DNA from: a virus | Virus record (IMG/VR): IMGVR_UViG_3300033984_000473 | Location: 91,393-155,392 of that record | Reading direction: 5' to 3' (one strand) | Length of the DNA: 64,000 nucleotides | Shown here: in pieces, positions 1 to 64,000 of the stretch | How the letters are laid out: the number at the start of each line of letters is the position of its first letter | Position numbering within the stretch: position 1 is the stretch's first letter | Position numbers and translations under genes: made by a program | The notes under the pieces: generated by a model | Told to the model about the DNA's origin: nothing | The model's database searches: none | The model's input: only the letters and a program-made list of their open reading frames with translations

Positions 1-15
1 TTCTATCTACTCCCA

Positions 16-366
16 TTATTCTTTTTCTTTTATAAGTTTTAATCCTTCTTGCAGTCCAATTTCCAATGCTTCTTCCCAAGTTGGGAATCTATTAATAGGA
101 AGCTTTGGGTTATTATGTGAAACGTAAATATCATTTACGGTACATACATATTCTAGTGTTTTATCAAACGCATAACTTTCTCTGGGTGTTACGTGAATAT
201 GATATTTTTCTCTAAGCCATTTTTGAAGTATAGCTTGTGTTGGCACATAGGTATATTCAACATTTTTAATGGTCATATCGTTATTATAATGTATCATTCT
301 ACCTATTGGGTAATTTTTCCCAAAAGCTAAAATAGTAGTTTCAACATTAATTTTTTCTTCTTTCAT
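16..366 (-). CDS. hypothetical protein (116 aa)
   Basis: Intact ORF in minus-strand gene train; no recognisable motif. Confidence 0.5.
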   Translation of the reverse strand: MKEEKINVETTILAFGKNYPIGRMIHYNNDMTIKNVEYTYVPTQAILQKWLREKYHIHVTPRESYAFDKTLEYVCTVNDIYVSHNNPKLPINRFPTWEEALEIGLQEGLKLIKEKE

Positions 367-444
367 AGCATTATTTAATTTTCTTTATCCACCTTAACCA
401 GATGAATGTTGTTTGTGTCAGCACCCATGTGATTATTCTCTGTT

Positions 445-642
445 TCATACTAGGTCAGTGGTTATTATTTGTTCTTCTGGTGTTAGTGGTATATTGCTAG
501 GTGATGTAGAGTGTTGTCCACATACTACGCACCATGTTATACCCAACTTGTTATCTCTAAACTTATGTTTACCGTTAGAACATTGTTGTCTTAGTTTCCA
601 ATAGTGTTCAAGTGTTTGAACCACCTTAACTATTTTACCCAT
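445..642 (-). CDS. small hypothetical protein (65 aa, Cys-containing)
   Basis: Short ORF co-oriented with neighbours; CxxC motif. Confidence 0.35.
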   Translation of the reverse strand: MGKIVKVVQTLEHYWKLRQQCSNGKHKFRDNKLGITWCVVCGQHSTSPSNIPLTPEEQIITTDLV

Positions 643-654
643 AGCCTATATATG

Positions 655-1050
655 TTAAATTGATATGTCGTACTCTTTGATGAATTGAATGATTGCTCTT
701 ACGCATTCAAGTTCGGCTTCCATAAATGTATCATAGATACCTACGCTAGTTCCTTCTGTTGGTGTTCTTCCACCGTACCAAAACTTGGCTTCACATTTTC
801 TAGGTTCTGGTGATAGGTATGGTTGTACCCATCCTTCGATTCTAAACTTCTCTCTAAAGAAATCGAATGCTTGTCCGTATGTCAGACCTAGTATGGTATC
901 TAGTGTACAGTGTGTAGAATGGAAGAAACCTAGTGCAAGTTTTTCGTTTATGTAGTTACCATGGCAAGTTACTTGTTCATTGTTAACACCGAAGTTTTTT
1001 AGTTCAAGTGCTTCTGGGTATGGTACGTAGTTTTCGTTAATATTTCTCAT
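655..1050 (-). CDS. hypothetical protein (131 aa)
   Basis: ORF in gene train. Confidence 0.5.
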   Translation of the reverse strand: MRNINENYVPYPEALELKNFGVNNEQVTCHGNYINEKLALGFFHSTHCTLDTILGLTYGQAFDFFREKFRIEGWVQPYLSPEPRKCEAKFWYGGRTPTEGTSVGIYDTFMEAELECVRAIIQFIKEYDISI

Positions 1051-1328
1051 TTGATTTGTTTTAATTTACAACCTCTAAATGTTTTCTGTCCTTTGATATA
1101 TGGGAATAGGTTATAGAAGTTTCTCCATACCTTATCGGAACGTTTCAATGATGGCACTCTAACAGATATTTGACCGTAACCACCATCACCACTTTTGACA
1201 TTGTAGGCTTTTTGGTTATCTCTGGTAACTTGCTTTGGCATATAGTTATAGTCTGGTCTTCCATTCCATCTAAGTCCCCAGTGTCCGTTATAGGATTTGA
1301 CTAGTCTGTATATTGGTTTTTCTTCCAT
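1047..1328 (-). CDS. hypothetical protein (93 aa)
   Basis: ORF with 4-nt overlap with upstream gene (ATGA-type coupling). Confidence 0.5.
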   Translation of the reverse strand: MEEKPIYRLVKSYNGHWGLRWNGRPDYNYMPKQVTRDNQKAYNVKSGDGGYGQISVRVPSLKRSDKVWRNFYNLFPYIKGQKTFRGCKLKQIK

Positions 1329-2077
1329 TAGTATCTTTCGTTAAATCGTTTAAGGATATCTAGTAGATAAGGGTCTAGTTTACTTTCTACGTAGTCTATA
1401 TCTGCTTGTGTTAGGTCTTGAAGGTGATAGTTTAGTAGTTCACCAACTATTGATGCGTTTGTATCGGTATCACCGCCACAGCTAACAACGTTTTTGATAG
1501 CATCTTGGGTGTTCTTATCTGAATGATAGATAAATGCACTTTTACAGAATCTAAAAGTATCTTTGGCTTTCACTTCAAACTTTTTAAATGGAAATAATTT
1601 AAACTTAATAAAGTAGTCATACTCCTTAACGTTTGCATAGTACAGTTCAGCCAGTTCCAACGAATATACAATGCTTTCAGCGTTCACGTGTGATGTTAGG
1701 CAAGATTCAGCGATAAGTTCTTTGGTTGTTAACAAAGCATTTGATAGATACATAAACGGTGCTATTCTCATAAGACAGCCGTTACCCCAAGATTTATTAA
1801 TGGTACCCATTGGTGAGTTAAGCCATTCTTTGAAGTCTTTCCCATAGTGGTCGCCTTGGTATCTCATACCAACTTCTTTGTATGCTTCCTCGAATGATTG
1901 GTTATCTAGGATTGCTTTGGCAGTTGCCAGTGTCATTAGCGTATCATCGCTAAATACTGAATCTGGGTTATGTAGGTTGATTGTATCTTCTGGTGGGAAG
2001 TTTGCCATAATGGGAAACTCGTAGGGTTGTCCTACGAGGTCACCAAGTATTGCTCCGTATAGTTTATCTTTTTTCAT
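1328..2077 (-). CDS. ADP-ribosylglycohydrolase family protein
   Basis: N-terminal GAILGDLVGQPYE, central GNGCLMRIAP, C-terminal GGDTDTNASIVGEL, the three hallmark ARH/DraG motifs. Start moved to MKKDK because the ORF-track start reads through the promoter -7 box. Confidence 0.8.
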   Translation of the reverse strand: MKKDKLYGAILGDLVGQPYEFPIMANFPPEDTINLHNPDSVFSDDTLMTLATAKAILDNQSFEEAYKEVGMRYQGDHYGKDFKEWLNSPMGTINKSWGNGCLMRIAPFMYLSNALLTTKELIAESCLTSHVNAESIVYSLELAELYYANVKEYDYFIKFKLFPFKKFEVKAKDTFRFCKSAFIYHSDKNTQDAIKNVVSCGGDTDTNASIVGELLNYHLQDLTQADIDYVESKLDPYLLDILKRFNERY

Positions 2078-2081
2078 AGTA

Positions 2082-2114
2082 CAAAGGTACATATAATATT
2101 TCATATATGCAAAT
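2082..2114 (-). promoter_or_regulatory. promoter (-33 TTTG / -7 TACCTTTG), leaderless type (ATG 4 nt after the -7 box)
   Basis: gtacaaaggtacatataatatttcatatatgcaaa. Confidence 0.6.
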
Positions 2115-2127
2115 TTAATATTAGAAA

Positions 2128-2535
2128 TTAGTCAACCAGAGCGTAGTAATGTACATTCCACAATTCATCAGCATCAATTTCTTTTAGCAATTGTAGTGCA
2201 TCTTCATCAGACGTTGGTTCTCTATCAACTTTGATAGCACCTTCGTCACCCGATTCTGTTCTGTATTGTATGTACCAACCTTTTTCTGTTGGGGTAAATG
2301 ACTTGTCGGTGTTTGACGAATAGAACACTGGGTTATTCTTTTTGACATTATTTTGCCAGAATAAGGTTTCCAATTCTTCATCGATTAACGGTTTGTAATC
2401 GGCTGTATTATCTTCGTTAAGATGCCAAGTGATTGTTATTTCACCATCAACCCATTGGATTTCTTCTCTGACGTATGAGTGACCTTCGGCTTCGCATAGC
2501 CATTTTCTTCTTGATTCTAGTTTTCTGATATTCAT
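2128..2535 (-). CDS. hypothetical protein (135 aa)
   Basis: ORF in gene train. Confidence 0.5.
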   Translation of the reverse strand: MNIRKLESRRKWLCEAEGHSYVREEIQWVDGEITITWHLNEDNTADYKPLIDEELETLFWQNNVKKNNPVFYSSNTDKSFTPTEKGWYIQYRTESGDEGAIKVDREPTSDEDALQLLKEIDADELWNVHYYALVD

Positions 2536-2696
2536 AGTATTAGTATTTACTGCTAAGATATTGGATTTCCTTTAAGGTGTAGCAACCATCAAAAACACTA
2601 TTTGCTTTTGAAAGTAATTCCATATATCTTTTATGTGATATTTTATTGAATAGATTTCTTTTACCCTTTAGGTAAACTCGTAGTAGTCTAAACATA

Positions 2697-2981
2697 TTAC
2701 TTCTTTTTAAATTGTTCTTTTAACTCCCTTTTGATATCTCGATATGAGTCTGGGTTTATACCATTAATCAAAAATGCCAATGGTATATAAAACAACAACA
2801 TGATGTAAGTCAGTGGGTTATAGATGTTTATTCTAATTTCACTATAATAATCATTATTGTTTTTCCAAACATTCTGGTCGGTTATGATAAGTTTGAACAA
2901 TTTTATTTGCACCATGAATCGCATAAAACCACTTAGTCTACGCATTTCAAATTTTCGATATTCTTTTAAGGTCATTTTCAT
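2697..2981 (-). CDS. hypothetical membrane protein (94 aa)
   Basis: Hydrophobic segment LTYIMLLFYIPLAFLI; promoter -7 box 3 nt upstream of ATG. Confidence 0.45.
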   Translation of the reverse strand: MKMTLKEYRKFEMRRLSGFMRFMVQIKLFKLIITDQNVWKNNNDYYSEIRINIYNPLTYIMLLFYIPLAFLINGINPDSYRDIKRELKEQFKKK

Positions 2982-3021
2982 ACTACAAAGGTACGAATAC
3001 TATTTCAAAAAAGCAAGTAAA

Positions 3022-3360
3022 TTACAGAATATTTAGAAACTCTGCCAATTTATCTTCAATCATTTCACCCACGTCCAAATCGGTTCCTTTGGCTGACGTT
3101 CTAACAAGACAGCTCATTAACCCTAAAGCTTCTGCTTTGGTTAATTCTAGTGTAAACTTAGGTTCTACATATAGAATTGAGTCTGATTCATCATCCAAGC
3201 AACTTATCCAGTAATCACCAAGACTTTCGTCATTGGCAAACGATGCACATTTAGCTTCTAATTTAAGTTCACAAGACTTTTCACCACCATTATTGGTGTT
3301 ATGTAAATTGCAAGTAGCACAGCTTCTATTTGAGTAATCTCTTACACGAGTTTCTGGCAT
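3022..3360 (-). CDS. hypothetical Cys-rich protein (112 aa)
   Basis: ORF; multiple Cys (CATCNLH, SCELKLEAKC). Confidence 0.5.
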   Translation of the reverse strand: MPETRVRDYSNRSCATCNLHNTNNGGEKSCELKLEAKCASFANDESLGDYWISCLDDESDSILYVEPKFTLELTKAEALGLMSCLVRTSAKGTDLDVGEMIEDKLAEFLNIL

Positions 3361-3361
3361 C

Positions 3362-3550
3362 TTATTTCTTTTTAAGGATTTCTTTTAGCTTCGCCACGAT
3401 TTCTCTGTAAGCATATTCCTCACCTACTTCAACGCCATACTCATAGCTATCGTCAAAGTTTCCATTGTCCCAGTGTTCCACTTCAAAATCAAAATCTGGG
3501 TCAATCTTTGATTCCATTTCGTTCAATAATCCTTCTAATTCTTCTTGCAT
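3362..3550 (-). CDS. small acidic hypothetical protein (62 aa)
   Basis: Short ORF tightly packed between neighbours. Confidence 0.4.
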   Translation of the reverse strand: MQEELEGLLNEMESKIDPDFDFEVEHWDNGNFDDSYEYGVEVGEEYAYREIVAKLKEILKKK

Positions 3551-3552
3551 AG

Positions 3553-4161
3553 TTATTGTTTTTTAAATTGTTTAAACCATTGTTTTAAATCTACCTTAAC
3601 TAAAGCAGATTGTAATGCTTCTGAAATTATAATTTTAACTTCTTCCTCATTATAAAGACTTTTCATCTTAGCATCCAAATCGTTAATGATTGATTTGAGT
3701 GCTGATATTTCAAAGTTAAGTGCGTTGATATTCATGTTTTCTCTTTCCCATTTAACACCTTCCTCAAAGCTTTTAGGGCATTGCCAAACTCCGCTGTTTG
3801 CAAAATCTTTGGTTGCTTTCTCTAGCATTGCTTTTTTGATATCTTTCGTACCGTGATAGATTTCTTCAAGTTCTTCTGGCATGATACCAAATAGTGTATT
3901 GATACCTTTTGAATTACCGCCAATAAAGTAGTTTGTTATTAGGACACGTCTTTCAGTTTCTTGTTTGGCTAACCACCATGTTCTGACAATCTTATCGGTA
4001 TATCGGTCTTCAACTTCTCTCTCCCACATTGTTTCAATTTCGCTACCAGTAAGGCTACCAGTTTGTCTATCTGGAAAATATAATCTTGTAGCATCGGCTT
4101 GACATTTAGCCATTCTACCGCTATTCCACCAACCCATTGCGTTTTCTCTCGTTGTAGTCAT
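3553..4161 (-). CDS. hypothetical protein (202 aa)
   Basis: ORF in gene train. Confidence 0.55.
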   Translation of the reverse strand: MTTTRENAMGWWNSGRMAKCQADATRLYFPDRQTGSLTGSEIETMWEREVEDRYTDKIVRTWWLAKQETERRVLITNYFIGGNSKGINTLFGIMPEELEEIYHGTKDIKKAMLEKATKDFANSGVWQCPKSFEEGVKWERENMNINALNFEISALKSIINDLDAKMKSLYNEEEVKIIISEALQSALVKVDLKQWFKQFKKQ

Positions 4162-4976
4162 TATCTTTTTAATTTATCAATGATTTCTTTAAATTTAATC
4201 ATGTAATCATAGTGTACATTTTCATTATGAACAATACTAAGTCTGTCAAAAATAAATGTTAAGTGTTTGATATCATCTTCGGATATATTTTCAGATATGT
4301 TTTCATCAAAGCCATCGATAAATCCAATACATTCCTCTTGTGTATGTTTTTCTTTCACATATTTATCCAAGGCTTTTGCAAGTCTATCTTTGTGAGTTAC
4401 TTTAGATTGTTCTCTTATCTTAAACCTTTGCATTGGTGATAACCATTCACCATCGCCACCGAAATACTTTTTAGGTATCTTAAATATATTAAGAAAATCA
4501 TCTATGTTTAATGTTTTTTCACTAGGTAGCTCAATGTAGTACATGAGTTTTTCGTAGTCACCTTCTTGACAGATTAAACTAACACAGAAACCATGTTTAT
4601 CGTAAAATTTAATTTCGGATTCAATCTTGACAAAATCATGCGTTGGGTTTTTGGCGTACCATTCCAGAACTTCCATGGATATTTCTTGAACACCCGCTCT
4701 GATAAGTTCTTGGTCGGTGGTCATAATGATTTTCTTACAGTATAGTTTACCGTATTCATCAGAGGTAAATCCTTTGTCTTTAAAGATAATATTATTATCA
4801 ATGTTGATTCCCCATTCATCAAGCTTCGGTTCTTCATTGATTGTGATGTGCATATCCAAGGCATCCATTCTAAGTGATGGTTCACCGAATATTGGTGTAT
4901 AATCAAAACGAACCCTACCATTCATGACGGTAAGGTAAGCTTTTTCTTGTGTTATTGTTAGGTGTATGTTTTTCAT
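4161..4976 (-). CDS. hypothetical protein (271 aa)
   Basis: ORF; consensus promoter immediately upstream (leaderless arrangement). Confidence 0.55.
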   Translation of the reverse strand: MKNIHLTITQEKAYLTVMNGRVRFDYTPIFGEPSLRMDALDMHITINEEPKLDEWGINIDNNIIFKDKGFTSDEYGKLYCKKIIMTTDQELIRAGVQEISMEVLEWYAKNPTHDFVKIESEIKFYDKHGFCVSLICQEGDYEKLMYYIELPSEKTLNIDDFLNIFKIPKKYFGGDGEWLSPMQRFKIREQSKVTHKDRLAKALDKYVKEKHTQEECIGFIDGFDENISENISEDDIKHLTFIFDRLSIVHNENVHYDYMIKFKEIIDKLKR

Positions 4977-5012
4977 AGTACAAAGGTATGTAAAGTTTTT
5001 GGAATATCCTAA

Positions 5013-5303
5013 TTAATCTGTAACAAAATGACAACTTGCAAGTCCTTGAATTGAAATCATGCGATAGAAATCATCTAAGTTAATCATTCTAGGTGTTTTA
5101 TCAGCATAAGAATGTGCATAATACATAATGGTAAAGTCATGGATATATTCTGTGATATGCCAACATGGTGACTTACTTGAATAGTAGGTATTGAATATTC
5201 CAGTAGGTTTATGTAGTATCATCAAATCAACAAATTCATCCATTGATAATTTTTCAGTTTTTACACTTACTACTTCGACTAACCTATATAATTTTATTTC
5301 CAT
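5013..5303 (-). CDS. hypothetical protein (96 aa)
   Basis: ORF in gene train. Confidence 0.45.
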   Translation of the reverse strand: MEIKLYRLVEVVSVKTEKLSMDEFVDLMILHKPTGIFNTYYSSKSPCWHITEYIHDFTIMYYAHSYADKTPRMINLDDFYRMISIQGLASCHFVTD

Positions 5304-5472
5304 CTACGAGTTTTAATATACGAGAAGACTTAGGGCAAAGCACCATATCTTCTCCAATGCGTTCATATTGAACACCATTTATTTCTAGTGTCTTTCCGTT
5401 TCTCTTTGAGTTTCTGATTTCTTTCAGACTGGTTGAATCGTCTTCGCACCAGAATCTTTTTGATTTACTCAT
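5284..5472 (-). CDS. small basic hypothetical protein (62 aa)
   Basis: Short ORF overlapping neighbours by a few nt. Confidence 0.4.
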   Translation of the reverse strand: MSKSKRFWCEDDSTSLKEIRNSKRNGKTLEINGVQYERIGEDMVLCPKSSRILKLVDGNKII

Positions 5473-5830
5473 GGTATTGTTCAGCCAATTCGATTACTCT
5501 AATTACCTTAGAGGTTTCTTGTTTGATGATAAGGTGTTGGAATCTCTCATAGAACTTCACATCGGTAGCTTCAAACTCATGGATAAACCAACCTTGTTCT
5601 TGTAGTTGTAGGATATCTTCGTTAGTAAACCAATTGTATAATGTTTCTAAGCTTTCGGTAGCTGAAAGCCAACCAACAATCTCTGGGTCGAAATCCATTT
5701 CAAGTTTGTTGTTCAAACAAAAGCTAAATTCCTCATGGATAAGTCCTGTAAATTGACCTTTCCAATCGTACCACAATCCTTGTAGGGTATCTTTGTGGCA
5801 TACTCTGTAATATATTTTTTTATTGCTCAT
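5465..5830 (-). CDS. hypothetical protein (121 aa)
   Basis: ORF in gene train. Confidence 0.5.
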   Translation of the reverse strand: MSNKKIYYRVCHKDTLQGLWYDWKGQFTGLIHEEFSFCLNNKLEMDFDPEIVGWLSATESLETLYNWFTNEDILQLQEQGWFIHEFEATDVKFYERFQHLIIKQETSKVIRVIELAEQYHE

Positions 5831-6014
5831 TTTTCAATGTTTTTCTGCCCACACATTTTGTTTCTTCTTTGCAATCCCATAACCCACCTCTTTTCTCTGA
5901 TGGTATCATATGACAGTTATGTGGTTTGTTATGTTTTTTTGAATGTTCGATAATTATATCGTTATGCTGTGTTCTAACAACCCATGGACATTCCTTGCAT
6001 GGTTTCTTACTCAT
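5820..6014 (-). CDS. small Cys/His-rich protein (64 aa), possible zinc-binding
   Basis: CKECPW...HNCH...CKEETKC pattern. Confidence 0.4.
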   Translation of the reverse strand: MSKKPCKECPWVVRTQHNDIIIEHSKKHNKPHNCHMIPSEKRGGLWDCKEETKCVGRKTLKNEQ

Positions 6015-6390
6015 TTTTCAATGTTTTTAACTTGGCTTCCAACGCTTCAATATCACGTTGTTTTTTGGCATCCGCTTTCACTTTCAATGCGTTGTGGTAC
6101 GCTTCGATTTCTACTTGTTTAGCAAGACGATATTCAACACCGTACAAATCCAACTCGCCATGGTCACAGTGCCAGTCACAACTAACGTGTGTTGCACCAT
6201 GCGACCTCATTTGAGTTAGGTTATTGATAAGAGTTTCAATATCTACAAGACCAACATCGGTCAATGCACCATCACCTAATTCAATATAGTTATCGTGTTT
6301 GTCGTAATCGTAACCCATTTCCTCATATGGTCTTGAGTCCATTGAGATTTCTTGAATATTTTTCTGATGTAAATAGATAGCGTTTTTCAT
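6007..6390 (-). CDS. hypothetical protein (127 aa)
   Basis: ORF in gene train. Confidence 0.5.
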   Translation of the reverse strand: MKNAIYLHQKNIQEISMDSRPYEEMGYDYDKHDNYIELGDGALTDVGLVDIETLINNLTQMRSHGATHVSCDWHCDHGELDLYGVEYRLAKQVEIEAYHNALKVKADAKKQRDIEALEAKLKTLKNE

Positions 6391-6394
6391 TGTT

Positions 6395-6751
6395 TTAAGA
6401 TTTGATTGTTGATACTTTAGTTATTCTTCCACCGCCACCCCAAGAGTAGAAATCTGGGTGTTCCACTGCGTAGCTTAGTGCTTCTTTAAGAGTTCCCTCG
6501 AAGATACCTAAGTCTGGTTCGTGGTGATATCCACCCATATCACAGTTAGGGTCTTCACCTTTGATTTTCCATAAGCCAAAATCATCAAGGTTATTCTTAG
6601 CCATTAGTTCTTTGGCAGAGTAAGCACCATCTAAGTATTTTTGAATCTTGCGTTCAACCAGTGGTATTCTCTCTATGGCTTCTAGCTTTTCTTTTTCAAG
6701 GTTTAGCTTTTGAATTTCTTTTTCGATTTCGTTGATGCGGTTTTGACTCAT
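6395..6751 (-). CDS. hypothetical protein (118 aa), N-terminal coiled coil
   Basis: ORF; heptad-like N-terminus. Confidence 0.5.
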   Translation of the reverse strand: MSQNRINEIEKEIQKLNLEKEKLEAIERIPLVERKIQKYLDGAYSAKELMAKNNLDDFGLWKIKGEDPNCDMGGYHHEPDLGIFEGTLKEALSYAVEHPDFYSWGGGGRITKVSTIKS

Positions 6752-6803
6752 AGTATTTCGATATTAGATTACAAAGGTATGAATAATATTTCAGACTACC
6801 AAA

Positions 6804-7388
6804 TTAAAATGTAAATTTTAATTTATAATTGTTTGATTCCCAGATTTCACTCGTAATGTCTAGTTTATCTTTAAGAATTTCTAACATTTTCTCGTGATTC
6901 CTAGACCGATACAATGTCATTTTACCAGTACAAGTTTCAATAACCCATGGATAATTTTCCTCATTTTTCCTACACTTCAATTTAAAATCGTTCAAACCAT
7001 GGTCTTGGTTTATAATCGTAACCACCAACTGATAATAAACCAAATGATACATATAACCACCTTCACCACAATGTCTATTTTCACATTTAATAATTCTAAA
7101 CTCCATAGTTTCTCTAGGGAAATAAAAACACTCATAGTAAACACCTTCGGTATCTTTATAATAATCTAAAATATCATCATTTATTAATTTAGCACCATAA
7201 TCACTAATGTTGGCTTTGAACCTTTTTTCCATGGTAAAACCCTTACCATCTGCGAAAAATATTTGATTGCGTCTTTCATCGTATCTTTCGAATGTAGTAA
7301 GGGTGTTATCGTAATACTCTTTAAACTCTTTCAAGTCAAAGTTATCGTAATAGGTAGTTTCTTGTCTAACTAACTTCTTCATTGACAT
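6804..7388 (-). CDS. hypothetical protein (194 aa), paralog family A
   Basis: N-terminal RQETTYYDNF motif shared with the 11968..12333 product (RQESTYYEDF). Confidence 0.55.
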   Translation of the reverse strand: MSMKKLVRQETTYYDNFDLKEFKEYYDNTLTTFERYDERRNQIFFADGKGFTMEKRFKANISDYGAKLINDDILDYYKDTEGVYYECFYFPRETMEFRIIKCENRHCGEGGYMYHLVYYQLVVTIINQDHGLNDFKLKCRKNEENYPWVIETCTGKMTLYRSRNHEKMLEILKDKLDITSEIWESNNYKLKFTF

Positions 7389-7848
7389 CTTCCACTACTT
7401 CAAAATAAAAAGTTTCGTCATTATATTTAAGTGAAAACTTTAATTGGTTGTTAATAACCAATGAACTAGAAATCATAAACCCAACAGCATCTTTGTAGTA
7501 TTCAGAACCTTTAGGTATTGTACACTCATAAATCTTGTGAATTTCGTTACCTTCAACTAAAACCTTCTTTGCACTTTCCAGATTATCAATCGAATGGAAC
7601 CCTTGTCCTAGACAAATCAAATCTGGTTCTCTTTTCCACCCATTAGGATAATTTGATTGTAACCATTCAACATCGAGAATACCTAGACAACACCATTCAT
7701 CTGAATGTTCTATCTTTTCTGTATAAACCTTACCTATTTCATAGGTGAATAACTGATAAACAGCACTCTCATTTTCGGTTAATACTTTGAAAACAGTAAT
7801 GTCTTCATTAGCAATCAATGCTATTTTTTGTGTTGTAATTAAGCACAT
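7366..7848 (-). CDS. hypothetical protein (160 aa)
   Basis: ORF in gene train. Confidence 0.5.
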   Translation of the reverse strand: MCLITTQKIALIANEDITVFKVLTENESAVYQLFTYEIGKVYTEKIEHSDEWCCLGILDVEWLQSNYPNGWKREPDLICLGQGFHSIDNLESAKKVLVEGNEIHKIYECTIPKGSEYYKDAVGFMISSSLVINNQLKFSLKYNDETFYFEVVEDVNEEVS

Positions 7849-7866
7849 AATATTTTTGTTTTTAGA

Positions 7867-8940
7867 TTAATCTTCGTCTTCTTCGTATTCATCAACATAC
7901 GATTTGTTGATTTCAGCAAATGCTTCAAGCAACTTTTGGTGGTGTGCGTGTTCGCCACATTGTGGTGTTAAGTACAAAACGTGTGGGTAAAATCTACTAG
8001 ACATTGGGTGCATATTACCTCTAATGTTGATAAGGTCAACAATTCTATCACCATAAGCATCCAAGTCCTTGAAATACTTATTGACAATTGTTGCTGATTT
8101 TTCAGCTTTGGCTAATATTTTCTTAACGCTTTCTTCGTTTTTAACATCACCATCACTTGCCAACTCTAACATCATTGCTTTCAAGTCCAACTCTCGTTCC
8201 ATATTTCCAAATCTGTCACCAAAGATGTAATTTAGCGTTGACATTTGTTTTCTTTCTGACATCAATCTCCATGCTTCGCTTTTGGTTTTACCTTTAAGGT
8301 ATTGCAATTCTTCTGGAACATCAATGTACGTTTCAATGCTACTCTCGTTTCCTTTACCCATGTGGTAAACATATCGCCTACTTTGACTTAACAAAGTGCT
8401 TCCATCGGAGTACAAGATAGTATCACCTTTTTTGTATGCAGTCTTAAATCTTGTTGGGTCGTAGTTGTTAATCTCAAATCCTTCAACTATTTCTAAACCT
8501 AATAGCTTTGTCATTTCTGGTGTGCCATAGTCCATATACCCTTGGTCGTGAATGTTTAAGTTTTGAATCATTACTTCATATACTTGTTTGTCAACCCACA
8601 TAAAACGCCAGTTAGCAACTTCTTCCAGTCTATCGTTAGCTTCCAGTTTTGCTTTGGTAGCTTTAGCTTCATCTCTATCGTAGGTAAATTTACCATCGAC
8701 CAAGAACTCAACAAATTCATCAATCGTGATACCTAAGTGGTCTTCGATTAATTTGGTGTTGTCGTCATGAATGATGTCTTCCATTCCACCGTAGTCATTG
8801 TATCTACCGAAGATAGGCAACGTAGATGGTAAGTAACCGCCATACTCACTGCTATCACCTTTGATAGGTATAATTACACATTCATTTCCAGATGTAATAG
8901 CGATATTACTTATTCCACAGCTTACTGACCAACTTCCCAT
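7867..8940 (-). CDS. hypothetical protein (357 aa)
   Basis: Long ORF. ORF-track start (8967) is a TTG inside the -7 box; the ATG at 8940 (MGSWSVSCG...) is the likely start. Confidence 0.55.
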   Translation of the reverse strand: MGSWSVSCGISNIAITSGNECVIIPIKGDSSEYGGYLPSTLPIFGRYNDYGGMEDIIHDDNTKLIEDHLGITIDEFVEFLVDGKFTYDRDEAKATKAKLEANDRLEEVANWRFMWVDKQVYEVMIQNLNIHDQGYMDYGTPEMTKLLGLEIVEGFEINNYDPTRFKTAYKKGDTILYSDGSTLLSQSRRYVYHMGKGNESSIETYIDVPEELQYLKGKTKSEAWRLMSERKQMSTLNYIFGDRFGNMERELDLKAMMLELASDGDVKNEESVKKILAKAEKSATIVNKYFKDLDAYGDRIVDLINIRGNMHPMSSRFYPHVLYLTPQCGEHAHHQKLLEAFAEINKSYVDEYEEDED

Positions 8941-8964
8941 AATAGTTTCTTTTAGATTAGAGTA

Positions 8965-8996
8965 CAAAGGTATGTATAATATTTTAGATATGCAAA
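8965..8996 (-). promoter_or_regulatory. promoter (-33 TTTG / -7 TACCTTTG), 24-nt leader
   Basis: agtacaaaggtatgtataatattttagatatgcaaa. Confidence 0.6.
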
Positions 8997-8999
8997 TTT

Positions 9000-9239
9000 T
9001 TAATCAAAAAAATCAGTATCAAATGTCCAATTAAAAAATGCAAAGAGAATAGCTTGGCAAATCCCTACAAAACCAAACATTAAAACAACACCAAGACCTA
9101 TTAGTGTGAACATACCAATCATTAATGGTATTACTAACCAATTTGATGTATTGTTACTCATAAAGACTACACTATACACAGAAAATAACCAGAATAATAA
9201 AAGTAAAATTCTGGTTATTAGTTTTAATTTATTTTCCAT
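9000..9239 (-). CDS. small membrane protein
   Basis: Two hydrophobic helices; start trimmed to the internal Met MENKL to avoid a 31-nt overlap. Confidence 0.4.
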   Translation of the reverse strand: MENKLKLITRILLLLFWLFSVYSVVFMSNNTSNWLVIPLMIGMFTLIGLGVVLMFGFVGICQAILFAFFNWTFDTDFFD

Positions 9240-9496
9240 TATCGATTTGGATTTGTTCCACACCCACAACCCTTAGACCCAACATATTGAGCTTTGTTAT
9301 AGACTGAACTGGATAAATAATAATGTCCGTTGGTACCAATTGGTGGTGTAACAGATAGTCCACCGCCAGATGATTCAACACTCCAAGCCTTAACGACTTG
9401 ACCATCATTCATGTAGATAAGGTATTGATAAGCACCTTTCTTTTGACAACTGACTACCATTAACATAATGGCTAGTAATAATAAGATTTTTTTCAT
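9239..9496 (-). CDS. putative lipoprotein (85 aa)
   Basis: Signal peptide with lipobox-like LMVVSC. Confidence 0.45.
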   Translation of the reverse strand: MKKILLLLAIMLMVVSCQKKGAYQYLIYMNDGQVVKAWSVESSGGGLSVTPPIGTNGHYYLSSSVYNKAQYVGSKGCGCGTNPNR

Positions 9497-9499
9497 AAT

Positions 9500-9754
9500 T
9501 TAAGGCATTACCCAATATAGCTTTCCATGTTTGTAGCATACTGGTATGTTTGTTAATGGTTGTTCCAATGGTACTCGGTGTATAACTACTTCACCGTTAG
9601 GTGTTTGTATCACTACCATTCTTGTTTTGTTCGGTGTTGGTATTGCGTAGGTTACTTCACCGTTTATACGGATTGATTCTTTACAGATATTTTCAAGGTT
9701 CACACAAGATATGGTGAAAATAAAAAAGATTACGAAAGCATAAAGATATTTCAT
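9500..9754 (-). CDS. secreted small protein (84 aa)
   Basis: N-terminal signal-peptide-like segment. Confidence 0.45.
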   Translation of the reverse strand: MKYLYAFVIFFIFTISCVNLENICKESIRINGEVTYAIPTPNKTRMVVIQTPNGEVVIHRVPLEQPLTNIPVCYKHGKLYWVMP

Positions 9755-9999
9755 TATTGTTTGATTTGTTTTACGCTATTCATTACAGTATCAACAGCTA
9801 GTTGTAAGGCATCTTCTTTGATTACGTAGATTACGCTACCTTTGATATCGTAGTGATGTAGTTTGTTATCAACTGCCCACAGTACTCGGACAACATCAGC
9901 CATTTTGATACACATCACTTCGATTGCAGTAATCTTAGTGATATGTTTCTCCATTGCTTTGGCAGACTTGATTTTAAATTTGTCGTCTATGTATTCCAT
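9754..9999 (-). CDS. hypothetical protein (81 aa)
   Basis: ORF in gene train. Confidence 0.45.
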   Translation of the reverse strand: MEYIDDKFKIKSAKAMEKHITKITAIEVMCIKMADVVRVLWAVDNKLHHYDIKGSVIYVIKEDALQLAVDTVMNSVKQIKQ

Positions 10000-10559
10000 T
10001 AGTTCTGTCTACCATCATTCCATTCAATCCTAGGACAGTATTCACCATATTTAGCTTTGATAAACTCAATTGCCATGTTAGGTGTTTTTTCTTTAGGTTT
10101 TTCCCAAATTCTGTACCCATTTTCATCGTATTTTATTCTACTATTAATGATGTATTCACGCCATGCTTTGATTCCTTGATAACCACCTATTATGATAGTA
10201 GCAATCCATAATAAAATACCAATAGGTACAACTTTAGTACAGAAACCATACTTGGCATACGTTATAAAAAACGCCCCCACTGCTATAACCATAAAACTAG
10301 CCAATAAAACTGCTACATACATAAGGAAACTCAAACCAAGTCTTTCACCAGTTTTATTGTCACCGTTGGAATAGTTTTTATCCAACAATTCAGTAAAAAC
10401 TATCATTGGTAACGAGAAAATAGCATAAGGGATAAACAATATGTAAGCCAACACCAACTTCCAGAAATATGGACATAAGTTGTTAGGTAATTGTTTCACA
10501 CGTTTAGCATAAAACCAACAATATAATTTTGCACTAATAGAATTTGTATTCGCTTTCAT
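9999..10559 (-). CDS. integral membrane protein (186 aa)
   Basis: Several hydrophobic spans; promoter element 24 nt upstream of ATG. Confidence 0.5.
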   Translation of the reverse strand: MKANTNSISAKLYCWFYAKRVKQLPNNLCPYFWKLVLAYILFIPYAIFSLPMIVFTELLDKNYSNGDNKTGERLGLSFLMYVAVLLASFMVIAVGAFFITYAKYGFCTKVVPIGILLWIATIIIGGYQGIKAWREYIINSRIKYDENGYRIWEKPKEKTPNMAIEFIKAKYGEYCPRIEWNDGRQN

Positions 10560-10583
10560 AATTATTATTTTTAGATTAGATTA

Positions 10584-10616
10584 CAAAGGTATGTATAATA
10601 TTTGGAACTACCTAAT
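10584..10616 (-). promoter_or_regulatory. promoter (-33 TTAG / -7 TACCTTTG)
   Basis: ttacaaaggtatgtataatatttggaactacctaatt. Confidence 0.55.
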
Positions 10617-10884
10617 TTTTTAACTTATTTTCTTTATCATAAAGTTCTGAACTTATATAATTACCATCTTTATCATAGTAATTCTTACCCCAGTCGCCAG
10701 TGTGTGGGTTGTCTATACCTCTATTTATCTCTGAATAGTAGGCAACATTGGTTGAGCAACCCGCAATGTCTAGGTTTGAGTGTTCAATCCCTTCTTCAAT
10801 CCAATTATCATCAGACCAAAGCGTGTGCCAACCATGTGTTCGTAGGTATTGGCTTTTTTCTTCGTAAGTCGGTTCGTTAGTCAT
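10612..10884 (-). CDS. hypothetical protein (90 aa)
   Basis: ORF in gene train. Confidence 0.45.
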   Translation of the reverse strand: MTNEPTYEEKSQYLRTHGWHTLWSDDNWIEEGIEHSNLDIAGCSTNVAYYSEINRGIDNPHTGDWGKNYYDKDGNYISSELYDKENKLKN

Positions 10885-11287
10885 GGTATAATTTATCTGT
10901 TATTTTTTTTTTGATTTTATCAAACCATTCTTTACCAGATTCAGTTATACCATTTTCATCCCAATAATGGCTTGTATCGTGAAATTCTTGCAAATCAGTC
11001 CAGAAATCAAATTCGTGTCCTCTATATCTAGGTGACAACATTGGGTCAATATTACCAAATTGATAATTTTCATACAAAACAACAACACCCCAATCATTTT
11101 TTTGTAGTTTGTTACCTAACTTGAGGTATTTTGTCATAAGGCATCTACCCACAGCACAATGTGTTCCATCAGCACCATTATACACACAGTTGCTATCGGC
11201 ATCCATTGAACGTCTTTTAGGGTCGGCAGTGTAAAACGCCAACGTTTCTTCAAGTATTTCTAACTTGGTTAATTTTTTATATCCCAT
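10877..11287 (-). CDS. hypothetical protein, tandem paralog 1 (CxnHCAVGRCLMTKY family)
   Basis: Shares CVYNGADGTHCAVGRCLMTKY and PRYRGH motifs with the adjacent gene. Confidence 0.55.
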   Translation of the reverse strand: MGYKKLTKLEILEETLAFYTADPKRRSMDADSNCVYNGADGTHCAVGRCLMTKYLKLGNKLQKNDWGVVVLYENYQFGNIDPMLSPRYRGHEFDFWTDLQEFHDTSHYWDENGITESGKEWFDKIKKKITDKLYHD

Positions 11288-11684
11288 TGTAAGCTTCTTT
11301 TAATTCGTTAAGATTTTTAAGTCCTTCTTCGGTAAAACCTTCTTCATTCCAGAACTTACTACCATCATGAACACGTTGCATAGAACTCCAAAATTGTTTT
11401 GAGTGTCCTCTATAACGAGGAACCAACATTTCATCAAGCATATCGACTTTATTCATTTCAAGCAAATCGCTAATAACGTTTTGGTTTCCTTCCAAATTAG
11501 CACCCATTTTTTTGTATTTTGTCATAAGGCATCTACCAACAGCACAGTGTCTTCCACCACCACCATTATACATACAAGTATCTGGATTACCTTTAGGGTT
11601 CTTACCTCTCAATAAAGGATTTGCGATAAAAAAATCGAATGTTTCATTGATGATTTGCGTTTTGGTCATTTTAGTTTCTGACAT
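11277..11684 (-). CDS. hypothetical protein, tandem paralog 2 (CxnHCAVGRCLMTKY family)
   Basis: CMYNGGGGRHCAVGRCLMTKY and PRYRGH motifs. Confidence 0.55.
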   Translation of the reverse strand: MSETKMTKTQIINETFDFFIANPLLRGKNPKGNPDTCMYNGGGGRHCAVGRCLMTKYKKMGANLEGNQNVISDLLEMNKVDMLDEMLVPRYRGHSKQFWSSMQRVHDGSKFWNEEGFTEEGLKNLNELKEAYNGI

Positions 11685-11743
11685 AATAGTTTTTATTTAT
11701 TGATTAGATTACAAAGGTAATAATAATATTTGACACTACCAAA

Positions 11744-11971
11744 TTATTTCTTAAAAAGAATTTTAAATTCTATCTGTAACATTTTATTCATAATCGAAAT
11801 TGTAAATCTAGTCATGTTTTCACTAAGATAGCTTTCATACATTCCCATTGATAAAATATGAACCAATACATCAATGAATAACAATAACCAAACAATCGGA
11901 TATGTGATTATAAAGAACAACCCTTTTATGATTGTCATTAACGCTAATTTAACTGTATCTCTTTTTCTCAT
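11744..11971 (-). CDS. small membrane protein (75 aa)
   Basis: Hydrophobic core. Confidence 0.4.
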   Translation of the reverse strand: MRKRDTVKLALMTIIKGLFFIITYPIVWLLLFIDVLVHILSMGMYESYLSENMTRFTISIMNKMLQIEFKILFKK

Positions 11972-12333
11972 TTTTTTGTTTTTTTATCTAATAAACGACT
12001 ATCAATGCAGACATCTGTTTCTGCGTTAAAAATGCCAATCCAGATAGATTTTTCAGCGGGTCGGTTTACCATTAACCGATAGGTATTATTGGTTTTTGAA
12101 TACGAATATTTATCCCATTGACCGTCTGAATAATGCTTACTTATCAATTTTTTACCTCGATACTTTGATATTCGAGAAAGAATAACAATACCCGAAACAT
12201 CATCCATTACTTCTTGATGTGTTTCTTGCCCCAACTTATTGTATTGAATGTATCTAGTTAAAACACCACCAGTAAATTCACTGAATGTCTTGATTGTAAA
12301 GTCCTCATAGTAAGTGCTTTCTTGCCTAATCAT
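11968..12333 (-). CDS. hypothetical protein (121 aa), paralog family A
   Basis: N-terminus similar to the 6804..7388 product. Confidence 0.5.
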   Translation of the reverse strand: MIRQESTYYEDFTIKTFSEFTGGVLTRYIQYNKLGQETHQEVMDDVSGIVILSRISKYRGKKLISKHYSDGQWDKYSYSKTNNTYRLMVNRPAEKSIWIGIFNAETDVCIDSRLLDKKTKK

Positions 12334-12461
12334 TAAAAAATCTTTTGGCTAATGGAAACCACTTCAATATTCGGCATCGATTCTTGGCTCTCTTGAAACC
12401 TTCTGCTCTCACCTTATCTTTTACCTCTTGTGGTGTTTCCTGTAAGATACGCTGTGCTGTT

Positions 12462-12956
12462 TTACTTCTCATTGGTTTTCTTGTTAGGAATCTCATAGTT
12501 CTTATCCAACCATTCAAACAATTCGTTTGGTAAGATACAAGGATAAAAATCAATAAAATCGAATAGAATTTCTTCCCAATCATTCTCAACTGGTTCTGGC
12601 TCTGGCAAACTTATCATGTTTGACAACGCATCTCTTGCGTGGTCGTTAAGTCTTTTGAATAATTCTTGACCTTCAAGTTTTTTAGCGACTTCTTTGATTC
12701 TCTCGTAGCTACCATCCAAAACAATTGCCATGTCTTCAAACTCACCGCCATTGTGTAGGTTAGGACAACTTTTAATATAGAACTCACATTCTTTATCAAC
12801 CTTAGCCAAAGAGTATTGGTTTGGGTGTAATGATAATCTCTTGGTTATAATGATATCATTTTCAGTAGTTTGATACACTACATCCCATGTTAGTTCTGAT
12901 ATATCCCAGTTTGTATTAGGCAAATCGAATTTACCTTTTAATTTTGTTTGTTCCAT
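12462..12956 (-). CDS. hypothetical protein (164 aa)
   Basis: ORF with promoter element 16 nt upstream. Confidence 0.55.
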   Translation of the reverse strand: MEQTKLKGKFDLPNTNWDISELTWDVVYQTTENDIIITKRLSLHPNQYSLAKVDKECEFYIKSCPNLHNGGEFEDMAIVLDGSYERIKEVAKKLEGQELFKRLNDHARDALSNMISLPEPEPVENDWEEILFDFIDFYPCILPNELFEWLDKNYEIPNKKTNEK

Positions 12957-13034
12957 TTTGTTTTATTTGATACAAAGGTACTAATTAAAATCCATATAAA
13001 CAAAAAAAGAGAGTAAAATTTACCCTCTTTATTT

Positions 13035-13346
13035 TTATTCTATTTTCCAGTTAATATTTTTAGGATTGACAAACTTAGGAACGCTAGATGTTATCAAGTC
13101 GATAACACAGTCACTAGCTGAATCAGAGATTACAACACTAATAACTTCGATTTCAACGAGGTTCTGGTAAACTTCCACAACTCTTACCTTTACGAAGATA
13201 TTGTGCTTTAAACCATCCGTTGTGTCGTTTGAACTAAAGAATGTCAGAATGTCTTGAAGTACTCCTTCATCACCCTTGTTTGGTATTCTAATTTTTTTAA
13301 AAAAATCTATGAATCTATCATAGAATGTTGTTTCTTTATTACCCAT
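13035..13346 (-). CDS. hypothetical protein
   Basis: ORF-track start is a TTG in the -7 box; the ATG (MGNKETT) is the likely start. Confidence 0.5.
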   Translation of the reverse strand: MGNKETTFYDRFIDFFKKIRIPNKGDEGVLQDILTFFSSNDTTDGLKHNIFVKVRVVEVYQNLVEIEVISVVISDSASDCVIDLITSSVPKFVNPKNINWKIE

Positions 13347-13409
13347 AGTTTTATTTTGTAGGTTAGAGTACAAAGGTAGGAAAAAGATTTCAATCTACCA
13401 AATATTTTG

Positions 13410-13709
13410 CTAAATTATTTCACCTCTTTTTATTTCGTCTTTTCTATCCAATAGTTCTACTTCACGTTCAAGCCATTTTCTAATTTCAGCTTTGGTATAG
13501 GTTTCACTTTCAATGTTTTTCCAAAGGTTAAAAGCAAACCTAGGTTCTATCTTAACAAGTTCTTCACCAAATAACCAATACTTTTTGTAAATGGTAGTTG
13601 TTGTCCCTTGATAAAACTTCGTCCATTCAAAAGAACCATCTTCACCATTATCAATTATTACTTGATATTGAAATTCTTTTCCGTTTATTTTCAGTGGTTT
13701 TAGTATCAT
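13410..13709 (-). CDS. hypothetical protein (99 aa)
   Basis: ORF in gene train. Confidence 0.5.
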   Translation of the reverse strand: MILKPLKINGKEFQYQVIIDNGEDGSFEWTKFYQGTTTTIYKKYWLFGEELVKIEPRFAFNLWKNIESETYTKAEIRKWLEREVELLDRKDEIKRGEII

Positions 13710-13957
13710 ACGTAATAGGTATATTCGTGGTAATGGTATTCGTTGGGTCTAGGTTGGGTGATTTCACCATGTCGGTTGCAATACACTTTGATTATTCGAT
13801 GTTCTGCTTCAACATAAGAACCAAATTCCAACTCAACTAAATCACGATTTTCACCACCTTTAACGGTTTTCCAACCCCAGAAGGTTTTATATTGGATTTT
13901 CCATTTAATCTTGGTTAAATCGTTTGCAGATACGGTAATTATTCTATACTTTGCCAT
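13706..13957 (-). CDS. hypothetical protein (83 aa)
   Basis: ORF, 4-nt overlap with upstream gene. Confidence 0.5.
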   Translation of the reverse strand: MAKYRIITVSANDLTKIKWKIQYKTFWGWKTVKGGENRDLVELEFGSYVEAEHRIIKVYCNRHGEITQPRPNEYHYHEYTYYV

Positions 13958-14124
13958 TAGTTCCTATCTTCTATGTCTTCTTTTAAATCATCAATAAAAT
14001 CAGAAATTACGTCAATATAAAACACACATTGAAGATTATGCCAAAACCCTTGTCTAGGTTGTGCAATAATTCTAACTATTCCGAAGAATATTATGATTCC
14101 TAATATGATTAAAGCTATAACCAT
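13957..14124 (-). CDS. small hydrophobic peptide (~55 aa), not in ORF track
   Basis: My translation: MVIALIILGIIIFFGIVRIIAQPRQGFWHNLQC...; start overlaps the stop of the next small ORF (ATGGTTATAG). Coordinates +/-3. Confidence 0.35.
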   Translation of the reverse strand: MVIALIILGIIIFFGIVRIIAQPRQGFWHNLQCVFYIDVISDFIDDLKEDIEDRN

Positions 14125-14285
14125 TTTTTAAAATCCAAATCAATTGGTCTTAAATAAGCCAATAATACTGCCATAACAACTCTCATTGGTATGAAACCAC
14201 CAATACCTGTTAGTAATGCGAAAAATCCAACTACAAGTGATAGTAATACGTAGTAGATTGCGAATGTTATAAAGAATTTTTTCAT
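14115..14285 (-). CDS. small hydrophobic peptide (~56 aa), not in ORF track
   Basis: My translation: MKKFFITFAIYYVLLSLVVGFFALLTGIGGFIPMRVVMAVLLAYL...; coordinates +/-3. Confidence 0.35.
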   Translation of the reverse strand: MKKFFITFAIYYVLLSLVVGFFALLTGIGGFIPMRVVMAVLLAYLRPIDLDFKKWL

Positions 14286-14295
14286 AAGTTTTTTT

Positions 14296-14598
14296 TTAGT
14301 TTTCCCAGTCTTTGATTAAATAATATTTGACGATTGTTAGAATAAGATTTAACGGTGCAAATGTGACACCAAAAAGACAATGCGTGACAGCATCATCATC
14401 TTCGTTTTTATACCAGTTTCTTTTTTTACAGATGAATAAACCTAAGTTTATCCAAACAATTATAATAAGTATGATTTCAAGTGTGGTCATTTTTATTTTT
14501 TTAAGTATCGATGTCGAAGGCAACCAAAATGCAAAAAAAGATTGCCTTCTAACCGATTGTGATTCGTTGTCTTTCCAACTGTCTGTCTTCACCGCCAA
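14296..14598 (-). CDS. membrane protein (100 aa)
   Basis: Hydrophobic span LEIILIIIVWINLGLFI. Confidence 0.45.
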   Translation of the reverse strand: MAVKTDSWKDNESQSVRRQSFFAFWLPSTSILKKIKMTTLEIILIIIVWINLGLFICKKRNWYKNEDDDAVTHCLFGVTFAPLNLILTIVKYYLIKDWEN

Positions 14599-14810
14599 AC
14601 GCTAATCTAGTACTAGCACGTATGTAAGTCACCAAAACCCAAATTATGTCTAAGGAGTCGAGGGGGGTTTTTGGAGCCGATGGCGAGTGATTTCATTATC
14701 CGACAAGATAAATCCCTAGCTAGTATTTCCCTCTATCCTATATATTGTTAGGGCTACCTACATCCCTTGTAGGTACTTTCCTCTCCCGTGTATAAGAGAA
14801 CCCGATTATC

Positions 14811-15800
14811 CTATGCTATGATTTTAGTGTCATGTGTAACTGTATTGAAGAAGTTTAAAGCTTTTTCATTTAAGTCACCACTAAATTGAACGTTGATAAG
14901 ATTTGAACCATTTGGTCTACCAACCAATTTTTTTCTTGGTTTCATTTCAACATTTTTCATGAATTTGTTTGAAGCATCAATCATCAAACCTAACAAGTCT
15001 TTCGTCTTGAATTTAAGACCAAACTTTTTCATTGCGTTTTCTTGTAACACATCTCTCAATTTGGTTGCGGGACAAGTTGTTGGATTTTGAGCAACTTCAT
15101 TACCACACACAATATTAATAAATTGAGTTATACGTCTTTTGTTAAAGAATTTGTGCATTTGGTACACAAAGAATAAATGTGTATCTTGTGCATATTTACA
15201 ATTCTTACTCAAACCAGTAACGTATAAAACTGATTCCATCAATTCATCTTCATTTTTTTGAACGAAGTCAACAATTTCATCATTTGTAATTATATTACCA
15301 AATGCTTGAATGTTATTGAAACGATTTGTTTGGTGTAAAATGATGTAAGCCGATACAGATGCCAACAATTTTGAGTAATCTCTTTTCTTACCTTTTGCTT
15401 CTTTTAAACCTAAGTTCATCATTTGAAGCGAATTAGCATGACTTCTTTTACGACCAGTATCTACTACTAACCTAGCTTTTGGGTCTAAGTTTCTGGCAAC
15501 AATCATTTCAACAGGTACGTTTGATTTGACAATTGCACTCAATCTTTGCTGACCATCAGTCAATACATTGTTTGTGTCGATACCGACACCAACGTTTGTG
15601 GTAACGAACGAACCGTTCACCATGCTTTGAGCAATACGATTAACCGTTGAATGACAAATCTTACGGTTTTGTGTATTTAAGCTTAATAACTCTGTTGCTC
15701 TTTGAGGTGTAATAAGCTCAAAAGCTACTGTACGAACTTTTTGTTTCGTGTACTTTCTTTTTGGTTTTTCAACTAATAATTTTTTTGTTGACATAGTCAT
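14811..15800 (-). CDS. ParB-like nuclease domain protein
   Basis: GVGIDTNNVLTDGQQRLSAI resembles the ParB/Srx-fold catalytic motif; basic N-terminus. Confidence 0.55.
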   Translation of the reverse strand: MTMSTKKLLVEKPKRKYTKQKVRTVAFELITPQRATELLSLNTQNRKICHSTVNRIAQSMVNGSFVTTNVGVGIDTNNVLTDGQQRLSAIVKSNVPVEMIVARNLDPKARLVVDTGRKRSHANSLQMMNLGLKEAKGKKRDYSKLLASVSAYIILHQTNRFNNIQAFGNIITNDEIVDFVQKNEDELMESVLYVTGLSKNCKYAQDTHLFFVYQMHKFFNKRRITQFINIVCGNEVAQNPTTCPATKLRDVLQENAMKKFGLKFKTKDLLGLMIDASNKFMKNVEMKPRKKLVGRPNGSNLINVQFSGDLNEKALNFFNTVTHDTKIIA

Positions 15801-15822
15801 AACAGTTTTAAATTTAACATTA

Positions 15823-15855
15823 CAAAGGTAGTCATAATTTTTTAAACTACCAAAT
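15823..15855 (-). promoter_or_regulatory. promoter (-33 TTTG / -7 TACCTTTG) for the ParB-like gene
   Basis: ttacaaaggtagtcataattttttaaactaccaaa. Confidence 0.6.
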
Positions 15856-15877
15856 TTCTTTCTCTTTTTTTTTCTTT

Positions 15878-16168
15878 TTATTTCAATTGATATTTTTCTT
15901 TCAATATCGAATCAACTTCACTAACTAATGTTTCAAACAAAGTTTGTATTTTTTTACAATCATGTGGTTTAATTAAATCATCAAACCCACGATTATTAAC
16001 TCTTTGTAAAACATTTTTAACTTTCAACCCAGATAACATTAAATTCTCGTTGTCAGTTAAATGACCTCTCAAACGACCTTGTTTTAAAATCTTTGCTTTG
16101 TTTGGTCTTTTTCTAGTAGATGTTGTTAACTCATTTCGATTAACAACATTAGATACTTCTACATTCAT
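15878..16168 (-). CDS. hypothetical basic protein (96 aa)
   Basis: ORF with upstream promoter element. Confidence 0.45.
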   Translation of the reverse strand: MNVEVSNVVNRNELTTSTRKRPNKAKILKQGRLRGHLTDNENLMLSGLKVKNVLQRVNNRGFDDLIKPHDCKKIQTLFETLVSEVDSILKEKYQLK

Positions 16169-16244
16169 AATAATTAGTATTTTAGGATTAGATTACAAAG
16201 GTATGAAATGTTTTTGACATACACAAGTTTTCCTTGTTTTTTTT

Positions 16245-16682
16245 TTAATTATTTCTAATTTCATTGATAACACTAGGAAGGATTGCTTTTAGATTAATTC
16301 TAAATCTAACATTACTTGCATACTCACCCATGGATAATCTGTACGATGCACCCAATAATTCTTTTTCCTTATTTTTGATAAGGGTTTCATCGTTTTGTCC
16401 CAGAATTTTTTCTACTTCAAGGATTAATTCTAATTCTTGACGAGAATTAATTATCTTTTCTTTTTTACGGTCATTGACACCTATAAATAAGTTAAGTTCT
16501 TGTTTCGATAATTCTTCAACAATCAACATACCAATAGCGTGAATTTTTTCAGAAGTAATTTCTACTTCGTTATGTGAAACAAAATATCTTTGAACAATAA
16601 CGTGCCTATCTTTATTATAGATAGTTAAATTATGTGTCTGATTTTTTTCTTTTTTTAACTTTTCCTCTAATGTCGATTTCAT
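16245..16682 (-). CDS. hypothetical protein (145 aa)
   Basis: ORF in gene train. Confidence 0.5.
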   Translation of the reverse strand: MKSTLEEKLKKEKNQTHNLTIYNKDRHVIVQRYFVSHNEVEITSEKIHAIGMLIVEELSKQELNLFIGVNDRKKEKIINSRQELELILEVEKILGQNDETLIKNKEKELLGASYRLSMGEYASNVRFRINLKAILPSVINEIRNN

Positions 16683-16692
16683 TTTTTTATTT

Positions 16693-17157
16693 TTAATTAA
16701 ACCATTCTGGTATTTCTCTGTTTTTCCAAACTGCTATGCTACGTTTCTCAACCATATAATAAGTTCTATATGCTTGAACTATATCATCATTTTTACATTC
16801 ATCTGGCATAGCTACTGCGAACTCGGTAATGTCACCATTGTCACGTAAATCGGGTTGGTTCATCAAACACCATTCAATGATGTCTTCCGACTTATGTCGT
16901 TTACCATAACGATACGTGTATTCGGCACATAGTTCAAGACCCAAGTCACATAACCAAATGTAATTCTCAATACATTCACGTGTCCAAATGGCACATGGAT
17001 GATTCTTGTGTGAAAGTTTATATGGTGCTTCACCACCCAACACCCAGTGTACACCACAAAGAAGTTGTGCAGTTTCAAGTATCATTTTTACGCAGTGCTT
17101 ATCATTATGATATTCAGCACATTTTTTCGGATTGGAATCTAATACAAATATATTCAT
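16693..17157 (-). CDS. conserved phage protein (154 aa), function unknown
   Basis: N-terminus MNIFVLDSNPKKCAEYHNDKHCVKMILETAQLL looks like a widely conserved family that I cannot place; leaderless promoter. Confidence 0.5.
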   Translation of the reverse strand: MNIFVLDSNPKKCAEYHNDKHCVKMILETAQLLCGVHWVLGGEAPYKLSHKNHPCAIWTRECIENYIWLCDLGLELCAEYTYRYGKRHKSEDIIEWCLMNQPDLRDNGDITEFAVAMPDECKNDDIVQAYRTYYMVEKRSIAVWKNREIPEWFN

Positions 17158-17176
17158 AGGGCAAAGGTAGTAAAAA

Positions 17177-17446
17177 TTAATCTTCTTTCCAAATTTCTTT
17201 TGAAGAATTATTCTCCTTTCCGTTAATTGTCCGTGTAATACCTAAGTTATTACCAAAAAGTAAACAGAAAATAGCGAAAACAACCCAACCATTGGTGTTG
17301 TACCATAAGAAACCATAACCCAAGGAACTTACAAATAGTTCAAACCATAATCGTTTTCTTTGTATCCTACGTTTCTTTGAAGCCATTCTTTGACTTAATT
17401 CATTTAATTCGCCAAGCAATTCGTTTTTATCTTTTAAAGTACTCAT
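17177..17446 (-). CDS. small membrane protein (89 aa)
   Basis: Hydrophobic segments. Confidence 0.4.
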   Translation of the reverse strand: MSTLKDKNELLGELNELSQRMASKKRRIQRKRLWFELFVSSLGYGFLWYNTNGWVVFAIFCLLFGNNLGITRTINGKENNSSKEIWKED

Positions 17447-17844
17447 ATCTCTATTGGTTTTGTATTGGTATCATTCATAGAAGTATAAACATGAAGCTTT
17501 AATCTATTGTACTCATTGGTATCAGTAGCTTGTTCAAAGTTCATAAGCATTCTCATTTGTGCCAATTCGCCATAGTCTAACGATTTAGCGTTCTTACTAA
17601 ATCTAACACCATTGCCAGTGATAGTCATTTTCATAGCCAACTTACCTCTAATTCGAGAAGACCAGAAATCAGCCTCAGAATAGTGCAACGATAAGGTTCT
17701 ACCATTCTTTCTTTCTCGCTCTATGATATTGTACTCGTGTTGTCCATTGTCCAAGACAACGTAGGTTTTATTCTCCATCTTTGATAAGTCTTTGAAGTTC
17801 GTTAAAGTCTGAATCACGTAATGCTTCATCTTCGTAATAAACAT
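17443..17844 (-). CDS. hypothetical protein (133 aa)
   Basis: ORF in gene train. Confidence 0.5.
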   Translation of the reverse strand: MFITKMKHYVIQTLTNFKDLSKMENKTYVVLDNGQHEYNIIERERKNGRTLSLHYSEADFWSSRIRGKLAMKMTITGNGVRFSKNAKSLDYGELAQMRMLMNFEQATDTNEYNRLKLHVYTSMNDTNTKPIEI

Positions 17845-17992
17845 AGCTACTATAAGCCATTTCCTCTTTGAAGTCCACTTCTATTGAGAAGCCACTTACA
17901 GTACCCTTTTCAACTCTTGATACATTTCCTGGATTTTCCAAGATAAGCTTTAAGTCGTTTTTAAGTCCGATATTTAGTATTTTATTTTTCAT
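17768..17992 (-). CDS. small hypothetical protein (74 aa)
   Basis: Promoter -7 box immediately upstream; overlaps the next gene by 77 nt in another frame. Confidence 0.35.
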   Translation of the reverse strand: MKNKILNIGLKNDLKLILENPGNVSRVEKGTVSGFSIEVDFKEEMAYSSYVYYEDEALRDSDFNELQRLIKDGE

Positions 17993-18029
17993 AGTACAAA
18001 GGTATGGAATTAATTTAGATATTCCTAAT

Positions 18030-18335
18030 TTATTCGTATTTTATTTTCCCAATCCAAAATCCCTTATCGATGATGTCAGCGTTAGGTTCGCCAGTGGTGT
18101 AACCTTTACTAATCAAAGCATCAATTTCGTATCTGAAAGAGATAAGTGGGTGATAAGGCAGTCTAAGACAACCAAAACGGTTAGCCAATTCTTCAATGAT
18201 AACCATTGGTGGTTTTGTTTCCAACACTATATTGAAATAGTACCATATATTTGACAAGTGTTGGTGAGATAGCTTAGATATCTCCATTGTCGTTCCGTAG
18301 TGGGTTCCCCACATTGTTGGTTTTTTTTCAGCCAT
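18030..18335 (-). CDS. hypothetical protein (101 aa)
   Basis: ORF in gene train. Confidence 0.45.
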   Translation of the reverse strand: MAEKKPTMWGTHYGTTMEISKLSHQHLSNIWYYFNIVLETKPPMVIIEELANRFGCLRLPYHPLISFRYEIDALISKGYTTGEPNADIIDKGFWIGKIKYE

Positions 18336-18685
18336 TAGTAATCTAATTTACATTCAAATTCTTCGGTAATAGGTTCTTCGGTTACAAAATACCCAATTCG
18401 ATTGACAAGGTGATATCCACTAACGTAGTAGATTGTAGAACCACATTGACAAGCTTCACACTCACCAGAACAAGATTCATCATCACCTTCAAGTATAGTG
18501 ATAACTCGGTTCTGTTTAGCCATTTCTATTACGAAATCAACTTCTTCACCAAAGGTTTCAAACATATGTCCGTTGAATGAACAAATGTCTTCGTTAGCAA
18601 CCGTGTCTGGTTGTTTGGCTCTCTCAAAATGGTTGAATGCCAATTTGTATTTTTCGTCAAATTCTGTTTCGTCTATCTGTTTCAT
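18335..18685 (-). CDS. hypothetical Cys-rich protein (116 aa)
   Basis: CSGECEACQCGS cluster. Confidence 0.5.
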   Translation of the reverse strand: MKQIDETEFDEKYKLAFNHFERAKQPDTVANEDICSFNGHMFETFGEEVDFVIEMAKQNRVITILEGDDESCSGECEACQCGSTIYYVSGYHLVNRIGYFVTEEPITEEFECKLDY

Positions 18686-18695
18686 AGTTCTAATA

Positions 18696-19046
18696 TTAAA
18701 TGAATCCTAAATATCTACTTGGTTTATCAAAACCTTCCAACGCCATGTACTCTTTCGCTCTAACCTCGGAAGTTCCTTCGGCAACGTATTGAGCCGTTTG
18801 AGCTTCTTTAAATCCTTTCATAAGGGTTTGTGCCACTTTCTTGGAATCAGCGTTTCTGGCATCGGTATGATACTCGTCAGAAGCCATGTGTTCCATCAAT
18901 TGAAGTACCAACCCAAATGCTGATTGTTGTAGTGTTCGGTGTTGGTTGCTGAATGATTGAATAAACTCTTGATACTTCTCTTTGTTGCTAGAGTTAACGA
19001 AGTCTGCTAACTCTGATGCTAATTCTTTACCTGTAAGTCTTGACAT
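18696..19046 (-). CDS. hypothetical protein (116 aa)
   Basis: ORF with upstream promoter element. Confidence 0.5.
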   Translation of the reverse strand: MSRLTGKELASELADFVNSSNKEKYQEFIQSFSNQHRTLQQSAFGLVLQLMEHMASDEYHTDARNADSKKVAQTLMKGFKEAQTAQYVAEGTSEVRAKEYMALEGFDKPSRYLGFI

Positions 19047-19096
19047 GATAATTTGTTTTATTGATTAGAGTACAAAGGTAGATATAATAATTTAAA

Positions 19097-19528
19097 CTAC
19101 CTAATAATAATTGAGTTATTTTTAGTTGTTACCATTTTATTATTGTCAGTCGTTATCGTAACGGTTAAAATATATTCACCTTTTTCAACATTTTCAAATA
19201 AAAAATTATAATTCTGTTTTAACCATTTGCAATTTTTGATGTTCTCATAAAATTCTTCACTATGGTTAGGTCTTGTAAACCCACTAAACGCAAAATAGTT
19301 ATCACCAACACTATATTGGACACCATCTATTTCCATAACCAAATCGTATTCTCTGGTTATCCTTACATTAAAATTTTTGTCATTGGTTGAGAACACCAAA
19401 CACTTAGGCGGTATTACAATAAGCATTGACTTGGTTTTTTGTTCATAGGTAAGTGTAACGTTTTCAACCGTAATTGATTGTCCGAAACACATGGTAGATA
19501 CCAGTAAAAAGAATAATAGCTTTTTCAT
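19097..19528 (-). CDS. secreted protein
   Basis: MKKLLFFLLVSTMCFGQ signal peptide; start trimmed to this Met. Confidence 0.5.
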   Translation of the reverse strand: MKKLLFFLLVSTMCFGQSITVENVTLTYEQKTKSMLIVIPPKCLVFSTNDKNFNVRITREYDLVMEIDGVQYSVGDNYFAFSGFTRPNHSEEFYENIKNCKWLKQNYNFLFENVEKGEYILTVTITTDNNKMVTTKNNSIIIR

Positions 19529-19529
19529 A

Positions 19530-20027
19530 TTAGATTTTTTTAGTTGCACCGTTAGCATCTGTAGCTATCATATAGCTATTCAACCTTGTTAACCATTTAT
19601 GGTTAGTTATGAAGTCACTTGCTCTGTTAAGACTTTTTGTTTTGAATAACAAATTATCTGTTTGGTCGTAAACTCTAAAGGTAAGACTTGATGTTGCATC
19701 AAATCTGTATTTGAAACGGTCTTCTTTGAAGTAATCATCACGATTACCTATTGCTTTCACTTTGATTGATGTGTAATCATCCCAGTTGGTTGATTGGTAG
19801 CCATCTTCGTTTGGTTCTTCCAAAGCATAGATACTAAGATAAGGTTTTTCACCTTTGGTATCTTCCCATGTAAAGTTGATATCCCATACTACATCGTTTT
19901 GGTCTTGGATTGAGTTCCAATTATCGTGTAAGTCACCCTCTCTTAGGTCAACTACGTGTTCTTCTCCGTTGAAGATAATTGTAAGTGTTTTAGTTTTGCA
20001 ATTTACAATGGCTGAATTCTTTTTCAT
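19530..20027 (-). CDS. hypothetical protein (165 aa)
   Basis: ORF in gene train. Confidence 0.5.
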   Translation of the reverse strand: MKKNSAIVNCKTKTLTIIFNGEEHVVDLREGDLHDNWNSIQDQNDVVWDINFTWEDTKGEKPYLSIYALEEPNEDGYQSTNWDDYTSIKVKAIGNRDDYFKEDRFKYRFDATSSLTFRVYDQTDNLLFKTKSLNRASDFITNHKWLTRLNSYMIATDANGATKKI

Positions 20028-20086
20028 AATTATTGGTTTATGTTAATGATGATACAAAGGTAAGAATAATATTTTAGATAACCTAA

Positions 20087-20395
20087 TTAATTCTTAGAAA
20101 TATTTAACTCAATACCCATTGAAGTCATTAGGGTTTCAAAAGAGTTGATTTCAAAATAATCTAAAGCATCTTTAAATGTTAGTATATTTAAAGCCAAATA
20201 CCGTAATTGTCTATCAATTGATGCTTTGATTGTTCTTTCTGGAACACTGGTTAAGTTAGATAGTGCATATTTTTCATATGTTAATTCACTTGAAACTTCT
20301 TCCAAGTTGATTATCATTTCTAATGTTTTAGAATAATTTAGTTTAGTAATAACTTCTTCGAGTGTGAAAAGTTTAGTATTAACGTTGATTGCCAT
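20087..20395 (-). CDS. hypothetical protein (102 aa)
   Basis: ORF with upstream promoter element. Confidence 0.5.
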   Translation of the reverse strand: MAINVNTKLFTLEEVITKLNYSKTLEMIINLEEVSSELTYEKYALSNLTSVPERTIKASIDRQLRYLALNILTFKDALDYFEINSFETLMTSMGIELNISKN

Positions 20396-20452
20396 AATTT
20401 ATATTGATTAGAATACAAAGGTACATATAAATATTGATATATCCTAATTTTA

Positions 20453-20478
20453 TATAAAAAAAGGGTAGACTAGCTACC
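20453..20478 (-). terminator. rho-independent terminator
   Basis: Hairpin GGGTAG-ACTAG-CTACCC followed on the minus strand by T7. Confidence 0.6.
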
Positions 20479-20660
20479 CATTTCTCCAATATACAAGAAC
20501 CACCAAGTATATTTATCACTAACATAAAACTAATACCATACTAGTATAGTTATTATAGTTAGTTATTTATATATTATTTATTATATTTTATTATTATAAT
20601 ACAAAGGTACGGATTTTTTAGGACAATTTCAAGTAAATTTACTTTTATTTTTATTAAATT

Positions 20661-21281
20661 TTAGATATTATCGTAATTAAGTGGTTCATCAAGTCTTAAA
20701 CGGTTAGGTGAATCGTTATAATCACCCAACTTTAGTACTTTATTTACCCAATCTTTGTCTTTATTAACGATAGAATTACCTTTTATACACCCAAATACGA
20801 AAAGTAGTAGTACAAATCCAAATAAATATGCTAACTTGCTATGATAATTTTCAATTTTTTCATTTATCCAATAAAATAATGGTCTTCCAAACAACATCAA
20901 CCCACTAATTGTAATCAAAACACCTAGATTTATAGATACCAATAGGTTAATGAACCAATAACACCCTGTTCCAGTGTCACCATTACAGATAAAACTTAAT
21001 AATAGTAGTATTAACCACCCATGGTAACAATCATATAGGAAGTACCCACTAAATATGATACCTAATACATATAGCATATTAAACCTACCATTGAAAGATA
21101 GTATTGATACCAATAAAACAATAGGTGCTACAAATCCAGAGAACAACGCACCGAACAATAGATATACAAAGAAATTAGCAGAAGCTATATTTGCATACGT
21201 TGAGAAATCATATTCGTTGGCAGTAAACTTACTACCATCAGCGTTCGTGCCTTTAAAGACACTCTTTGGAAATATATTCAT
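20661..21281 (-). CDS. integral membrane protein (206 aa)
   Basis: Multiple hydrophobic helices. Confidence 0.5.
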   Translation of the reverse strand: MNIFPKSVFKGTNADGSKFTANEYDFSTYANIASANFFVYLLFGALFSGFVAPIVLLVSILSFNGRFNMLYVLGIIFSGYFLYDCYHGWLILLLLSFICNGDTGTGCYWFINLLVSINLGVLITISGLMLFGRPLFYWINEKIENYHSKLAYLFGFVLLLFVFGCIKGNSIVNKDKDWVNKVLKLGDYNDSPNRLRLDEPLNYDNI

Positions 21282-21291
21282 AGTTTTGTTT

Positions 21292-21510
21292 TTATAGTTC
21301 GTCTATCGAATCCAAATAAATGATTGTATCATTCACTGTAATGTACTCTCTATCTTCCATTTCGGAATCATACCATACTTGAAACCAACCCAACGTACAT
21401 GGTTCACTTAAATCATCATAAAGACAAACAACATCACCCTTATGCTCGAAGAATAAGTTTTCTTCGCTTGAAAAATCTGCGTACTCGATTACTTTTATTG
21501 TGTTTGACAT
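21292..21510 (-). CDS. hypothetical protein (72 aa)
   Basis: ORF in gene train. Confidence 0.4.
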   Translation of the reverse strand: MSNTIKVIEYADFSSEENLFFEHKGDVVCLYDDLSEPCTLGWFQVWYDSEMEDREYITVNDTIIYLDSIDEL

Positions 21511-21522
21511 GGCTTTTGGTTT

Positions 21523-21861
21523 TTAGTTATAGTTAAAGGTATTTGCAACTTCATTCATTCTGGCGTAAGCACGTTCAAGGTTTCCAAATGAACCCACACT
21601 AGCAGTTTCATCTTTCAAGTCTTTGTAGACTTCCGTACCATCAGCAAATTCAGTACATTCTTCAACTACAAGCCAAACCTTGTATGTTTTTTTAACCACT
21701 AGGGTTGATAAATGGTCACGTAGTGCTTGGAAGCAAAGAGTTCCACCAGTACATTCACCAGTTTTGATATTGATTTTACCGTAAGATTTCGTGTTGTCTT
21801 CGGCATCAAAGGCTACAATGTTGTTACCTTTCTTTTTAAATTTAAACTTTAATTCTGACAT
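21523..21861 (-). CDS. hypothetical protein (112 aa)
   Basis: ORF with upstream promoter element. Confidence 0.5.
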   Translation of the reverse strand: MSELKFKFKKKGNNIVAFDAEDNTKSYGKINIKTGECTGGTLCFQALRDHLSTLVVKKTYKVWLVVEECTEFADGTEVYKDLKDETASVGSFGNLERAYARMNEVANTFNYN

Positions 21862-21939
21862 GACTTTTGGTTTTTATTAATGATTAGAGTACAAAGGTAA
21901 GGAATGTTTTTGACATATCCTAATTTTATTAAATATTTT

Positions 21940-22335
21940 TTATTCAGTTTCAAATCCTTCGTAGTATTCGATTTCTTCTAAAAATTCTTCACAAGTGAAT
22001 GTATTAGATACCTTATCCCAAACGATTATCCCATCAACCCAATCAACATACGCATCTTGGTCTTCGTGGTTAACAACGGCTCTAACAGCTTCAACAACTT
22101 CTTCGTCAGTATCTAACTCGCAAAGTAAATGACGTACTCTGGTGATTACATTCTGTTTTTCAGTTGGCACCACACCCATTCCAGATTGTGCGATTTCATC
22201 AACGTGGTCTTCTTCGACATACATCAAAGCATTGGCTTTCATTGTGTCACGTTCATCATCGTTGGTAGTAAAATTATCGATATAGTTTTCGATAATCATC
22301 AATTTAATCTCTTGTGTTTTTGTTAATTTTGACAT
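21940..22335 (-). CDS. acidic hypothetical protein (131 aa)
   Basis: ORF with upstream promoter element. Confidence 0.5.
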   Translation of the reverse strand: MSKLTKTQEIKLMIIENYIDNFTTNDDERDTMKANALMYVEEDHVDEIAQSGMGVVPTEKQNVITRVRHLLCELDTDEEVVEAVRAVVNHEDQDAYVDWVDGIIVWDKVSNTFTCEEFLEEIEYYEGFETE

Positions 22336-22425
22336 AGCTTTTGGTATTTGTTATTGATTAGAGTACAAAGGTAAGTAAAATCCTGGACACTTGCAAATTT
22401 TTGCCCAGGTTTTTTTAAATTATTT

Positions 22426-23058
22426 TTAGATGCACTTGATAATCCAGTGTTTATCACCTCTTTCCAATTCAAAAGTTTCTGGTGAATCATCCCAATCCAA
22501 GAATGTTTGAACACCCTCTCTTACATCACCTTCGCTAAATTTTAAGCTTAATGTAGTTGAATAAATCATTTCACCACTCGTTACATCAGAATGCAAGTAT
22601 TCATCACACAAGATATCGTAAACTTCGTCTGACTTATCATCATCAACTTCAACAGTTTCAAAATAGTTACAAAACTTTTCAAGACTAGCATAATCTTCTC
22701 TATGGATTCTTAGGTTGATATTCCAGTCGTCTTCGTGAGTCATTCTGGACTCGTTATCGTGATGATTTATACCATCGATAGAGAAAGACATGATTTCTTC
22801 TTTACAACGCAACCACGTGTCTAATTCAACACTAGCGTAAACATCAATATAGTTTTCGATGTCTTCATCTTCTGATTCTTCGTAAGGACATTCGGTATCA
22901 TCAACGATTTCATCAATGCTATCAAATGGAGAATCCATAAGATTTTCAGATAACTTTGGAACTGCAAGTTCCATTATCTCTTGTTCTGTTGCATCGATAT
23001 CAACAATTACTCTTGTTACCAACGATACTCTTACTAATTTTGCTACTTTTTTTGACAT
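22426..23058 (-). CDS. acidic hypothetical protein (210 aa)
   Basis: ORF with upstream promoter element. Confidence 0.5.
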   Translation of the reverse strand: MSKKVAKLVRVSLVTRVIVDIDATEQEIMELAVPKLSENLMDSPFDSIDEIVDDTECPYEESEDEDIENYIDVYASVELDTWLRCKEEIMSFSIDGINHHDNESRMTHEDDWNINLRIHREDYASLEKFCNYFETVEVDDDKSDEVYDILCDEYLHSDVTSGEMIYSTTLSLKFSEGDVREGVQTFLDWDDSPETFELERGDKHWIIKCI

Positions 23059-23133
23059 GACTTTTGGTTTTTGTTAGTGTTACTATTTTAATACCCGACA
23101 AAGGTAAAACAAATTTTTGATTTGTGCAAATTT

Positions 23134-23415
23134 TTATAGAACTTTTTTTGGTTGACCTGTTGGTTTACTATAACCATCTTTGGATTCAACAGCGTATATA
23201 CAAGGTTCTGTAATTTCAATACCTTCCATAACTTCAGTACCATCGTTGCCCCATGATTGGTAAAAGTAATCTCTAACATAACTTATAGATATTCTTTTAC
23301 CTATGGTATCAAATAATTCAACTACTTGCTTTTGAGAAGAAGCCATAATATAATATCGAGTTCCTTTATCTGACCCAAATTGACTCCAGTAACTAAATTG
23401 TTTTAATTTTTTCAT
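23134..23415 (-). CDS. hypothetical protein (~94 aa)
   Basis: Start moved to MKKLKQF; the ORF-track N-terminus reads through the promoter. Confidence 0.45.
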   Translation of the reverse strand: MKKLKQFSYWSQFGSDKGTRYYIMASSQKQVVELFDTIGKRISISYVRDYFYQSWGNDGTEVMEGIEITEPCIYAVESKDGYSKPTGQPKKVL

Positions 23416-23443
23416 AGTACAAAGGTAAACAAAAAAAATGACA

Positions 23444-23650
23444 CTACCTAACGATAATGTCATTATTTTTTCTATTTTCTTCTATTTGTTTCTTTTCCAA
23501 GCTTTTACGATAGCGTAACATTTTCTTACCATATTCATTTGCGAACACTGGGTCACCCATCCTTATAGGGTTATAGGTCGGAATCTTCATATCTGTCTTT
23601 TTTGTTCTTATAGTATTTCTTAGTCCCAATGTGGATACTAGGAAAACCAT
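23444..23650 (-). CDS. small basic protein (68 aa)
   Basis: ORF co-transcribed with the upstream gene (no promoter between). Confidence 0.4.
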   Translation of the reverse strand: MVFLVSTLGLRNTIRTKKTDMKIPTYNPIRMGDPVFANEYGKKMLRYRKSLEKKQIEENRKNNDIIVR

Positions 23651-23703
23651 TCATAAGAAATGCAAATGCTAAGATACATAATGGTATTGCGAATACTTCC
23701 ATA

Positions 23704-24330
23704 TTACTTTTTCTTTTTTAAAATTTCACTCAACTGTCTTTCAGCAATCGTAATCACCGATACTATCTTTCTACAATCTTCATCGGATAATAGATTTGTA
23801 CCACCAACCATGTCTTTTATACCTCTAGCAGATAAATTGACATAGATATTTTTCAAGTCGTTTACCTTTAACATAGCACGTTGAACTGGCTTTGCGTTTC
23901 CACCTTGTGCCAATATGTCTGCGTTAATCTTTTCCTTTCCGTATCTACGAGGAATATCACTTTCTTTCTTCACGGACACTTTGTCCTTGATAATGTCCTT
24001 GATAGGTTCTTCAACCACTTCTTCGATAACTTCAACGACTTCTGGTGTTACCATAGAAACATTGATAACCTTTCCATCTTCACTAGCCAAACGCAAGTAC
24101 TTATCGATTAATTCTTTCTTGGTAAGAATAATCATCTGGAAGATACTAGAAATCAAGTCTTTGGTTTCATCATTAAGTTTACCTTCTTTCTGTAGTTTAT
24201 ATAACATAGAGAAAGGTATGTTGATTTCACCGCTGAATATGTCACGTAAATCATCATCTTGTTCAATGATAGCCAGTGTGATTAGTTCATCATAATCTAA
24301 ATCACGTATTTTTTCTACTGTTGTTGCCAT
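23704..24330 (-). CDS. hypothetical protein (208 aa)
   Basis: ORF in gene train. Confidence 0.55.
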   Translation of the reverse strand: MATTVEKIRDLDYDELITLAIIEQDDDLRDIFSGEINIPFSMLYKLQKEGKLNDETKDLISSIFQMIILTKKELIDKYLRLASEDGKVINVSMVTPEVVEVIEEVVEEPIKDIIKDKVSVKKESDIPRRYGKEKINADILAQGGNAKPVQRAMLKVNDLKNIYVNLSARGIKDMVGGTNLLSDEDCRKIVSVITIAERQLSEILKKKK

Positions 24331-24332
24331 AC

Positions 24333-24686
24333 TTATACTTTTACTGCTCTTTCTTTAATCTCAATTAAAATTTCGTCATGCTTCGCCAATCGTTTATCGT
24401 TAGCCACCTTCAACGTTTTGATTGAGTTTCTAAGAGTATCACAAGTAGATGATAATATGATTACGTCTAACTTGTTAATTCTACGCTTTTCTAACAACGC
24501 TTGTAAGTATTTCAACTTCTCGTGTGACTTATAGGTAGCACCCAATTTCGTTCCTTCTAAGTTATGGTAAAATTCAGAGAGTTCGCAGTCAATTTTGCTT
24601 TGGTCTACTCTGGAAGCTTCTAATAATGCTTCAATGTTTTCGTACTCTTTAATAAAGTTGGTAACGATGGTAATTTGATTGCTCAT
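24333..24686 (-). CDS. hypothetical protein (117 aa)
   Basis: ORF with upstream promoter element. Confidence 0.5.
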   Translation of the reverse strand: MSNQITIVTNFIKEYENIEALLEASRVDQSKIDCELSEFYHNLEGTKLGATYKSHEKLKYLQALLEKRRINKLDVIILSSTCDTLRNSIKTLKVANDKRLAKHDEILIEIKERAVKV

Positions 24687-24750
24687 AATGGTAAGTGTTA
24701 ATGATTAGAATGCAAAGGTAAGAATAATATTTGAATATACCAAATAAATC

Positions 24751-25179
24751 CTAGAAAAAATCTTCGTCAAATGGTTGATTTAATAAACGTTCTCTTTCTG
24801 TTATAAATTCTTCTTTGGTAATTTCAACAAAATATCGGTCTTTACCAAGCATTATCTCTAACGCTGTTCGTCTAATATCGTTGGTATCTGAAAGCCAGTA
24901 ATCTTGTCTACAATCTTTAGTAGGTACAAAATCAGTATAGAATTGCTTTCCTCTCTCAACTTCAAAGAGTAAAAAAGTGGTTGAGTATTTTACAAGAATA
25001 CCAAATAGAATAACACCTCTAGCGAAAAAAGCACCATCATCATTTCTTTTGTAAAACTTATCTTGTGTTGGATATTTTAAGTTGATTGTTTCTCTAACTT
25101 CTTCAACAATTGTTTTTTTAGCTCTTGTAAGTAATTGAATTTCTTTTACCATTTTATTGTGTATTAAATTAAAAGACAA
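24751..25179 (-). CDS. hypothetical protein (142 aa)
   Basis: ORF with upstream promoter element. Confidence 0.5.
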   Translation of the reverse strand: MSFNLIHNKMVKEIQLLTRAKKTIVEEVRETINLKYPTQDKFYKRNDDGAFFARGVILFGILVKYSTTFLLFEVERGKQFYTDFVPTKDCRQDYWLSDTNDIRRTALEIMLGKDRYFVEITKEEFITERERLLNQPFDEDFF

Positions 25180-25225
25180 AGGTACATATAATATTTGAAC
25201 CTACCAAATAAAAAATGGTAAATTT

Positions 25226-25261
25226 TACTTGCATATTAAAAAAGTTTGTTATACCTTTGCA
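25226..25261 (+). promoter_or_regulatory. plus-strand Bacteroidetes-type promoter (cTTG-20nt-TACCTTTG)
   Basis: The only plus-oriented copy of the -7 TAnnTTTG element in the window; lies upstream of the HNH gene. Confidence 0.5.
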
Positions 25262-25345
25262 GAACTTACATAAAACTTGTAGTCTAACCAACTACAACCA
25301 AAGCCATGCGACCCAACACCAAATACGGTGATTGGGTTTACGTGT

Positions 25346-25373
25346 TGACTATTTTATTTTTTTAACTATATTT
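25346..25373 (+). promoter_or_regulatory. second plus-strand promoter (TTGAC-19nt-TATATTTG) abutting the HNH start
   Basis: -33 and -7 spacing fits; ATG 3-4 nt downstream (leaderless-type). Confidence 0.45.
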
Positions 25374-25377
25374 GTAT

Positions 25378-25827
25378 ATGACAAAAGAAGAAAAGTGTAA
25401 AATAGTTATAGATAAAGGTTTTACCTACAACCCAGAAACTGGAATTATTTATGGTGTTAGAGGTGGTGTTTTAAAAAATATGGACGGTAGAGGATATTTC
25501 GAAATAAACTTCAATTATGAAAAAAAGAGATATTATTTAAAAGGTCATATCTTTGCATGGTATTGGGTTAATAAGGAATGTGTTGAAGAAATAGACCATA
25601 TAAATAGAATACGTTCAGATAATAGAATCGATAATTTAAGAAGTGTGACTCGTGGTCAAAATATGTGGAACACTAAAGGTAAAGGTTTTTATTATCATAA
25701 AAATATAAAAAAATGGCACGTACAAATAACCGTAAATAATGTTAAAAAACACATTGGTTATTTTGATACTGAAGAAGAAGCTAATAAAATTTATAAACTA
25801 AATAAAAATCTATATCATTTAATTTAA
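25378..25827 (+). mobile_element. HNH homing endonuclease with AP2-like DNA-binding domain (free-standing)
   Basis: EIDHINRIRSDNRIDNLRSVTRGQNMWN (HNH) followed by GFYYHKNIKKWHVQITVNNVKKHIGYFDTEEEANKIY (AP2-like). Only plus-strand gene; own promoters and terminator. Confidence 0.8.
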
Positions 25828-25906
25828 GAAAATCGTTTATATCGGCAGTAATCACCGTTAACTAATAAAATGTTAAACTATGATAGAAAAAAAGATTCAG
25901 AAATAA

Positions 25907-25932
25907 AAAACCCCGAACAGTGTCGGGGTTAG
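25907..25932. terminator. bidirectional rho-independent terminator
   Basis: CCCCGA-ACAGTG-TCGGGG hairpin flanked by an A-run upstream and T-rich downstream. Confidence 0.65.
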
Positions 25933-25938
25933 TGTGTA

Positions 25939-26304
25939 TTAGTTATAAGCACCAGGATTCTTAGTTACCTTACTAAGAGCGGCTGCTTCTTTGGGTGAAA
26001 GATGTCTATCATTTCTACCGAAGATTTTCTGTGTGAATTTACCTCTCGCACTGGCATCTGTTGCTGAACCTAAGTTAGCGTCTTCAATGGCTTGAGAAAT
26101 CTTAAGGGATTTACCAGGACCAACTGCTTGTCTTATCTCAATGGTTTGAGTATCCACTTTCTTTTGTTCTTTTGGTGAAAGCTCACCATATTCTTTGCTA
26201 GTTTCCTCATCTTCAGATTTAGGCTCTTGCGTATTTTTACTTTTCTCTGCCAAGCGTTTGAATAAGTTCTCTCTCAAAGCTTGTTTTATAAATGTTTTTA
26301 TCAT
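25939..26304 (-). CDS. hypothetical protein (121 aa)
   Basis: ORF in gene train. Confidence 0.5.
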   Translation of the reverse strand: MIKTFIKQALRENLFKRLAEKSKNTQEPKSEDEETSKEYGELSPKEQKKVDTQTIEIRQAVGPGKSLKISQAIEDANLGSATDASARGKFTQKIFGRNDRHLSPKEAAALSKVTKNPGAYN

Positions 26305-26379
26305 GACGTATTTCTTTTAATATAAATATCTAGTTTTTCAATAAAAGACAACCTCTATGTACACAATTGTGTACATGAC

Positions 26380-26724
26380 TTATTCATTCATCCTTATTAT
26401 TTGCTCTAAGTCGTCCTTACTTAAAACCGCATTTATTTCATTGATACCCACTTCAACATCTTGTCCAGTTATTTCAAAAATCTTATATCGAATATCAGTA
26501 ATTCGGTTATTCAATTCAATTATCTTTTTATCGGCCCAGAAATCCCAAATATCTTGAAGTTCGTCATCCTCAATACCAAAAATAACTTTAAGGTTTTCGA
26601 ATACAGTTCTAAGATACACGTCTTTTTTCGTATATCTATCTTGTAACATGTAAGATGAGTACGTTGATAACGTAAAACGATATTGGTCGTCTAAGAATTT
26701 AGATACTATCTCCTTCATAATCAA
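26380..26724 (-). CDS. hypothetical protein (114 aa)
   Basis: ORF in gene train. Confidence 0.5.
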   Translation of the reverse strand: MIMKEIVSKFLDDQYRFTLSTYSSYMLQDRYTKKDVYLRTVFENLKVIFGIEDDELQDIWDFWADKKIIELNNRITDIRYKIFEITGQDVEVGINEINAVLSKDDLEQIIRMNE

Positions 26725-26995
26725 ATTTTAATTGTTTGGATTGTAATTTTAAGATTTCTTCGTTACATATTTCTTTGAAGGCTGCCGCTACTATTGTATC
26801 TTCAACACCAAATAATTTGTTCAATAAATTGTACACGTTGTAGTTATTAACTTCACACTTTTCCTCATAACTAAAAATACTAAAGCTTCTATATCCATTG
26901 GAAATGTCATCAGTAAATGGATATATCCTATAAACTTTATAATGCTTGCGAATATAAACCTTCACAAGCATTACGTTATGTTTTACAATGTCCAT
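26699..26995 (-). CDS. hypothetical protein (98 aa)
   Basis: ORF in gene train. Confidence 0.45.
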   Translation of the reverse strand: MDIVKHNVMLVKVYIRKHYKVYRIYPFTDDISNGYRSFSIFSYEEKCEVNNYNVYNLLNKLFGVEDTIVAAAFKEICNEEILKLQSKQLKFDYEGDSI

Positions 26996-27879
26996 TAGTT
27001 CATCTCATTGTATGCTAAATTTACTCTAGCATTTTGTCTTAATTTCTTAAGTGATTTTTCTTTGATTTGACGAGCCATCTCACGTGTGATGCCAACTTCA
27101 TCACCAATCTCTTTCAAGGTCATTGGTATCGCCCCATTCAACCCAAACAACGCTTCCATTACACGTTTATCTCTTGGTTTCAATATATCTAGACTAGCCG
27201 CAATCTCTGATTGGACATCTTGTTGATATAATAAATGGTCAGTAGCCTTATATGTTGAATCATCAGAGATTAAATCTGATAACATAGACCCAGAACCACC
27301 ATCATCAGTTCCAATAGTACGGTCCATTGAGTCCATGTTGTATGTATTCAAGACATCCAAGAACATAAAGTCCTCACTAGATATCTCGTTTCCAAACTCA
27401 CTTATCACTTCGTTGATGTCAACACTACGACCAGCTTTTTGTTCCAATTCTTGGATGTACTTATCCAACTTAGACAAGTTATTAACCTTGTTTGCTGGAA
27501 TACGAACCAACTTACCATATTTGGTAATGTGTTCCATAATGATTTTTCTAACCCACCATACAGCATATGAAATGAATTTGTAGCCCATGTCTGGTGTGAA
27601 CTTTTCAGCCGCCAATACCAACCCAATGTTACCTTCGTTAACCAAGTCTTCCAAGTGAACATTTTCTGTAGCATATTGCTTAGCAACCGATACTACGAAA
27701 CGTAGATTTCTACGTACCAATTCATCGATAGCCTTTCTATCGCCTTTACTAGCCTTTTCAGTACATATCTTTTCTTCTTCTGGTGTGAACATAGGAATAC
27801 ATGAAATGTCTTTCAAATACTGTTTAAACGATTCATTTTCCGTGTTCGTGTACTTCTGTGCAATTTTAAATTGTCTCAT
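26995..27879 (-). CDS. sigma-70 family RNA polymerase sigma factor
   Basis: Region 2 (NLRFVVSVAKQY...GNIGLVLAAEKF...YAVWWVRKII) and region 4 HTH (TLKEIGDEVGITREMARQIKEKSLKKLR). Confidence 0.85.
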   Translation of the reverse strand: MRQFKIAQKYTNTENESFKQYLKDISCIPMFTPEEEKICTEKASKGDRKAIDELVRRNLRFVVSVAKQYATENVHLEDLVNEGNIGLVLAAEKFTPDMGYKFISYAVWWVRKIIMEHITKYGKLVRIPANKVNNLSKLDKYIQELEQKAGRSVDINEVISEFGNEISSEDFMFLDVLNTYNMDSMDRTIGTDDGGSGSMLSDLISDDSTYKATDHLLYQQDVQSEIAASLDILKPRDKRVMEALFGLNGAIPMTLKEIGDEVGITREMARQIKEKSLKKLRQNARVNLAYNEMN

Positions 27880-27914
27880 AAAAAATTTTGGGGTTTAGTT
27901 GTTTATTGTTAAGT

Positions 27915-27949
27915 GCAAAGGTAGGAATAATATTACATATATCCTAATT
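27915..27949 (-). promoter_or_regulatory. promoter (-33 TTAG / -7 TACCTTTG) for the sigma factor gene
   Basis: Conserved element agtgcaaaggtaggaataatattacatatatcctaatt. Confidence 0.6.
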
Positions 27950-28391
27950 AATCTAAGTTTCTTTCAACTTCTCTTTTTAAGTCTTTCTCTTTCAAACTGT
28001 TGCGTTTGTCGTATAGGTGCTTACCTTTGGCAAGACCAATTTCCACTTTAATGAATCCAGTGTTCGATAGTATAATCTCTAAAGGTACAATAGTCAAGCC
28101 TTTTTGTGAAATACTTTCACGTAATTTGATTATTTCTTTCTTCTTCATAAGAAGTTTTCTATCCCTTAGTGGTTGATGGTTATAGTATTTACCACCTTCT
28201 TTGTGTTCAGTTACGTGCATTCCTTTGATGAAGATTTCATCATTGGTAATAAAACAATAGGCTTCTACTATAGAAACCTTGCTTGATTTTATTGATTTAA
28301 CCTCGGAACCTTGTAATTGAATACCAGCTATGTGCTTTTCGAGTATAATGTATTCAAAATATGCTCGTTTGTTTTTAGTTATTGATTTCAT
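27948..28391 (-). CDS. smpB: SsrA-binding protein SmpB
   Basis: RAYFEYIILEKHIAGIQLQGSEVKSIK...VEAYCFI...KLLMKKKEI...KGLTIVPLEI, typical SmpB sequence. Confidence 0.8.
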   Translation of the reverse strand: MKSITKNKRAYFEYIILEKHIAGIQLQGSEVKSIKSSKVSIVEAYCFITNDEIFIKGMHVTEHKEGGKYYNHQPLRDRKLLMKKKEIIKLRESISQKGLTIVPLEIILSNTGFIKVEIGLAKGKHLYDKRNSLKEKDLKREVERNLD

Positions 28392-28395
28392 TGTA

Positions 28396-28428
28396 CAAAG
28401 GTACGATTAAATTAGTTAATATCCTAGA
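28396..28428 (-). promoter_or_regulatory. promoter for smpB, leaderless type
   Basis: tgtacaaaggtacgattaaattagttaatatcctag; ATG 3 nt after the -7 box. Confidence 0.55.
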
Positions 28429-29119
28429 GTTTTTTCGCTATCGGTATGTTTTTTTCTATTACTAGATACTCACCACTAGTACCTATGGTATCTATAGCAA
28501 TGATTTTATCAGTGATTACTATGTTTTCTTGTGTAGTATGCCCTATTACATATGTAATATCATCAATAGTATCAGCAAATAGCGATGGAATACGTACCCA
28601 TATAGGTGATTGGGTAACATCGTTACCTGTTTGACTCATATTTGGACCGTATGCAAAGCAAAATGAGTCTAAATCAGTAGTAAATTTATCATTTATTTCC
28701 TTTTCTAGGTCATTTGTTTTGATTCCATTGCGTAAACACCATGTTTTTGTTACTCCAGCATGTGTAAAAACATATTTATCATGTTGAAAACACATTTGGA
28801 CTAGTCCAGAATCTATTGCTGGTTGTAAAACTGTGTTAATATCTAATGCTCTGTATGTATTATGACCAGAATATTTCTCTCCAGCACCTTTTAAATAGTG
28901 AAAATCATGGTTACCAAGAAGTAAAACTACTTGTTCCATGTTATTTTTCTTAAATTCTAAGATTTTTGTGAAGTTTTCTATCTGTTGGTCAGTAGTAATA
29001 TCATAATGAGTATCAAAATAGTCACCTATGAAGATAATTTTATCAGCATCCTTATTTTTTTTCACGATTTCTTCCCATAATACACGACCATGTGTATCAC
29101 CTAGTGCTACTATCTTCAT
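28424..29119 (-). CDS. Ser/Thr protein phosphatase-like metallophosphatase (lambda PPase-like)
   Basis: GDTHGR, GDYFD, GNHDFH metal-binding motifs. Confidence 0.8.
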   Translation of the reverse strand: MKIVALGDTHGRVLWEEIVKKNKDADKIIFIGDYFDTHYDITTDQQIENFTKILEFKKNNMEQVVLLLGNHDFHYLKGAGEKYSGHNTYRALDINTVLQPAIDSGLVQMCFQHDKYVFTHAGVTKTWCLRNGIKTNDLEKEINDKFTTDLDSFCFAYGPNMSQTGNDVTQSPIWVRIPSLFADTIDDITYVIGHTTQENIVITDKIIAIDTIGTSGEYLVIEKNIPIAKKL

Positions 29120-29136
29120 ATTCTATTCTTTTTATG

Positions 29137-29235
29137 TACATAGCGAGGGAATCGAACCCCCATCTCCGCAAGCGATTGGTACTGCATCTCACGATGTGCT
29201 CCCATTTCGGCACTCTACCACTGAGCTAGCTACAT
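29137..29235 (-). tRNA. tRNA-like gene, 99 nt, with an expanded central region
   Basis: Minus-strand read: acceptor ATGTAGC/GCTATGT (2 G-U pairs), D-arm GCTC-AGTGGTA-GAGT, T-arm GGGGG-TTCGATT-CCCTC. There are 50 nt between the D- and T-arms, containing GTGC..GCAC and CATC-GTGA-GATG hairpins. No canonical anticodon arm found by eye. Confidence 0.5.
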
Positions 29236-29342
29236 ATTCGGTTATACTATATGGTGGTCTATCACCTTAGCCTTTCGCTAAAACTGTTAATGTGTGCCTC
29301 ACTGGACTACTCAACCAATGTCGCTTTAATAGTATAACCTAG

Positions 29343-29413
29343 AAACTCATACTGGATTCGAACCAGTGTCTGCGGGCTCCACGCCCCCCGTGGTTCCACT
29401 CCACTAATGAATC
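29343..29413 (-). tRNA. tRNA, 71 nt, possibly Pro (UGG)
   Basis: Acceptor GATTCAT/ATGAGTT, D-arm GTGG-AGTGGAA-CCAC, T-arm ACTGG-TTCGAAT-CCAGT. Anticodon stem GGGGG/CCCGC has one mismatch; loop CGTGGAG. Confidence 0.6.
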
Positions 29414-29510
29414 AACTATCACCATGTCGCTCGGCAAAGCTAAACGTAATAGAAAGGATTATAACCGTCTGAAAGTTTGCCGACCTTCATGTTGCTATTC
29501 CCCAATTTTG

Positions 29511-29610
29511 TGCGAGAGGGTGGATTCGAACCACCGACACCTAGTCCCTAGTTGTTCCCTTGTACTTTGGGCTAAAGACCTTAGCGTTTACCAACTTCGC
29601 CACTCTCGCA
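29511..29610 (-). tRNA. tRNA-like gene, ~100 nt (type-II-like length)
   Basis: Perfect acceptor GCGAGAG/CTCTCGC, T-arm GGTGG-TTCGAAT-CCACC, 3-bp D-stem. The ~48-nt central region has no obvious 5-7-5 anticodon arm. Confidence 0.5.
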
Positions 29611-29722
29611 GTTTCTAGTCTTTCCCAGTGTCAACCATTGCAGTATGAAGAGTGCACATCGTCATTGCCAATTACCATAGTTTGTATACAGTGACCATAG
29701 GGCTTAACCGTTGGATTTCTTG

Positions 29723-29796
29723 TGGAAGTAACGGGACTCTAACCCGTGTTCTCGCAGCTACAGCCGCTTTATACTATACTATTGTACTATACTCCC
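29723..29796 (-). tRNA. tRNA-like gene, 74 nt, G3-U70 acceptor, anticodon arm replaced by a 5-bp stem plus tetraloop
   Basis: Acceptor GGGAGTA/TACTTCC (G3.U70), D-arm GTAC-AATAGTATA-GTAT, T-arm ACGGG-TTAGAGT-CCCGT. Central region GCGGC-TGTA-GCTGC; no 7-nt anticodon loop possible. Confidence 0.5.
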
Positions 29797-30034
29797 ATTT
29801 GATTACTACCAGCAACGAGTAACATATATCCGAATCATTAGCATCACGGAGCGTCTTTCTTTGTTACCCTACTCTCGGTGTCGCTAACGCCTCATGTCAA
29901 GTAGTAATCTTCGTCTTTCCGAATTGTCAAGATATTTTCAGACACATTGTCCAAGACTGCTTCTCAATCAGCTAAGCACCTTATACGTCAGAGGATTACG
30001 CTTAGATTTACCTCTCGAACAGGCTTCGTGGTTA

Positions 30035-30232
30035 GAACAGGAATCGAACCTGTGTGTAATTATAGTCGCTTAGTCGACACCATTTGACTGGGACATAAGG
30101 TTTTATTATTATTACGACTTTTATTGGGTTGATGAATGTTACACCTGTTTACACGACTTGTCCACTAACTCATCTCATCGGCAACCCATTACTTAACCTT
30201 GTTAATTAGCAATTCCATTCTGCCATCTAACC
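30035..30232 (-). ncRNA. candidate structured RNA with tRNA-like termini (~200 nt)
   Basis: 3' end has T-arm ACAGG-TTCGATT-CCTGT plus TCTAACC. The complementary GGTTAGA, followed by a D-arm-like GCAG-AATGGAA-TTGC, lies ~180 nt upstream. Could be an intron-containing or otherwise atypical tRNA. Confidence 0.3.
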
Positions 30233-30421
30233 ATTTGGGTGCTACCTTTAGCATCGGTCAACACACCCTCATGTTATTTTTGTTTCTGTATTAGGCTAGG
30301 AAACTCCTTTCTTTGGAAATAAGCCGTACTTTAATATGGTTTAACTTTTAACACCTCTATTTTGCAACCAGTTTCATAACTATCCAAACTGTTCTCCATA
30401 GTGGAGTACCAAAGCGACTTG

Positions 30422-30575
30422 TGGTAAGGATGGGACTCGAACCCACAATCTCTGGCTTATGACCACCAGCGAATACTTTTCTTTCTAATGCTAGGAACCT
30501 TGTTATCGGGTTACGTACCCCTCAAATTAAAAACTAAAATTTCAAACAAAAGAACTTCCAATCATTCTTCCTTAC
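30422..30575 (-). ncRNA. candidate structured RNA with tRNA-like termini (~150 nt)
   Basis: T-arm GTGGG-TTCGAGT-CCCAT plus CCTTACC at the 3' end; 6/7 complementary 5' strand with a D-arm-like AGAA..TTCT hairpin near 30540-30575; hairpin CTGG-N10-CCAG precedes the T-arm. Confidence 0.3.
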
Positions 30576-30749
30576 GAACGGTTTTGTTTAAGAACTTTTC
30601 CTCATAGCACCATGACAATTCATGGGTATTAAAACCGCCAAACTGGGGGTTAGCTATAAGTAAAAGCCATGTGATTAATTAGGACACCATTTCTGGGATA
30701 TCATTCTACTTTCTTTCAACCACATATTTAACTTAGTAGATAAGGCAAG

Positions 30750-30840
30750 ATTTGAACTTGCACCGCCAAGCTAGCCACGCTCGGATTGAGTGTTTAACGA
30801 GCTATCCCCAATTGCTCCAAGCCGTTATGTGTCTACTAAT
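30750..30840 (-). ncRNA. tRNA-like T-arm element; termini unresolved
   Basis: Perfect T-arm GCAAG-TTCAAAT-CTTGC on the minus strand; adjacent GCTCG-N14-CGAGC hairpin; acceptor pairing imperfect. Confidence 0.3.
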
Positions 30841-31235
30841 TTAAGATTCTCCCAGAACCACCACTTCTAATGAAGTCAGCTTAGCTTTTCCACCACTTAT
30901 CTAATTCTTGTCACCTATACAAATCGGTGAGTAGCGTACATGCACGAGAATGGAAGCATCTGCTCATCTCTTTAGGAACTTGTACTCCCTACTATTTACG
31001 GCATAGTTGCCAGTGCTACCTCTTAATTAACATACGTCATTTGTATTTGACTAATAGTGGATAGACATACCAAGTCTAATTGGTTTTGATTACACTCTCA
31101 GCCGCTAAGCTTTGTGTCACTTGCCAGACCTTACTGGCATTATTAGTGGTCCCACTATCTGTTAACCTCGAACAAAAAAAATCATCATGTGCAGAATCCC
31201 ACTGCAAGTGCCAGTTCATAAACTGACTAAATTAG

Positions 31236-31329
31236 CGTGGAGAAGAGAGGATTCGAACCTCTACAAGCCGCTAAGCTATCAGCCATGACCTTCCTTGGGA
31301 CTCGAACCCAACTTCCATCCAAAGCTTCT
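31236..31329 (-). tRNA. tRNA-like gene, 94 nt, with two T-arm-like hairpins
   Basis: Perfect acceptor GGAGAAG/CTTCTCC and T-arm AGAGG-TTCGAAT-CCTCT; an internal second hairpin TTGGG-TTCGAGT-CCCAA. Shares the motif agccgctaagct with a copy near 31100. Confidence 0.5.
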
Positions 31330-31517
31330 CCAGTAATTACACATCCATCAAGATTGGGATTCCGAAGTAAGTAACTTAATCCTACCAGTTAATCATACTC
31401 AACAACCATATTACTTCTTGTAGTAAACGCAATTTCTATACTAGCTTGCACAAAATCTAGTTATTTAACGTGCTTTATAGAATCTACTTGTTTGTCTTTC
31501 TATGCGTAATTATAATA

Positions 31518-31550
31518 CAAAGGTACTACCTTTTTATTTGATATGCAAGT
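31518..31550 (-). promoter_or_regulatory. promoter (-33 CTTG / -7 TACCTTTG) for the SPFH gene
   Basis: Conserved element aatacaaaggtactacctttttatttgatatgcaag. Confidence 0.55.
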
Positions 31551-31559
31551 TTTTTGCAA

Positions 31560-32411
31560 TTAATTTCTATTCAAAAGAATATTTGATGAAGAACCGAATA
31601 CGTTGTTTGAACCGTATGGTGATTTACCCTTTTCTGCCCAAATTCTTTCAGTTTCTGCTCTATATAATTCTAACAACTTAGGTTGTGATAAAATCTCTTT
31701 CGTTTTAGCATCGTAGATAGCCGCTTCATAGTTACCTTTAGCCAAAGCTACTTTCTTCAAAGCTGTTTGTTCTGCTTGTACAGTTTGTGATTTAATCGTA
31801 GCCGTTTCTTGCAATACCGCAATCTTTCTTTCAATCGCTTGTTTATAAGATGGTGGCAATGCCATTTTCAAGATAGCAATATTGGTCAAGGTGAAACCTT
31901 CTTTCTCCAAAGATGCTGATAATGTTTTAGTTACATTTGCTTCATAAACATTTCTATGTTGTAATAAGCTATCAGATGCAAACATAGTAGCGTTGTCTAA
32001 TAATTCTTTTCTAACAATTGTTCTAACTCTCGTATTAATTAAATCTTCCATCCCAACTCTATACTTGATGAATAAATCAGATGCTTTTGCTCTCTGTAAT
32101 TGTAAGTTAACCGCTACATCTAATCCGAATGTTGCTCCATCTGCTGATGTTACATCAATATGTTCATCTGTTGGTGAATCTTCATCTACTGCTGATGTCC
32201 AAACCTTGTGTTGAACTGATGTTGGATACATAAACACGTCTTGTGTTGGTGGGAAATAAAAGATAAAACCAGAAGCCATTTCAATATTCGGAACCCCTTT
32301 GTCATTCCCAATCTGGTCAACGACCAATGCAACTTCTGCTGAGTCTGCTGTTGTACACGATGTAACACTCATTAATAATACCAACGATAATAATCCTAAT
32401 AGTTTTTTCAT
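31560..32411 (-). CDS. SPFH/band-7 domain lipoprotein
   Basis: Signal peptide with lipobox (LLMSVTSC); SPFH-like IAILKMALPPSYKQAIERKIAVLQETA...ALKKVALAKGNYEAAIYDAKTKE. Confidence 0.65.
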   Translation of the reverse strand: MKKLLGLLSLVLLMSVTSCTTADSAEVALVVDQIGNDKGVPNIEMASGFIFYFPPTQDVFMYPTSVQHKVWTSAVDEDSPTDEHIDVTSADGATFGLDVAVNLQLQRAKASDLFIKYRVGMEDLINTRVRTIVRKELLDNATMFASDSLLQHRNVYEANVTKTLSASLEKEGFTLTNIAILKMALPPSYKQAIERKIAVLQETATIKSQTVQAEQTALKKVALAKGNYEAAIYDAKTKEILSQPKLLELYRAETERIWAEKGKSPYGSNNVFGSSSNILLNRN

Positions 32412-32412
32412 T

Positions 32413-32652
32413 TTACTTTTTTGTTTTTGTTTTTGTTTTTAAATTTAGTTTGAAATTTGTGAATACTTTTGTTTTAATGATAACAATCACTAACGTTACC
32501 AATCCGATAATTCCAGTAATGTTTAGTAATGTATTTGCTTTGCTTATTAATGGTAGCAAATTCATAATAGCGATTAAGCTTAGAAATATACCTAACGGTA
32601 TCGTGTAATAGTTTTTCATATTGTTTGTTTTTATTATAATACAAAGGTACAA
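32413..32652 (-). CDS. small membrane protein (79 aa)
   Basis: Two hydrophobic helices; KTKTKTKK tail. Confidence 0.4.
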   Translation of the reverse strand: MYLCIIIKTNNMKNYYTIPLGIFLSLIAIMNLLPLISKANTLLNITGIIGLVTLVIVIIKTKVFTNFKLNLKTKTKTKK

Positions 32653-32664
32653 CCTTTTTTTTTA

Positions 32665-33711
32665 TTATGCAAGTATTTTTTCTAAAATTTCTTCTTTTTT
32701 ATAATCTTTTTCTAAAGACTTGGCAAAGAATACTTTATCAGTAGTCATACCTTCTGTTAATTCAGCTAATTCTATGTTACCATCTAGTATTTCTAGACGT
32801 TTTGCGTAGGATGGGCCAGTTATTTCCCTAACGAACTTCATTCTAGACGGTCTATTCTTGATTGAATCATCGATTTTTTCGATATCATTACATGACATAA
32901 CGAACAAAACCTTGTTATACTCATTGTAAACTCCATCTAAGATACTTAATATAACGTCAAACGTAAATTTTACTTCATTATTCTTCATCAAACATGTTCT
33001 TTTATCGAAATAGTTATCAAAATCTTCAAATAATACGATACAATTCTCTGGTACATCGTTAAACATCACCAATATATCCAAGTTATTATACTCTGGGTTA
33101 AGATAAATCGAATATATCGGTAAATTATACTTAAGAGAGAAGTATTTTACTAGTCTAGTCTTACCAGTTCCAGGAACACCATGTAATAAAGCACTTGTTT
33201 TACCACCGTTTTTTAGCATATTGACAACATCATTCTCTATATCACTATATTGTTCGTTATCTATATACACTTTAGGTACTTCTCTAGTATATATCTGCCC
33301 TAACTTATCTGACCCCCATGGTGTCAACGCCATAACATTGACATGTTCCTCGTTGTTGACTATAGAGTGTATGAATTTCTCTACCTTATCTCTATGCCAT
33401 CTTAAAAAATATAGCTCAGATATGATTTCTTTGGACTGCCAACCAGCTGTAAGCAAACGCTCACTTCTAGAAAACAAAACTGGAATACCATTTACGATAG
33501 CAAAAGCCGAATAAGTAGATGGGTATTTTTTGTTAACAGTAATCTCGTTAACCAACTCAAACTTATATTTCGCACCTTTAACCAATGGTATTATCAACTT
33601 GCTCAAATTGTTATCAAGTCTTGTATTTTGTGACACAAGATATTTCATTGCAGCCCAAATAGAAACCAATACACTTAATAAAACTCCAAATATTCCTAAT
33701 AATCCTGTCAT
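32665..33711 (-). CDS. membrane-anchored AAA+ ATPase
   Basis: N-terminal TM helix; Walker A LHGVPGTGKT; Walker B VLFEDFD; NRPSR sensor-like. Confidence 0.75.
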   Translation of the reverse strand: MTGLLGIFGVLLSVLVSIWAAMKYLVSQNTRLDNNLSKLIIPLVKGAKYKFELVNEITVNKKYPSTYSAFAIVNGIPVLFSRSERLLTAGWQSKEIISELYFLRWHRDKVEKFIHSIVNNEEHVNVMALTPWGSDKLGQIYTREVPKVYIDNEQYSDIENDVVNMLKNGGKTSALLHGVPGTGKTRLVKYFSLKYNLPIYSIYLNPEYNNLDILVMFNDVPENCIVLFEDFDNYFDKRTCLMKNNEVKFTFDVILSILDGVYNEYNKVLFVMSCNDIEKIDDSIKNRPSRMKFVREITGPSYAKRLEILDGNIELAELTEGMTTDKVFFAKSLEKDYKKEEILEKILA

Positions 33712-33712
33712 A

Positions 33713-33943
33713 TTAGCATCTTAATGTTACTCCATCACTATCTTTACTCGGAAACGATGGTGCTGAATGTGTTTGGTTTAATTCTAATTGATGTTCTGGA
33801 CCACCCATGCTTGGGTCAATCTCATGCTTGAATACAAGATTCAAGTGTCTTTTAATCATTTCGGTTTCCACCTTCCCAATTTGAACTGGGTCTGAAACTT
33901 CGAAGTATCCTTGAAGCCAGAATGCAAAATCTCTGCTTGTCAT
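33713..33943 (-). CDS. hypothetical protein (76 aa)
   Basis: ORF in gene train. Confidence 0.45.
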   Translation of the reverse strand: MTSRDFAFWLQGYFEVSDPVQIGKVETEMIKRHLNLVFKHEIDPSMGGPEHQLELNQTHSAPSFPSKDSDGVTLRC

Positions 33944-34056
33944 AGTTATTGTTTTATATAGTTTTCATTTGAATCCAACACATACTCAATTAGAGTACCG
34001 CTATTTTTAATAATAAAGTTGGTTTTCTAGCGTATGGTCCTAAGTTATGTGCAAGG

Positions 34057-34239
34057 CTACTCCCCGACATAAGTCCACTTGAAATATAGGTTTACATAAT
34101 CAAGTCCTGGTGCTACCGTAACATTATCTAAATACATATCCGATACGTCTCCAGCGTTCTTTTCAGTTTCTTGCGTAAACACTATATCATAATGCTCTGG
34201 AAACTCTTCTAAAATTGCTAATAATTCTTTCTTTGTCAT
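34057..34239 (-). CDS. small hypothetical protein (60 aa)
   Basis: Short ORF. Confidence 0.35.
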   Translation of the reverse strand: MTKKELLAILEEFPEHYDIVFTQETEKNAGDVSDMYLDNVTVAPGLDYVNLYFKWTYVGE

Positions 34240-34369
34240 TTTGTTTTTAAATTTAATTCAGTGCTGATAATCCGCCCAGCACATAACAGCGGTTTTGCGT
34301 CAGTCTTTCTATTATAGTCATTCCAGAATGTATCATCTGGATTATAACTTGGATATTTATTACTCATTG

Positions 34370-34675
34370 TTAACCAAATTTAGGTTCTTGATGAACCACG
34401 TTAATATTTGGTTTTGTTTTTTTGACTGGCTTCTCGTAGTTTGGTAAGTAATCACCAAATTCTCTAAGCATATTTACCTTAGCTATGTAATGATATTTTA
34501 TTTCAACATCAAAGTCTTTAGCTAGGATATTCCAAGCTGTACCTTTTGTCATACCTTTATTAACCTTGCTAACTTTGGTCCAATCAGTAATATTACATTT
34601 AGCGTTGTTAAACATTAAAAGTAATTCTTGATTTGATACCATCATCCCAAGTCTTATCGCTTCAGACTTATTCAT
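34370..34675 (-). CDS. hypothetical protein (101 aa)
   Basis: ORF in gene train. Confidence 0.45.
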   Translation of the reverse strand: MNKSEAIRLGMMVSNQELLLMFNNAKCNITDWTKVSKVNKGMTKGTAWNILAKDFDVEIKYHYIAKVNMLREFGDYLPNYEKPVKKTKPNINVVHQEPKFG

Positions 34676-34678
34676 TAT

Positions 34679-35182
34679 TTAACTATTTAATATTTTAACA
34701 ATATTTTTAGCTTTTGCGAAGTCATCAATACCCAATTCTTTAAGAACCAAATAAGCTTTGAAGTCTTCATCAGAGTAATTTTCAATACCTTGAGTTTCCA
34801 TAAATTCAAGTTTTGTTTTCAACAAATTATTCTTGATGTTTAAATCAGAAATTTCTTCTTCGTTTTCAATGATTTGATTTTTCAAGTCTTCCGAAGTTGA
34901 TAATTGTGCCTTTAATTCGTACTCATACACCCAACCATCACCATTATAATCTTTACCATCTCTATGAGTCATAGATACTCGGTAAGAAGTTGTGTGTGAG
35001 TTATCAACACCAGTAACCTTAACTATAAATTTACTCATAGAAGTTCTTTCCGTACCACTAAAGTTAGACGTTGCGTATCCTTCTGGTGTTTTTAGAATCT
35101 CATAAGATTCACCAATTTTAATTTTGTTTTTTCCCATTTTTTGTTTGATTATAAACGTTATTATTTTTATTAATTCCCTCAT
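34679..35182 (-). CDS. hypothetical protein (167 aa)
   Basis: ORF in gene train. Confidence 0.5.
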   Translation of the reverse strand: MRELIKIITFIIKQKMGKNKIKIGESYEILKTPEGYATSNFSGTERTSMSKFIVKVTGVDNSHTTSYRVSMTHRDGKDYNGDGWVYEYELKAQLSTSEDLKNQIIENEEEISDLNIKNNLLKTKLEFMETQGIENYSDEDFKAYLVLKELGIDDFAKAKNIVKILNS

Positions 35183-35184
35183 TG

Positions 35185-35511
35185 TTATTCTACTTTATTT
35201 TTGTTATCTAAGATAAAGATTGCTGTGTCTTCCCAACTTTCATCATCATGAGCCATTATATATGAAATACCATCTTTCTCACCCATAAAGAATTCTTTAC
35301 CACTAGCACCCAAAGAAGATATTTGAAACGAGAAATAGTTATCCTCTAAATCTTCATCTTCTATTTGAATGTGCAATTCATCACCAACAATTTCCCATTT
35401 TTTATCTAATAAAAGCTCTAATGGTGATTCATCACAATAACCCATTATTGTTTTTAATTCTTCAATGATAGCATCTCTTTCAGCTACGTGTTTTAAAATT
35501 CTGTCTTTCAT
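35185..35511 (-). CDS. acidic hypothetical protein (108 aa)
   Basis: ORF in gene train. Confidence 0.5.
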   Translation of the reverse strand: MKDRILKHVAERDAIIEELKTIMGYCDESPLELLLDKKWEIVGDELHIQIEDEDLEDNYFSFQISSLGASGKEFFMGEKDGISYIMAHDDESWEDTAIFILDNKNKVE

Positions 35512-35512
35512 A

Positions 35513-36169
35513 TTATTCTGTTTTAGTTAATTCGATTTCTAAAGGCAAATTGCTCATTACATAGTCTAAGTTCAATACACTAGCATTCATAAACACACCG
35601 CCATCTGGGAAATCAACTCTACCATAAGCTTCATGTATGTGTCCGTGAACAAACAAAGCAAGGTTTGTCATTTCTGTTATTTTTTCTAACAAATAAGGAC
35701 AACCTGTTGATGTTCCTCTTTTGGTTAAGTCCAAATAACCTTTGGCTGGACCATGTGTAATAAGAATATTGGTATCCAATGGAATCATATCCCAGTGAGC
35801 ACAAATTTCAGTACCCTTACGATTAAATGCCCATGAATAGAACCATGGCTGAACTGGACTTCCCCAAATCTTAAACCCTTCAATCTCAACACCACTATCA
35901 TTCAAGTAGATGATGTTAGGGTATTTCGCTAACATAGCTTCTATCTCATACTCTGGTGCTTGCTCAAAGAAGAAATCGTGATTACCAGCAATAAGAATCT
36001 TGTACTTATATGGTAACTCATTATACCATGCTAAGAAAACTTCTATCTCTTGTTTGGTACCTCTACCAGAAACATCACCCGCATGGATTATACAATCACC
36101 CCCAGTCAAATACTTACTAGGGATGTGTTCGTGTTTTGAATGCGTATCGCTGATACATGTAATATTCAT
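35513..36169 (-). CDS. metallophosphoesterase (calcineurin-like, YfcE-type)
   Basis: ISDTHSKH, HAGDVSGRG, AGNHD motifs. Confidence 0.8.
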   Translation of the reverse strand: MNITCISDTHSKHEHIPSKYLTGGDCIIHAGDVSGRGTKQEIEVFLAWYNELPYKYKILIAGNHDFFFEQAPEYEIEAMLAKYPNIIYLNDSGVEIEGFKIWGSPVQPWFYSWAFNRKGTEICAHWDMIPLDTNILITHGPAKGYLDLTKRGTSTGCPYLLEKITEMTNLALFVHGHIHEAYGRVDFPDGGVFMNASVLNLDYVMSNLPLEIELTKTE

Positions 36170-37581
36170 TATGAAAAGTTTTCACTATTAGTGTTATCTT
36201 CCCATGAACCACCAGCACCGCCACCACTGAATCCACCACCACCAAATCCATCAGTAAATCTTGGGTCTTGACCCTCATTAAACCCTTGGTCATCGTTATT
36301 TAACATATCACCCAAAGCAGCACCTAAAACATCACCACCTATAGCTGTTCCTATAAGGCTTGAATCTGTGATGTAACCAATCACCATTGATTCAATGAAA
36401 GAATCATCTTGAGTTGGGTATTGTCTTCTCAAATCTCTACGTGCTTTATCCTTAAGTTCGTTGTCAAGTTTTTCTCTACGTTTAAATTCAGCTTCTCTTA
36501 AAGCCATACGTTGATTGGTATCTGGAACAATGTTGTGTTTATGTTGCACCTCTGGGTACAACTCAGTGTAACTCATATCAACTGCCTTATAGTTTTTCGT
36601 ACTACCAGTATCTTCTCTATGGTTCATGTATTGTTTAACATACTCATCATTATCAGTCACATATAAACCATTGGCATCTTTCTCAGTGATTCCTTTAGCA
36701 ATCGGTGTGAAGTCTTGAATACGTTTCAAGTATTGACGCTTAGTGACATCACCATGCCAAATGTGATATAAGTCACCTTTAACATAACCTAATCTTTGTC
36801 CAACAACTCGTCTGAATTGTTCTGACCATTCGTTAACAGCATCAATATCATCGGTAAATGATTTTGTAATACATGAGTGACCGATTTGTCCAGCAGCAGC
36901 ATGTGCCATGATATGGTCTGCACCACCGATAAGAGCTTTGTCATATAATGGCATAGCATCTACAACACTTCGTCTAGCACCCCATGCAAATCCTACGTGA
37001 CCATGACGGTCATAGTTAGAATCACTAGAGTAATCGGTTGTTGCGTAGTTGGCACCAAAGCTTCTCCACAACTTAGGATTTCTAAGTGATGGTGTTGCAA
37101 CATCTCGTCTTTCAAACTCAACGTCAAAGTCTGGTTCAGTTTGGTCTTGGTCCAAGTGAACACAATATTCAAACAATTGAACCATTCTATTGTTTTTTGG
37201 TTGCAATTGCTCAACAGCATCAACCATCCAATTAAAGTTTGTGAATTTTACATCGGCATCAATCCAAAATACATATTTGAATTCTCTAGGTAAGTTTTTC
37301 ATTACACCATTTAACAAAGCTTCTTTATGCCAAAGAGTTGTATTTGTAGATACTCTTGTAATAAACTCAGTCAAAGGTAATTGTGGTTCTGAATCACCAA
37401 TAACACATTCCACGATTCTGTGGTTAAGGTGTTTGATTGATTCATAGAAGGTATTGAAGGCTGATAACCTATAAGGATTGTTTGTTGGGTTGTAGTAACA
37501 CGCAACGATTACAGCTTCTGGATGCGATTTGTATCTGTTAGGATAGAAAAAAAGATTGTAGAGTTTCTCTAAAAATTTCAT
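36169..37581 (-). CDS. putative nucleotide-sugar glycosyltransferase (GT-A-like), Gly-rich C-terminal tail
   Basis: Rossmann-like N-terminus VIVACYYNP..., DxD-like FWIDADVKF; start moved to MKFLEKL past the promoter. Confidence 0.4.
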   Translation of the reverse strand: MKFLEKLYNLFFYPNRYKSHPEAVIVACYYNPTNNPYRLSAFNTFYESIKHLNHRIVECVIGDSEPQLPLTEFITRVSTNTTLWHKEALLNGVMKNLPREFKYVFWIDADVKFTNFNWMVDAVEQLQPKNNRMVQLFEYCVHLDQDQTEPDFDVEFERRDVATPSLRNPKLWRSFGANYATTDYSSDSNYDRHGHVGFAWGARRSVVDAMPLYDKALIGGADHIMAHAAAGQIGHSCITKSFTDDIDAVNEWSEQFRRVVGQRLGYVKGDLYHIWHGDVTKRQYLKRIQDFTPIAKGITEKDANGLYVTDNDEYVKQYMNHREDTGSTKNYKAVDMSYTELYPEVQHKHNIVPDTNQRMALREAEFKRREKLDNELKDKARRDLRRQYPTQDDSFIESMVIGYITDSSLIGTAIGGDVLGAALGDMLNNDDQGFNEGQDPRFTDGFGGGGFSGGGAGGSWEDNTNSENFS

Positions 37582-37634
37582 TTGTTTTATTTTAAGTTCA
37601 TACAAAGGTACTACTAATATTTTAAATAAACAAA

Positions 37635-38411
37635 TTATCCCCAACCTTTTTTTACTAATCTTTCAGAAGCTTCAATTACAGCTTCCTCATACCATTTATC
37701 ATAAGAAGATAAGATATATTTTGTGTGAAAATCACTTTCACCAGCAAAATTAGAAAGCATTTTTGTTTGACTCAAAGGCCCATGACCAATCCATGTTACA
37801 ACCCAATTCTTGCTACCTAGTGTGACAATAAGTTGTGAGAAGAAATCGTTTAATTTATCACCAATTACAGTATTTGAATACCATTCATTCAACCAATTGG
37901 TTGCAAATTTTTGTTGGTAATCGGTTTCGTAATCAATCCTTGATTGTAATGACTCAATCAAGGATTTACTACTATCGCCTTCTTTGTATAAACTAATCAA
38001 TTCATTCAAGGTTGGTATAATGTATTTTTCTTTATAGAAATCATTAAAGAAGTTGGTTATAAATTCTTCATGGTACAATTGTTTTCTGGCACTGGTAAAA
38101 TGATTAAGAGTTTCATTTAACATAATCATACTTCCATCAGAACCAGACGCTTTTTCCAAATAATCTGTAAGAACGTGTGTTAAGATTCTTTTCTTAGCGT
38201 TAAACCAACGTTGGAAGTATTCGATTGAATTAACAGTTCCATCAATATCTGGACTCACAAACTCACCAAATATTTTTCTGTATACCAATACAAAATCTCT
38301 TGGACTTATCTCTTTATAGCTATCTACTTCTGTAATAACAAAACTACTCTTTGAAGTTTTCACAGTATAGTTTTTTTCTAAAAACTCGGTAATTAATTTT
38401 TCATCTGTCAT
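37635..38411 (-). CDS. hypothetical protein (258 aa)
   Basis: ORF in gene train. Confidence 0.55.
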   Translation of the reverse strand: MTDEKLITEFLEKNYTVKTSKSSFVITEVDSYKEISPRDFVLVYRKIFGEFVSPDIDGTVNSIEYFQRWFNAKKRILTHVLTDYLEKASGSDGSMIMLNETLNHFTSARKQLYHEEFITNFFNDFYKEKYIIPTLNELISLYKEGDSSKSLIESLQSRIDYETDYQQKFATNWLNEWYSNTVIGDKLNDFFSQLIVTLGSKNWVVTWIGHGPLSQTKMLSNFAGESDFHTKYILSSYDKWYEEAVIEASERLVKKGWG

Positions 38412-38459
38412 TGGTTAAATCTTTTCACCAATATAACTCATACTAAAATAAAATAAAGA

Positions 38460-40379
38460 TTATAGATTGATTAATGATAAATTAATGTTCTTTTTCTCAA
38501 TATCTACACTAGATACAACCACATGAACCATATCACCAAGTCTTAATTTAGAACCAGTATTGTATCCTTTTACACAGTAATTAGCCATGTCAGCCGAATA
38601 AACATCACCACCAATATCAGACAATTTGATAAGTCCTTCACACTTGTTTTCCAGGATTTCAACAAACACACCATACTCAGTAACCGAACTAATGATACCT
38701 TCAAACACTTTACCAATGTTATCACTCATGTAAATACATTGCATGTACTTGATTGAATCTCTTTCAGCTTTTTGTGCTTTCTTTTCTCTCTCAGATAAGT
38801 GAAGACATCTAGTTTCAAGCTTCTCTAACTTAGGCATAGTTGTTTTGTTCTCATCCAAATACAAACCTAACAACCTATGAACGATTACATCTGGGTAACG
38901 TCTGATTGGACTTGTAAAGTGTGAGTAGTCTTTAAACCCAAGACCATAGTGACCAATGTTTTTGGTTGTATAGTTTGCTTTCTGCATAGTTCTAACTACC
39001 AGATTATCAATCATATCCGACTCAGCAGTACCTCTTGAATCAACTAGCAACTGGTTAAGTGTTTTTGTTGTTTCTTCTGGGCTAGTTGTTCTAATCTCAT
39101 AACCGAATTGTTTAATGAACTCTTTAAGACTATCTAACTTAGTTTCGTTAGGTTTGTCGTGAGCTCTGTTAACATTTGGCAGTGCTCTTTTGTTAATGTA
39201 TTGAGCAACGTGTCTGTTAGCCAATAACATATATTCCTCGATAAGCTTGTTAGCATCTTTGGCAACCTTGAAGATGATACCTGTTGGTTTGTTGTTCTCG
39301 TCTAACTTGAACTTAACTTCTTGTTTATCAAAAGATATAGAACCCTTAGACAAACGAACCTTACGCATTTTTTGTGCTACTCTATTCAAATGTAAAACAG
39401 CGTACTCCAATTTACTAACTACTTTATCAGTACCACCTTTTGTTTCAATTATTGTTTGAGCTTCTTCATAAGTAAGTCTACAATCAGAGTTGATTACAGT
39501 TCTACCAAACCATTCTTCTAACACATGTCCATTATGGTCCATTTTAAAGACAGCTGAGAAGCAAAGCTTATCTTCGTTAGGTCTTAACGAACATAGTCCG
39601 TTAGATAAGTTCTCTGGAAGCATAGGGACACATCTATCTACTAGGTAGACACTTGTTCCTCTAGCATACGCTTCTTTGTCTAATTCGGTATCTGGTCGTA
39701 AGTAATGTGATACATCGGCAATGTGAACACCCAAAAACAATTCACCGTTTACCCATTCAACACTCAAAGCATCATCAAAATCTTTTGCATCAGCTGGGTC
39801 GATGGTAAATGTAAGTACATCACGCATATCTCTACGCTTATCAATTTCAGCTTGTGTAATCTCCGTTGATATTGCTCTGGCTTCTGCCAACACATCTTCT
39901 TCAAAGTCGTATGGTAAACCATATTCTTCAAGGATGCTATGGATTTCAGTTTCATGTTCACCAGAATTACCTAGAATTCTAATTACTTCACCATTAGGGT
40001 TCTTTGCGTTGTCTTTCCATTCAGTTAACTTAACAATAACCTTTTGACCTTCAGTCGCATTCATTGTTTTATTTAAAGGAACAAAGAAATCAATTGGAAG
40101 CTTGCTGCTATCTGGTACAAAGAAAGCAAACTTTTCACTCAATTGGAGTACACCAACGAATTCGGTTCTGAATCTCTCTACGATTTCAACAACTTCACCT
40201 TCTAAAGCTCTACCATTTCCAGTAATAACTTTTATTTTTACAGTATCTAAGTGTAACGCTTTGTTGGTGTTACTTTTGCTTAGATAAATGTCTTTTGGTA
40301 AATCTTGACTTACCAAGTAAGCGGAGCCGCTAGCATTCATGCTAACTTTTCCTTCTAATATATCATCTATTTTAATCAT
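38460..40379 (-). CDS. rnr: RNase R / RNase II family 3'-5' exoribonuclease
   Basis: RNB-domain signatures GTSVYLVDRCVPMLPE, LCSLRPNEDKLCFS, HYGLGFKDYSHFTSPIRRYPDVIVHR; C-terminal S1-like domain. Confidence 0.85.
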   Translation of the reverse strand: MIKIDDILEGKVSMNASGSAYLVSQDLPKDIYLSKSNTNKALHLDTVKIKVITGNGRALEGEVVEIVERFRTEFVGVLQLSEKFAFFVPDSSKLPIDFFVPLNKTMNATEGQKVIVKLTEWKDNAKNPNGEVIRILGNSGEHETEIHSILEEYGLPYDFEEDVLAEARAISTEITQAEIDKRRDMRDVLTFTIDPADAKDFDDALSVEWVNGELFLGVHIADVSHYLRPDTELDKEAYARGTSVYLVDRCVPMLPENLSNGLCSLRPNEDKLCFSAVFKMDHNGHVLEEWFGRTVINSDCRLTYEEAQTIIETKGGTDKVVSKLEYAVLHLNRVAQKMRKVRLSKGSISFDKQEVKFKLDENNKPTGIIFKVAKDANKLIEEYMLLANRHVAQYINKRALPNVNRAHDKPNETKLDSLKEFIKQFGYEIRTTSPEETTKTLNQLLVDSRGTAESDMIDNLVVRTMQKANYTTKNIGHYGLGFKDYSHFTSPIRRYPDVIVHRLLGLYLDENKTTMPKLEKLETRCLHLSEREKKAQKAERDSIKYMQCIYMSDNIGKVFEGIISSVTEYGVFVEILENKCEGLIKLSDIGGDVYSADMANYCVKGYNTGSKLRLGDMVHVVVSSVDIEKKNINLSLINL

Positions 40380-40386
40380 TCAATTT

Positions 40387-40908
40387 TTAGTATTTTATGA
40401 ACTGTTCAATCAGTTCATTATATTTTTTTTCATCATTTTGTATCTTACCATAATACAACTTTGTCATCGGTTCGTATTCTTTTTGTTTCACTTTCAGATT
40501 TAATTGTTGTGTTTGCCACCATGGATAAATATCTCGATTAAAGTGATAAAACATCATACACGCATATCTATCTGCAATTATTTCTTCCTCGAAAATGTGT
40601 TCAGTAAACTCTGTAAAGTCTTCAAAAGACAATTTTCGTAATATCTCACTTCTACCAAACTTAGTAATCCTTTTAAAATGAGCAACTTCGTGAACTATTA
40701 TAAAGAAAACCAGCTTATCACTATATTTGTCAATCAATTCAATATTCAAATATATACAATCCAGAGTGGCAATACCCAAAGGACCATTTAAACATCTGTC
40801 TTTAAAAGTTATACCACTATTTTCAATAAAGGTTACTAAATCGTTAAAATTTAATTTCCCATGCCTTGCTTTCAACGCTGTTATTATTGTTTCATCTATC
40901 ATACACAA
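40387..40908 (-). CDS. putative zinc metallopeptidase-like protein (HExxH)
   Basis: IIVHEVAHFKR motif. Confidence 0.45.
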   Translation of the reverse strand: MCMIDETIITALKARHGKLNFNDLVTFIENSGITFKDRCLNGPLGIATLDCIYLNIELIDKYSDKLVFFIIVHEVAHFKRITKFGRSEILRKLSFEDFTEFTEHIFEEEIIADRYACMMFYHFNRDIYPWWQTQQLNLKVKQKEYEPMTKLYYGKIQNDEKKYNELIEQFIKY

Positions 40909-40970
40909 AGATACTACAATTATTTGTTTATTGCAATAAAAAAACCCACTAAATTTAGCGGGCCTCTATC

Positions 40971-41486
40971 TTAATGCCTATCAGCTGGCACTACATTTAT
41001 CTTGAAAGTTTTAATTCTTCCGCTTGAAATTAGCTTATCACCAAATGCTTTGAATATTGGAATATGTTCCAATCTATCATCCCATAGTTCAATCTCAGTA
41101 ACCTGTGGGTACTTATGTAGTAAAGATTCAATTGTTTTCATCTTAGCCACTTCTGTTGCACCACCTCTGTTGAAATGGTATTCATCAAACTCTAGGTTTT
41201 TGCTATCTAAGATTTCTTTAACTAGGTCAGTAAGTAGAACCATACGACCAGTAAGCATAACCATAACAGTTGATTGGTCTTGTTTTTCTACATTGTAAGC
41301 ATCAATGACCATTGGTACACTTGGCATGTCAAATATTTTCATATCTAAGCTTAGTGGTCTACCCCACCATCCTGGAAAAGGCCAATCTCTACCTGTCTGT
41401 TCTTTGTAATGTTTCTTACCAAATTCTGGTAATGGTGTATCAACCAGTGTTCCGTCAAAATCGAATATCGATAATTTTGTTTTCAT
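40971..41486 (-). CDS. HAD-superfamily hydrolase
   Basis: Motif I SIFDFDGTLVD. Confidence 0.6.
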   Translation of the reverse strand: MKTKLSIFDFDGTLVDTPLPEFGKKHYKEQTGRDWPFPGWWGRPLSLDMKIFDMPSVPMVIDAYNVEKQDQSTVMVMLTGRMVLLTDLVKEILDSKNLEFDEYHFNRGGATEVAKMKTIESLLHKYPQVTEIELWDDRLEHIPIFKAFGDKLISSGRIKTFKINVVPADRH

Positions 41487-41491
41487 AGTTT

Positions 41492-41872
41492 TTAATTTAT
41501 GACCAACAATCCGATTGTGATTACTATAAAAATCATTCCTAGTATGAATGACCCTTTATTTATTTTCACATAATCCTGTTGGTCTGTGGTTCCATTGGCC
41601 AATAGTGACCCGTGTATTCTTTTTGTTGCTGAACCAATCAGTACTGCTGTTATCGGTCCATGTGCGTTAATAGTTTGTTTTAAAGCACCGTTTATTCTTT
41701 TCGTTTCATATATCTTTTCCTTTCTCAATTTCTCGATTGAATCCAAGTTATTTTTCTCATAGTCATCTACTAACGTAAGAATGGTTTCTAGATTTGGTTT
41801 GGTTTTATCTAATTCAATTTGAATCTTGCTACCTAATTTTCCTCGTCTAGTTTTTAATATGTTAAATTTCAT
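41492..41872 (-). CDS. hypothetical protein with C-terminal TM helix (126 aa)
   Basis: ORF in gene train. Confidence 0.45.
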   Translation of the reverse strand: MKFNILKTRRGKLGSKIQIELDKTKPNLETILTLVDDYEKNNLDSIEKLRKEKIYETKRINGALKQTINAHGPITAVLIGSATKRIHGSLLANGTTDQQDYVKINKGSFILGMIFIVITIGLLVIN

Positions 41873-41895
41873 TTTTCATTTCGTTTACAAAGGTA

Positions 41896-42375
41896 TTAAT
41901 TATTTTTGAATAATCCTAATATTCTATAATAAATATTCTCTATAACTTCAATAATTTTATTTTTTATCTTTTCATACATAGTTTCTTGTTTGTATTGAAA
42001 ATCCATATAAAACAATTGACCAACTGGTGCTGACATAGGCTGAACTGGTACCAAATCCATGGCTATGGTTTGTGCGAACACTCTTCGAACCATTGGAAAC
42101 GCTACGTTTTCAAATAAATTTTCAAGGGTTTGCCAGAAGAATTCTAAATCAATATCTGGTTTTATTTTGGTAGACCAAAGATGTATATAAAGCTTAGCTT
42201 CTTCTTCTTCAATGTTAAATACAGTGATTAACTCATTGGTTAGCTTGGTGCCGCAATGTGGTGTTTTAAATTTCCTATCATCGGAAAATGAGTATATTCC
42301 ATCGTTACCAACTTCGCTAGTATCAACGTAATAATTTTTTGACAAATAATCGTATATGAGTTTTTCCATATACAA
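41896..42375 (-). CDS. hypothetical protein (159 aa)
   Basis: ORF in gene train. Confidence 0.5.
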   Translation of the reverse strand: MYMEKLIYDYLSKNYYVDTSEVGNDGIYSFSDDRKFKTPHCGTKLTNELITVFNIEEEEAKLYIHLWSTKIKPDIDLEFFWQTLENLFENVAFPMVRRVFAQTIAMDLVPVQPMSAPVGQLFYMDFQYKQETMYEKIKNKIIEVIENIYYRILGLFKNN

Positions 42376-42405
42376 TTATAGTCATAATAAAAATAAGTGT
42401 CAAGG

Positions 42406-42900
42406 TTATTTAACAACTTTCGGCTTGATTACCGCAAACATTTTTTTACCTTCTAACTTAGGCATAGCTTCTGCTGACCCAAATTCTTCAACAGCAACAA
42501 TCATTTTAAGTATTTGTTGTTGACCAATATCAATATGTTGCATTTGACGACCTCTAAACTGAAGGCTAATCTTAACCCTGTGACCTTTTTTAAGGAACTC
42601 AACCATGTGTTTGATTCGGTATTCCAAATCATTATCGGTTGTGTTTGGTCCAAGCTTGATTTCTTTTACATCTAATCCTTTGTTCTTAGGCTTTTTGCTT
42701 AATTCGTATATGAACTTTTCATAGTTCATTATCTTACAAATTACTGGAACTGTCTTATCGTTGATAAGAACCAAATCCATGTTTCTAGACTCAGCGATTT
42801 GTAAGGCTGCTGATAACGCCATAACACCACCTTCTTCAGCGACACGCACTTCTTTTGCGATGATTTCTGAATTAAGCTTATGCTGTTTCTTTTTGTTCAT
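42406..42900 (-). CDS. infC: translation initiation factor IF-3
   Basis: N-domain IAKEVRVAEEGGVMALSAALQIAESRNMDLVLI; C-domain KEIKLGPNTTDNDLEYRIKHMVEFLKKGHRVKISLQFRGRQMQHIDIGQQQL. Confidence 0.8.
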   Translation of the reverse strand: MNKKKQHKLNSEIIAKEVRVAEEGGVMALSAALQIAESRNMDLVLINDKTVPVICKIMNYEKFIYELSKKPKNKGLDVKEIKLGPNTTDNDLEYRIKHMVEFLKKGHRVKISLQFRGRQMQHIDIGQQQILKMIVAVEEFGSAEAMPKLEGKKMFAVIKPKVVK

Positions 42901-43429
42901 TTACTATTTTTTTAATCAATTCTAATTCTAATTGTTTTATGAAATTTTCATCGGTAATTCTACTTAAGTTGTTTGACCAACCTATTTTATGTTTAAGGTT
43001 TTCATTATAGGTAACTGGTTGAAACCATACAACATGCTTGCCTTGAAATTCGCCTGGGTTATCTCGTTCTGATTCATTTGGATTGTATAATTTGTATTTA
43101 TAATATCTTATAGAATCTAACATTACATGGTCAAGTGCATCAATGATATAGATGGGCCCTACTGAAACATCAACATAAGCATATCTAGCCATCAAAAAAG
43201 ATTGTGTACCATCCAGACTTAAACTTAACTTACCATTAAACACATTCTCAATGCTATAAAAAACTACATCGATTTCAGAATCTGGGTTATTGGCTTTGAT
43301 TTTTCTTACATGAGTTTCAATATTAGTATCCAAGTCAGCAAAGTTTTTAAGACCTCTTGAATTAACGTACTTAAGTTCATCATTTTGAAAAAAAATTGGA
43401 AACGTACTATTGTGAATCTTTGTTAACAT
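42878..43429 (-). CDS. hypothetical protein (183 aa)
   Basis: ORF in gene train. Confidence 0.5.
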   Translation of the reverse strand: MLTKIHNSTFPIFFQNDELKYVNSRGLKNFADLDTNIETHVRKIKANNPDSEIDVVFYSIENVFNGKLSLSLDGTQSFLMARYAYVDVSVGPIYIIDALDHVMLDSIRYYKYKLYNPNESERDNPGEFQGKHVVWFQPVTYNENLKHKIGWSNNLSRITDENFIKQLELELIKKIVNEQKETA

Positions 43430-43890
43430 AAATCTTCTAAGATAAATTGAATCAATTCTTCTATAGATTCAACCATTGGTATGTCATATGTATTACAAAC
43501 AATATCAACATTACCTTTTCGCCAGAAACCTTCTGGACACATAACAACTAACTTACCACTTTTTGAATGCAATCCTAATTCCAATAAAGAAATTGGTGAC
43601 ATAGTGTTAGGGTCAAATACCATGACGATGATGTCGGCACGTTCCATAGAATCTAATTCCCATTCTACTTGTGTTCTAAACTGCTCATCGTTAATGTTTT
43701 GTATCAATGATGAATCCCAATCATCTCTACGAGGATTTAAGAATAAGATTGGTTTATCGGCCAATGCTTCGATAAGTGTTTTTTGCCAATTTATGGCTTT
43801 ACCCATTTCAATTGAACCACCTAAGAAGACTTTTAAATCGTGGGTTAGGGGTATTGAGTTAGGTGCTTGTATTTCTATTGCTTTTCCCAT
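43423..43890 (-). CDS. nucleoside 2-deoxyribosyltransferase-like (NDT-fold) protein
   Basis: KVFLGGSI near N-terminus; ADIIVMVFD...SPISLLELGLHSKSGK resembling the NDT catalytic region. Confidence 0.55.
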   Translation of the reverse strand: MGKAIEIQAPNSIPLTHDLKVFLGGSIEMGKAINWQKTLIEALADKPILFLNPRRDDWDSSLIQNINDEQFRTQVEWELDSMERADIIVMVFDPNTMSPISLLELGLHSKSGKLVVMCPEGFWRKGNVDIVCNTYDIPMVESIEELIQFILEDLC

Positions 43891-44153
43891 TTTGCTTGCT
43901 CTTTTAATAATTCTTCTAATTCTTTTTCAGCATCAATGTGATGATAACAGTGAAGCTCATCCATCTCTACTTTATATGTAACTGGTGTATCTAGGTAAGC
44001 TCTAAATGAGATACCTCTTTTGTAAAAAACCCAAACTAGTATTGTTTTAATTTTACCAATAAAACCCACATAGAACATATTTCTAACGGTCATCTTAATG
44101 ATTTTACCACCAGTAATTGTTCTACACTCTAATTTTAAATCTAATTCTTCCAT
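43875..44153 (-). CDS. hypothetical protein (92 aa)
   Basis: ORF in gene train. Confidence 0.45.
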   Translation of the reverse strand: MEELDLKLECRTITGGKIIKMTVRNMFYVGFIGKIKTILVWVFYKRGISFRAYLDTPVTYKVEMDELHCYHHIDAEKELEELLKEQAKWEKQ

Positions 44154-44160
44154 AAAACTT

Positions 44161-44361
44161 TTAATTTAAACCAATGTCCAAATTAGCAAGACCTTCATTG
44201 TCTTCATCTATATTCTTGTTAGGTTCAGCGTTGGTTATTGAAATATATTCAATAATTCCTTCTAGCTCATCCAACACGCTAACATCAATTGCTCCTGTAG
44301 CGTCTTCATATTCAATCTCAACAATGTATTCTCCTAAATCGATTCTTCTTGTAATTAACAT
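44161..44361 (-). CDS. small acidic protein (66 aa)
   Basis: Short ORF. Confidence 0.4.
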   Translation of the reverse strand: MLITRRIDLGEYIVEIEYEDATGAIDVSVLDELEGIIEYISITNAEPNKNIDEDNEGLANLDIGLN

Positions 44362-44366
44362 TTTTT

Positions 44367-44606
44367 TTAATAGTTCATAGTATTCGGGGTTATGTTACCA
44401 GCAATGATGTCTGGAAGTACCTTTTCTTGGTAATCGTTCAGTAAAACTTCTCGATTAACAGTCCAATCCAAAGGTGGAAGCGTATAATCTTCAAAGTATG
44501 TATAACGAATTATCCCACGAAGTGTTGGTCCAACTTCCTTTACGGAACCATCAGCCATCAAAGCTTCAAACTTACCTTCACCCACATGTTTTATTTCGCT
44601 ATACAT
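44367..44606 (-). CDS. hypothetical protein (79 aa)
   Basis: Short ORF. Confidence 0.45.
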   Translation of the reverse strand: MYSEIKHVGEGKFEALMADGSVKEVGPTLRGIIRYTYFEDYTLPPLDWTVNREVLLNDYQEKVLPDIIAGNITPNTMNY

Positions 44607-44627
44607 ACTCTATTAGATTATTATTTA

Positions 44628-45884
44628 TTATCCACCACTTACTTCATCATTAATATCATCCCATGGAAATGGTTCTGATTCCATTACACTCCCTACTGAT
44701 ATTGGTCTTGAAACTGATTTTTCTTTCGTTTCAAAGATATTTTCACTACCATCTTCATCATCTTCATCAACAGCTTTCATGATGTTTTTAGCAAACTTAG
44801 AAATGCTTTTGCTAGGTTTATCAATCATTGAACTACCGTACCCATCATAAGCGTATGAATAGTTAACAACATCAGCATCAGAAACCTTTAAGATAATTGG
44901 TTTATCGAAACCTAATTTCTTACCCTTCTCACCATCAAATGGTGAAACTTCAACTGTAGTCCAGTCGATTACTCTAGTAATCATACCAATTGATTGACCA
45001 TCAATTTCAAATCTATAGTTCACATTGTTATCACCATAGGTTGGTCTAGGATAAACCTTAACGCTGTTAGCCAATTGAGCCATTGTTCCATCTTCTTCTT
45101 TGATAGAAATATTGTACGACCCTTTCAATTTTTTAACATTGAAAATGCTTTCAAATGCTGATGGTCCTTCTTCGTGGATGTTTACTTCATTGATAACTGC
45201 TTTCACAATATCAACAGTAATTGTTTCCAAGTTAGAGATGAATTGAACGCATTCTTGTTTGAATTGTTTGTGCACCAATACATCGTCAACGATTTCCTCA
45301 ACAATTTCTGGTTTAAGGTCTTCAAATTTCTTAAGATAACGAATTCTTCCAGGTCTTTGGATAAGATTTCTATCAACATACAACTCATTTGTAGTTAATA
45401 AAAATACTCGTCTGTGGTCTGAATTCATCGCACCATCCATGATTGTTAGCATTGACGCTGACTCACCGAATACCTTCTCATACTCATCAATAAATATCGT
45501 AATATTTTGAGAAATACCATTTAAAAACACATGAATTCCCTTGATTGCGACATCCACTAGGATAATTGGTTGGTTTAATCTACTGGCGATAATTTTCGAA
45601 CTAACAGTTTTACCAGTTCCTTTCAACCCATTCAATAGAATACCTAAGTTTCCATTGGTTGTGGCGTTGTAAGTTTTTACAACTCTGTTAACCAATTCAG
45701 TTTCTAAACCATAAATCTTATAGTCAAAAACAAACCCATCACTACTCTTTGTTAAGAAGAAACGACCATACTCATCTATACCTACGTTATAGATTGCATT
45801 CTCTAAATTGTCAAACTCCCTAGATGGATATGCTGGGTATAATCTGTTGCTATCCTCATTCCACACTTTTTTCACTTCTGCCAT
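44628..45884 (-). CDS. AAA+ ATPase
   Basis: Walker A GLKGTGKT; Walker B IFIDEYE. Confidence 0.7.
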   Translation of the reverse strand: MAEVKKVWNEDSNRLYPAYPSREFDNLENAIYNVGIDEYGRFFLTKSSDGFVFDYKIYGLETELVNRVVKTYNATTNGNLGILLNGLKGTGKTVSSKIIASRLNQPIILVDVAIKGIHVFLNGISQNITIFIDEYEKVFGESASMLTIMDGAMNSDHRRVFLLTTNELYVDRNLIQRPGRIRYLKKFEDLKPEIVEEIVDDVLVHKQFKQECVQFISNLETITVDIVKAVINEVNIHEEGPSAFESIFNVKKLKGSYNISIKEEDGTMAQLANSVKVYPRPTYGDNNVNYRFEIDGQSIGMITRVIDWTTVEVSPFDGEKGKKLGFDKPIILKVSDADVVNYSYAYDGYGSSMIDKPSKSISKFAKNIMKAVDEDDEDGSENIFETKEKSVSRPISVGSVMESEPFPWDDINDEVSGG

Positions 45885-46135
45885 TATTTGTTGTTTAATT
45901 TGTTTATAAATTCTAATTTTTCTTTCCTAGAAAGTTGTTTGATTCTGTATTCTTCTTTGCATGCGTTGCTTCTATCTACAGCTTCAAATGAGGCTCTTAG
46001 AGCAACTGGTAATCTAGTCTTGGTATATTTTGCACCTTTACCTTTATTGTGTGTTAAAATGCGTTTCTGTATGTCTGTTGTTATCCCAGTGTACAATGTA
46101 CCATCGGCACACTCTAAGATATAAACATACCACAT
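45884..46135 (-). CDS. GIY-YIG domain protein (UPF0213-like)
   Basis: MWYVYILECADGTLYTGITTDIQKRILTHN... Confidence 0.7.
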   Translation of the reverse strand: MWYVYILECADGTLYTGITTDIQKRILTHNKGKGAKYTKTRLPVALRASFEAVDRSNACKEEYRIKQLSRKEKLEFINKLNNK

Positions 46136-46356
46136 TATAAATCAAAGGTAACGCTACCTGTGTTGTTGTTTGTCAATAAATTGTTAGGTGTTAACCCATG
46201 TTCAGCTAAGCAACTAGTAACTATTTGTTTCATAATCTGAGAATTCCCAGTAATTATCTTTCCTTGAGGGGTATTGTTTTGAATGCACTCCCATATAAAC
46301 ATGTCAATCTTTCGTATTACATCTTCATGTTTAGTCCCATGTAAATCTATTTGCAT
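46135..46356 (-). CDS. hypothetical protein (73 aa)
   Basis: Short ORF. Confidence 0.4.
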   Translation of the reverse strand: MQIDLHGTKHEDVIRKIDMFIWECIQNNTPQGKIITGNSQIMKQIVTSCLAEHGLTPNNLLTNNNTGSVTFDL

Positions 46357-46358
46357 GA

Positions 46359-46811
46359 TTACCCAATTATTTCTAAAATTTTATCGATACATGCTGCTTG
46401 TGTGTTGTGCAAAAGAGGTCTAGCTTCTTCTAGTGTTACCCATTTGTAACCATCCATTTCTGGAAAATTACCACGGGCATCTTCCACATCAGAATTACAC
46501 TTCAACTCAACAGCATCCCATTCAATCTTTGAATCAAAGTTTTCTAAACACACAAACGGATATAGTATCTTTCTTTTATGTGTATAGTTTACCGATTGCA
46601 AAGGGTAAACAGTAAACTTATTACTATCTTTTAAATTTAGATTGGTTTCTTCATAGGTTTCCCTAAAAGCACCTTCTAAAAAAGTCTCATTTTCTTCTAC
46701 CTTACCCTTTGGAATGCTGTAAAAATCTTCGGCATGATTTGTTGGATGACAAATCAACAGTTTTTTATCTTTTCTTATGATAAATAAACCAGCTGCTATT
46801 ACCTTTGCCAT
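46359..46811 (-). CDS. Nudix hydrolase
   Basis: Nudix box GKVEENETFLEGAFRETYEETNL. Confidence 0.75.
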   Translation of the reverse strand: MAKVIAAGLFIIRKDKKLLICHPTNHAEDFYSIPKGKVEENETFLEGAFRETYEETNLNLKDSNKFTVYPLQSVNYTHKRKILYPFVCLENFDSKIEWDAVELKCNSDVEDARGNFPEMDGYKWVTLEEARPLLHNTQAACIDKILEIIG

Positions 46812-47149
46812 TATAATAATGTTGCACCAACACTGTAATTGGTTAATTGCGTAGAACCGTTAGCATCAGCAACCATAATCATTGCTTCGCTAGTTATACC
46901 CATCATTTTAGATGGTTTAAGATTCATAACAAAAGGAAAGTTAAGTCCAACAAACGCATCTGGTTCAAAAATTGACCCTAAATTGGTTACGACTGTGTAT
47001 TCATCTTGTTCATTGATTCCAAATATAACGTTTAACTTCAAAAGCTTATCACTTTTTTCTACACGCTCAGCAGCAACTACATGACCGATACGTATTTCTA
47101 GTTTTGATTCTATCTCTAAAAATTCAGAGAATTCAATTTGTGGTTTCAT
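46811..47149 (-). CDS. hypothetical protein (112 aa)
   Basis: ORF in gene train. Confidence 0.5.
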   Translation of the reverse strand: MKPQIEFSEFLEIESKLEIRIGHVVAAERVEKSDKLLKLNVIFGINEQDEYTVVTNLGSIFEPDAFVGLNFPFVMNLKPSKMMGITSEAMIMVADANGSTQLTNYSVGATLL

Positions 47150-47315
47150 TGATATAATATTGTTCTGTTAATATTCTAATTTGTTCCTCGTTTTTTTTGA
47201 TTGCACTATATATCCATGGTGAATCATTTGTTTCTCTCAATTCAGTTAGTACTTCATTTGAGTTTACCAAAGCTGCTTTTAACGCTTTAAGTGTAGTAAT
47301 CGATAATTTGTACAT
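47133..47315 (-). CDS. small hypothetical protein (60 aa)
   Basis: Short ORF. Confidence 0.35.
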   Translation of the reverse strand: MYKLSITTLKALKAALVNSNEVLTELRETNDSPWIYSAIKKNEEQIRILTEQYYINETTN

Positions 47316-47326
47316 TCTTTTTATTT

Positions 47327-47752
47327 TTAAATTAAACCTCTACTTTCTAACCATTCCTCTACCTTACCCCAGTCAACAAAAGGTCTCCTTGAGATACTTA
47401 AATCATATTTCAAAGGACAACCCAAAGCACTATCATCAATCATCAACGGAGCGTAGCTTTTAGGGCTTTCAGTCCATGTGTGTTGAGTCGGATTCGTTTG
47501 AATACCATAAACTGGTATGTCATTGTCTGCGAACCATTTAACCACATCATTCAAACCATTATGGTCAACCGTACCATCATACTTTGTAAATGGTCGGTTG
47601 CTTCTCATGGTGAAGATAATCAGTCTATGACCTTTATCTGTCAGTCTTTTCAATACTGGCACAGAACCTATATCTGACCCCACATCTGGGAAGCTATGTG
47701 AAACACATGTCCCATCAAAATCAATATTAATCTCAATCGTATTATCTTCCAT
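47327..47752 (-). CDS. HAD-like phosphatase
   Basis: Motif I NIDFDGTCVS. Confidence 0.5.
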   Translation of the reverse strand: MEDNTIEINIDFDGTCVSHSFPDVGSDIGSVPVLKRLTDKGHRLIIFTMRSNRPFTKYDGTVDHNGLNDVVKWFADNDIPVYGIQTNPTQHTWTESPKSYAPLMIDDSALGCPLKYDLSISRRPFVDWGKVEEWLESRGLI

Positions 47753-47753
47753 C

Positions 47754-49349
47754 TTAAAATGTTGTAAACTCTCCGTTAATGAAGTTTATGTGTTGTGACC
47801 TTCCATCGTTATGGATAATCACATGTGATTGTAACCATGTGCTGGCCCCTTTATTATACCCAACTCTTAATTTGGTTGATGTTCCAACTGCCAGTGCTCC
47901 GTCTTTTCTTCCTGGACTATGGTAGTGACCTACGATAATCTTTGTGTTTAATTTACGGAACTGTAACAATGAACCACGACTTCCATTCGAACCAATATCG
48001 CCATGTTGTCCTAACTCCCAATCTTTAACCCTATATGTGGCACTTCTACCAAGAGTAATGAACTTAGGGAATTTCTCGTTGATGATACATGGGATAACAC
48101 CTTTTACATTGTAAGGGTCATTACCATATTGTTCTAACAACATATCAGACATTTTCATGTAAAGTCTTGAGTTCTTGTATGTTGGTTGTTTTTTCCAATC
48201 TTCATTCTTTAACCAACGGTCTAAGAAATCATCATGATTACTTCTAACAATCACAACGTTATCGAACTTAGCAAATGCATCCAATCCATCTAACATCAAA
48301 TCAATCTCTTTACCTAAGTCATTGGTTCCAGCAACCTCTTTACCATATTGGATAAAAGGGTCTTTCATTTCATGGTGGCTAATAGAATTTCCATCAAAAA
48401 CGTCATGAAGAATCACGTGTTTTGGTTTTAACGAATCTAACAATCCCATTGTTGAATCCAAAACTTCTTGGTCATGGTGTCCGTAGTGAATATCACCTAG
48501 AACAGCAGCAGCGATAGTGTTTAAACCACTAATACTTCCACCTTCAACTCTATAATATAAATCACTAAAGTTACCAGTTTTATCATCGGCAGTTACCTGT
48601 CTAACAAAGAATGTTTCATCATCTTTTATTTCAACAATAACAAAACCAAACGTGTGGTGAAACTCACCAGTCTTACCAGACTTAGAATCAGTATAGTTTT
48701 TCTTGGTTACTGAACCTGTGGTAAGCATAATCTTAGGTTTGTTACCCTCTAGTACTGGTATCATTTCCATTTGTACCTTTGGACTACCAAAAATAGATGA
48801 ATTAACACCACTTAATGCTTGTAATCCAGTCATAGGGTTAACCGCAGTAGCTTGTATCTTGATATCTGATAGTATAGAAACGTACTTATGTATGTCATGT
48901 CTATTGGCATCTAGGTATTTTACCACTTCATCAGCCCAAAACTCTTCATTTTCTTGTTCATTTGACCATATACTAGTCGGATTCTTATACCTACCAGCAA
49001 TTACATGGACATCTGCATTGATATATTCAGCATAGGCTTCAATATTCTTAAGGAAACCCTTATGTACTGGTGTGTTATTCTGTGCCCAAGTGATGATAAA
49101 TCGTTTTTTAGTACCATCATGTACCTTAGCTTTAGCTTTTACGTACTGTTCTGGTTCGATTTCAGTCTTTTCTTTGAAATTTAATTTTTTAAACCATTTT
49201 CTTACAGTTCTTTCTGAAAGATTAAACTCATTACCTAATTTTATTGCTAATCGTTCAACAGTTAAATTATTTTCTAACCTATTATCATATTCTAATTTAA
49301 AACGTGAAATTATTTCATCGGTTAAATCTTTAAATTTAAATTTACTCAT
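47754..49349 (-). CDS. calcineurin-like metallophosphoesterase with N-terminal HTH-like domain
   Basis: GDIHYGHHD, HDVFDGN, IVRSNHDDF metal-binding motifs; N-terminal LSERTVRKWFKK. Confidence 0.7.
   Translation of the reverse strand: MSKFKFKDLTDEIISRFKLEYDNRLENNLTVERLAIKLGNEFNLSERTVRKWFKKLNFKEKTEIEPEQYVKAKAKVHDGTKKRFIITWAQNNTPVHKGFLKNIEAYAEYINADVHVIAGRYKNPTSIWSNEQENEEFWADEVVKYLDANRHDIHKYVSILSDIKIQATAVNPMTGLQALSGVNSSIFGSPKVQMEMIPVLEGNKPKIMLTTGSVTKKNYTDSKSGKTGEFHHTFGFVIVEIKDDETFFVRQVTADDKTGNFSDLYYRVEGGSISGLNTIAAAVLGDIHYGHHDQEVLDSTMGLLDSLKPKHVILHDVFDGNSISHHEMKDPFIQYGKEVAGTNDLGKEIDLMLDGLDAFAKFDNVVIVRSNHDDFLDRWLKNEDWKKQPTYKNSRLYMKMSDMLLEQYGNDPYNVKGVIPCIINEKFPKFITLGRSATYRVKDWELGQHGDIGSNGSRGSLLQFRKLNTKIIVGHYHSPGRKDGALAVGTSTKLRVGYNKGASTWLQSHVIIHNDGRSQHINFINGEFTTF
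49190..49222. repeat. direct repeat copy 1 (ttaaaccattttcttacNgttctttctga)
   Basis: 31/32 identical to the copy at ~50288-50320; the two copies bracket the endonuclease-like gene. Confidence 0.6.
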
Positions 49350-50241
49350 TCATTTTGATTTTTAGTATTTTCGTTATTTTATCTATTTTTTCATTATATT
49401 TAATAATAATTAATTTTATTTTATTATTTTTACAATATTCTTTTTTAATTATATCTGTTTTATTTTGTTCTTTAAAACGTTTTTCACCGCCAAAGTATTC
49501 AATAGCTTTATAATGTTGAATACCGTTAAATTCAATACATGTATTATAATCTGGTAAATAAAAATCAAATGGTAAAACATTTTTATTTTTACAGTCATCA
49601 AATTTATGTTGAGCTATGAATTTAATAGAATATTTGTTTAATAAATCTCTAATTTTATTTTCACCTTTAGATTCTTTACAAAAAGGACAATTTTGGCCCT
49701 TTAAATGATTTTGTGGTGTTTGTTTAAATTCACTATGAATTGGACAAATAACCACTACCTTTTTATCAAAACCTAAATAATCAACTAATGAATAATCAAA
49801 TTTATCCCCATGAACTAATTTAGCTTTTTGAATAAATTCTAATGTTTTTGTTTTTCTTTTTACAAAACTACATAATTCACAATCAGAACCTTTTAAATGA
49901 TTCGATGGTGTTTGTTCAAACCCACCATGAGTTGGACAAATTATTTTAACTTTAGTATCATAATTAACATAATCAACCAAAGAATAATCAAATTTATCTC
50001 CATGAATTAATTTACTTTTTTTAATAAATTCATTAATAGATAACTTTTGTTTATTTTGTGAACATTTAGAACATCCATTACCACTTAAATGCCCACTAGC
50101 CCTTTGTTCAAACTCACCATGAGCTGGACAAATTATTTTTACTTTAAACTTACTTTCAATATAATCAATCAATGAATAATCATATGTATCACCATGAACT
50201 AATTTAGCTTTTTCAATAAATTTTAAATTTTTATCTATCAT
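49342..50241 (-). mobile_element. putative homing endonuclease: three zinc-ribbon repeats plus C-terminal Vsr/DUF559-like PD-(D/E)xK nuclease
   Basis: Threefold repeat KAKLVHGDKFDYSLVDY...KVKIICPxHGxFEQxPxNHLKGxxCxxC; C-terminal LPFDFYLPDYNTCIEFNGIQHY...IKLIIIKY; flanked by a duplicated 32-nt segment. Confidence 0.55.
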
Positions 50242-50263
50242 AATATTATTTTATAATAAATAT

Positions 50264-50431
50264 CTAGATAAAACTAAAAAGACAAACTTTAAACCATTTT
50301 CTTACTGTTCTTTCTGATTTACCAAAGAATTTAACCAAAATATTCATTCTATCATCCCATGATAAAGTTTTATCTTGATAAACACCCCTAGCATAGTCAA
50401 TTTGTTCTGTAGTTAATTCTTTAAAATCCAT
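50264..50431 (-). CDS. small ORF (~55 aa) homologous to the N-terminal HTH-like domain of the 47754..49349 product; possible gene remnant
   Basis: My translation: MDFKELTTEQIDYARGVYQDKTLSWDDRMNILVKFFGKSERTVRKWFKVCLF...; compare LSERTVRKWFKK in the large gene. Coordinates +/-3. Confidence 0.4.
   Translation of the reverse strand: MDFKELTTEQIDYARGVYQDKTLSWDDRMNILVKFFGKSERTVRKWFKVCLFSFI
50288..50320. repeat. direct repeat copy 2
   Basis: See copy 1. Confidence 0.6.
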
Positions 50432-50508
50432 TTTATTATTTTAAAACTTGTTATTTTATACAAAAATACGAATTTAATTGTATATTTGCAACATTCATAC
50501 CTAATTAT

Positions 50509-51279
50509 TTACAATTTAGGTATAAGATTTATTAAAAAATCTCTATCACTAGTGAATATAGGTGTTTCTAAGGCTACCCAGTTACGTCTAACAGCAGCTG
50601 CTTCACCACTATAGTCAATATCTGCTACTCTTTTGATAACTACCCCACGTTTATACTTGGTTTTATAGTCATTCCAATTGATACCCTTCTCATTAAACAA
50701 CATTTCCTGTTTATCACTACCAGATTTACCCTCTAATAGTTTGTGTGAAAAGTTAGCAGATGCGGCCATACTAATACTATTTCTAGTACAGTCTTGCTGT
50801 CTGAATATCATAGCGTTAACCATTTCATCAACCGTAGGTACTTGGAATACACGAGCATCAAAGAAAGCTAATTTGTTTAAGCTTTCAGCTAACCCTTCCA
50901 TACCTTGCATCGTTGACCTTAGATGCCTTAACTGGTTGAACTTAGCAGTTGCCAAAGAGGCAGCAATACTTGTCATCTTTTGTACGCTGTAATCAAACCA
51001 CGCACTAGTTTCAAGTGTGTCATAATCGCACAACACCACGCTGATTTCGTCAGATTGTGTGTAAGCAAACTTTGCACCTTGAATGTTCTCACATAAGAAG
51101 ATTGCGGTTGCATCCATGTCATCGCTAAACCCATCATCGAATGGTTTGTTTAAGTTTTTAGTGAATTTAGAAAATCCTTTACCATCAAGTCTAATGATTG
51201 TAATTGTTCTTCTATTCAAAAAAGTTTTGGTTCTGTTTTCGTAGAATTCTTTCATTCTATCACCTAAAGATAAAGTCAT
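50509..51279 (-). CDS. Thg1-like protein (tRNA-His guanylyltransferase family, 3'-5' nucleotidyl transferase)
   Basis: TIIRLDGKGFSKFTK, FAYTQSDEISVVL and GINWNDYKTKYKRGVV align with Thg1 VVRIDGKKFHEFSK, AFGESDEYSF and GINYNN..FKKGS. Confidence 0.7.
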   Translation of the reverse strand: MTLSLGDRMKEFYENRTKTFLNRRTITIIRLDGKGFSKFTKNLNKPFDDGFSDDMDATAIFLCENIQGAKFAYTQSDEISVVLCDYDTLETSAWFDYSVQKMTSIAASLATAKFNQLRHLRSTMQGMEGLAESLNKLAFFDARVFQVPTVDEMVNAMIFRQQDCTRNSISMAASANFSHKLLEGKSGSDKQEMLFNEKGINWNDYKTKYKRGVVIKRVADIDYSGEAAAVRRNWVALETPIFTSDRDFLINLIPKL

Positions 51280-51280
51280 T

Positions 51281-51904
51281 TTATTTTTTGTTTAGTTTAA
51301 GAATGCAAGTAATTGCTATTCTTGGTTTTGTTGTTGAATTTTCGTTTGAATAATGAACCGAGAACTGATTATGTACAACGCAATCACCATACTTCAACTC
51401 TACTGGTGTAAAGTCTTCCATTGGAATTTCTGATGTGTATTGTGACATACCAGTCTTACCAGTTCTTGTTCTTAGATTTGACCCACAATTTTCGTGATTG
51501 ATTATTTCTCGTTTACCATCCCAATCAGCATAAAACATCGTTGAAGTCGAAACATCAACGTCATGCAATGGAATCCAGAAGGTTAGAATGTCATCATCAT
51601 TGTTATCAAAGTAAGCACCATCTTGATGTGGTGCTGTAATCTTGTAATCTGGATGTTTGATAAAATACTGCATGTTAATAACTTCACCATCATAACCCAA
51701 TACATTTTTTATGTATTTGGCTAACTCCATAAACAGGTGATAACCATGGCAGTTCTGGATTTGTTTTACGTCACCATTCTTGGTTCTGAAAACATTTTCG
51801 TCTTTACATTGCAAAGCAATTGTTTCAAAATCTCGACTGAAAAGGTCTAACAATTCTGTATTAAAAGCTTTTTTTAGTATTTCATATCCTTTTTCCATTA
51901 CCAT
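51281..51904 (-). CDS. PhyH-like 2OG-Fe(II) oxygenase
   Basis: APHQDGAYF (HxD) plus downstream His; fold-typical spacing. Confidence 0.6.
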   Translation of the reverse strand: MVMEKGYEILKKAFNTELLDLFSRDFETIALQCKDENVFRTKNGDVKQIQNCHGYHLFMELAKYIKNVLGYDGEVINMQYFIKHPDYKITAPHQDGAYFDNNDDDILTFWIPLHDVDVSTSTMFYADWDGKREIINHENCGSNLRTRTGKTGMSQYTSEIPMEDFTPVELKYGDCVVHNQFSVHYSNENSTTKPRIAITCILKLNKK

Positions 51905-52089
51905 GAGTCATAATCGGTTATATCCTTTTCAATTCCATAGTCTTCAAATCTTACCTTTACGTTAAGACCGATACCAGTATAAGAAATTAGATAAGAAACC
52001 TTACCAAGCTTTCCATGTAAAAAATTTACACTTTCTTCTAGCTTTGCAAGTGTTTCCACTTCTTTTTCGTTTAAGTTAAAGTCAGCCAT
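51898..52089 (-). CDS. small hypothetical protein (63 aa)
   Basis: Short ORF tightly coupled to neighbours. Confidence 0.4.
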   Translation of the reverse strand: MADFNLNEKEVETLAKLEESVNFLHGKLGKVSYLISYTGIGLNVKVRFEDYGIEKDITDYDSW

Positions 52090-53081
52090 TAAAATCTTTC
52101 TTTTTTAAGCCCTTCGTAGCTTGTTTTACTATTGATTGCACTAACAGCTAAACCGATTTGTTTTGCCATGCTAATAACATTTAGTTTATCATTACCAAAG
52201 ATACCATTGTAATCTGTTGGTTTTCTTAATGAATCACTAATAACCAATTCAGTTAGTACTGAATTTTCAATACGAGCCAAAGCTGGTCCAGAACAGATAC
52301 CATGACTGATGATTGCTCTTACACTCTTGGCACCAGCTTCCATAATAACTTCAGCGGCTTTGCAAAGTGTTCCAGCAGTATCAACCATATCATCTAAGAT
52401 GATTACGTTCTTACCACTAACATCACCAATGATAACCATATCATCAATAACGTTGGCTTGTTTACGAGTTTTATCCAACATAACATAATTGATTGAAATG
52501 TCATGGTAGTTAGCCAATTGGTCTTTCATACGTTTAACACGTTTACCAGAACCAGCATCTGGGCCACACAAGATTGTATCTTCATCATATATCGAAGCGA
52601 TGTACGAATCAAAAACATTTTTACCTTCTAAGTGTGTAACTGGGATATTGAAAAACCCTTGAATTTGGTCAGCATGTAAATCAAATGTGATAACACCTGT
52701 TGCTCCACGATGCTCAATCATTTCAACCATAACCTTGGCACCGATAGGTCCACGTGATTGGTCTTTCTTGTCTTGACGAGCGTATGGGAAGTAAGGTAAG
52801 ATTGGAATAATCTCTCTAGCGGCTGCACGTTTGGCGGCATCTATCGCTAGATTTAACTTTATGATTTCATCTGAATTATTAGGGCTAGACAAGATATAAA
52901 CTCGCTTGCCTCTAATTGATGATTCAAAATCCACACATAACTCACCATCAGAAAATTTCTGACTGTTGATTATGTCTAGCTTTACTTTCTCTTTTATCTT
53001 TGAATTGTTATTGATAAAATCAATAACACTATTGGCTAAATCTTCTCTACCATCTAACGCCACTAATACTGAATCATTCAT
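52089..53081 (-). CDS. prs: ribose-phosphate pyrophosphokinase (PRPP synthetase)
   Basis: HADQIQGFF, PYARQDKK and PRPP-binding DDMVDTAGT motifs; start moved to MNDSVLV past the promoter. Confidence 0.9.
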   Translation of the reverse strand: MNDSVLVALDGREDLANSVIDFINNNSKIKEKVKLDIINSQKFSDGELCVDFESSIRGKRVYILSSPNNSDEIIKLNLAIDAAKRAAAREIIPILPYFPYARQDKKDQSRGPIGAKVMVEMIEHRGATGVITFDLHADQIQGFFNIPVTHLEGKNVFDSYIASIYDEDTILCGPDAGSGKRVKRMKDQLANYHDISINYVMLDKTRKQANVIDDMVIIGDVSGKNVIILDDMVDTAGTLCKAAEVIMEAGAKSVRAIISHGICSGPALARIENSVLTELVISDSLRKPTDYNGIFGNDKLNVISMAKQIGLAVSAINSKTSYEGLKKERF

Positions 53082-53098
53082 AGTTATATATTTTTTAA

Positions 53099-53130
53099 CA
53101 AAGGTACATAAAAATTTTTGAATAAACAAA
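53099..53130 (-). promoter_or_regulatory. promoter (-33 TTTG / -7 TACCTTTG) for prs
   Basis: taacaaaggtacataaaaatttttgaataaacaaatg. Confidence 0.6.
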
Positions 53131-53136
53131 TGTTTA

Positions 53137-53310
53137 TTATTCTTTATTACTTTTTCTATTAAATAAATAAATAACACCAGCAATCAAAGATGCCGTTGCC
53201 AAGTATTTCAATACACTAACGAATAAAAATATTCCAAAGAAAATACCTTGTAAGACGAACAATACTAGTAATACTGCTATAAAAATTCCGATTAATTTTA
53301 CTGTTTTCAT
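53137..53310 (-). CDS. small membrane protein
   Basis: Hydrophobic; start trimmed to MKTVK. Confidence 0.4.
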   Translation of the reverse strand: MKTVKLIGIFIAVLLVLFVLQGIFFGIFLFVSVLKYLATASLIAGVIYLFNRKSNKE

Positions 53311-53314
53311 AATT

Positions 53315-53677
53315 TTATTTTGTTTTTTTCCATTCTCTATCATGGAATTTTGTTTTATAAGTACCTAATTCAAAACTTCCACGATACAATATTATATCCA
53401 AAGCCATTGGCAATTCCAAGTATAATTTATCCCATTCAGCTTTTTGTTCATCCGAATACTCTGGCATTTCTTCGGTGTTAAAAGGGTCGAAACCTTCTGG
53501 AACACCATTAAGAATAAGGTCAATCGCCTCATATATGTTATTCTCACCAAATGGTGGAATATTTTCCACACCATCATGACCGACAGCAACAATTTGGTTT
53601 TCGGTGTTTAGCGACCAACGTAAATGCTTGATTAGTTTTACGTGTTCTTCTTTTATTTCTAATTTTAATATACTCAT
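53315..53677 (-). CDS. hypothetical protein (120 aa)
   Basis: ORF in gene train. Confidence 0.5.
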   Translation of the reverse strand: MSILKLEIKEEHVKLIKHLRWSLNTENQIVAVGHDGVENIPPFGENNIYEAIDLILNGVPEGFDPFNTEEMPEYSDEQKAEWDKLYLELPMALDIILYRGSFELGTYKTKFHDREWKKTK

Positions 53678-53955
53678 TACTCTATGATATTTTTTCTTTC
53701 GAAATTAATAATATCACCTAACTTAAATTTGTTGATTGAATCTGTAAATCTAAATGATAAGTTACTACCATCTCTACTTGAAAAGTAATTACCGTCAATT
53801 ACTTCGACAGTATAGATTGACATTTGAGGTAGACTATCATCACCTTGCATTCCAGTGATAACAAATCGTGTTGGAGAATCAACATAATCATTATTTTGAG
53901 TTTTATTACATGATATAAACAAACCTAAAATTAGTATTGCTATTATTTTTTTCAT
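53677..53955 (-). CDS. putative lipoprotein (92 aa)
   Basis: Signal peptide plus ISC lipobox-like. Confidence 0.45.
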   Translation of the reverse strand: MKKIIAILILGLFISCNKTQNNDYVDSPTRFVITGMQGDDSLPQMSIYTVEVIDGNYFSSRDGSNLSFRFTDSINKFKLGDIINFERKNIIE

Positions 53956-54308
53956 TATTTTTTTACTTTAACAGAGTCAAGCAATTGCTGAACTCTTTTG
54001 TTATCTTTTTTCGCTTTAGCAAATTCTTTTGCCGCTCTTTCGTCAATAACTTCACAAATCGCTATTGCTCTTAGATTTACATAGTGCTTACCTTGATATT
54101 CACTTCCTTTCACTACAAACGCAACTGTAACAACTTCGTTTACCATAAAGGTATCCAAGGCATCTACATTGTCGTTAATGAAATCTAATTTTAATTTTTC
54201 TGGGTAAGCTTCATCAGTTTCAATGATAAATTCTATTTTTTTAAATTTATCACCAAATGTTTGTACTTCACCAATGTGTCTAATTGTTCCTTCTACAAAA
54301 TAATGCAT
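53955..54308 (-). CDS. hypothetical protein
   Basis: Start trimmed to MHYFVEG to reduce overlap with the Sir2 gene. Confidence 0.45.
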   Translation of the reverse strand: MHYFVEGTIRHIGEVQTFGDKFKKIEFIIETDEAYPEKLKLDFINDNVDALDTFMVNEVVTVAFVVKGSEYQGKHYVNLRAIAICEVIDERAAKEFAKAKKDNKRVQQLLDSVKVKK

Positions 54309-54309
54309 C

Positions 54310-55062
54310 TTATTTGTCGTTTTTATCGTCTCCGATTGCATGCGTTAATAATCTATTTACTACTTCTGTTACACCTTCAACTGCTGATTTCTTTACGTAC
54401 TCAACCTTAAGCCCATAATTATCTAAATAATGCATCGGCTCTGGGTCGATGTAAATTATTTGACAATCGGTTCTCACATTTTGTAACATATCCAAAGTAT
54501 AACCAATTTGTAAGCTTGTACCAATTATTAATAATATATTGGCATTACGAACTGCTTGATATGCTCTGTCAACATGTTTTGGATATTCACCAAACCATAC
54601 AATATCTGGTCTAAGTTGTGAATCAAATTTATCATCTTTATCACCAATGTTGATGTCGTTGTATCCTATGTCTATTGATTCGCAAACATCAGAAAAAGGA
54701 CCTCGACTACCACCATAACAACCTTTGGCTTTGGTTAATTCACCATGCAAGTGTAATATATTGGTTGAGCCACCTCTTTCATGTAAATCATCAACGTTTT
54801 GAGTTGTGATAGTTACATCATATTCTTCTTCCAAGGAAGCCAACGCTGTGTGAGCAGCATTCGGGTGAACATCTGGTAATTGTCGTCTTCTCTCGTTGTA
54901 GAAGTCCAATACCATAGCTCTATCTTTTTTCCAACCTTCGATAGTTGCTACGTCCTCAACCTTATGGTTATTCCATAGGCCATCTTTGACATCTCTAAAG
55001 GTGAGGATTCCAGATTCTTTGCTGATACCAGCACCACTAAAAATTACAATTTTCTTTTTCAT
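54310..55062 (-). CDS. Sir2-family NAD-dependent deacylase / ADP-ribosyltransferase
   Basis: GAGISKESGILTFRD, QNVDDLHERGGS, IIGTSLQ sirtuin motifs. Confidence 0.85.
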   Translation of the reverse strand: MKKKIVIFSGAGISKESGILTFRDVKDGLWNNHKVEDVATIEGWKKDRAMVLDFYNERRRQLPDVHPNAAHTALASLEEEYDVTITTQNVDDLHERGGSTNILHLHGELTKAKGCYGGSRGPFSDVCESIDIGYNDINIGDKDDKFDSQLRPDIVWFGEYPKHVDRAYQAVRNANILLIIGTSLQIGYTLDMLQNVRTDCQIIYIDPEPMHYLDNYGLKVEYVKKSAVEGVTEVVNRLLTHAIGDDKNDK

Positions 55063-55361
55063 TATCTATTGTTTAATGTTCTTAAACCAGCAAAAAAGAT
55101 TTTGATACCCTTGATTATAATACCTAACCCACCAACATAACCGAAGTTATACCAGAAACCGTTATTGTTTATAGCGTAGATAGCAATGTTATCTGAGAAA
55201 AGACTACAAATGAATGCTGGGAACATAATCATACCATGCCAAACTCCACCCCAAAATCCATAAACTTCTTGATTTGGGTCAAGGAATTGTATATGTGCAA
55301 CATCGGCACATCCAGTTAATAACAACAGCACAAATGCTGCTAAGAATATTTTTGTTTTCAT
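55062..55361 (-). CDS. membrane protein (99 aa)
   Basis: Signal and TM segments. Confidence 0.45.
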   Translation of the reverse strand: MKTKIFLAAFVLLLLTGCADVAHIQFLDPNQEVYGFWGGVWHGMIMFPAFICSLFSDNIAIYAINNNGFWYNFGYVGGLGIIIKGIKIFFAGLRTLNNR

Positions 55362-55567
55362 ATTTTTTTGTTTTTTATTATATCAAATGTTAAGTTATTA
55401 TGTATCTTGATTTGGTCTGACCTATAATGTTTAATATCGCCACCGTCACATAAAACAATGCACCATATATCATTTTCAAATGTTCCACCATTTGTAACAT
55501 AAATAGCATAACCTTCTTTATCTTCTTCAACAATCACAGGTATTGGAGTTTTAAATTCTAACATCAT
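55358..55567 (-). CDS. small hypothetical protein (69 aa)
   Basis: Short ORF. Confidence 0.4.
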   Translation of the reverse strand: MMLEFKTPIPVIVEEDKEGYAIYVTNGGTFENDIWCIVLCDGGDIKHYRSDQIKIHNNLTFDIIKNKKI

Positions 55568-55926
55568 AGTGAATCTTTTATTTTTTTCAAACGAGCTTCA
55601 ACCCGTCTGTTTACTTCTTCTTCAATAACTCTACTAGTACTTAAAGAAACAATCTTTTCCGTGATACCGTTGATTTTATCATCAACATGTCTAATCATGC
55701 TACTTTCAATTTGTTTTAGTCTGAAGTTAACCCTTTCAGTCAACGCTGATTTTGTTTCTTTTGTTATACCTTCTGCGAAGAAATCTAATTCATCGTTTAG
55801 ATACTTGGTTAATATCTCTTTGACTTCACTATTAGATAATAAAACTGTTTCATCTGAAGTAGTTTTAATCTTCATGTTATCAAATTTATTTGAGTTGTAC
55901 GTTAATAAATCACTAATCCTTGCCAT
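55564..55926 (-). CDS. hypothetical protein (120 aa)
   Basis: ORF in gene train. Confidence 0.5.
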   Translation of the reverse strand: MARISDLLTYNSNKFDNMKIKTTSDETVLLSNSEVKEILTKYLNDELDFFAEGITKETKSALTERVNFRLKQIESSMIRHVDDKINGITEKIVSLSTSRVIEEEVNRRVEARLKKIKDSL

Positions 55927-56356
55927 TATAGTTAGCAGTTAATAAATTTAAAACCAAACCCCAATCATTCTCTGGGTCAAATCCAGCTTTGTCCTCAAAC
56001 AAAACGTTCATGTAAGGTTTTTTATCATAACATCCATATCCGTTGGTTTGTGTCGGAACCTCTGGGTTCTCATTCACATACTTGAAATGAATATCATTCT
56101 TTTTGAATAATTCCAAATACTCATCAACCTCGTTAGGGTGTGAACACGTATAAAGGAACATTACAATATCTGGTCGTTTGCTGATAAATTGTAACGTTTC
56201 TATAGCCAAAGGATAAAATTCATCGGGTGTACTACCAACAGTGTAATTAGGTTTAAGAATTGTACCATGAATATCAAAGGCCCAAAATGTTCGGTCCCAG
56301 TTTCTAGTAATTTTGTACTCGAAGTGATTCGTTAGAATCGATTTAGTTATACTCAT
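55913..56356 (-). CDS. hypothetical protein, possibly a degenerate HAD-like fold
   Basis: AFDIHGTI resembles HAD motif I with the second Asp replaced by His. Confidence 0.4.
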   Translation of the reverse strand: MSITKSILTNHFEYKITRNWDRTFWAFDIHGTILKPNYTVGSTPDEFYPLAIETLQFISKRPDIVMFLYTCSHPNEVDEYLELFKKNDIHFKYVNENPEVPTQTNGYGCYDKKPYMNVLFEDKAGFDPENDWGLVLNLLTANYNGKD

Positions 56357-56358
56357 AG

Positions 56359-56538
56359 TTATGTTTCAAAAATGTTTCTAAAATCTAAAATGTTCATTGA
56401 GAAATATGTGTCTTCTACTTTGAAGAACACAGCACTTCCAATATATGTTAGGTTAGTTGGTTGCCATTCTTTGACTACGTTGAGTGGGAACGTTTGTTCA
56501 CCTTCGTTGGCAACGCCTACTTTAACAAGGTCATTCAT
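56359..56538 (-). CDS. small ORF (~59 aa), not in ORF track
   Basis: My translation: MNDLVKVGVANEGEQTFPLNVVKEWQPTNLTYIGSAVFF...; the promoter element at 56569-56602 lies ~30 nt upstream. Confidence 0.4.
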   Translation of the reverse strand: MNDLVKVGVANEGEQTFPLNVVKEWQPTNLTYIGSAVFFKVEDTYFSMNILDFRNIFET

Positions 56539-56568
56539 TAATGCTAAATTTAAAAATTGTTATTTAAC

Positions 56569-56602
56569 AAAGGTACTAATACTTTTGTTAAAAAGCAAGA
56601 GA
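56569..56602 (-). promoter_or_regulatory. promoter (-33 CTTG / -7 TACCTTTG)
   Basis: taacaaaggtactaatacttttgttaaaaagcaag. Confidence 0.55.
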
Positions 56603-56627
56603 AACCTAAAAATTATAGTAAACTGTA

Positions 56628-57077
56628 TTACGGTACATAGTTTACAATCGTAACATACTCACCACGAAGTTCTTCGTCAATGATTGCTTCAATTGTAGCC
56701 CAATCACCACCAGCTAACCCAGCACCAATCTTTGGTAAACCAAATGTTTTACCAGAAAATTTAGCTTTCATCAACTTCAACGCAGAACGCAAAGCATCAT
56801 AGTCTAAATCCATCTGACCACTTCGTCTTCCAGTATAGTCATATTGACCATACAAGTTAACAACTATTGGTTTTGTAGCTTCACTATATGAAATAGTACC
56901 TAGCTTGTTAATATCCCCTTGAACTGTCTTGCAGTCAGCAGCGTAAGCATCTGGGAATTTATGTTTGATTTGCGGGGCAATACCAGCACCCATAGTGTTG
57001 AAACAATTACAACAGTGCCCAATTACTTCGTAGTTTTCGGCATCCTTAACAAGGTCACCATCGATATATCTAATCAT
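56628..57077 (-). CDS. macro-domain protein (ADP-ribose binding or hydrolysing)
   Basis: VIGHCCNCFNTMGAGIA and FGLPKIGAGLAGGDW macro signatures; start trimmed to MIRYIDGD. Confidence 0.8.
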   Translation of the reverse strand: MIRYIDGDLVKDAENYEVIGHCCNCFNTMGAGIAPQIKHKFPDAYAADCKTVQGDINKLGTISYSEATKPIVVNLYGQYDYTGRRSGQMDLDYDALRSALKLMKAKFSGKTFGLPKIGAGLAGGDWATIEAIIDEELRGEYVTIVNYVP

Positions 57078-57591
57078 TTTGTTTAAATTTTTTGTTTGCC
57101 ATTTCAATACTAGCAGCGATTGTGTCAACTAAAGTATTATAAATGATTGGGTTATATAATTCGTTTTCTTTGGCAACAGCTTCCCACATGATGTCTAAAT
57201 AACCCATACGATAAGCATCGTCTGGTCTACCATAAATCATTTTTTGTGGTTCTCTACCTTGCCAGTAACCAAACTCCATATTGGTTGTTAGAGCAATAAG
57301 TTCTCTAGTTCTTGGTATCCAAAATAAGACACAATCAGCTTTTTTAAGACCATTATATTCCCACATAGGAATCCAAGCCTTGTCTTTATCTGATTCAGTC
57401 TTAGAAGTAAATTCTGGGATGATTAAATCACCTTCAAATCCTTGACGTTTAAATTCTTCAATAGCCTCAAAACGCCATGATGTTAAATGAGGTTGATTTC
57501 CTCTTACAGTTGGTCCAGCTAAGAAAACTGAAGGTCTGTTTATCGACCTTACAGTATCTTCTGATTCTTCATATCTATGTACTTGTACCAT
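57070..57591 (-). CDS. nucleoside 2-deoxyribosyltransferase-like (NDT-fold) protein
   Basis: SVFLAGPTVRG and ADCVLFWIP...ALTTNMEFGYWQG. Confidence 0.5.
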   Translation of the reverse strand: MVQVHRYEESEDTVRSINRPSVFLAGPTVRGNQPHLTSWRFEAIEEFKRQGFEGDLIIPEFTSKTESDKDKAWIPMWEYNGLKKADCVLFWIPRTRELIALTTNMEFGYWQGREPQKMIYGRPDDAYRMGYLDIMWEAVAKENELYNPIIYNTLVDTIAASIEMANKKFKQND

Positions 57592-58088
57592 TATGAATTT
57601 TTGTTAAATGTTTCTCTTACTCGCATAATGGCTTCACCTAACCAGTTTTTGCCTTGCCATTTGCTTTTGTCTTCGATGTTTCTGTGGTCAACACCCATTC
57701 CAATACCCCAAATCTTGTCGTATGGACTAGCCTCAACAATTTCTTTGTCATCAGTTTTCATTAACTCAACCTTTAGACTAGGATTTTGTGTGAATTTAGC
57801 CAAGTTACCTTGATAAACAAATTCTCTACACACTTCATTCCATCTGTCTGTGTTAAAGTTTTTAACTGTACGACCCAAAGATTTTTGGTCAACTGGTCTA
57901 GAGGCAGCCATGATAGCATCGTGACTCTCTTGGTCGTTGAATGTCAATGCTTTCATCGCCATCATGTATTGCTCACAGCAATTATATTCGATTCCAGCAA
58001 TGCTGAATTTAGACGAATACCACTGACTGTAGATTCCATTCCAAAAGAATACGAATTCATCAGTTGTTTTTTCGTTTGTATTTTTCAT
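57591..58088 (-). CDS. NADAR (DUF1768 / YbiA-like) family protein
   Basis: FVFFWNG, YNCCEQYMMAMKALTFND, VMYQGNLAKFTQNPSLKVELMKT and DKIWGIG match the NADAR signature. Confidence 0.85.
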   Translation of the reverse strand: MKNTNEKTTDEFVFFWNGIYSQWYSSKFSIAGIEYNCCEQYMMAMKALTFNDQESHDAIMAASRPVDQKSLGRTVKNFNTDRWNEVCREFVYQGNLAKFTQNPSLKVELMKTDDKEIVEASPYDKIWGIGMGVDHRNIEDKSKWQGKNWLGEAIMRVRETFNKNS

Positions 58089-58089
58089 T

Positions 58090-58479
58090 TTAAATAGTTT
58101 TTTTAGTCGTGCTTCTATGAAATTCAATCAATTCCACACTTTTTATTTCTAACCCTTTGGTATATGTGAAAGTTTCAAGTCTTTCTTTTATCATATCCAA
58201 GTGTTCCTGTGTTGGTTCTTCATCAAAGAAAATCACAACACCTTTATTGGTACCACCATCTATATCGTTACCCAACGCTACTGGTCTATACGTACCATTA
58301 TCATCAGCTTCATTTCCGATAACATCATCGAAAAATTCTGCAACAGTTTCATCGATTAATTCGTCACCAACTTCACAATCACCAACGTGACCAGTTAGGT
58401 GTGCACACATTTCTCTTTCAAAGTTTCCAGCGTACTGATTAGTTTCAATCAATACAGCAAATTTAGCTCTCATTCCCAT
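58090..58479 (-). CDS. hypothetical protein (129 aa)
   Basis: ORF in gene train. Confidence 0.5.
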   Translation of the reverse strand: MGMRAKFAVLIETNQYAGNFEREMCAHLTGHVGDCEVGDELIDETVAEFFDDVIGNEADDNGTYRPVALGNDIDGGTNKGVVIFFDEEPTQEHLDMIKERLETFTYTKGLEIKSVELIEFHRSTTKKTI

Positions 58480-59084
58480 TATTCTAAGTTTTTAAGTGCG
58501 TTAGCTTTATGGTTTGCACTAATTTTGTCATACAAACCAGATACAAGACTATAAGTGTATTCAAATAATCTTCGGAATGGGTTATTTAACAACGTACCCA
58601 ACAATGATAAAGGCCAGTATGAAATCCAAGCTACAATCGAAGCTTTATTATCCAATCCTTTCGGCATGATTTTATTTGCGATATCTGATGTAGTTTTAAC
58701 ATCACTACTATAAACACTAATACCAACAAGTCTTAATTTTTCACACAAATTAACGATATAGTTTGGTGCTTTTAATTCATCAACTTTATTAGCCACAGTT
58801 TTAAATTTTCGATATACTGATTTTACAAACTCATTCCATTTTAAGAATGACCATATAACCCCACATATCAAATACCCTACGATAAATAAAACGGTTACGA
58901 GTATGTTGGCGGTCATAAAGGTCCATGCAATACCACCGTAGTTCCAAATTAATAATGCGATAGCTAAACTAAAAGCTGTTGTCGCAGTTCCTTCTGATTG
59001 TAATTCTAGTGATATAATAATCACCAACGCTGCGATAATACTAAACCATAGTATGAATGTCGCACTTGCTAATAATGTTAACAT
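58479..59084 (-). CDS. integral membrane protein (201 aa)
   Basis: Several TM helices. Confidence 0.5.
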   Translation of the reverse strand: MLTLLASATFILWFSIIAALVIIISLELQSEGTATTAFSLAIALLIWNYGGIAWTFMTANILVTVLFIVGYLICGVIWSFLKWNEFVKSVYRKFKTVANKVDELKAPNYIVNLCEKLRLVGISVYSSDVKTTSDIANKIMPKGLDNKASIVAWISYWPLSLLGTLLNNPFRRLFEYTYSLVSGLYDKISANHKANALKNLE

Positions 59085-59096
59085 GTTTTTCTTTTT

Positions 59097-60662
59097 TTAA
59101 ATTGTTATTTTTGCTCTTTCTCTAATTTCTTCGAATGTGTAATCAACAAGGATTTCACCATTTCTAAATACTTCAACCAATTCATCTGTTACTGAATCAA
59201 AGTCAGCATCCATTGATGTAACGGTTCTGTATGTACCATCATCATTCTTAACTAATTTAAGCTTTCCTTGCTTAGATTTTTTGAATGATTTTGTAATGTT
59301 ACCATCAGCATCCATTTCAGTTGGTGACTTAACAATATTTCTTTCTTCACCATTAACAATTGCATAACATGCTTTGGTTGCGAAGTTTTGCGTATCTCTG
59401 TTGATATCTGCTTGTAGCAATTTACCACCCATACCCAACGCTAAGTTCTCTGGAGAGATTTTCAATTCATCTAACATTGCGTAGATTTCTCTGATTGAAT
59501 CCAAATTTACACCATCACCTTGAATAACACGTACTTGTGGTGGCAATACCTTGTAACCTTTTTCATTGGTTGTGTAACCAAATTTATCGAATAAGATGTT
59601 GAAGATTTCTTTTAAAGTCATCAATACATCACCAGAATCTGGGCGTATAACCAATTGATTCCCTGGAGTTGCTGGTCTTGATAAAACCAATTCTTTCAAC
59701 TCAGTTCCCCAATACTCAGAACATGCTCTGAAAATGTTAAATGAATCTGATACACACGCAACCAATCCAGTAGGATAAGTTTTCAATACACGCATCATAA
59801 GTGCTAACTCACCTTCTTCACCGTTTAGGGTCATGATTGAGTGCTCTGTTGCTGGGATTGATAAACCATACACAGTTTCTGTGTTATAAAGGTCACGGAT
59901 TAATTTTGATGCTACTACGGTGTCTGAACCTCTAAAGTTCACCAAGTGAGCAGAACCACCAATCTTAGCTGATTGTACACTTGATACACCACGGAAACCG
60001 AAGTCATTCAATACGAAATCAACAAGGAAGTCGATAAGGCCAGCATCATACGCTGTTCCTTTTACGAATGCGGCAGTAACGATTTTTCTTACTTCTCTAG
60101 AAAGTGAAGCAACGGTAATCGGATACCAAACTTGAAGCAATATTGACTCTAAGAAGTTGGTCAACCATGCACATTCTGGGTCAAGACTTTCAATTACGAA
60201 TAACACATTTTTAGTGTTAACGATAGTTCCTTCTGGAACCGCCTTGATGCTGATAGGTAATTTCCCATCATATTTGTCAACGATGTAATCAAACTTGCTT
60301 CTATCGAATACACCATCACGACCAAAGATACCTAATTCATTACCTAACATATCGTTAGCTTCATCAACTTCTTCTTTTGTAATAGCAATACCCTCTAAGT
60401 ATTGTTTAAGTACAATCTGTAAACCATAGAATACGGTTTCTGAAAATTTACCACCTCTTGATTCCATGTATGAAACCATCTTGGTCATTTCAGAACCATA
60501 GAATTTGTGGTGTGAATATTTGTAACCATCGGAACATAAGACCAAGTTATCTGGCTTAGTGATGATTTTAGTAAGGTATTTTTGCATACCTTCAATACTA
60601 GACCAGTCTTTATTTTGAATGGCTGTCGCTAAATTCGTAGCTAATTGTGTTTGTAAACTCAT
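59097..60662 (-). CDS. nadV: nicotinamide phosphoribosyltransferase (NAMPT / NadV)
   Basis: CSDGYKYSHHKFY, FGFRG, GSDT, SIPATEHS, VIRPDSGD, QGDGV conserved NAMPT motifs; start moved to MSLQT past the promoter. Confidence 0.9.
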   Translation of the reverse strand: MSLQTQLATNLATAIQNKDWSSIEGMQKYLTKIITKPDNLVLCSDGYKYSHHKFYGSEMTKMVSYMESRGGKFSETVFYGLQIVLKQYLEGIAITKEEVDEANDMLGNELGIFGRDGVFDRSKFDYIVDKYDGKLPISIKAVPEGTIVNTKNVLFVIESLDPECAWLTNFLESILLQVWYPITVASLSREVRKIVTAAFVKGTAYDAGLIDFLVDFVLNDFGFRGVSSVQSAKIGGSAHLVNFRGSDTVVASKLIRDLYNTETVYGLSIPATEHSIMTLNGEEGELALMMRVLKTYPTGLVACVSDSFNIFRACSEYWGTELKELVLSRPATPGNQLVIRPDSGDVLMTLKEIFNILFDKFGYTTNEKGYKVLPPQVRVIQGDGVNLDSIREIYAMLDELKISPENLALGMGGKLLQADINRDTQNFATKACYAIVNGEERNIVKSPTEMDADGNITKSFKKSKQGKLKLVKNDDGTYRTVTSMDADFDSVTDELVEVFRNGEILVDYTFEEIRERAKITI

Positions 60663-60691
60663 ATTGTTAAATTTTTTGTTCTTATTTGATA

Positions 60692-60723
60692 CAAAGGTAC
60701 TAAAAGTTTTTTGGATAACCAAA
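60692..60723 (-). promoter_or_regulatory. promoter (-33 TTTG / -7 TACCTTTG) for nadV
   Basis: gatacaaaggtactaaaagttttttggataaccaaat. Confidence 0.6.
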
Positions 60724-60738
60724 TATTATATCGATTAT

Positions 60739-61080
60739 TTATTCATTCGTATTCACGATTAAAACTTTTTTACCTAATTTGTTTGCTTTATTGATACTAT
60801 CTTTAGTACCCTTAGATTCCATATCCCAAAAAGCTACTACTAATTCAGAAGCTTCCACTATCTGGGTATTCCTTAAAAAACCAGCAATTTTGCCATAGGC
60901 TTTCCAATCTGGTTTAAATATAAGAGTTTCAATACCATTTTCTTTGGCATAATCCTCACCCAACGTATCAGCACCAGCGGCACCACCACTTATTATCAAT
61001 GTTATACCTAATGGTTGTAGTGTTTTCTTTACTAATTCATAATCAGTAAAGCCTCGACTACCTATAATAGCTACTTTCAT
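60739..61080 (-). CDS. SLOG-superfamily protein (DUF2493 / YspA-like)
   Basis: IIGSRGF...ISGGAAGADTLGEDYAKENGI...FLRNTQIVEASELVVAFWD. Confidence 0.65.
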   Translation of the reverse strand: MKVAIIGSRGFTDYELVKKTLQPLGITLIISGGAAGADTLGEDYAKENGIETLIFKPDWKAYGKIAGFLRNTQIVEASELVVAFWDMESKGTKDSINKANKLGKKVLIVNTNE

Positions 61081-62576
61081 TAGTAATTACTTAATGTACC
61101 CTTGTTATTTCTAACAATAACACTAGTAGGTTTTAATTCTTTTGGGCTAGTTAACCCCATAGCACCCAAAACTTCACGAATTTCATGAATTACAGCTGTA
61201 TGATAGTTAAAAACACGTACTTTTTTCTCTTCTGGGTTCAACGCACTGATTAAATGCTTGTTTTGAGTAGCAATTCCTACTGGACATGTGTTCATATTAC
61301 ACTCTCTAGCTTGAATACATCCTAAACTAAGCATAAATGCACGTGCTGCGTTAACAATATCAGCACCCAACGCCAATAATTTGATAATATCGAATGAGTT
61401 GCTAGCTTTTCCAGATGCAATAAGAGTAATTTTGTCTCTCAAGTCGTATTGTTTAAGTGTTTTATTAACAAAAATCAACGCATCTACTAGTGGCATACCA
61501 ACATTATTGGTAAAAACTATCGGTGCAGCACCTGTTCCACCCTCTCCACCATCAATTGTGATGAAATCTGGGTATATTTTTAGTTCTTTCATAGTATACA
61601 CCAACGATATGAACTCACTTTCATCACCTAGACATAGTTTTATACCTATAGGTAACCCATCAGATAGGTCTCTAAGCTCACTTATGAACTCTAATAACTC
61701 TTTATGGTTAGTAAATGCACTATGGTATGGGGGACTCATTACATCTACATGTGGTTCTACCCCACGTATGTCAGCAATTTCTTGAGTATTCTTAGATGCT
61801 GGGAGAATACCACCATGACCAGGCTTGGCCCCTTGTGATAATTTTATCTCTACCATCTTGATACTCTTATTATTTAATATAGTATCAAAAAATCTAGGTG
61901 TTGAAAATACACGTCTACCATCAACTGTTCTGCCAGCACCAAAGTAACCAGTTCCAATTTGGAAACATAAATCCCCACCATTCTCTACATGATAAGGACT
62001 AACACCACCTTCACCTGTATTGTGATAGAAGTTACCTAGCTTGGCACCACCATTCAATGCTCGAACAGCAGCATCTGACAAAGCTCCGTAACTCATTGCA
62101 CTAATGTTAAAGATACTAGCCGAATAAGGATGGCGACAGTTTTCACCACCAATCGTTACACGAGGCTCAGCAATCAATGAAATGTCTTTAGGGAACATAG
62201 AATGACCTAAGAACTCGTAACCTTCCTTATACACGTCTAATTGCGTTCCGAAGGGTGTTGTGTTGATTTCACCTTTGGCTTTTTGATAGACATCAGAACG
62301 TTTCTCACGATTGTATGGTGTTCCGTTGGTATCGTGCTCAATAAAGTATTGTTGTATCTTTGAACGTTCCGACTCAAAAACCCATCTAAGTCTTGCAACT
62401 AATGGGTAGTTTTTAAGTAGAGCATGTTTTGTTTGGAATATGTCGTGAATCACAACAATTAACGCAACTAAAAACAAGGTTGCTAATATCCATAAACCTA
62501 AGCTTTGAACTATGTAAGAAATTACACCCAAGGCTATTGTCCAATAAACAAAAAAGATTACGATTTTATCTCTCAT
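61080..62576 (-). CDS. glutamate-synthase-domain (GltS FMN-binding, PF01645-like) oxidoreductase with N-terminal TM anchor
   Basis: GLGCIQARECNMNTCPVGIATQN and GGEGGTGAAP signatures. Confidence 0.75.
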   Translation of the reverse strand: MRDKIVIFFVYWTIALGVISYIVQSLGLWILATLFLVALIVVIHDIFQTKHALLKNYPLVARLRWVFESERSKIQQYFIEHDTNGTPYNREKRSDVYQKAKGEINTTPFGTQLDVYKEGYEFLGHSMFPKDISLIAEPRVTIGGENCRHPYSASIFNISAMSYGALSDAAVRALNGGAKLGNFYHNTGEGGVSPYHVENGGDLCFQIGTGYFGAGRTVDGRRVFSTPRFFDTILNNKSIKMVEIKLSQGAKPGHGGILPASKNTQEIADIRGVEPHVDVMSPPYHSAFTNHKELLEFISELRDLSDGLPIGIKLCLGDESEFISLVYTMKELKIYPDFITIDGGEGGTGAAPIVFTNNVGMPLVDALIFVNKTLKQYDLRDKITLIASGKASNSFDIIKLLALGADIVNAARAFMLSLGCIQARECNMNTCPVGIATQNKHLISALNPEEKKVRVFNYHTAVIHEIREVLGAMGLTSPKELKPTSVIVRNNKGTLSNY

Positions 62577-63580
62577 TAGTATTTGATTAATTTATCAGTC
62601 ACCACTTTTTTCAAGAATGTTTTCATCAACTCAACGTGTTCTGGAACAATCTTATCTTCAACCTTAAAGCCATAGTCAACCTTTGGAATGTGCCCATCAC
62701 CTTGACTTGGTTCTGTTATTACATTTAAGAAATCTTTTAAGTCGAACCAACGAACTTCAGCGATATCGTCAGAAGCTTCTGGACGACCCATTTGGTCCCA
62801 TTCGTATGTCATAAACAATGTTGTCATGATACCAGATTCCTCTTTGGCGTATCTCCAATCTTCAACAGCTTGACTGCAAATATAAGTCATACCCAATGCT
62901 GATAACTTGGTTTCTTCCATCAACTCTCTACGAGCAGCCATTTCCCAGTTTACATCGTCACGGTCAACAAAACCACCAACAAATCTAAAAAGAGTTTCTG
63001 CTGGTTTTCTAGCCAAAAGGATTTGTCCTTCTCTAGCTACAACAACATCAACGGTTGCATAGGTTACTGGTCTTTGTTTTGAGATACCATAGATTATACC
63101 AGCTCTAAAATCTTCACTTTCTTCAACAGTTTGTGCTGCTAAACCTCTGATTTCAGTAGCGTTGTGAGATTCGATTGGTGTAAATTCTTCTACATGGTGT
63201 CTACCATGATAGTGAGGGATAAAAGAATCACGACTACCGTAAATGATAGCTTGTTTCTCTGGAAATATAGTTCTGATAGTGTTATCAAGGTTTGTTGACC
63301 ATTTTTCGTCACTTCTATTATCTTCTAAAGGTAGAACTATAACATTAGGATACGTATTTTGTATCATTTTCTTTCTGGTAGGAAAATCCAAAGGATTTCT
63401 TTTTGTATTCTGGATTCTAGCGATACCTAGAAATACAATAACATTTGAGTGTTTGTTGGTTACATGGTTAAGTAACCCTTTATGACCATCATGTAGATAA
63501 GGCGTTTCAAATCTACCAATAATAATCCCAATTGCTTCCGCTTCGTTTAATTTTTTCATGTTTCTAATTTTATAATACAA
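62576..63580 (-). CDS. nadM: bifunctional NMN adenylyltransferase / Nudix hydrolase (NadM-Nudix, NatV-like)
   Basis: Nucleotidyltransferase GIIIGRFETPYLHDGH (HxGH); C-terminal Nudix box GGFVDRDDVNWEMAARRELMEETKL. Confidence 0.85.
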   Translation of the reverse strand: MYYKIRNMKKLNEAEAIGIIIGRFETPYLHDGHKGLLNHVTNKHSNVIVFLGIARIQNTKRNPLDFPTRKKMIQNTYPNVIVLPLEDNRSDEKWSTNLDNTIRTIFPEKQAIIYGSRDSFIPHYHGRHHVEEFTPIESHNATEIRGLAAQTVEESEDFRAGIIYGISKQRPVTYATVDVVVAREGQILLARKPAETLFRFVGGFVDRDDVNWEMAARRELMEETKLSALGMTYICSQAVEDWRYAKEESGIMTTLFMTYEWDQMGRPEASDDIAEVRWFDLKDFLNVITEPSQGDGHIPKVDYGFKVEDKIVPEHVELMKTFLKKVVTDKLIKY

Positions 63581-63612
63581 AGGTACAAAAAAAATCCCGA
63601 TAAAACAAATTA
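63578..63612 (-). promoter_or_regulatory. promoter for nadM; its -33 lies inside the upstream terminator hairpin
   Basis: aatacaaaggtacaaaaaaaatcccgataaaacaaatt. Confidence 0.55.
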
Positions 63613-63618
63613 TCGGGA
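63588..63618 (-). terminator. rho-independent terminator
   Basis: CCCGATAA-AACAAA-TTATCGGG perfect 8-bp hairpin followed on the minus strand by T8. Confidence 0.65.
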
Positions 63619-63628
63619 AATATTTTTA

Positions 63629-64000
63629 TTAAACTTTGAAACCCATTGATTGTTTCTCTTTTTCAACTTGACTTGAGTAGAATCCTTTGTAAGATTCATT
63701 TATAAGACTCACAGTATCTTCAATACTCCAGTTTTCATCATCCTCAGACATTTCTTTGATGTTGTCAGCCAAGTTGGCAATGAACGCACCAGTAATGTTA
63801 ACCTTCTTTCCATTTATCTTACCATTCAAGGCAGCATAAACTTCTTCTGTTTGCCATTTCTCTGGTAAGTGGATATTACATACCTTGATGATTTGGTTTT
63901 CATCTAAGAAACTGTAATCTAACGTGAAGTTAAATCTTCCAGGTCTTTCAGCCGCTTTATCAACAAGTCCTTTATCATTGGTAGAGGCCAAAAGGCTAAT
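63629..64000 (-). CDS. AAA+ ATPase, C-terminal part (gene continues beyond window)
   Basis: Sensor-2 AAERPGRF motif; no in-window start. Confidence 0.55.
   Translation of the reverse strand: MSLLASTNDKGLVDKAAERPGRFNFTLDYSFLDENQIIKVCNIHLPEKWQTEEVYAALNGKINGKKVNITGAFIANLADNIKEMSEDDENWSIEDTVSLINESYKGFYSSQVEKEKQSMGFKV

Follow-up and report, generated by a model that had tools for sequence, protein, structure and literature searches.

Three of the four genes considered here, encoding Sir2, SLOG and the nucleoside-deoxyribosyltransferase (NDT) fold protein NDT2, lie within a minus-strand block of approximately 12 kb (about 52.1–63.6 kb) of the window, that is, of the whole analysed stretch of 64,000 nucleotides. 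The core of the block is an NAD+ salvage set consisting of NAMPT, NMNAT-Nudix and a canonical PRPP synthetase, i.e. NARP2 plus Prs. The block also carries a TARG1/DarG/Poa1-type macrodomain and NADAR. The fourth gene, NDT1, is located 10 kb from the block. The features are listed below.

43423–43890, minus strand: NDT1, NDT-fold protein (PF15891), 155 aa, homologue of BDI_0649 (4mcj), outside the block.
52089–53081, minus strand: class I ribose-phosphate pyrophosphokinase (PRPP synthetase, Prs), backbone (PDB, NCBIfam).
54310–55062, minus strand: Sir2, CobB-type (class III) sirtuin, 250 aa, backbone (Pfam, PDB, NCBIfam).
55913–56356, minus strand: small HAD-type phosphatase, backbone; weak BT0820-like match (NCBIfam NF046079, 3.8e-5, far under the cut-off).
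56628–57077, minus strand: macrodomain of the TARG1/DarG/SCO6735/Poa1 group, backbone (Pfam Macro 4.6e-8; PADLOC DarG 1.3e-11).
57070–57591, minus strand: NDT2, NDT-fold protein (PF15891) of a phage-restricted family, 173 aa, accessory (Pfam, AlphaFold model).
57591–58088, minus strand: NADAR domain protein, accessory (Pfam NADAR 3e-51; PDB 8bau NADAR 2e-14).
58090–58479, minus strand: small acidic protein; sole match phrog_23621 (unknown function).
58479–59084, minus strand: conserved hydrophobic protein, probably membrane, directly downstream of NAMPT; no family match.
59097–60722, minus strand: nicotinamide phosphoribosyltransferase NadV/NAMPT (Pfam NAMPT_N and NAPRTase); gene-caller ATG at 60662.
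60739–61080, minus strand: SLOG (YAcAr/DUF2493), minimal DprA/YpsA-like Rossmannoid domain, 113 aa, accessory.
61080–62576, minus strand: Glu_synthase FMN-domain protein (GltS-like) with a hydrophobic N-terminus, accessory (Pfam PF01645, 1e-88).
62576–63580 (longest ORF), minus strand: NadM-type bifunctional NMN adenylyltransferase and Nudix protein; gene-caller ATG at 63559, 327 aa.
63595–63618, minus strand: terminator-like hairpin directly upstream of the NadM gene, with a 9-bp stem containing 4 GC pairs, followed by the T-run TTTTTTTT.

Phage origin is supported by the location of all genes on one strand, by PHROG matches in the window, by the presence of the same block in IMG/VR viral contigs of 92–369 kb, and by a 100% identical copy of SLOG on metagenome contigs of up to 233 kb. 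A common gene order recurs in related jumbo-phage contigs: NadM-(GltS)-(SLOG)-NAMPT-TM-(NADAR)-(NDT2)-Macro-HAD-Sir2-Prs, variable members being given in parentheses. The backbone kept throughout these contigs consists of Sir2, the macrodomain, Prs, NAMPT and NMNAT-Nudix, and SLOG, NDT2, NADAR and the GltS-like gene are present in some relatives and missing in others. Shared order inside a single phage lineage may reflect descent instead of function. Several adjacent genes overlap: TAATG is found at the NADAR/NDT2 and GltS/SLOG junctions, NDT2 and the macrodomain gene share 8 nt, and the GltS-like gene overlaps both the NadM and SLOG genes by 1 nt. The hairpin likely marks the boundary of the transcription unit.

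Pfam matches were judged in bits against the curated cut-offs. All four genes named in the earlier note proved to be exact minus-strand ORFs scoring above these cut-offs: 138.7 vs 24 for SIR2 (PF02146, E 2.7e-40), 54.3 vs 28.2 for SLOG (PF10686, E 1.2e-14), and, for Nuc_deoxyri_tr2 (PF15891), 126.6 vs 30 in NDT1 and 36.8 vs 30 in NDT2. Both NDT-fold proteins scored under the cut-off of the classical NDT family PF05014. The folds had been assigned correctly, and AlphaFold models of SLOG and NDT2, structure prediction having been proposed as a check, agree with them. The interval 54310–61080 indeed holds three of the named genes, among about 15 in all, but NDT1 lies outside it. The suggested NAD/ADP-ribose role is supported by genomic context for Sir2, SLOG and NDT2, but not for NDT1, which has no NAD-related neighbours within the window. 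NAMPT, NMNAT-Nudix, PRPP synthetase, the macrodomain and NADAR, which constitute the main context, were absent from that account.

The NadM-type protein matches Pfam NUDIX (5e-15) and, weakly, CTP_transf_like; its top NCBIfam families are all annotated as bifunctional NMN adenylyltransferase/Nudix, each below its cut-off. The gene is kept in all relatives, and the HAD-type phosphatase gene is conserved in relatives too; the hydrophobic protein is kept in L001, L002, L004 and L005. NAMPT scores 512.7 bits against NCBIfam NF006629 (cut-off 405). Prs is canonical: it clears the cut-off of a Prs subfamily (NF002320, 300.9 vs 297) and matches human PRPS1 and B. subtilis Prs in PDB at approximately 1e-61. 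Adps, the ADPR-PP synthetase of the alternative NARP1 pathway, has 27% identity to B. subtilis Prs (bioRxiv 10.1101/2024.02.11.579819).

Sir2 shows 49% identity to E. coli CobB (E 6e-44) and retains the GAGIS, TQNVD, HG histidine and YNxRR motifs, the Zn cysteines being not conserved. Its identity to sirtuins of isolated phages, T5-like, rV5-like and KVP40-like ones among them, is 22–36%. Given this difference and the retained YxxR acyl-lysine motif, it looks like a deacylase that was acquired separately. Most likely it is a protein deacylase of the CobB-like, NAD+-dependent kind and would thus consume NAD+. The proposed option of an NAD+ consumer that modifies proteins fits such an enzyme well. 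Sir2 does not belong to the conflict-system NADases: besides its identity to CobB, PADLOC gave no match to defence-type Sir2/NADase models.

NDT2 shares 36% identity with the N-terminal domain of Bacillus phage G gp334. Across its alignment, 46 columns are invariant, among them four arginines and the glutamate motif TTNxEFG. Translational coupling links NDT2 to the NADAR and macrodomain genes, and a NADAR-NDT2 fusion is found in relatives (P0019). Outside the lineage of the studied phage, NDT2 homologues occur mostly amid unrelated genes. One apparent NAD link was rejected, being in fact a CoaD-like adenylyltransferase. NDT1, directly homologous in sequence to 4mcj (E 6.5e-28), is flanked by a 183-aa protein without family matches, followed by IF3, and on the other side by small unknown ORFs, followed by an AAA ATPase; it is a separate gene of the NDT fold family, and nothing nearby connects it to the block. 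A domain 49% identical to it is fused to ART-PolyVal in Tunturi_5 gp225. Through their fusions, in other phages, to NADAR and an ADP-ribosyltransferase, NDT-fold domains are tied to ADP-ribose chemistry.

The top PDB matches of the SLOG model (pLDDT 95) are the DprA Rossmann domain, ShosA, YpsA and ThsA-SLOG. It is closer to DprA and ShosA (TM 0.72–0.81) than to the gcADPR-binding SLOG of ThsA (TM 0.64), and closer to DprA by sequence as well, sharing the motifs GSR, SGGAxGxD and RN. DprA carries SAM and winged-helix domains besides the Rossmann domain. SLOG, in contrast, comprises the Rossmann core alone (113 aa, vs 213–353 residues in the aligned DprA chains) and scores under the DprA Pfam cut-off (25.3 vs 29.6). 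NadM, SLOG and NAMPT occur in this order in 17 of 80 IMG/VR loci and in L013, L016 and L017; the remaining 63 IMG/VR loci have no NAMPT or NadM within 8 kb of SLOG. The linkage of SLOG to NAD salvage is lineage-bound. SLOG adjoins NAD-type genes in four or more distinct arrangements, which include, in other lineages, PncB..SLOG/NADAR (L070), NDT/PnuC/SLOG (Proteus phage P59) and SLOG/PRTase/HIGH nucleotidyltransferase (L036). DUF2493 is present in 1079 phage records, including mycobacteriophages of roughly 50 kb and podophages of E. coli, Erwinia and Proteus of 70–90 kb; its neighbourhoods are frequently those of DNA replication, and it also adjoins anaerobic ribonucleotide reductase genes.

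By homology to characterised enzymes, NAMPT would convert nicotinamide and PRPP to NMN, and the NadM-type protein would adenylate NMN to NAD+. Its Nudix half is predicted to split ADP-ribose into AMP and ribose-5-phosphate, from which the phage Prs could produce PRPP again. NARP2, the Nampt and Nmnat of phage KVP40, counters NAD+-depleting defences (bioRxiv 10.1101/2024.02.11.579819). In the studied phage, NARP2 and Prs would keep NAD+ up against consumption by Thoeris, DSR, SIR2-HerA and other systems or by the phage's own enzymes. There is some tension in that a phage countering NAD+ depletion encodes an NAD+-consuming sirtuin. We infer that the Sir2 products, nicotinamide and O-acyl-ADP-ribose, can re-enter the pathway via the macrodomain, the Nudix domain, Prs and NAMPT. 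For a Poa1-like macro protein found attached to NARP1, conversion of ADPR-1''P into ADPR has been demonstrated (bioRxiv 10.64898/2026.01.28.702374). SLOG, plugged between NadM and NAMPT, and NDT2, between NADAR and the macrodomain, would be exchangeable accessories. We consider this reading as a whole, in which NARP2 with its own PRPP supply maintains NAD+ and Sir2 is a constant member, to be reasonably probable.

The trio NADAR-NDT2-Macro might instead represent orphan-antitoxin-like glycohydrolases that strip ADP-ribose off bases in phage DNA or RNA that DarT1-, DarT2- or CmdT-like defence toxins have modified, NDT2 covering a further base linkage or clearing the released product. To our knowledge, no NDT-fold enzyme acts on ADP-ribosylated nucleic acid, which counts against this reading; moreover, close relatives can do without NADAR and NDT2, and the trio is situated in the NAD+ salvage block, not among DNA-metabolism genes. 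On the other hand, its genes overlap, NADAR-NDT2 fusions exist, and an ADP-ribosylglycohydrolase is also encoded in the window (1328–2104). The macrodomain matches the PADLOC DarG model and DarG structures, but BT1257, SCO6735, TARG1 (OARD1) and Poa1 about as well. DarTG1 is defeated by diverse phage NADARs, which take ADP-ribose off guanine in DNA (PMC11825919), and phage DarG2-like macrodomains are reported to counter DarTG2 (PMC11481870, PMC13309987). We regard such a reversal as possible, though rather unlikely. It is unlikely, too, that the small proteins have no NAD link at all, SLOG being a DprA-like module for ssDNA binding or recombination mediation and NDT1 and NDT2 ordinary nucleotide-pool enzymes (dNMP/NMP N-glycosidases like DNPH1 or MilB, or nucleoside deoxyribosyltransferases) parked among auxiliary metabolic genes. 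The structural matches and motifs of SLOG, the DprA-like labels of its homologues in many phage records with replication or recombination neighbourhoods, the ribonucleotide reductase association, the surroundings of NDT1, and the top matches of both NDT-fold proteins (NDT, YtoQ, MilB, Rcl) are in line with it; the reduction of SLOG to a Rossmann core, its repeated adjacency to NAD-type genes and the nature of both NDT-fold fusions are not.

The earlier note's idea of sponges or degraders of immune signalling nucleotides repeats a computational prediction of Iyer et al. 2022 (PMC9503650). In this view, SLOG and/or NDT2 would trap or cut TIR-derived signals (gcADPR isomers, His-ADPR, N7-cADPR), silencing Thoeris-like systems before effectors fire. 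We find it decidedly doubtful here: nothing in the present analysis supports it directly or specifically. The SLOG fold does serve as the gcADPR sensor in ThsA, both proteins are small like known sponges, and they are co-located with NADAR, macro and Nudix domains as these authors describe for phages. The phage also carries genes of the signal-degrading type, as one for an Acb1-like 2H phosphodiesterase is found about 9 kb past the window end. However, SLOG resembles ThsA less than DprA and ShosA, and its conserved slot is within NAD+ synthesis genes, not next to other anti-signal genes. In NDT2 the catalytic-type motif set is complete, which speaks for an enzyme and against a sponge. Searches of Pfam, PHROG and PADLOC gave no match to known sponge families, and the literature search turned up no published experimental work on DUF2493 or PF15891 proteins of phages, including any on a sponge or degrader role of phage SLOG. 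Least probable in our view is RNA repair, with a KptA/Tpt1-like Sir2 moving ADP-ribose onto RNA 2'-phosphates left by tRNA cleavage, the 2H, macro (Poa1-like), HAD and Nudix proteins processing ADPR>P/ADPR-1''P, and a Thg1-like enzyme repairing tRNA 5' ends. This is the role that Iyer et al. predict for the majority of phage sirtuins, among them some linked to "Swiss-army-knife" HAD phosphatases. The window does contain a Thg1-like gene, HAD_SAK_1 and a tRNA-binding domain protein, relatives have HAD_SAK_2 between macro and Sir2, and a gene of the 2H/LigT type is located shortly beyond the window. Nevertheless, Sir2 is closer to CobB than to the phage sirtuins and keeps YxxR, and partial family scans of the window found no RNA ligase.

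Taken from sequence, the most likely function of the block in this uncultured jumbo phage is to rebuild cell NAD+ destroyed by bacterial defences, and NAD+-rebuilding blocks of such a kind are already known. For SLOG and NDT2, the most likely activity is binding or cleavage of ribosyl (N-glycosidic) linkages in molecules derived from ADP-ribose or pyridine nucleotides. If they act in this way, the phage would handle a wider range of NAD+ breakdown products or ADP-ribose adducts.

The earlier note had assigned four proteins of the window to the Sir2, SLOG and nucleoside 2-deoxyribosyltransferase (NDT) folds. All four were recovered as exact minus-strand ORFs at 54310-55062 (Sir2), 60739-61080 (SLOG), 57070-57591 (NDT2) and 43423-43890 (NDT1), and each scores above the curated Pfam cut-off for its assignment. 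The NAD/ADP-ribose theme proposed there holds for three of them, NDT1 being the exception, and its suggestion of a NAD+ consumer fits the CobB-type Sir2. The dominant context of the three, a nicotinamide phosphoribosyltransferase (NAMPT) and putative NMNAT pair of the NARP2 type (NAD+ reconstitution by Nampt and Nmnat) accompanied by PRPP synthetase (Prs), macrodomain and NADAR genes, had been overlooked. The genes of this block are listed below.

Genes of the proposed NAD+ salvage block (about 52.1 to 63.6 kb) in transcription order
62576-63580, minus strand: NadM-type NMNAT-Nudix protein, first in transcription order
61080-62576, minus strand: Glu_synthase FMN-domain (GltS-like) protein (PF01645, 1e-88), hydrophobic at its N-terminus
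60739-61080, minus strand: SLOG protein, third in transcription order, before NAMPT
After SLOG, minus strand: NAMPT (NCBIfam equivalog NF006629, 512.7 against a cut-off of 405; Pfam NAMPT_N and NAPRTase)
58479-59084, minus strand: conserved hydrophobic protein, directly downstream of NAMPT
Between the hydrophobic protein and NADAR, minus strand: small acidic protein
Upstream neighbour of NDT2, minus strand: NADAR (Pfam, 3e-51)
57070-57591, minus strand: NDT2, followed by a macrodomain protein and a short ORF without annotation
Next, minus strand: small HAD-type phosphatase, three more short ORFs, then Sir2 (54310-55062)
After Sir2, minus strand: DUF3127 protein and three more short ORFs, then PRPP synthetase
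Beyond PRPP synthetase, minus strand: Thg1-like gene and metallophosphatase-like gene

The window is viral, given that all its genes lie on one strand, its proteins match PHROGs, the same gene block is seen on IMG/VR contigs of 92-369 kb, and a 100%-identical SLOG is found on metagenome contigs as long as 233 kb. At the DNA level, none of 50,697 GenBank phage records proved to be a close relative.

The block genes are tightly packed. The GltS-like gene overlaps the NMNAT-Nudix and SLOG genes by 1 nt each, the overlap with SLOG reading TAATG as it does at the NADAR/NDT2 junction, and NDT2 and the macrodomain gene overlap by 8 nt. A terminator-like hairpin is located just upstream of NadM. A scan for sigma-70 promoters yielded scores no better than those of shuffled sequences. 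SLOG and NAMPT are separated by 75 nt (60663-60738, minus strand) that contain TTTG, 20 nt and TAccTTTG, an arrangement that we take to resemble the −33/−7 promoter type of Bacteroidota. Together with the GC content of about 33% and the best structural homologues (BT1257, BT0820, BDI_0649), which come from Bacteroides and Parabacteroides, this motif hints at a Bacteroidota host.

The closest known counterpart of the block is NARP2 of Vibrio phage KVP40, with which it shares a NAMPT of the NadV type and, putatively, a bifunctional NMNAT-Nudix protein, encoded on one strand within 3 kb (Osterman et al., bioRxiv 10.1101/2024.02.11.579819). By analogy, the predicted role is also shared, namely reconstitution of NAD+ against NAD+-depleting defences, which NARP2 defeats experimentally (bioRxiv 10.1101/2024.02.11.579819). 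Unlike in KVP40, the pair in the window is split by two additional genes, GltS-like and SLOG, and is extended, in conserved order, by genes for a canonical Prs, macrodomain, NADAR, NDT-fold and HAD proteins and a CobB-type Sir2. The domain architecture and the best-matching NCBIfam families of the NadM-type protein fit Nmnat with Nudix, with all scores far below the curated cut-offs. The Prs-like protein scores above the Prs subfamily cut-off and matches the structures of human PRPS1 and B. subtilis Prs (E about 1e-61); by these matches it is a PRPP synthetase of the canonical class I. The alternative considered was Adps, the divergent ADPR-PP synthetase of the NARP1 pathway (Adps and Namat), which has 27% identity to B. 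subtilis Prs (bioRxiv 10.1101/2024.02.11.579819). We rejected this assignment given the canonical Prs scores and the lack of adjacency to NAMPT, the two genes being 6 kb apart with 12 genes between them. With NAMPT, a putative NMNAT and a canonical Prs present, the core of the block would amount to NARP2 with its own PRPP supply.

Conservation of the block was assessed by tblastn of the window proteins against related loci and by called genes on metagenome contigs. NadM, NAMPT, the macrodomain, HAD, Sir2 and Prs form a constant backbone in the relatives, and SLOG, NDT2, NADAR and the GltS-like gene are variable. SLOG is present in the related loci L001 and L002 and missing from L004-L006; NDT2 is present in L004-L006 and missing from L001 and L002. 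From this pattern, Sir2 is a core member of the block, and SLOG and NDT2 are exchangeable add-ons. No PHROG family was found for the Glu_synthase FMN-domain protein. The hydrophobic protein is retained directly downstream of NAMPT in L001, L002, L004 and L005, and no family match was found for it; that it transports nicotinamide or a riboside is pure speculation. Selfish elements target the block in relatives: in L004 the NAMPT gene (6350-8876) is split by about 970 bp, in contig L016 GIY-YIG/NUMOD3 homing endonucleases (3794-4465 and 9980-10756) are situated between block genes, and a sister contig carries IS605 OrfB/TnpB insertions. The relatives also have HAD_SAK_2 between the macrodomain gene and Sir2.

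Sir2 is a single-domain protein of 250 aa that scores 138.7 bits against the Pfam SIR2 family (cut-off 24) and has 49% identity to E. coli CobB across 179 aligned residues. The alignment with CobB retains the catalytic core (GAGIS, TQNVD and the catalytic HG within HLHGEL) and the YNxRR motif (FYNERRRQL aligned with FYNARRRQL of CobB), features shared with class III sirtuins (PDB 1s5p, 6rxj; SIRT5). The YxxR motif, thus present here, marks acidic acyl-lysine specificity in SIRT5 and CobB. Differences from CobB are that the window protein is phage-encoded and adjoins NAD+ salvage genes, and that the phage lineage has not conserved the four-Cys zinc site: the insert region has only two Cys in the window protein and from zero to two, none of them conserved, in the relatives. 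Every NCBIfam CobB cut-off is missed. An alternative would be a defence-type NADase such as ThsA, DSR1/2 or SIR2-HerA, also a consumer of NAD+. This was discarded, as no PADLOC defence model matches at E<=0.01 and the protein is CobB-like; in addition, its SIR2_2 score is 17 bits (cut-off 24.5), and family scans of the block genes revealed no HerA-type partner. The most economical reading of these sequence features is a putative NAD+-dependent protein deacylase. Since sirtuins occur in about 1000 phage records, a phage-encoded Sir2 is not new in itself. With sirtuins of isolated phages the window protein shares no more than 22-36% identity, suggesting that a deacylase of cellular origin was captured separately.

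The SLOG protein scores 54.3 bits against PF10686 (cut-off 28.2), and the structure prediction called for in the earlier note bears out the fold. The model (pLDDT 95) matches best the Rossmann domain of DprA (TM 0.72-0.81), followed by ShosA (TM 0.77), YpsA (0.69) and the SLOG domain of ThsA (0.64, with 13% identity). All of these share the Rossmannoid core and the motifs GSR, SGGAxGxD, RN and SxGT, whereas the window protein is a stand-alone core of 113 aa without partner domains. The aligned DprA chains have 213-353 residues, and DprA also carries SAM and winged-helix domains; the DNA_processg_A score of the window protein, 25.3 bits, is below the cut-off of 29.6. The SGGAxGAD motif is invariant in the homologues, and across 61 divergent homologues the invariant positions are G7, R9, S31-G-G-A, G36, D38, R70, N71, F84-W-D86, S89, G91 and T92. 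To judge from its composition, this set is the generic phosphate- and nucleotide-binding constellation of SLOG/DprA proteins. The catalytic motif of LOG phosphoribohydrolases is PGGxGTxxE; only SxGT is kept here, and the acidic residue three positions on (D94) is not conserved among the 61 homologues.

Among the matches listed, SLOG homologues with 62-71% identity lie between NadM and NAMPT in one gene order in 17 of 80 IMG/VR loci, and in three further contigs (L013, L016, L017) the genes of the SLOG region overlap or abut. Neither NAMPT nor NadM was seen within 8 kb at 63 of the 80 listed loci, a number that is an upper bound for loci lacking NAD genes, as tblastn with the window proteins is blind to the non-homologous PnuC, NadR and PncB. 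Separate NAD-type contexts were also found, with SLOG adjoining NADAR near PncB (locus L070), following NDT and PnuC (Proteus phage P59), or preceding a PRTase and a HIGH-nucleotidyltransferase (L036). Replicative neighbourhoods include a DNA polymerase (L036) and an SbcCD-like pair (L045). DUF2493 is found in 1079 of the 50,697 phage records. Small mycobacteriophages are among them, as are podophages (70-90 kb) infecting E. coli, Erwinia and Proteus, and many records bear a DprA-like annotation. A second contig from the sample of L001, L093 (IMGVR_UViG_3300017917_002765), carries a partial SLOG (residues 32-110, 70% identity) with a Prs homologue 1 kb away and a Nudix gene at 3.6 kb. A literature search for DUF2493/SLOG and anti-defence retrieved no experiments with DUF2493 or PF15891 proteins of phages.

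Both NDT-fold proteins belong to PF15891 (Nuc_deoxyri_tr2), with 126.6 bits for NDT1 and 36.8 for NDT2 against a cut-off of 30; they have the NDT fold and the conserved Glu after strand 4. Compared to BDI_0649 (PDB 4mcj), NDT, DNPH1/Rcl, MilB and YtoQ, they differ in falling below the cut-off of the classical NDT family PF05014 (23.3 bits for NDT1 and 19.1 for NDT2 against 28.8). In 30 sequences with 60-88% identity NDT2 has 46 invariant columns, including R30, R40, R94, R122 and the glutamate of TTNxEFG, and the four invariant arginines suggest a phosphorylated substrate. Its relatives were found in 6 phage records of GenBank and, in a scan of 185,579 species genomes, on only 4 MAG contigs. 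Hence the family is essentially phage-only, and no cellular context could be used; NDT2 homologues outside this lineage have mostly uninformative neighbours, and an apparent NMNAT next to one of them (locus L104) turned out to be CoaD-like.

The metagenome protein P0019 (58 member sequences) combines the C-terminal part of NADAR and a full NDT2 domain in one ORF; its contig is only 1.3 kb long and the NADAR N-terminus is missing. The N-terminal domain of gp334 of Bacillus phage G (AEO93593.1) is 36% identical to NDT2. This protein is the viral example of DrHyd, a predicted ADP-ribosyl cyclase (Iyer et al. 2022, PMC9503650). No cyclase of the CD38/Aplysia type appeared among the best matches in the fold searches with NDT2, and the GenBank label "NUDIX" of gp334 is not borne out by Pfam, only a degenerate Nudix-box-like stretch being present.

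NDT1 is a sequence homologue of 4mcj (E 6.5e-28) with relatives in 48 phage records, mostly of jumbo phages. It is located 10 kb from the block without a local link, its flanks being unannotated except for an IF3 gene one unannotated gene away. That gene (42406-42900, minus strand) encodes a full-length phage IF3 (IF3_N 7e-20, IF3_C 5e-29). In Tunturiibacter phage Tunturi_5 an NDT1-like domain (49% identity) forms the N-terminus of a 1262-aa protein with an ART-PolyVal ADP-ribosyltransferase, encoded next to the portal gene. As PF15891 domains are thus fused in two separate cases to domains of the ADP-ribose system, NADAR and ART-PolyVal, a NAD/ADP-ribose-related substrate is plausible for them; the domains of a polyvalent protein need not share one target molecule.

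Several minus-strand genes of the window have an RNA-repair flavour (50509-51279, 40971-41486, 46811-47149, 47327-47752 and 55913-56356); the set comprises a Thg1-like 3'-5' polymerase, a "Swiss-army-knife" phosphatase (HAD_SAK_1), a protein with a tRNA-binding domain and two HAD phosphatases of the BT0820 type. A 159-aa protein (41896-42375, minus strand) matches the T4 Gp23 major capsid profile only over the N-terminal 50 residues of that profile (4e-12); the matching segment may serve in capsid targeting or resemble a propeptide, the protein itself being no capsid protein.

The proposal of the earlier note that these proteins sequester or degrade immune signalling nucleotides corresponds in essence to a hypothesis published on computational grounds by Iyer, Burroughs, Anantharaman and Aravind (2022), who described the co-occurrence in phages of SLOG (YpsA-like clade), Macro, NADAR and Nudix and the adjacency of NADAR to NadV/NadM (PMC9503650). 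Nothing in the present analysis speaks directly for such a role. The sponge analogy points to families such as Tad1, Tad2 and Acb2, with which the proteins here would share small size, phage origin and a possible binding of ADP-ribose-derived signals. No similarity to these families was found in Pfam, PHROGs or PADLOC, which returned only SLOG/DprA and NDT families. The families of the neighbours of NDT2 include proteins with described functions: the phage NADAR AdfN (anti-DarTG1), DarG2-like macrodomains and Adpp, a NARP1-associated ADPR-1''P phosphatase. Phage NADARs undo the DarT1 ADP-ribosylation of DNA guanine (PMC11825919), DarTG2 is reported to be countered by phage DarG2-like macrodomains (PMC11481870, PMC13309987), and ADPR-1''P is dephosphorylated by a Poa1-like macro protein attached to NARP1 (bioRxiv 10.64898/2026.01.28.702374). 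In contrast to these systems, NADAR and the macrodomain of the window accompany genes of the NARP2 rather than the NARP1 type. The window also encodes an ADP-ribosylglycohydrolase (1328-2104, minus strand; PF03747, 4e-23; phrog_6572). A 2H phosphoesterase of the same genome, about 9.2 kb past the window end at 64000 (contig L012, 292-855), has Pfam matches to Acb1 (anti-CBASS) and LigT/2_5_RNA_ligase2. The phage thus carries nearly every ADP-ribose-processing domain type: ADP-ribosylglycohydrolase, Macro, NADAR, SLOG, two Nudix and, just outside the window, 2H.

With Sir2 as a deacylase, the released nicotinamide would be recycled by NAMPT, and O-acyl-ADP-ribose would pass through the macrodomain (TARG1/OARD1/Poa1/DarG-type), the Nudix domain and Prs. 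A bolder and, in our opinion, improbable scheme is that SLOG and/or NDT2 are new "degrade-and-recycle" enzymes of counter-defence that convert non-canonical NAD+ derivatives generated by host immunity, such as gcADPR isomers, N7-cADPR, His-ADPR or comparable ribosyl conjugates, into ADP-ribose or ribose-5-phosphate, from which Nudix, Prs, NAMPT and NMNAT would rebuild NAD+. As a variant, NDT2 may catalyse base exchange, placing nicotinamide onto a ribosyl donor without PRPP. Should degradation and recycling prove true, a single block would shut down TIR-type signalling and at the same time regain the nucleotide.

Phages and bacteria contend for NAD+ as one of their central battlegrounds. Two-gene NARP2 is proven but costly, as it drains PRPP, and the block suggests how large phages may complete it, using their own Prs, a macrodomain and a Nudix domain that would split ADP-ribose. 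What makes it valuable are two accessory families in conserved slots of a NAD+-rebuilding block, both well-defined and abundant candidates: the DUF2493 SLOG between the synthesis genes, and the phage-only NDT2 coupled or fused to NADAR. If neither acts on immune signals or on unusual products of NAD+ breakdown, the result is a fuller annotation of a known type of auxiliary metabolic island; if either does, it would represent a new enzymatic counter-defence.

Follow-up and report, generated by a model that had tools for sequence, protein, structure and literature searches.

Phage enzymes that act on ADP-ribose provide the closest described systems for the locus reported here. Purified Adpp of Vibrio phage Gary (KNV71_gp137) converts ADPR-1P to ADPR (Osterman et al., bioRxiv 10.64898/2026.01.28.702374, Table S1). 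In phage T4, the macro domain protein AdfM (Tk.4) is needed for resistance to DarTG2, and its knockout sensitises the phage (HIDEN-SEQ, bioRxiv 10.1101/2025.11.20.689424). The phage NADAR proteins named AdfN (T4 30.3, Bas32 and Bas60-62) are anti-DarTG1 factors, the NADARs of Bas60, Bas61 and Bas62 being treated as one protein (PMC11825919). In SCO6735, a macro domain protein of known structure, Gln85 and Asn27 are both essential for the hydrolysis of thymidine-ADPr (PMC9411070). The passages on phage domains in Iyer, Burroughs, Anantharaman and Aravind (2022, PMC9503650) describe domains of the Macro, NADAR, SLOG and Nudix types that co-occur in common neighbourhoods, NADAR genes adjoining NadV/NadM, and a phage G protein (AEO93593.1) with a DrHyd domain, and they reach computationally a conclusion on phage Macro, NADAR and SLOG domains similar to ours. 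Written before the experiments on Adpp, AdfN and AdfM, these passages nowhere present a PF15891 NDT-fold gene as recurring alongside NADAR and macro in NARP1 and NARP2 operons.

Here we describe a trio of NADAR, NDT-fold and macro domain genes within an NAD+ reconstitution island. The window analysed is a 64,000-nucleotide stretch of the IMG/VR virus record IMGVR_UViG_3300033984_000473 (positions 91,393 to 155,392). The trio is a variation on a known counter-defence theme and not a new system, because relatives of two of its genes are already known as phage counter-defence enzymes.

Organization of the locus

The first trio gene encodes a YbiA-type NADAR protein of 165 aa (57591..58088; Pfam PF08719, E=2.6e-51). 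It is followed by an NDT-fold protein of the DrHyd superfamily with 173 aa (57070..57591; PF15891, E=5.2e-9) and by a 149-aa macro domain protein of the TARG1-like class, Gln-type (Adpp/Tk.4 clade; 56628..57077; PF01661, E=3.4e-8). All three lie on the minus strand, and Pfam confirmed each of them where the first-pass annotation had placed it. Their ATG starts match those of homologues, one of which (P0121) begins MIRYIDGDL; longer ORFs with TTG starts find no support. The NADAR stop overlaps the NDT start in TAATG, and the NDT stop and macro start share an 8-nt overlap, ATGATTAG. On the basis of these overlapping stop and start codons, the three genes form one co-translated operon.

Directly upstream of NADAR, an acidic 129-aa ORF (58090..58479, minus strand) ends 1 nt ahead of the NADAR ATG. 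It has no Pfam match, occurs in none of the related loci, and matches phrog_23621 only over its N-terminal 43 aa. Between Nampt and the trio lies a predicted membrane protein of 201 aa (58479..59084, minus strand), without Pfam or PHROG match, whose gene has a 1-nt overlap with the next ORF and is kept upstream of NADAR or NDT in six related loci (L001, L002, L027, L029, L030 and L076).

No second macro or NADAR paralogue was found in the window by tblastn, and a scan for sigma-70 promoters and terminators returned sites no more numerous than in shuffled sequence. Megablast of positions 54000-63600 against 50,697 phage records gave no near-identical DNA. Relatives come only from IMG/VR and metagenomes, on contigs of 274-368 kb, and an NDT gene with 68% identity is present in the 642-kb LR756502.1. 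The carrier of the trio is a huge phage.

The macro domain protein

The macro protein scores 33.9 bits against PF01661 (cut-off 22) and matches PHROG 335, 'phosphatase', with E=1e-51. Its solved relatives by sequence are BT1257 (1.6e-12), SCO6735 (2.5e-10), DarG (1e-6), Poa1p (3e-6) and TARG1 (2e-5). A Foldseek search with its AF2 model (pLDDT 88.5) returned TARG1 (E=1e-10), BT1257, DarG, Poa1p and SCO6735 at TM 0.72-0.78, and the macro fold with glycine-rich loops MGAGIA and GAGLAGG assigns the protein to the TARG1/ALC1-like class.

A DarG-type reading of the protein was rejected; it is a TARG1-like, Gln-type member of the Adpp/Tk.4 clade. Where DarG-like proteins have FPTK, with the catalytic Lys (DarG K80, TARG1 K84), the window macro has NLYGQY, with Gln78 at the Lys position. 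It is a 149-aa single domain without a C-terminal DarT-binding domain, and the NCBIfam DarG model scores 39 bits, far below its cut-off of 250. No darT gene is adjacent, the neighbours being the NDT-fold gene, NADAR, Nampt and small ORFs. DarG2 and PhiKZ AdfM (gp104) share its fold and TARG1-like class, but the window macro differs from both in Gln78 and the missing DarT-binding domain, and its BLAST match to gp104 covers 30 residues only.

Judged by sequence, Tk.4 is less close to the window macro than the NARP1-associated ADPR-1''-phosphate phosphatases are. Identity is 45% to the macro of JG004 (E=8e-40), 43% to that of phiAbaA1 and 40% to Gary Adpp (E=4e-29), against 34% over 149 aa, the full length, for T4 Tk.4 (E=2e-26). 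Adpp lies in the same clade and has the motifs HxCNC..MGxGIA, N(L/V)YGQY and GLPxIGxGLAGGDW in common with the window macro. Like Adpp of NARP1-AP, the window macro is embedded in a phage NAD+ reconstitution operon; that of Adpp contains Adps and Namat (NARP1), whereas the window operon contains Nampt, NMNAT and Prs (NARP2). The NADAR and NDT-fold genes co-translated with the window macro do not belong to the described NARP1-AP. Tk.4 also has Gln at the DarG/TARG1 catalytic Lys position and the HxCNC motif, but T4 has no NAD+ reconstitution genes, and its tk.4 and NADAR gene 30.3 are about 67 kb apart, whereas the window genes are tightly packed.

Among 31 macro homologues, N24 and Q78 are invariant and H21 is kept in at least 90%. 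Q78 and N24 align with SCO6735 Q85 and N27, as in Gln-type hydrolases, and the predicted catalytic residues N24 and Q78 are kept. SCO6735 and BT1257 are the solved structures nearest to the window macro by sequence, at 29-34% identity. The GxGLAGG loop is likewise conserved with SCO6735, from which the window macro differs by Cys22 in place of Val25 and by a shorter mobile loop without Lys89. His21 presumably corresponds to Poa1p His23, in agreement with the H23A and S30A mutants in PDB titles. A 74-aa N-terminal extension of the macro in relatives has no Pfam match and is missing from the window macro.

The NADAR protein

Against NCBIfam TIGR02464 (YbiA/ribofla_fusion) the NADAR protein scores 155 bits (cut-off 73.7). 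Its best solved relative is 8bau (E=1.6e-14), an entry titled only 'NADAR domain-containing protein', which we take as P. nicotianae NADAR (PnNADAR) because an offset of +2 puts the chain residues onto the published E43, K50, E125, D130 and W133. Residues E39, K46, E119, D124 and W127 of the window protein align with these five (PMC11543638). E39 and K46, invariant in an alignment with L001, Bas62, T4 30.3 and a Vibrio phage NADAR, are the Glu and Lys pair (PnNADAR E43/K50, T4 AdfN E36/K43) that marks the NADAR superfamily. E119 at the position of PnNADAR E125, together with the TIGR02464 match, assigns the protein to the YbiA subfamily as defined in PMC11543638. The predicted catalytic residues E39, K46 and E119 are all kept. 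DarG1 has Asp at the third catalytic position (D171 in E. coli C7), whereas the window NADAR has Glu and is not of DarG1 type. It is 38% identical to bas62_0106 of Bas62 (E=2e-33) and shares with the AdfN-Bas60 type the NADAR fold and the Glu and Lys pair, but differs from AdfN in lying in an NAD island, where it is overlapped by, or in L086 fused to, an NDT-fold gene. A closer relationship to T4 AdfN was rejected, the window protein giving no alignment to T4 30.3. No ADP-ribosyltransferase gene was found among the genes adjoining NADAR.

The NDT-fold protein

The NDT-fold protein is the least described part of the trio. It scores 36.8 bits against PF15891 (cut-off 30) and has no PHROG match. 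Its sequence search against the PDB returned only noise, so a fold search was needed. The AF2 model (pLDDT 89) best matches the putative NDT BDI_0649 (4mcj; E=1e-5, TM 0.62), with true NDTs, that of T. brucei among them, ranking next. A total of 680 metagenomic homologues were found, many above 60% identity. By sequence conservation, E106 in the invariant TTNxExG motif is a candidate for the catalytic Glu, with E60, E78, D68 and D133 likewise invariant.

The protein is 36% identical to the N-terminal domain of gp334 of Bacillus phage G (AEO93593.1), in which Nudix is joined to the NDT domain. L086 has an in-frame fusion of NADAR and NDT. The NADAR-NDT fusion P0019 is not a clean case, its scaffold being interrupted by a stretch of N within the NADAR gene; the in-frame junction between the NADAR C-terminus and NDT lies outside this gap and is real in that assembly, and we count the fusion as moderate evidence. 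The gene had earlier been noted as what separates NADAR from macro; it does lie between them, but as a recurrent third member of the module rather than a mere spacer.

The NAD+ reconstitution island and other genes of the window

Upstream of the trio on the minus strand, a NARP2-type nicotinamide phosphoribosyltransferase (Nampt/NadV; 59097..60722; Pfam NAPRTase and NAMPT_N) scores 513 bits against NCBIfam PRK09198 (cut-off 405). Identity to KVP40 Nampt reaches 41% (E=4e-93), compared with 28-32% to Namat enzymes. A divergent NMN adenylyltransferase-Nudix fusion (NadM/NatV-like; 62576..63580, minus strand; Pfam NUDIX, E=5e-15) has a weak adenylyltransferase half (CTP_transf_like, 18.4 bits against a cut-off of 21), matches the NCBIfam bifunctional NMNAT/Nudix models below their cut-offs and gives no BLASTP match to KVP40 NatV; the gene is syntenic in relatives. 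PRPP would be supplied by Prs, a ribose-phosphate diphosphokinase (52089..53183, minus strand; Pfam Pribosyltran_N, Pribosyl_synth and Pribosyltran), with 300.9 bits against NCBIfam PRK01259 (cut-off 297) and only 26-27% identity to Adps enzymes. By the PRK01259 and PRK09198 scores and these identities, Prs is not a NARP1 Adps, nor is Nampt a Namat. On these profile matches, the island is of NARP2 type and is predicted to use PRPP.

The island further contains, on the same strand, a SLOG domain protein (YAcAr/YpsA-like; 60739..61080; PF10686, E=1.2e-14), also present in 11 related islands, and a CobB-like sirtuin of the NAD-dependent deacylase type (54310..55062; Pfam SIR2, E=2.7e-40) that matches E. 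coli CobB structures at E=6e-44. As the sirtuin is an ordinary CobB-like deacylase, macro and Sir2 were rejected as a SirTM-macro pair. A 147-aa protein (55913..56356, minus strand), weakly HAD-phosphatase-like (NCBIfam BT0820, E=4e-5, below cut-off), matches PHROG 1238 (E=2e-9) and is 65-78% identical across related islands. At the other end of the window, 54 kb from the trio, the ADP-ribosylglycohydrolase that the first-pass annotation had counted as a third eraser is real (ARH/DraG family; 1328..2104, minus strand; PF03747, E=4e-23). Among solved structures, only Lmo0067 is related to it by sequence (E=1.4e-7), and its gene neighbours have no Pfam matches.

Recurrence in related loci

Of 57 NADAR loci on viral contigs, 17 have macro as the gene immediately after NADAR, and the trio recurs in several gene orders; the adjacency of NADAR and macro is not due to chance. 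Fifteen of the 17 share a conserved island with NMNAT-Nudix, Nampt, NADAR and macro, in which Prs is present where the locus reaches far enough. Sir2 occurs in 15 of the 57 loci, and 13 of these are among the 17 with macro. The fifteen syntenic NARP2-island loci are not independent, since they come from related phages, and independent support for the linkage comes from a few rearranged loci (L036, L038, L088-90 and L108). Two of these, L036 and L038, are the NADAR-macro loci outside the conserved NARP2 island: L036 carries an Adps-like gene, NADAR, macro, a PF15891 NDT gene and Namat (52% identical to SPbetaL1 Namat), and L038 an Adps-like gene, macro, NADAR, a DUF1937/DUF4406 gene, a Namat-like gene and SLOG. 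The DUF1937/DUF4406 gene we take to be NDT-related, presumably through a common clan. The order NDT-NADAR-macro is found in L088-90, and Nampt-NDT-NADAR in L108. In all, NADAR, macro and an NDT-fold gene occur together in at least four gene orders among the related viral contigs, where these groupings always adjoin NAD+ reconstitution genes of NARP2 or NARP1 type. Against a module tied to NAD+ reconstitution, about half of the NDT-fold loci have no NAD genes within 8 kb.

Proposed function and alternatives

We propose that the trio may be an accessory 'ADP-ribose unblocking' module of the phage NAD+ reconstitution island (Nampt, NMNAT-Nudix and Prs), a reading that we judge evenly poised between right and wrong. 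At C1'' of ADP-ribose, each enzyme would take off a substituent of its own. The macro, as a Gln-type protein like Adpp, Tk.4 and SCO6735, would strip the 1''-phosphate that RES-type NAD+ phosphorylases leave behind and might additionally free ADP-ribose linked to thymine or uracil; N-glycosidic links to guanine or cytosine would be cleaved by the YbiA-type NADAR, and the NDT-fold enzyme would cleave or transfer one further N-ribosyl bond. The products would be free ADPR and repaired nucleic acid, and the Nudix domain and Prs would route ADPR to PRPP for Nampt, and through these outcomes the module would shield the phage from NAD+-consuming host defences, DarT1 and DarT2 being among its targets but not the sole ones. 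Domain identities, catalytic residues, the tight operon, homology to characterised enzymes and the recurrent linkage to NARP1 and NARP2 genes are observed directly; we infer which substrates the three proteins actually have and how ADPR would pass into salvage. The earlier suggestion that freed ADPR feeds salvage is possible, though only by an indirect path: in a NARP2-type, PRPP-using island, ADPR can enter only through the Nudix domain and Prs. NARP2 alone already overcomes aRES in published tests (bioRxiv 10.64898/2026.01.28.702374), which makes an ADPR-1P phosphatase less obviously needed here than in NARP1. Also against the module, macro and NADAR families are common in NARP-less phages, where they are anti-DarTG (T4; Bas60-62). 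We know of no NADAR that acts on a small-molecule NAD+ breakdown product.

The first-pass annotation had seen macro and NADAR as paired DarT erasers and did not know their combination, together with the ADP-ribosylglycohydrolase, as a described phage anti-defence module. The catalytic residues are indeed kept and each protein has a DarT-neutralising homologue, yet the macro is not DarG-type, and T4 has already been reported with both AdfN and AdfM. DarT reversal is a likely activity of the trio, one among several; the DarT reading is plausible but no novelty, and probably accounts for only part of the role. Taken as a dedicated anti-DarTG pair, the macro would be an AdfM acting on thymine (DarT2) and NADAR an AdfN acting on guanine (DarT1), with their position in the NAD island incidental or mere clustering of anti-defence genes; we hold this possible, but doubtful. 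The 34% identity to Tk.4, whose knockout sensitises T4 to DarTG2, speaks for it, as do Q78 and N24, which match the residues for thymidine-ADPr hydrolysis in SCO6735 (PMC9411070), but Tk.4 is a more distant relative of the macro than the NARP-associated Adpp group is. The window NADAR and that of Bas62 share 38% identity, AdfN-Bas60 neutralises DarT1 and rescues three phages (PMC11825919), and all NADAR subtypes tested to date remove guanine-ADPr in vitro; however, E. coli YbiA and T4 gp30.3 are active on guanine-ADPr in vitro without DarT1 rescue in cells, and NADAR is dispensable in the close relatives L002, L003 and L011. The island of L002 also carries a true DarG-like macro, so the locus does collect anti-DarT genes, but L002 retains the window-type macro beside it, a point against redundancy of the two macro types. 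The recurrent NDT-fold partner and the repeated linkage to NARP1 and NARP2 would also be left unexplained by an anti-DarTG pair.

The trio could instead serve the phage's own NAD consumers, the macro deacetylating the O-acyl-ADP-ribose of the sirtuin or reversing phage-made ADP-ribosylation, and NADAR and the NDT-fold enzyme clearing damaged or surplus nucleotide or riboflavin intermediates, the classical YbiA activity. TARG1-class macros deacetylate OAADPr, JGI labels the macro homologues 'O-acetyl-ADP-ribose deacetylase', and the CobB-like Sir2 lies 1.6 kb downstream and occurs in 13 of the 17 NADAR-macro loci. Macro is nevertheless kept in islands without Sir2 (L011, L035, L036 and L038), L039 and L073 have NADAR and Sir2 but no macro, and the sirtuin belongs to the ordinary deacylases and not to the SirTM-like ADP-ribosyltransferases that pair with macros. 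NADAR passes the TIGR02464 model for a riboflavin-intermediate N-glycosidase, but riboflavin genes are absent nearby, and such a housekeeping role appears improbable. We regard as very improbable that the trio destroys NAD-derived immune signals (cADPR isomers or Thoeris-like histidine-ADPR) rather than serving ADPR salvage or repair. The SLOG protein in the same island and the phage G NDT-fold homologue, classed as ADP-ribosyl-cyclase-like in the relevant passage of Iyer et al. (2022, PMC9503650), would fit such a role. The characterised relatives, however, act on ADPR-1P or base-linked ADPr. To our knowledge, no member of these trio clades degrades a signalling nucleotide.

Implications

Whatever the role of the trio, annotation habits are corrected here for macros labelled 'phosphatase', NADARs labelled 'GTP cyclohydrolase II' and NDT-fold proteins left without a PHROG family. 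NAD+ reconstitution (NARP1, 2 and 3) and the ADP-ribose erasers AdfN, AdfM and Adpp have been studied apart, and are physically joined in this phage and its relatives. One clade of phage macros has two experimentally supported roles, as ADPR-1''P phosphatase and as anti-DarTG2 factor; members are found in NARP1- and NARP2-type operons, and the one described here shares a co-translated operon with NADAR and NDT-fold genes. This raises the questions of whether Adpp/Tk.4 macros are bifunctional, and whether NADAR and NDT-fold enzymes extend NAD+ reconstitution to further 'non-canonical' products. The latter, in which both would act like Adpp and turn N-glycosidically blocked products into NARP1 or NARP2 substrates, we consider unlikely. 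Candidate blocked substrates are base-linked ADPR, molecules resembling cADPR or histidine-ADPR, and base-exchanged NAD analogues, and the NDT-fold enzyme might transfer an ADP-ribosyl or ribosyl group directly onto nicotinamide without ATP. If such an extension were real, bacterial defences that deplete NAD+ or divert it into N-linked ADPR conjugates should exist, yet unrecognised.

Organization of the NADAR, NDT-fold and macro genes

The three neighbouring genes called in the first-pass annotation were confirmed as ORFs in the positions proposed there, with Pfam domains in agreement: a NADAR gene (57591-58088; PF08719, E=2.6e-51), a gene of the nucleoside 2-deoxyribosyltransferase (NDT) fold (57070-57591; PF15891, E=5.2e-9, exceeding the gathering score) and a macro-domain gene (56628-57077; PF01661, E=3.4e-8). 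All three lie on the minus strand, the transcribed strand across the whole region, where the GC skew is negative throughout. The NADAR stop and the NDT start form the junction TAATG, the macro start and the NDT stop meet in ATGATTAG, and one base lies between the end of the ORF upstream of NADAR and the NADAR ATG. With junctions that overlap or abut in this way, the trio is predicted to form one translationally coupled unit. The acidic 129-aa ORF directly upstream of NADAR (58090-58479, minus strand) has no counterpart found in related loci and falls in no Pfam family; its N-terminal 43 aa alone match phrog_23621.

The NAD island and its surroundings

The trio is embedded in a NAD-related block consisting of a divergent NMNAT-Nudix fusion (62576-63580), a SLOG/YAcAr protein (60739-61080), Nampt (59097-60722), a CobB-like sirtuin (54310-55062), a DUF3127 protein and Prs (52089-53183). 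A 498-aa glutamate-synthase FMN-domain protein with a hydrophobic N-terminus (61080-62576, minus strand; PF01645, E=1e-88) stands between NMNAT-Nudix and SLOG/Nampt and is kept in three related viral loci (L001, L011 and L076). Between Nampt and the trio are a membrane protein and a small acidic ORF; beyond the trio come several small ORFs and a weakly HAD-like protein. The island appears to be of the NARP2 type (Nampt plus NMNAT), because its Nampt is nearer to KVP40 Nampt (41% identity) than to the NARP1 enzyme Namat (28-32%) and Prs passes the NCBIfam cut-off. The 147-aa HAD-like protein (55913-56356, minus strand) is present in all island versions at 65-78% identity; its HAD-phosphatase-like matches are weak, and it could serve as a further phosphatase in this pathway. 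Adjoining Prs are a Thg1-like tRNA-His guanylyltransferase (PF04446, E=2.5e-30), syntenic in several relatives, and a PhyH-family dioxygenase (50509-51904, minus strand).

Elsewhere in the window, one tRNA-Pro(TGG) was noted (29342-29413, minus strand), together with a sigma-factor-like protein (26995-27879, minus strand; phrog_351). The protein at 47754-49349 (minus strand) has a match to phrog_1745 ('DNA transfer protein') and a weaker one, of 18.7 bits against a cut-off of 21.5, to the calcineurin-like phosphoesterase family of Pfam. A megablast of positions 54000-63600 against 50,697 GenBank phage records gave no close match at the DNA level. Relatives at the protein level come from IMG/VR, on contigs of 274-368 kb, and an NDT-fold homologue is present in LR756502.1 (642 kb); the window is therefore probably huge-phage DNA.

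Comparison with related loci

With the window NADAR as query, 57 viral-contig loci were retrieved, and a macro of the window's type adjoins NADAR in 17 of them. One island layout recurs in 15 of these 17: NMNAT-Nudix, (SLOG), Nampt, NADAR, macro, HAD-like and, in 13, Sir2, closed by Prs and Thg1 where the locus reaches far enough. The phages that carry these 15 are related, so that together they amount to about a single observation. Two independent loci are of the NARP1 type (Adps plus Namat). L036 carries Adps-like, NADAR, macro, PF15891 and Namat genes, its Namat being 52% identical to that of SPbetaL1. L038, whose phage has a T4-like capsid gene, carries Adps-like, macro, NADAR, DUF1937/DUF4406, Namat-like and SLOG genes, of which the DUF1937/DUF4406 gene is presumably NDT-related, through a shared clan. 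The same macro and NADAR families are both present, about 70 kb apart, in Vequintavirinae-like and related phages, and about 67 kb apart in T4.

Three close relatives (L002, L003 and L011) are without NADAR. L002 (10266-10706), like L003, has a second, true DarG-like macro 0.7 kb downstream of a macro of the window's type, the type of T4 Tk.4 and of Adpp, the ADPR-1''-phosphate phosphatase of NARP1 operons. The DarG-like macro of L002 hits M. tuberculosis DarG with E=1e-33 and shares 44% identity with PhiKZ AdfM, an anti-DarTG2 macro. The presence of both in one locus argues for different jobs of the two macro types, and shows that the island gathers counter-defence genes.

Insertions of roughly 1 kb break up the Nampt genes of relatives (L001:4350-6876; L020-L022; L011), and homing-endonuclease-like ORFs (DUF723, HNH/I-HmuI-like, LAGLIDADG) occur in their islands; together these suggest that the NAD island harbours mobile introns or inteins.

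NDT-fold protein

The NDT-fold protein gave a confident model (pLDDT 89), whose best fold matches were 4mcj, an uncharacterised Parabacteroides 'putative NDT', followed by true NDTs. It has no PHROG family; homologues number 680 in metagenomes, and the gene occurs in just six GenBank phage records. One of the six is Bacillus phage G gp334 (AEO93593.1), an NDT domain fused to Nudix, which a passage of Iyer et al. (PMC9503650) cites as a viral DrHyd 'ARC-like' domain. At L086:386-1165 the NADAR C-terminus continues in frame into the NDT-fold protein (cluster P0019, 58 members); a run of N lies further upstream in this scaffold, within the NADAR gene. Among loci that count, like L036 and L038, as independent, the order is NDT, NADAR, macro in L088-90 and Nampt, NDT, diverged NADAR in L108, and further NDT loci adjoin Nampt-NMNAT or Prs-like genes; about half of NDT loci are without NAD genes within 8 kb. 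On a 494-kb contig (L008:12167-13279) the gene has other surroundings: 3.6 kb away is an ORF that, by the look of its translation, may encode an adenylosuccinate synthetase (PurA/PurZ-like).

NADAR

The window NADAR keeps the Glu/Lys pair (E39, K46), and its E119, D124 and W127 are the counterparts of E125, D130 and W133 in the Phytophthora enzyme. We equate that enzyme, through the numbering match, with PDB 8bau, whose title says no more than 'NADAR domain-containing protein'. The window NADAR has Glu as its third catalytic residue and scores 155 bits with TIGR02464 (cut-off 73.7), which places it in the YbiA subfamily, outside the DarT1-linked (Asp) and T4-like groups; a comparison with T4 30.3 found no similarity. 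It is 38% identical to the Bas62 NADAR (E=2e-33). The AdfN paper (PMC11825919) makes no distinction between the NADARs of Bas60-62, treating them as a single protein, AdfN-Bas60; this protein neutralises DarT1, and three phages are rescued by it from DarTG1. In the published record, each NADAR subtype tested removes guanine-ADPr in vitro, YbiA-type enzymes likewise remove cytidine-ADPr, and neither E. coli YbiA nor T4 gp30.3 rescues cells from DarT1 toxicity.

Macro domain

By sequence, the solved structures nearest the macro are BT1257 (E=1.6e-12) and SCO6735 (2.5e-10), then DarG, Poa1p and TARG1, and the AF2 model (pLDDT 88.5) matched the same set. Gln78 occupies the position of the DarG/TARG1 catalytic Lys, and Asn24 aligns with SCO6735 Asn27; both are invariant in 31 macro homologues. 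Hydrolysis of thymidine-linked ADP-ribose by SCO6735 needs both the Gln and Asn27 (PMC9411070).

In a neighbour-joining tree, the window macro, T4 Tk.4 (34% identity, E=2e-26) and the NARP1-associated macros grouped in a single phage clade whose sisters are BT1257 and SCO6735, with DarG-like macros outside it. The window macro is not of the DarG type, and the match shared with PhiKZ AdfM spans 30 residues only. Among the NARP1-associated macros (Osterman et al. 2026, Table S1), that of JG004 is 45% and Adpp of Vibrio phage Gary 40% identical to the window macro. Deletion of Tk.4, named AdfM in a 2025 preprint, sensitises T4 to DarTG2 (bioRxiv 10.1101/2025.11.20.689424). Purified Gary Adpp dephosphorylates ADPR-1''-phosphate, and with it NARP1 overcomes the RES-domain defence aRES (Osterman et al. 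2026, bioRxiv 10.64898/2026.01.28.702374). Thus one macro clade has two documented roles, and the window macro's sequence would fit either.

The macro ORF of several relatives has a conserved Lys/Arg-rich N-terminal extension of 74 aa, with no Pfam match (L001:8527-8748; L027-L030, 10474-10695; L076, 10476-10688; L086, 1167-1253). The window macro is without it, and its start instead overlaps the NDT gene.

Proposed function

The first-pass annotation had presented macro plus NADAR as a candidate two-eraser counter-defence against DarT-type DNA ADP-ribosylation; T4 already has such a combination, AdfN (the anti-DarTG1 NADAR) with AdfM. A macro gene within NARP1 operons is likewise published (Osterman et al. 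2026, bioRxiv 10.64898/2026.01.28.702374). The passages retrieved from the papers searched hold no description of a tight NADAR-macro operon directly downstream of Nampt, of a NADAR-macro operon in both NARP1 and NARP2 contexts, or of a third partner, the PF15891 NDT-fold enzyme, that recurs and is sometimes fused.

Judging by their homologues, two of the three enzymes are likely to reverse DarT1 and DarT2 modification, and a pair dedicated to this reversal is a possible but doubtful reading; we do not think that DarT reversal is the sole or organising function of the trio. A housekeeping role and a signal-degrading role both seem less probable still. These readings overlap, because the enzyme families are promiscuous. 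The reading with the most support, at roughly even chances, is that the trio serves phage NAD+ reconstitution islands as an accessory module, freeing ADP-ribose from C1''-blocked forms. Such forms would be the 1''-phosphate that RES enzymes leave behind and the bases that DNA or RNA ADP-ribosyltransferases have modified, and in a NARP2 island the freed ADP-ribose would be recycled solely via Nudix, to AMP and ribose-5-phosphate, and then Prs.

Follow-up and report, generated by a model that had tools for sequence, protein, structure and literature searches.

The FMN domain of glutamate synthase (GltS) also occurs as a stand-alone protein. The FMN subunit of N-methylglutamate synthase (MgsABC) is of this kind and carries the same NCBI family name (PMC6237917; bioRxiv 10.64898/2026.06.26.734754). 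In phages, the two-gene NARP2 pathway of KVP40 reconstitutes NAD+ by means of a nicotinamide phosphoribosyltransferase (NAMPT) and an NMNAT (bioRxiv 10.1101/2024.02.11.579819). The steps given in the publications on NARP1, NARP2 and NARP3 are limited to phosphoribosyl transfer, adenylylation, kinase reactions and transport; no redox step is needed, and the words 'FMN', 'oxidoreductase' and 'glutamate' are absent from the published pathway descriptions. Our literature search found no paper joining glutamate synthase with phage NAD genes.

Bacteria also contain stand-alone GltS-FMN proteins, and YerD is, we assume, a member of the exact subfamily considered here. A previous annotation of the present DNA (the sequence-only reading) had called stand-alone GltS-domain proteins poorly characterised, and the literature agrees with it, in that we found no functional study of the YerD-type or stand-alone GltS-FMN family. 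YerD is among the SigB proteins for osmotic resistance (PMC7522486), and a Staphylococcus homologue is induced by 20% NaCl (PMC8870806). These expression data hint at a link to glutamate or stress.

Here we describe a GltS-like gene of a jumbo phage, contained in a 64,000-nucleotide stretch of viral DNA (the window; positions 91,393 to 155,392 of IMG/VR record IMGVR_UViG_3300033984_000473). The gene is genuine, and its product is, judged from its sequence, a membrane-tethered iron-sulphur flavoenzyme of the glutamate-synthase family. On balance we favour a phage-adapted YerD-type Fe-S flavoenzyme that acts on a 2-oxoglutarate/glutamate-like pair, uses generic host electron carriers and is independent of the NAD pathway.

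Gene order and transcription unit

The gene and its neighbours have the following coordinates in the window:

59097..60722, minus strand: NAMPT (nicotinamide phosphoribosyltransferase) gene; NCBIfam PRK09198, E = 8.5e-154; phrog_448
60739..61080, minus strand: SLOG (YAcAr) gene; PF10686, E = 1.2e-14
61080..62576, minus strand: GltS-like gene; ATG start, 498 aa, stand-alone glutamate-synthase FMN domain; predicted membrane-anchored FMN/[3Fe-4S] oxidoreductase
62576..63580, minus strand: nadM-type bifunctional NMN adenylyltransferase/Nudix gene; Pfam NUDIX and CTP_transf_like, NCBIfam PRK05379
63595..63618, minus strand: strong intrinsic terminator 5' of nadM; 9-bp stem and T8 tail; TCCCGATAA...TTATCGGGA then TTTTTTTT

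The order on the minus strand is thus nadM/Nudix, GltS-like, SLOG YAcAr and NAMPT, and both the 498-aa ORF and its location between nadM and the SLOG/NAMPT genes are as the sequence-only reading had them. The TAA stop of nadM and the ATG of the GltS-like gene overlap by one base in a TAATG junction, and so do the TAA stop of the GltS-like gene and the ATG of SLOG. These overlaps show real co-expression of the three genes in this phage. NAMPT is set off from SLOG by 17 nt, or by 76 nt with the start taken from the database gene calls, which also begin nadM at 63559 (327 aa). The tight overlaps that had been claimed for the cluster therefore hold for nadM, GltS-like and SLOG, but not for NAMPT.

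The terminator at 63595-63618 is the 5' limit of the nadM-GltS-SLOG transcription unit. The interval from nadM to NAMPT contains only two weak terminator-like matches (62000-61970 and 62151-62131), both inside the GltS-like ORF; we dismissed these hairpins because of their poor T tails and their location. Co-transcription of the GltS-like gene with the nadM-NAMPT module is almost certain. A PnuC-like role for a neighbouring 201-aa membrane protein found no support from Pfam, PHROG or PADLOC.

Fold, membrane anchor and active-site residues

The coding sequence divides into these parts:

62436..62573, minus strand: two-helix transmembrane hairpin, aa 2-47, predicted from Kyte-Doolittle hydrophobicity and the AF2 model
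62121..62435, minus strand: family-specific linker, aa 48-152 (105 aa), outside the Pfam match
61152..62120, minus strand: FMN-binding TIM barrel (PF01645), aa 153-475, with QGAKPG (Q248, K251), R271 and GGEGGTGAAP
61284..61319, minus strand: putative [3Fe-4S] triad C420-x5-C426-x4-C431

The two motifs on which the family assignment had been based, ECNMNTCPVGIATQN (aa 425-439) and DGGEGGTGAAP (aa 342-352), are both present, and the Pfam search that had been proposed as a check gave a clear alignment. PF01645 (Glu_synthase) matches aa 153-475 with E = 1e-88 and 298.5 bits, compared with a curated gathering threshold of 20.4 bits, and is covered from position 66 to 368 of its 369 positions. A phmmer search of the PDB returned GltS large subunits only (7mfm, E = 5.5e-39; 1llw; 1ea0). 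We also obtained an AF2 model from an alignment of database proteins only (pLDDT 80, pTM 0.75). When this model was compared by Foldseek, GltS large subunits took the first seven places (E = 1e-17 to 1e-19; FMN domain of 1ofd, E = 1.5e-19) and members of the flavocytochrome b2/glycolate oxidase family came next; the fold is a (β/α)8 FMN-binding barrel. NCBIfam PRK11750 reached 151.9 bits, where the cut-off is 1047, over model positions 861-1165 only. No family among the PHROG profiles or the PADLOC profiles (anti-phage defence/counter-defence) matches the protein, and neither a dinucleotide-binding motif nor an additional domain was found in it.

The N-terminus holds a membrane anchor, as had been proposed, but in place of a single helix we find a two-helix hairpin. 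Kyte-Doolittle hydrophobicity peaks at aa 5-23 and aa 25-46, and AF2 places helices at aa 2-23 and aa 26-47 with pLDDT above 90. The N-terminus is hydrophobic in 100% of 131 phage and at least 80 bacterial homologues. Given the positive-inside rule, with MRDK at the N-terminus and a K/R-rich stretch past helix 2, the hairpin is predicted to be N-in/C-in and the catalytic domain to be cytoplasmic. The linker is as conserved as the barrel (mean consensus frequency, 0.76 versus 0.73) and might serve in partner binding; AF2 models its aa 68-112 with low confidence (pLDDT below 50).

The three cysteines of the putative cluster site align with GC..R.C...CPVGVATQ of 7mfm and 1llw, and are invariant in both of our alignments (A1 and A2), in the phage and bacterial groups alike. 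In Fd-GltS numbering, Q969, K972 and R992 correspond to Q248, K251 and R271, and the GEGG glutamate is E189; these four residues and the cysteine triad are invariant among 39 phage-type and 28 mixed sequences. We take Q969, K972, Q978 and R992 of Fd-GltS to be synthase-site residues (2-oxoglutarate site), and E1013 to be the glutaminase-coupling residue. Q978 is replaced by isoleucine in the GltS-like family (I257) and the position of E1013 is not conserved, which leaves room for a substrate other than 2-oxoglutarate.

The same scaffold could accordingly act on another substrate (a 2-oxo or imino acid, an amine, or a hydroxy-acid-like compound), unrelated to both glutamate and NAD, and serve some other need of the virocell. 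Besides the two altered positions, the conserved 105-aa linker would fit this explanation, as it could be a lid or a substrate-binding element, and N-methylglutamate synthase offers an example of a GltS FMN domain recruited to other chemistry (PMC6237917). We nevertheless consider a different substrate rather unlikely, given that the equivalents of K972, R992, Q969 and the GEGG glutamate never vary and that what has been published on expression points to glutamate and osmotic stress. A 2-oxoglutarate/glutamate-like pair is the assignment we prefer.

Distribution in phages and bacteria

The sequence-only reading was not aware of such a protein in a phage. In fact, 131 phage-type sequences make up a large phage-specific clade. 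Related phages do carry the gene (loci L002-L004, L090, L091, L093, L095, L111 and L140), and at least nine of them have it in the same nadM-linked slot, with GltS proteins 67-100% identical to that of the window. An IMG/VR scan seeded with NAMPT found the GltS-like gene in four of 22 related NadM...NAMPT loci. The remaining 18 are without it and are arranged as NadM-[P-loop gene]-NAMPT, NadM-SLOG-NAMPT or NadM-NAMPT, and in terms of NAMPT similarity, those of the 22 loci that have the gene are intermingled with those that do not. The slot between nadM and NAMPT is variable, and the GltS-like gene is optional there.

Six other huge-phage lineages (up to 727 kb) carry orthologues that are 62-70% identical, with no NAD genes within 10 kb. 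The gene was seen in seven different phage contexts. No GltD-like or pyridine-nucleotide-disulfide-oxidoreductase Pfam family occurs within 10 kb of it in any of the phage loci examined. A Nudix gene is located nearby in L008/L094, and in L110 a distant GltS-like gene (44% identical) again has Nudix, SLOG and AAA genes in its vicinity; these neighbours could mean a link to nucleotide metabolism. A megablast search with 5 kb around the gene found no match in 50,697 phage records (INPHARED). Of the 22 phage records hit with tblastn, LR756502.1 alone can be accepted as a phage with confidence; those labelled as 'phages' of Acinetobacter, Staphylococcus, Listeria and Salmonella resemble contigs of the host (annotated, for example, as gltB or class II amidotransferase).

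The bacterial neighbourhoods (at least 80 loci) show synteny within families only, as in the Weeksellaceae. Clustering of these loci revealed no neighbour conserved across bacterial families and no linkage to NAD genes, and the bacterial surroundings of the gene thus offer no hint of its function. With no conserved bacterial neighbour, seven phage contexts and presence in four of 22 loci, the gene appears to be autonomous.

These distributions bear on the proposal, made in the sequence-only reading, that the enzyme acts on a pyridine-nucleotide-derived substrate. It would then be a working part of an NAD/ADP-ribose module, supporting NAD+ reconstitution by acting on a pyridine-nucleotide- or ADP-ribose-derived compound, for instance a damaged or reduced nicotinamide nucleotide. 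The TAATG coupling to nadM and SLOG behind a terminator 5' of nadM, the slot common to nine or more related phages, and the neighbours in L008/L094 (Nudix) and L110 (Nudix, SLOG and AAA) all speak for such a role. It is contradicted by the 18 NAMPT-seeded loci that do without the gene, by the six lineages in which no NAD gene lies closer to it than 10 kb, and by the bacterial homologues, which have no link to NAD genes. The protein itself keeps the equivalents of Q969, K972 and R992 at the presumed 2-oxoglutarate site and has no dinucleotide-binding motif or extra domain, and the NARP1/2/3 chemistry has no redox step. We therefore judge membership of the NAD module improbable: the GltS-like gene is an optional gene of many unrelated giant phages, not a dedicated NAD-rebuilding component. 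Operon embedding in one phage family does not amount to membership of the NAD pathway, tempting as guilt by association may be.

The phylogenetic comparison with bacterial stand-alone proteins that had been suggested gave a clear separation. In a neighbour-joining tree, all 131 phage-type sequences group together and separately from the best 80 bacterial representatives (the best 80 loci among the matches listed) in 100/100 bootstraps, and they are at most 61% identical to any sampled bacterium among the matches listed. The sister group of the phage clade is probably flavobacterial. Selection on the gene is purifying, with a dN/dS of 0.054 between the window gene and that of L090; the L003 pair was left out as its alignment is not gapless. 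This low ratio and the monophyly of the phage clade indicate that the gene is functional. Together with the invariant residues and the distance from bacteria, they argue for long residence in phages. A passenger gene, of recent host origin and without a part in infection, would suit the variable slot, the frequent absence from relatives and the missing PHROG family, but is very hard to reconcile with the dN/dS value, the invariance of all cofactor and catalytic residues and the depth of the phage clade.

Proposed function and comparison with known systems

We return to the favoured reading, an Fe-S flavoenzyme that is independent of the NAD pathway. The TIM barrel would lie in the cytoplasm, tied to the inner membrane by the two-helix hairpin, and would hold FMN and a [3Fe-4S] cluster. 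Electrons would move between the two, and at a site resembling that of GltS the FMN would reduce or oxidise a 2-iminoacid/amino-acid pair. The reaction would most probably be 2-oxoglutarate + NH3 + 2e- <-> L-glutamate, and because there is no amidotransferase domain, free ammonia would be used instead of glutamine. As the gene travels alone in bacteria and phages, the redox partner would have to come from the general equipment of the host, for example ferredoxin, flavodoxin or the quinone pool. The gene would then be an independent auxiliary metabolic gene, co-transcribed with nadM and NAMPT without being a step of the NAD pathway, and its physiological role may lie in the glutamate/2-oxoglutarate or redox balance of the infected cell.

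A more specific proposal, which we put forward tentatively and think rather doubtful, is that the phage clade represents a dedicated virocell enzyme of giant phages: either a membrane-tethered glutamate/2-oxoglutarate oxidoreductase, or an enzyme that acquired a nucleotide-related substrate in the nadM-linked family. In the glutamate version, the enzyme would link the largest pool of amino acid in the host with redox chemistry of the membrane or of ferredoxin while a long infection lasts, and could supply energy, 2-oxoglutarate for phage 2OG-dioxygenases, or glutamate/osmotic homeostasis. If either version holds, an Fe-S flavoenzyme would for the first time have been shown to serve huge phages as a conserved auxiliary metabolic function, and a function would also be assigned to the orphan bacterial YerD family.

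What we have found is a sizeable clade, strongly conserved, of predicted membrane-anchored GltS-like Fe-S flavoenzymes, phage-specific in our sample and spread over several jumbo/mega phage lineages. In the literature searched there is no dedicated analysis of this clade, only catalogue-level 'gltB' listings of auxiliary metabolic genes. Because the gene moves on its own and has lost none of its cofactor residues, its product lends itself to study as a single protein. Since the orphan bacterial family is widespread and tied to general and osmotic stress, expression could yield its first biochemical assignment together with a function for huge phages.

In comparison with known systems, the window's nadM (NMNAT/Nudix) and NAMPT correspond to the NARP2 pair. 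NARP2 as defined has no redox enzyme, and the GltS-like gene is an optional insert between the two. The GltS large subunit (GltB/GlsF; 1OFD, 1EA0, 7MFM) has the TIM barrel, the FMN motifs, the C-x5-C-x4-C triad and the aligned Q969, K972 and R992 in common with the phage protein, and differs from it at Q978 and E1013. Of the GltS domains, the phage protein has the FMN domain only, without the Ntn amidotransferase, central and C-terminal GXGXG domains. Its membrane anchor and its 105-aa linker have no counterpart in the large subunit. Canonical GltS has GltD as its partner, whereas the phage gene has no GltD-like gene within 10 kb. The Mgs FMN protein (~442 aa) is likewise a stand-alone FMN domain, and works with separate amidotransferase-like and GXGXG subunits whose genes adjoin its own; neither the neighbourhood of the GltS-like gene in the window nor the related loci contain such partner genes.

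The closest relatives are the bacterial YerD-type proteins (at least 80, from Polaribacter, Fluviicola, Glaciecola, Chryseobacterium and Bdellovibrionota, among others), which align over the full length with 50-58% identity and share the N-terminal hairpin, the linker, the FMN barrel, the cysteine triad and a length of ~500 aa. With at least 80 bacterial proteins sampled, phages and bacteria share 125 positions that reach 95% identity or more in each group, the cysteine triad, Q248, K251, R271 and E189 among them, and only 12, mostly conservative, discriminate between the clades. Two of these, R424 and V433, belong to the Fe-S loop; here the phage clade has the residues of canonical GltS, unlike the bacterial YerD-type family. 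The phage protein is most likely a new phage-borne member of this uncharacterised bacterial family.

Fold and active site of the GltS-like protein

61080-62576, minus strand: GltS-like ORF, 498 aa, ATG start

The sequence-only reading had assigned this ORF, which runs in the same direction as about 116 of the 125 ORFs called in the window, to the FMN domain of glutamate synthase (GltS). That assignment is confirmed, as the ORF, its motifs and the Pfam, PDB and Foldseek matches concur. Both quoted motifs are present, GGEGGTGAAP at residues 343-352 and CNMNTCPVGIATQN at residues 426-439. The Pfam search proposed with them matched PF01645 (Glu_synthase) to residues 153-475 (E=1e-88; 298.5 bits, gathering score 20.4). 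The full-length GltB model of NCBIfam was matched only at model positions 861-1165, scoring 151.9 against a cut-off of 1047. A phmmer search of all PDB sequences returned glutamate synthase large subunits only (7mfm, E=5.5e-39; 1llw; 1ea0; 2vdc; 6s6s). The AlphaFold2 model, built on 39 homologs (mean pLDDT 80, pTM 0.75), is a TIM barrel, for which the top Foldseek matches are GltS FMN domains (1ofd, E=1.5e-19), with the flavocytochrome b2/glycolate oxidase family next.

Active-site residues were mapped by alignment to Synechocystis Fd-GltS (1llw numbering). Gln969, Lys972 and Arg992 correspond to Q248, K251 and R271, the glutamate of the GEGG motif is E189, and C420-x5-C426-x4-C431 aligns onto the [3Fe-4S] triad of GltS; all seven residues are invariant in the homolog alignments. 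Gln978 is replaced by isoleucine (I257), and Glu1013 is not kept. The latter couples the synthase site with the glutaminase site in GltS, and its loss is expected because the GltS-like protein has no amidotransferase domain. We take the functional roles of these five Fd-GltS residues to be those given in the GltS structural literature.

Membrane anchor and proposed reaction

A single N-terminal transmembrane helix had been predicted. The hydrophobic anchor stands, but it consists of two adjacent segments: Kyte-Doolittle peaks lie at residues 5-23 and 25-46, and the AlphaFold2 model has helices at 2-23 and 26-47 (pLDDT >90). A hydrophobic N-terminus is present in 131/131 phage-type sequences and in 80/80 bacterial homologs (the best 80 listed). 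The protein begins with MRDK, the inter-helix loop has two residues, and helix 2 is followed by a K/R-rich stretch, so that by the positive-inside rule both ends of the helix pair are probably cytoplasmic, the side on which an Fe-S flavoprotein that is loaded with its cofactors and lacks an export signal would also have to be.

aa 48-152, minus strand: linker, outside the Pfam model
62241-62375 (aa 68-112), minus strand: low-confidence linker segment, pLDDT <50 in the AlphaFold2 model

Linker and barrel are about equally conserved in sequence (mean consensus frequency, 0.76 vs 0.73). Residues 68-112 are very highly conserved in phage and bacterial members despite their very low AlphaFold confidence, and may fold only with cofactors, the membrane surface or a partner.

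We think that the gene product is probably a cytoplasmic Fe-S flavoenzyme, tethered to the membrane, with a GltS-type site that acts on 2-oxoglutarate/glutamate. Electrons would pass between the predicted [3Fe-4S] cluster and FMN, which would reduce a 2-iminoacid or oxidise an amino acid; the most probable reaction would be 2-oxoglutarate + NH3 + 2e- <-> L-glutamate, in one direction or the other. Since the amidotransferase domain is missing, the nitrogen source would be free ammonia. The electron partner would be a general host component (ferredoxin, flavodoxin or the quinone pool), since the gene travels by itself, both in inheritance and in transfer; the anchor alone hints at the quinone pool. 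That the same scaffold serves a different, unrelated substrate is conceivable but unlikely.

Going by annotation names, we assume that YerD and a Staphylococcus saprophyticus protein belong to exactly this subfamily. YerD is listed with the SigB proteins for osmotic resistance (PMC7522486) and 20% NaCl induces the S. saprophyticus protein (PMC8870806), which hints at a glutamate connection in bacteria. For the phage, a plausible payoff would be the keeping of glutamate or 2-oxoglutarate pools, or of redox balance, in long giant-phage infections. 2OG-dioxygenase genes (PhyH, 2OG-FeII_Oxy) lie near the GltS-like gene in the window's phage family.

Operon and NAD/ADP-ribose neighbourhood

63618-63595, minus strand: strong intrinsic terminator just upstream of nadM, 9-bp stem, T8 tail
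58479-59084, minus strand: 201-aa multi-pass membrane protein, directly downstream of NAMPT
52089-53183, 54310-55062 and 56628-58127, all minus strand, and the 46359 region: NAD/ADP-ribose genes beyond NARP2 (PRPP-synthetase-like, phrog_619; SIR2; Macro; NADAR; nucleoside-deoxyribosyltransferase-like; second Nudix)

The stop codon of nadM overlaps the GltS start in a TAATG, as does the GltS stop the start of the SLOG gene. Between nadM and NAMPT, the only terminator-like matches are two weak hairpins with poor T tails, both within the GltS-like ORF; the strong terminator lies about 36 nt from nadM if the database start is used. SLOG and NAMPT are 17 nt apart, or 76 nt if NAMPT starts where the database gene calls place it. 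Co-transcription with nadM, claimed earlier from tight overlaps and a missing terminator, is thus well supported in the window phage, and so are co-transcription with SLOG and translational coupling with both genes. The longest-ORF starts of nadM (TTG 63580) and NAMPT (TTG 60722) are probably too long; the database's internal ATGs (63559, and in the 60662-60722 region) give 327 and 521 aa. The window has one tRNA gene only, tRNA-Pro (TGG), at 29342-29413 on the minus strand.

NadM and NAMPT constitute the two-gene NAD+ reconstitution pathway NARP2 (bioRxiv 10.1101/2024.02.11.579819). With SLOG, the 201-aa membrane protein, NADAR (PADLOC PDC-M42C, E=4e-45), the nucleoside-deoxyribosyltransferase-like protein, Macro (DarG-like in PADLOC), SIR2 and the PRPP-synthetase-like gene around them, the NAD/ADP-ribose toolkit is unusually complete. 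The membrane protein has no family match in Pfam, PHROG or PADLOC. It occupies the same position in most relatives (48-56% identity), with or without the GltS-like gene, and by analogy with PnuC of NARP3 could be an NAD-precursor transporter.

Three independent sequence-based tests indicate that the GltS-like gene is not part of this module. The family backbone is AAA-NadM...NAMPT-NADAR-Macro...SIR2-Prs, with most genes 60-85% identical. We seeded a survey with NAMPT rather than GltS and counted the 22 loci with a visible NadM...NAMPT interval. Operon conservation in related phages holds in part: some relatives have the GltS-like gene, but only 4 of the 22 loci do, the others reading NadM-[~205-aa P-loop protein]-NAMPT, NadM-SLOG-NAMPT or NadM-NAMPT. 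NAMPT identity to the window is 72-98% in loci with the gene and 65-86% in those without; presence and absence are interleaved, and the interval is therefore a variable slot that has repeatedly gained or lost genes and holds any combination of P-loop gene, GltS-like gene and SLOG. The P-loop gene, with no Pfam match on record, sits in the slot of most relatives and is missing from the window.

L003 9363-9998, L004 9378-9998, L114 9393-10007, L120 9402-10025, L123 9332-9946, L136 7512-8117 (comparison loci): ~205-aa P-loop protein in the slot, Walker A GSGKST/GSGTT
L129 8596-11100, L130 8596-12700, L131 8542-10900, L132 2607-5000: NAMPT split into 2-3 ORFs with an ORF in between

This split, seen in several related phages, points to insertion of an intron, an intein or a homing endonuclease; in L130 a GIY-YIG-like ORF (6793-7566) also lies between AAA and NadM.

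In other phage lineages the ortholog keeps 62-70% identity, while the genes around it have practically no resemblance to any in the window:

642-kb phage and relatives: TopoIV-Rhomboid-NIF-SprB-(SpoVR)-GltS
540-kb phage: hypothetical genes only
334-727-kb phages: Nudix-YqeY-GltS-Smr
further lineage: CoaE upstream
further lineage: guanylate kinase beside the gene
further lineage: endonuclease, adenylate kinase and ribosomal protein S21 nearby

None of these six contexts has NAMPT or NMNAT within 10 kb. NAD-linked loci do not form a supported subclade in the GltS tree (10/100 bootstraps), and the copy of the 540-kb phage nests among them. Around the best 80 bacterial homologs, no gene family recurs as a neighbour above family level. 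The NARP2 paper has no redox step and never names FMN, oxidoreductase or glutamate (bioRxiv 10.1101/2024.02.11.579819), and the same is true of the NARP1 and NARP3 papers. All this speaks against the earlier suggestion of a pyridine-nucleotide-derived substrate. In its favour, the 334-727-kb lineage (L008/L094) has a Nudix gene two genes upstream of the GltS-like gene, and a distant GltS-like gene (44% identical) lies <4 kb from SLOG, Nudix and AAA genes on a viral contig, L110. We consider this nucleotide link weak, since large phages often have Nudix genes, and an NAD/ADPR-related substrate improbable.

L110 (IMG/VR, 110-kb contig) 2335-7965: GltS-like, unknown, SLOG YAcAr, unknown, NUDIX, AAA
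L008/L009 9289-9729, L002 5620-6009, L140 5167-5571: YqeY (GatB-like, PF09424)
L005 (LR756502.1, 642-kb phage) 8461-9960: SpoVR-family gene, directly upstream of the GltS-like gene

The L110 region has the content of the window's AAA-NadM/Nudix-GltS-SLOG stretch in a different order; the contig may be partly cellular, since OmpA-like and ABC-transporter genes follow. YqeY adjoins the GltS-like gene upstream in the 334-727-kb lineage and, in the window's family, is found ~4 kb upstream of it, and the 540-kb phage has a GluRS/GlnRS-type tRNA synthetase 2 kb upstream; these genes may share a loose glutamate/glutamine theme or be there by coincidence. SpoVR, unusual in a phage, is in bacteria usually part of a PrkA-YeaH-SpoVR stress/nitrogen-starvation operon.

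Distribution and relation to known systems

The exact protein occurs on metagenomic contigs of 190-233 kb, and the IMG/VR viral contig L090 encodes one that is 98% identical. The window's PHROG matches are to phage nuclease, DNA-transfer and ATPase families; at the nucleotide level, none of 50,697 deposited phage records matches its genome. The earlier reader knew of no phage example, yet a search of 5.8 billion proteins found at least 8000 homologs (the best 120 all ≥62% identical), many on contigs of 200-727 kb, including LR756502.1, deposited as an 'uncultured phage'. Some INPHARED 'phage' records are apparently host chromosomal contigs (CAKLQH020000020.1, OR845003.1, AGRM01000002.1 and others). 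Such records, which include Acinetobacter phage MD-2021a, the Staphylococcus 'SA ... Kay' set and a Salmonella record of 691 kb, bear ordinary gltB or stand-alone GltS-family genes and would inflate naive homolog counts.

Bacterial homologs were sought in 185,579 prokaryotic species, each represented by a single genome. Those among the matches listed (Polaribacter, Fluviicola, Glaciecola, Chryseobacterium, Mucilaginibacter, Bdellovibrionota and others) are only 50-58% identical, and no phage-type sequence exceeds 61% identity to any bacterial match listed. The suggested phylogeny, a distance-based neighbour-joining tree of 222 sequences with its bacterial side drawn from the matches listed, separates 131 phage-type sequences, picked by similarity to the query and inspected for context in ~20 members, as one clade (100/100 bootstraps), sister to Polaribacter and one 270-kb 'viral' contig. 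The phage and bacterial groups have 125 positions ≥95% in common, among them all cofactor and catalytic motifs, and are told apart by only 12, mostly conservative changes; at the non-conservative R424 and V433 of the Fe-S loop, the phage residues are those of canonical GltS. Against L090, dN/dS is 0.054 (57.5 synonymous and 12.5 non-synonymous differences). Neither comparison gives any sign of decay or a remodelled active site, and it is very unlikely that the gene is a functionless passenger.

The initial interpretation is thus partly supported: identity and operon hold, NAD function and uniqueness in phages do not. One virome catalogue at least (bioRxiv 10.64898/2025.12.10.692286) counts 'gltB' as a putative viral auxiliary metabolic gene, and we found no published analysis of the phage clade in the literature searched. 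In kind the gene will not surprise a specialist; its product is a clean, testable orphan enzyme that several giant-phage lineages have kept.

Canonical glutamate synthase is ruled out: the protein has only one of the four large-subunit domains, and no GltD-like partner lies within 10 kb of the gene in the phage loci examined. So is an N-methylglutamate synthase of the MgsABC type, whose partner subunits are not found beside the gene. Nor does the gene qualify as a third component of NARP2, since it does not consistently co-occur with NAMPT and NadM in the loci surveyed. The GltS-like protein does belong to PF01645 and to the bacterial stand-alone, membrane-anchored family, as its architecture, full-length alignment and shared invariant residues show; it is a new phage-borne member, and its clade a new clade, of this known, uncharacterised family.
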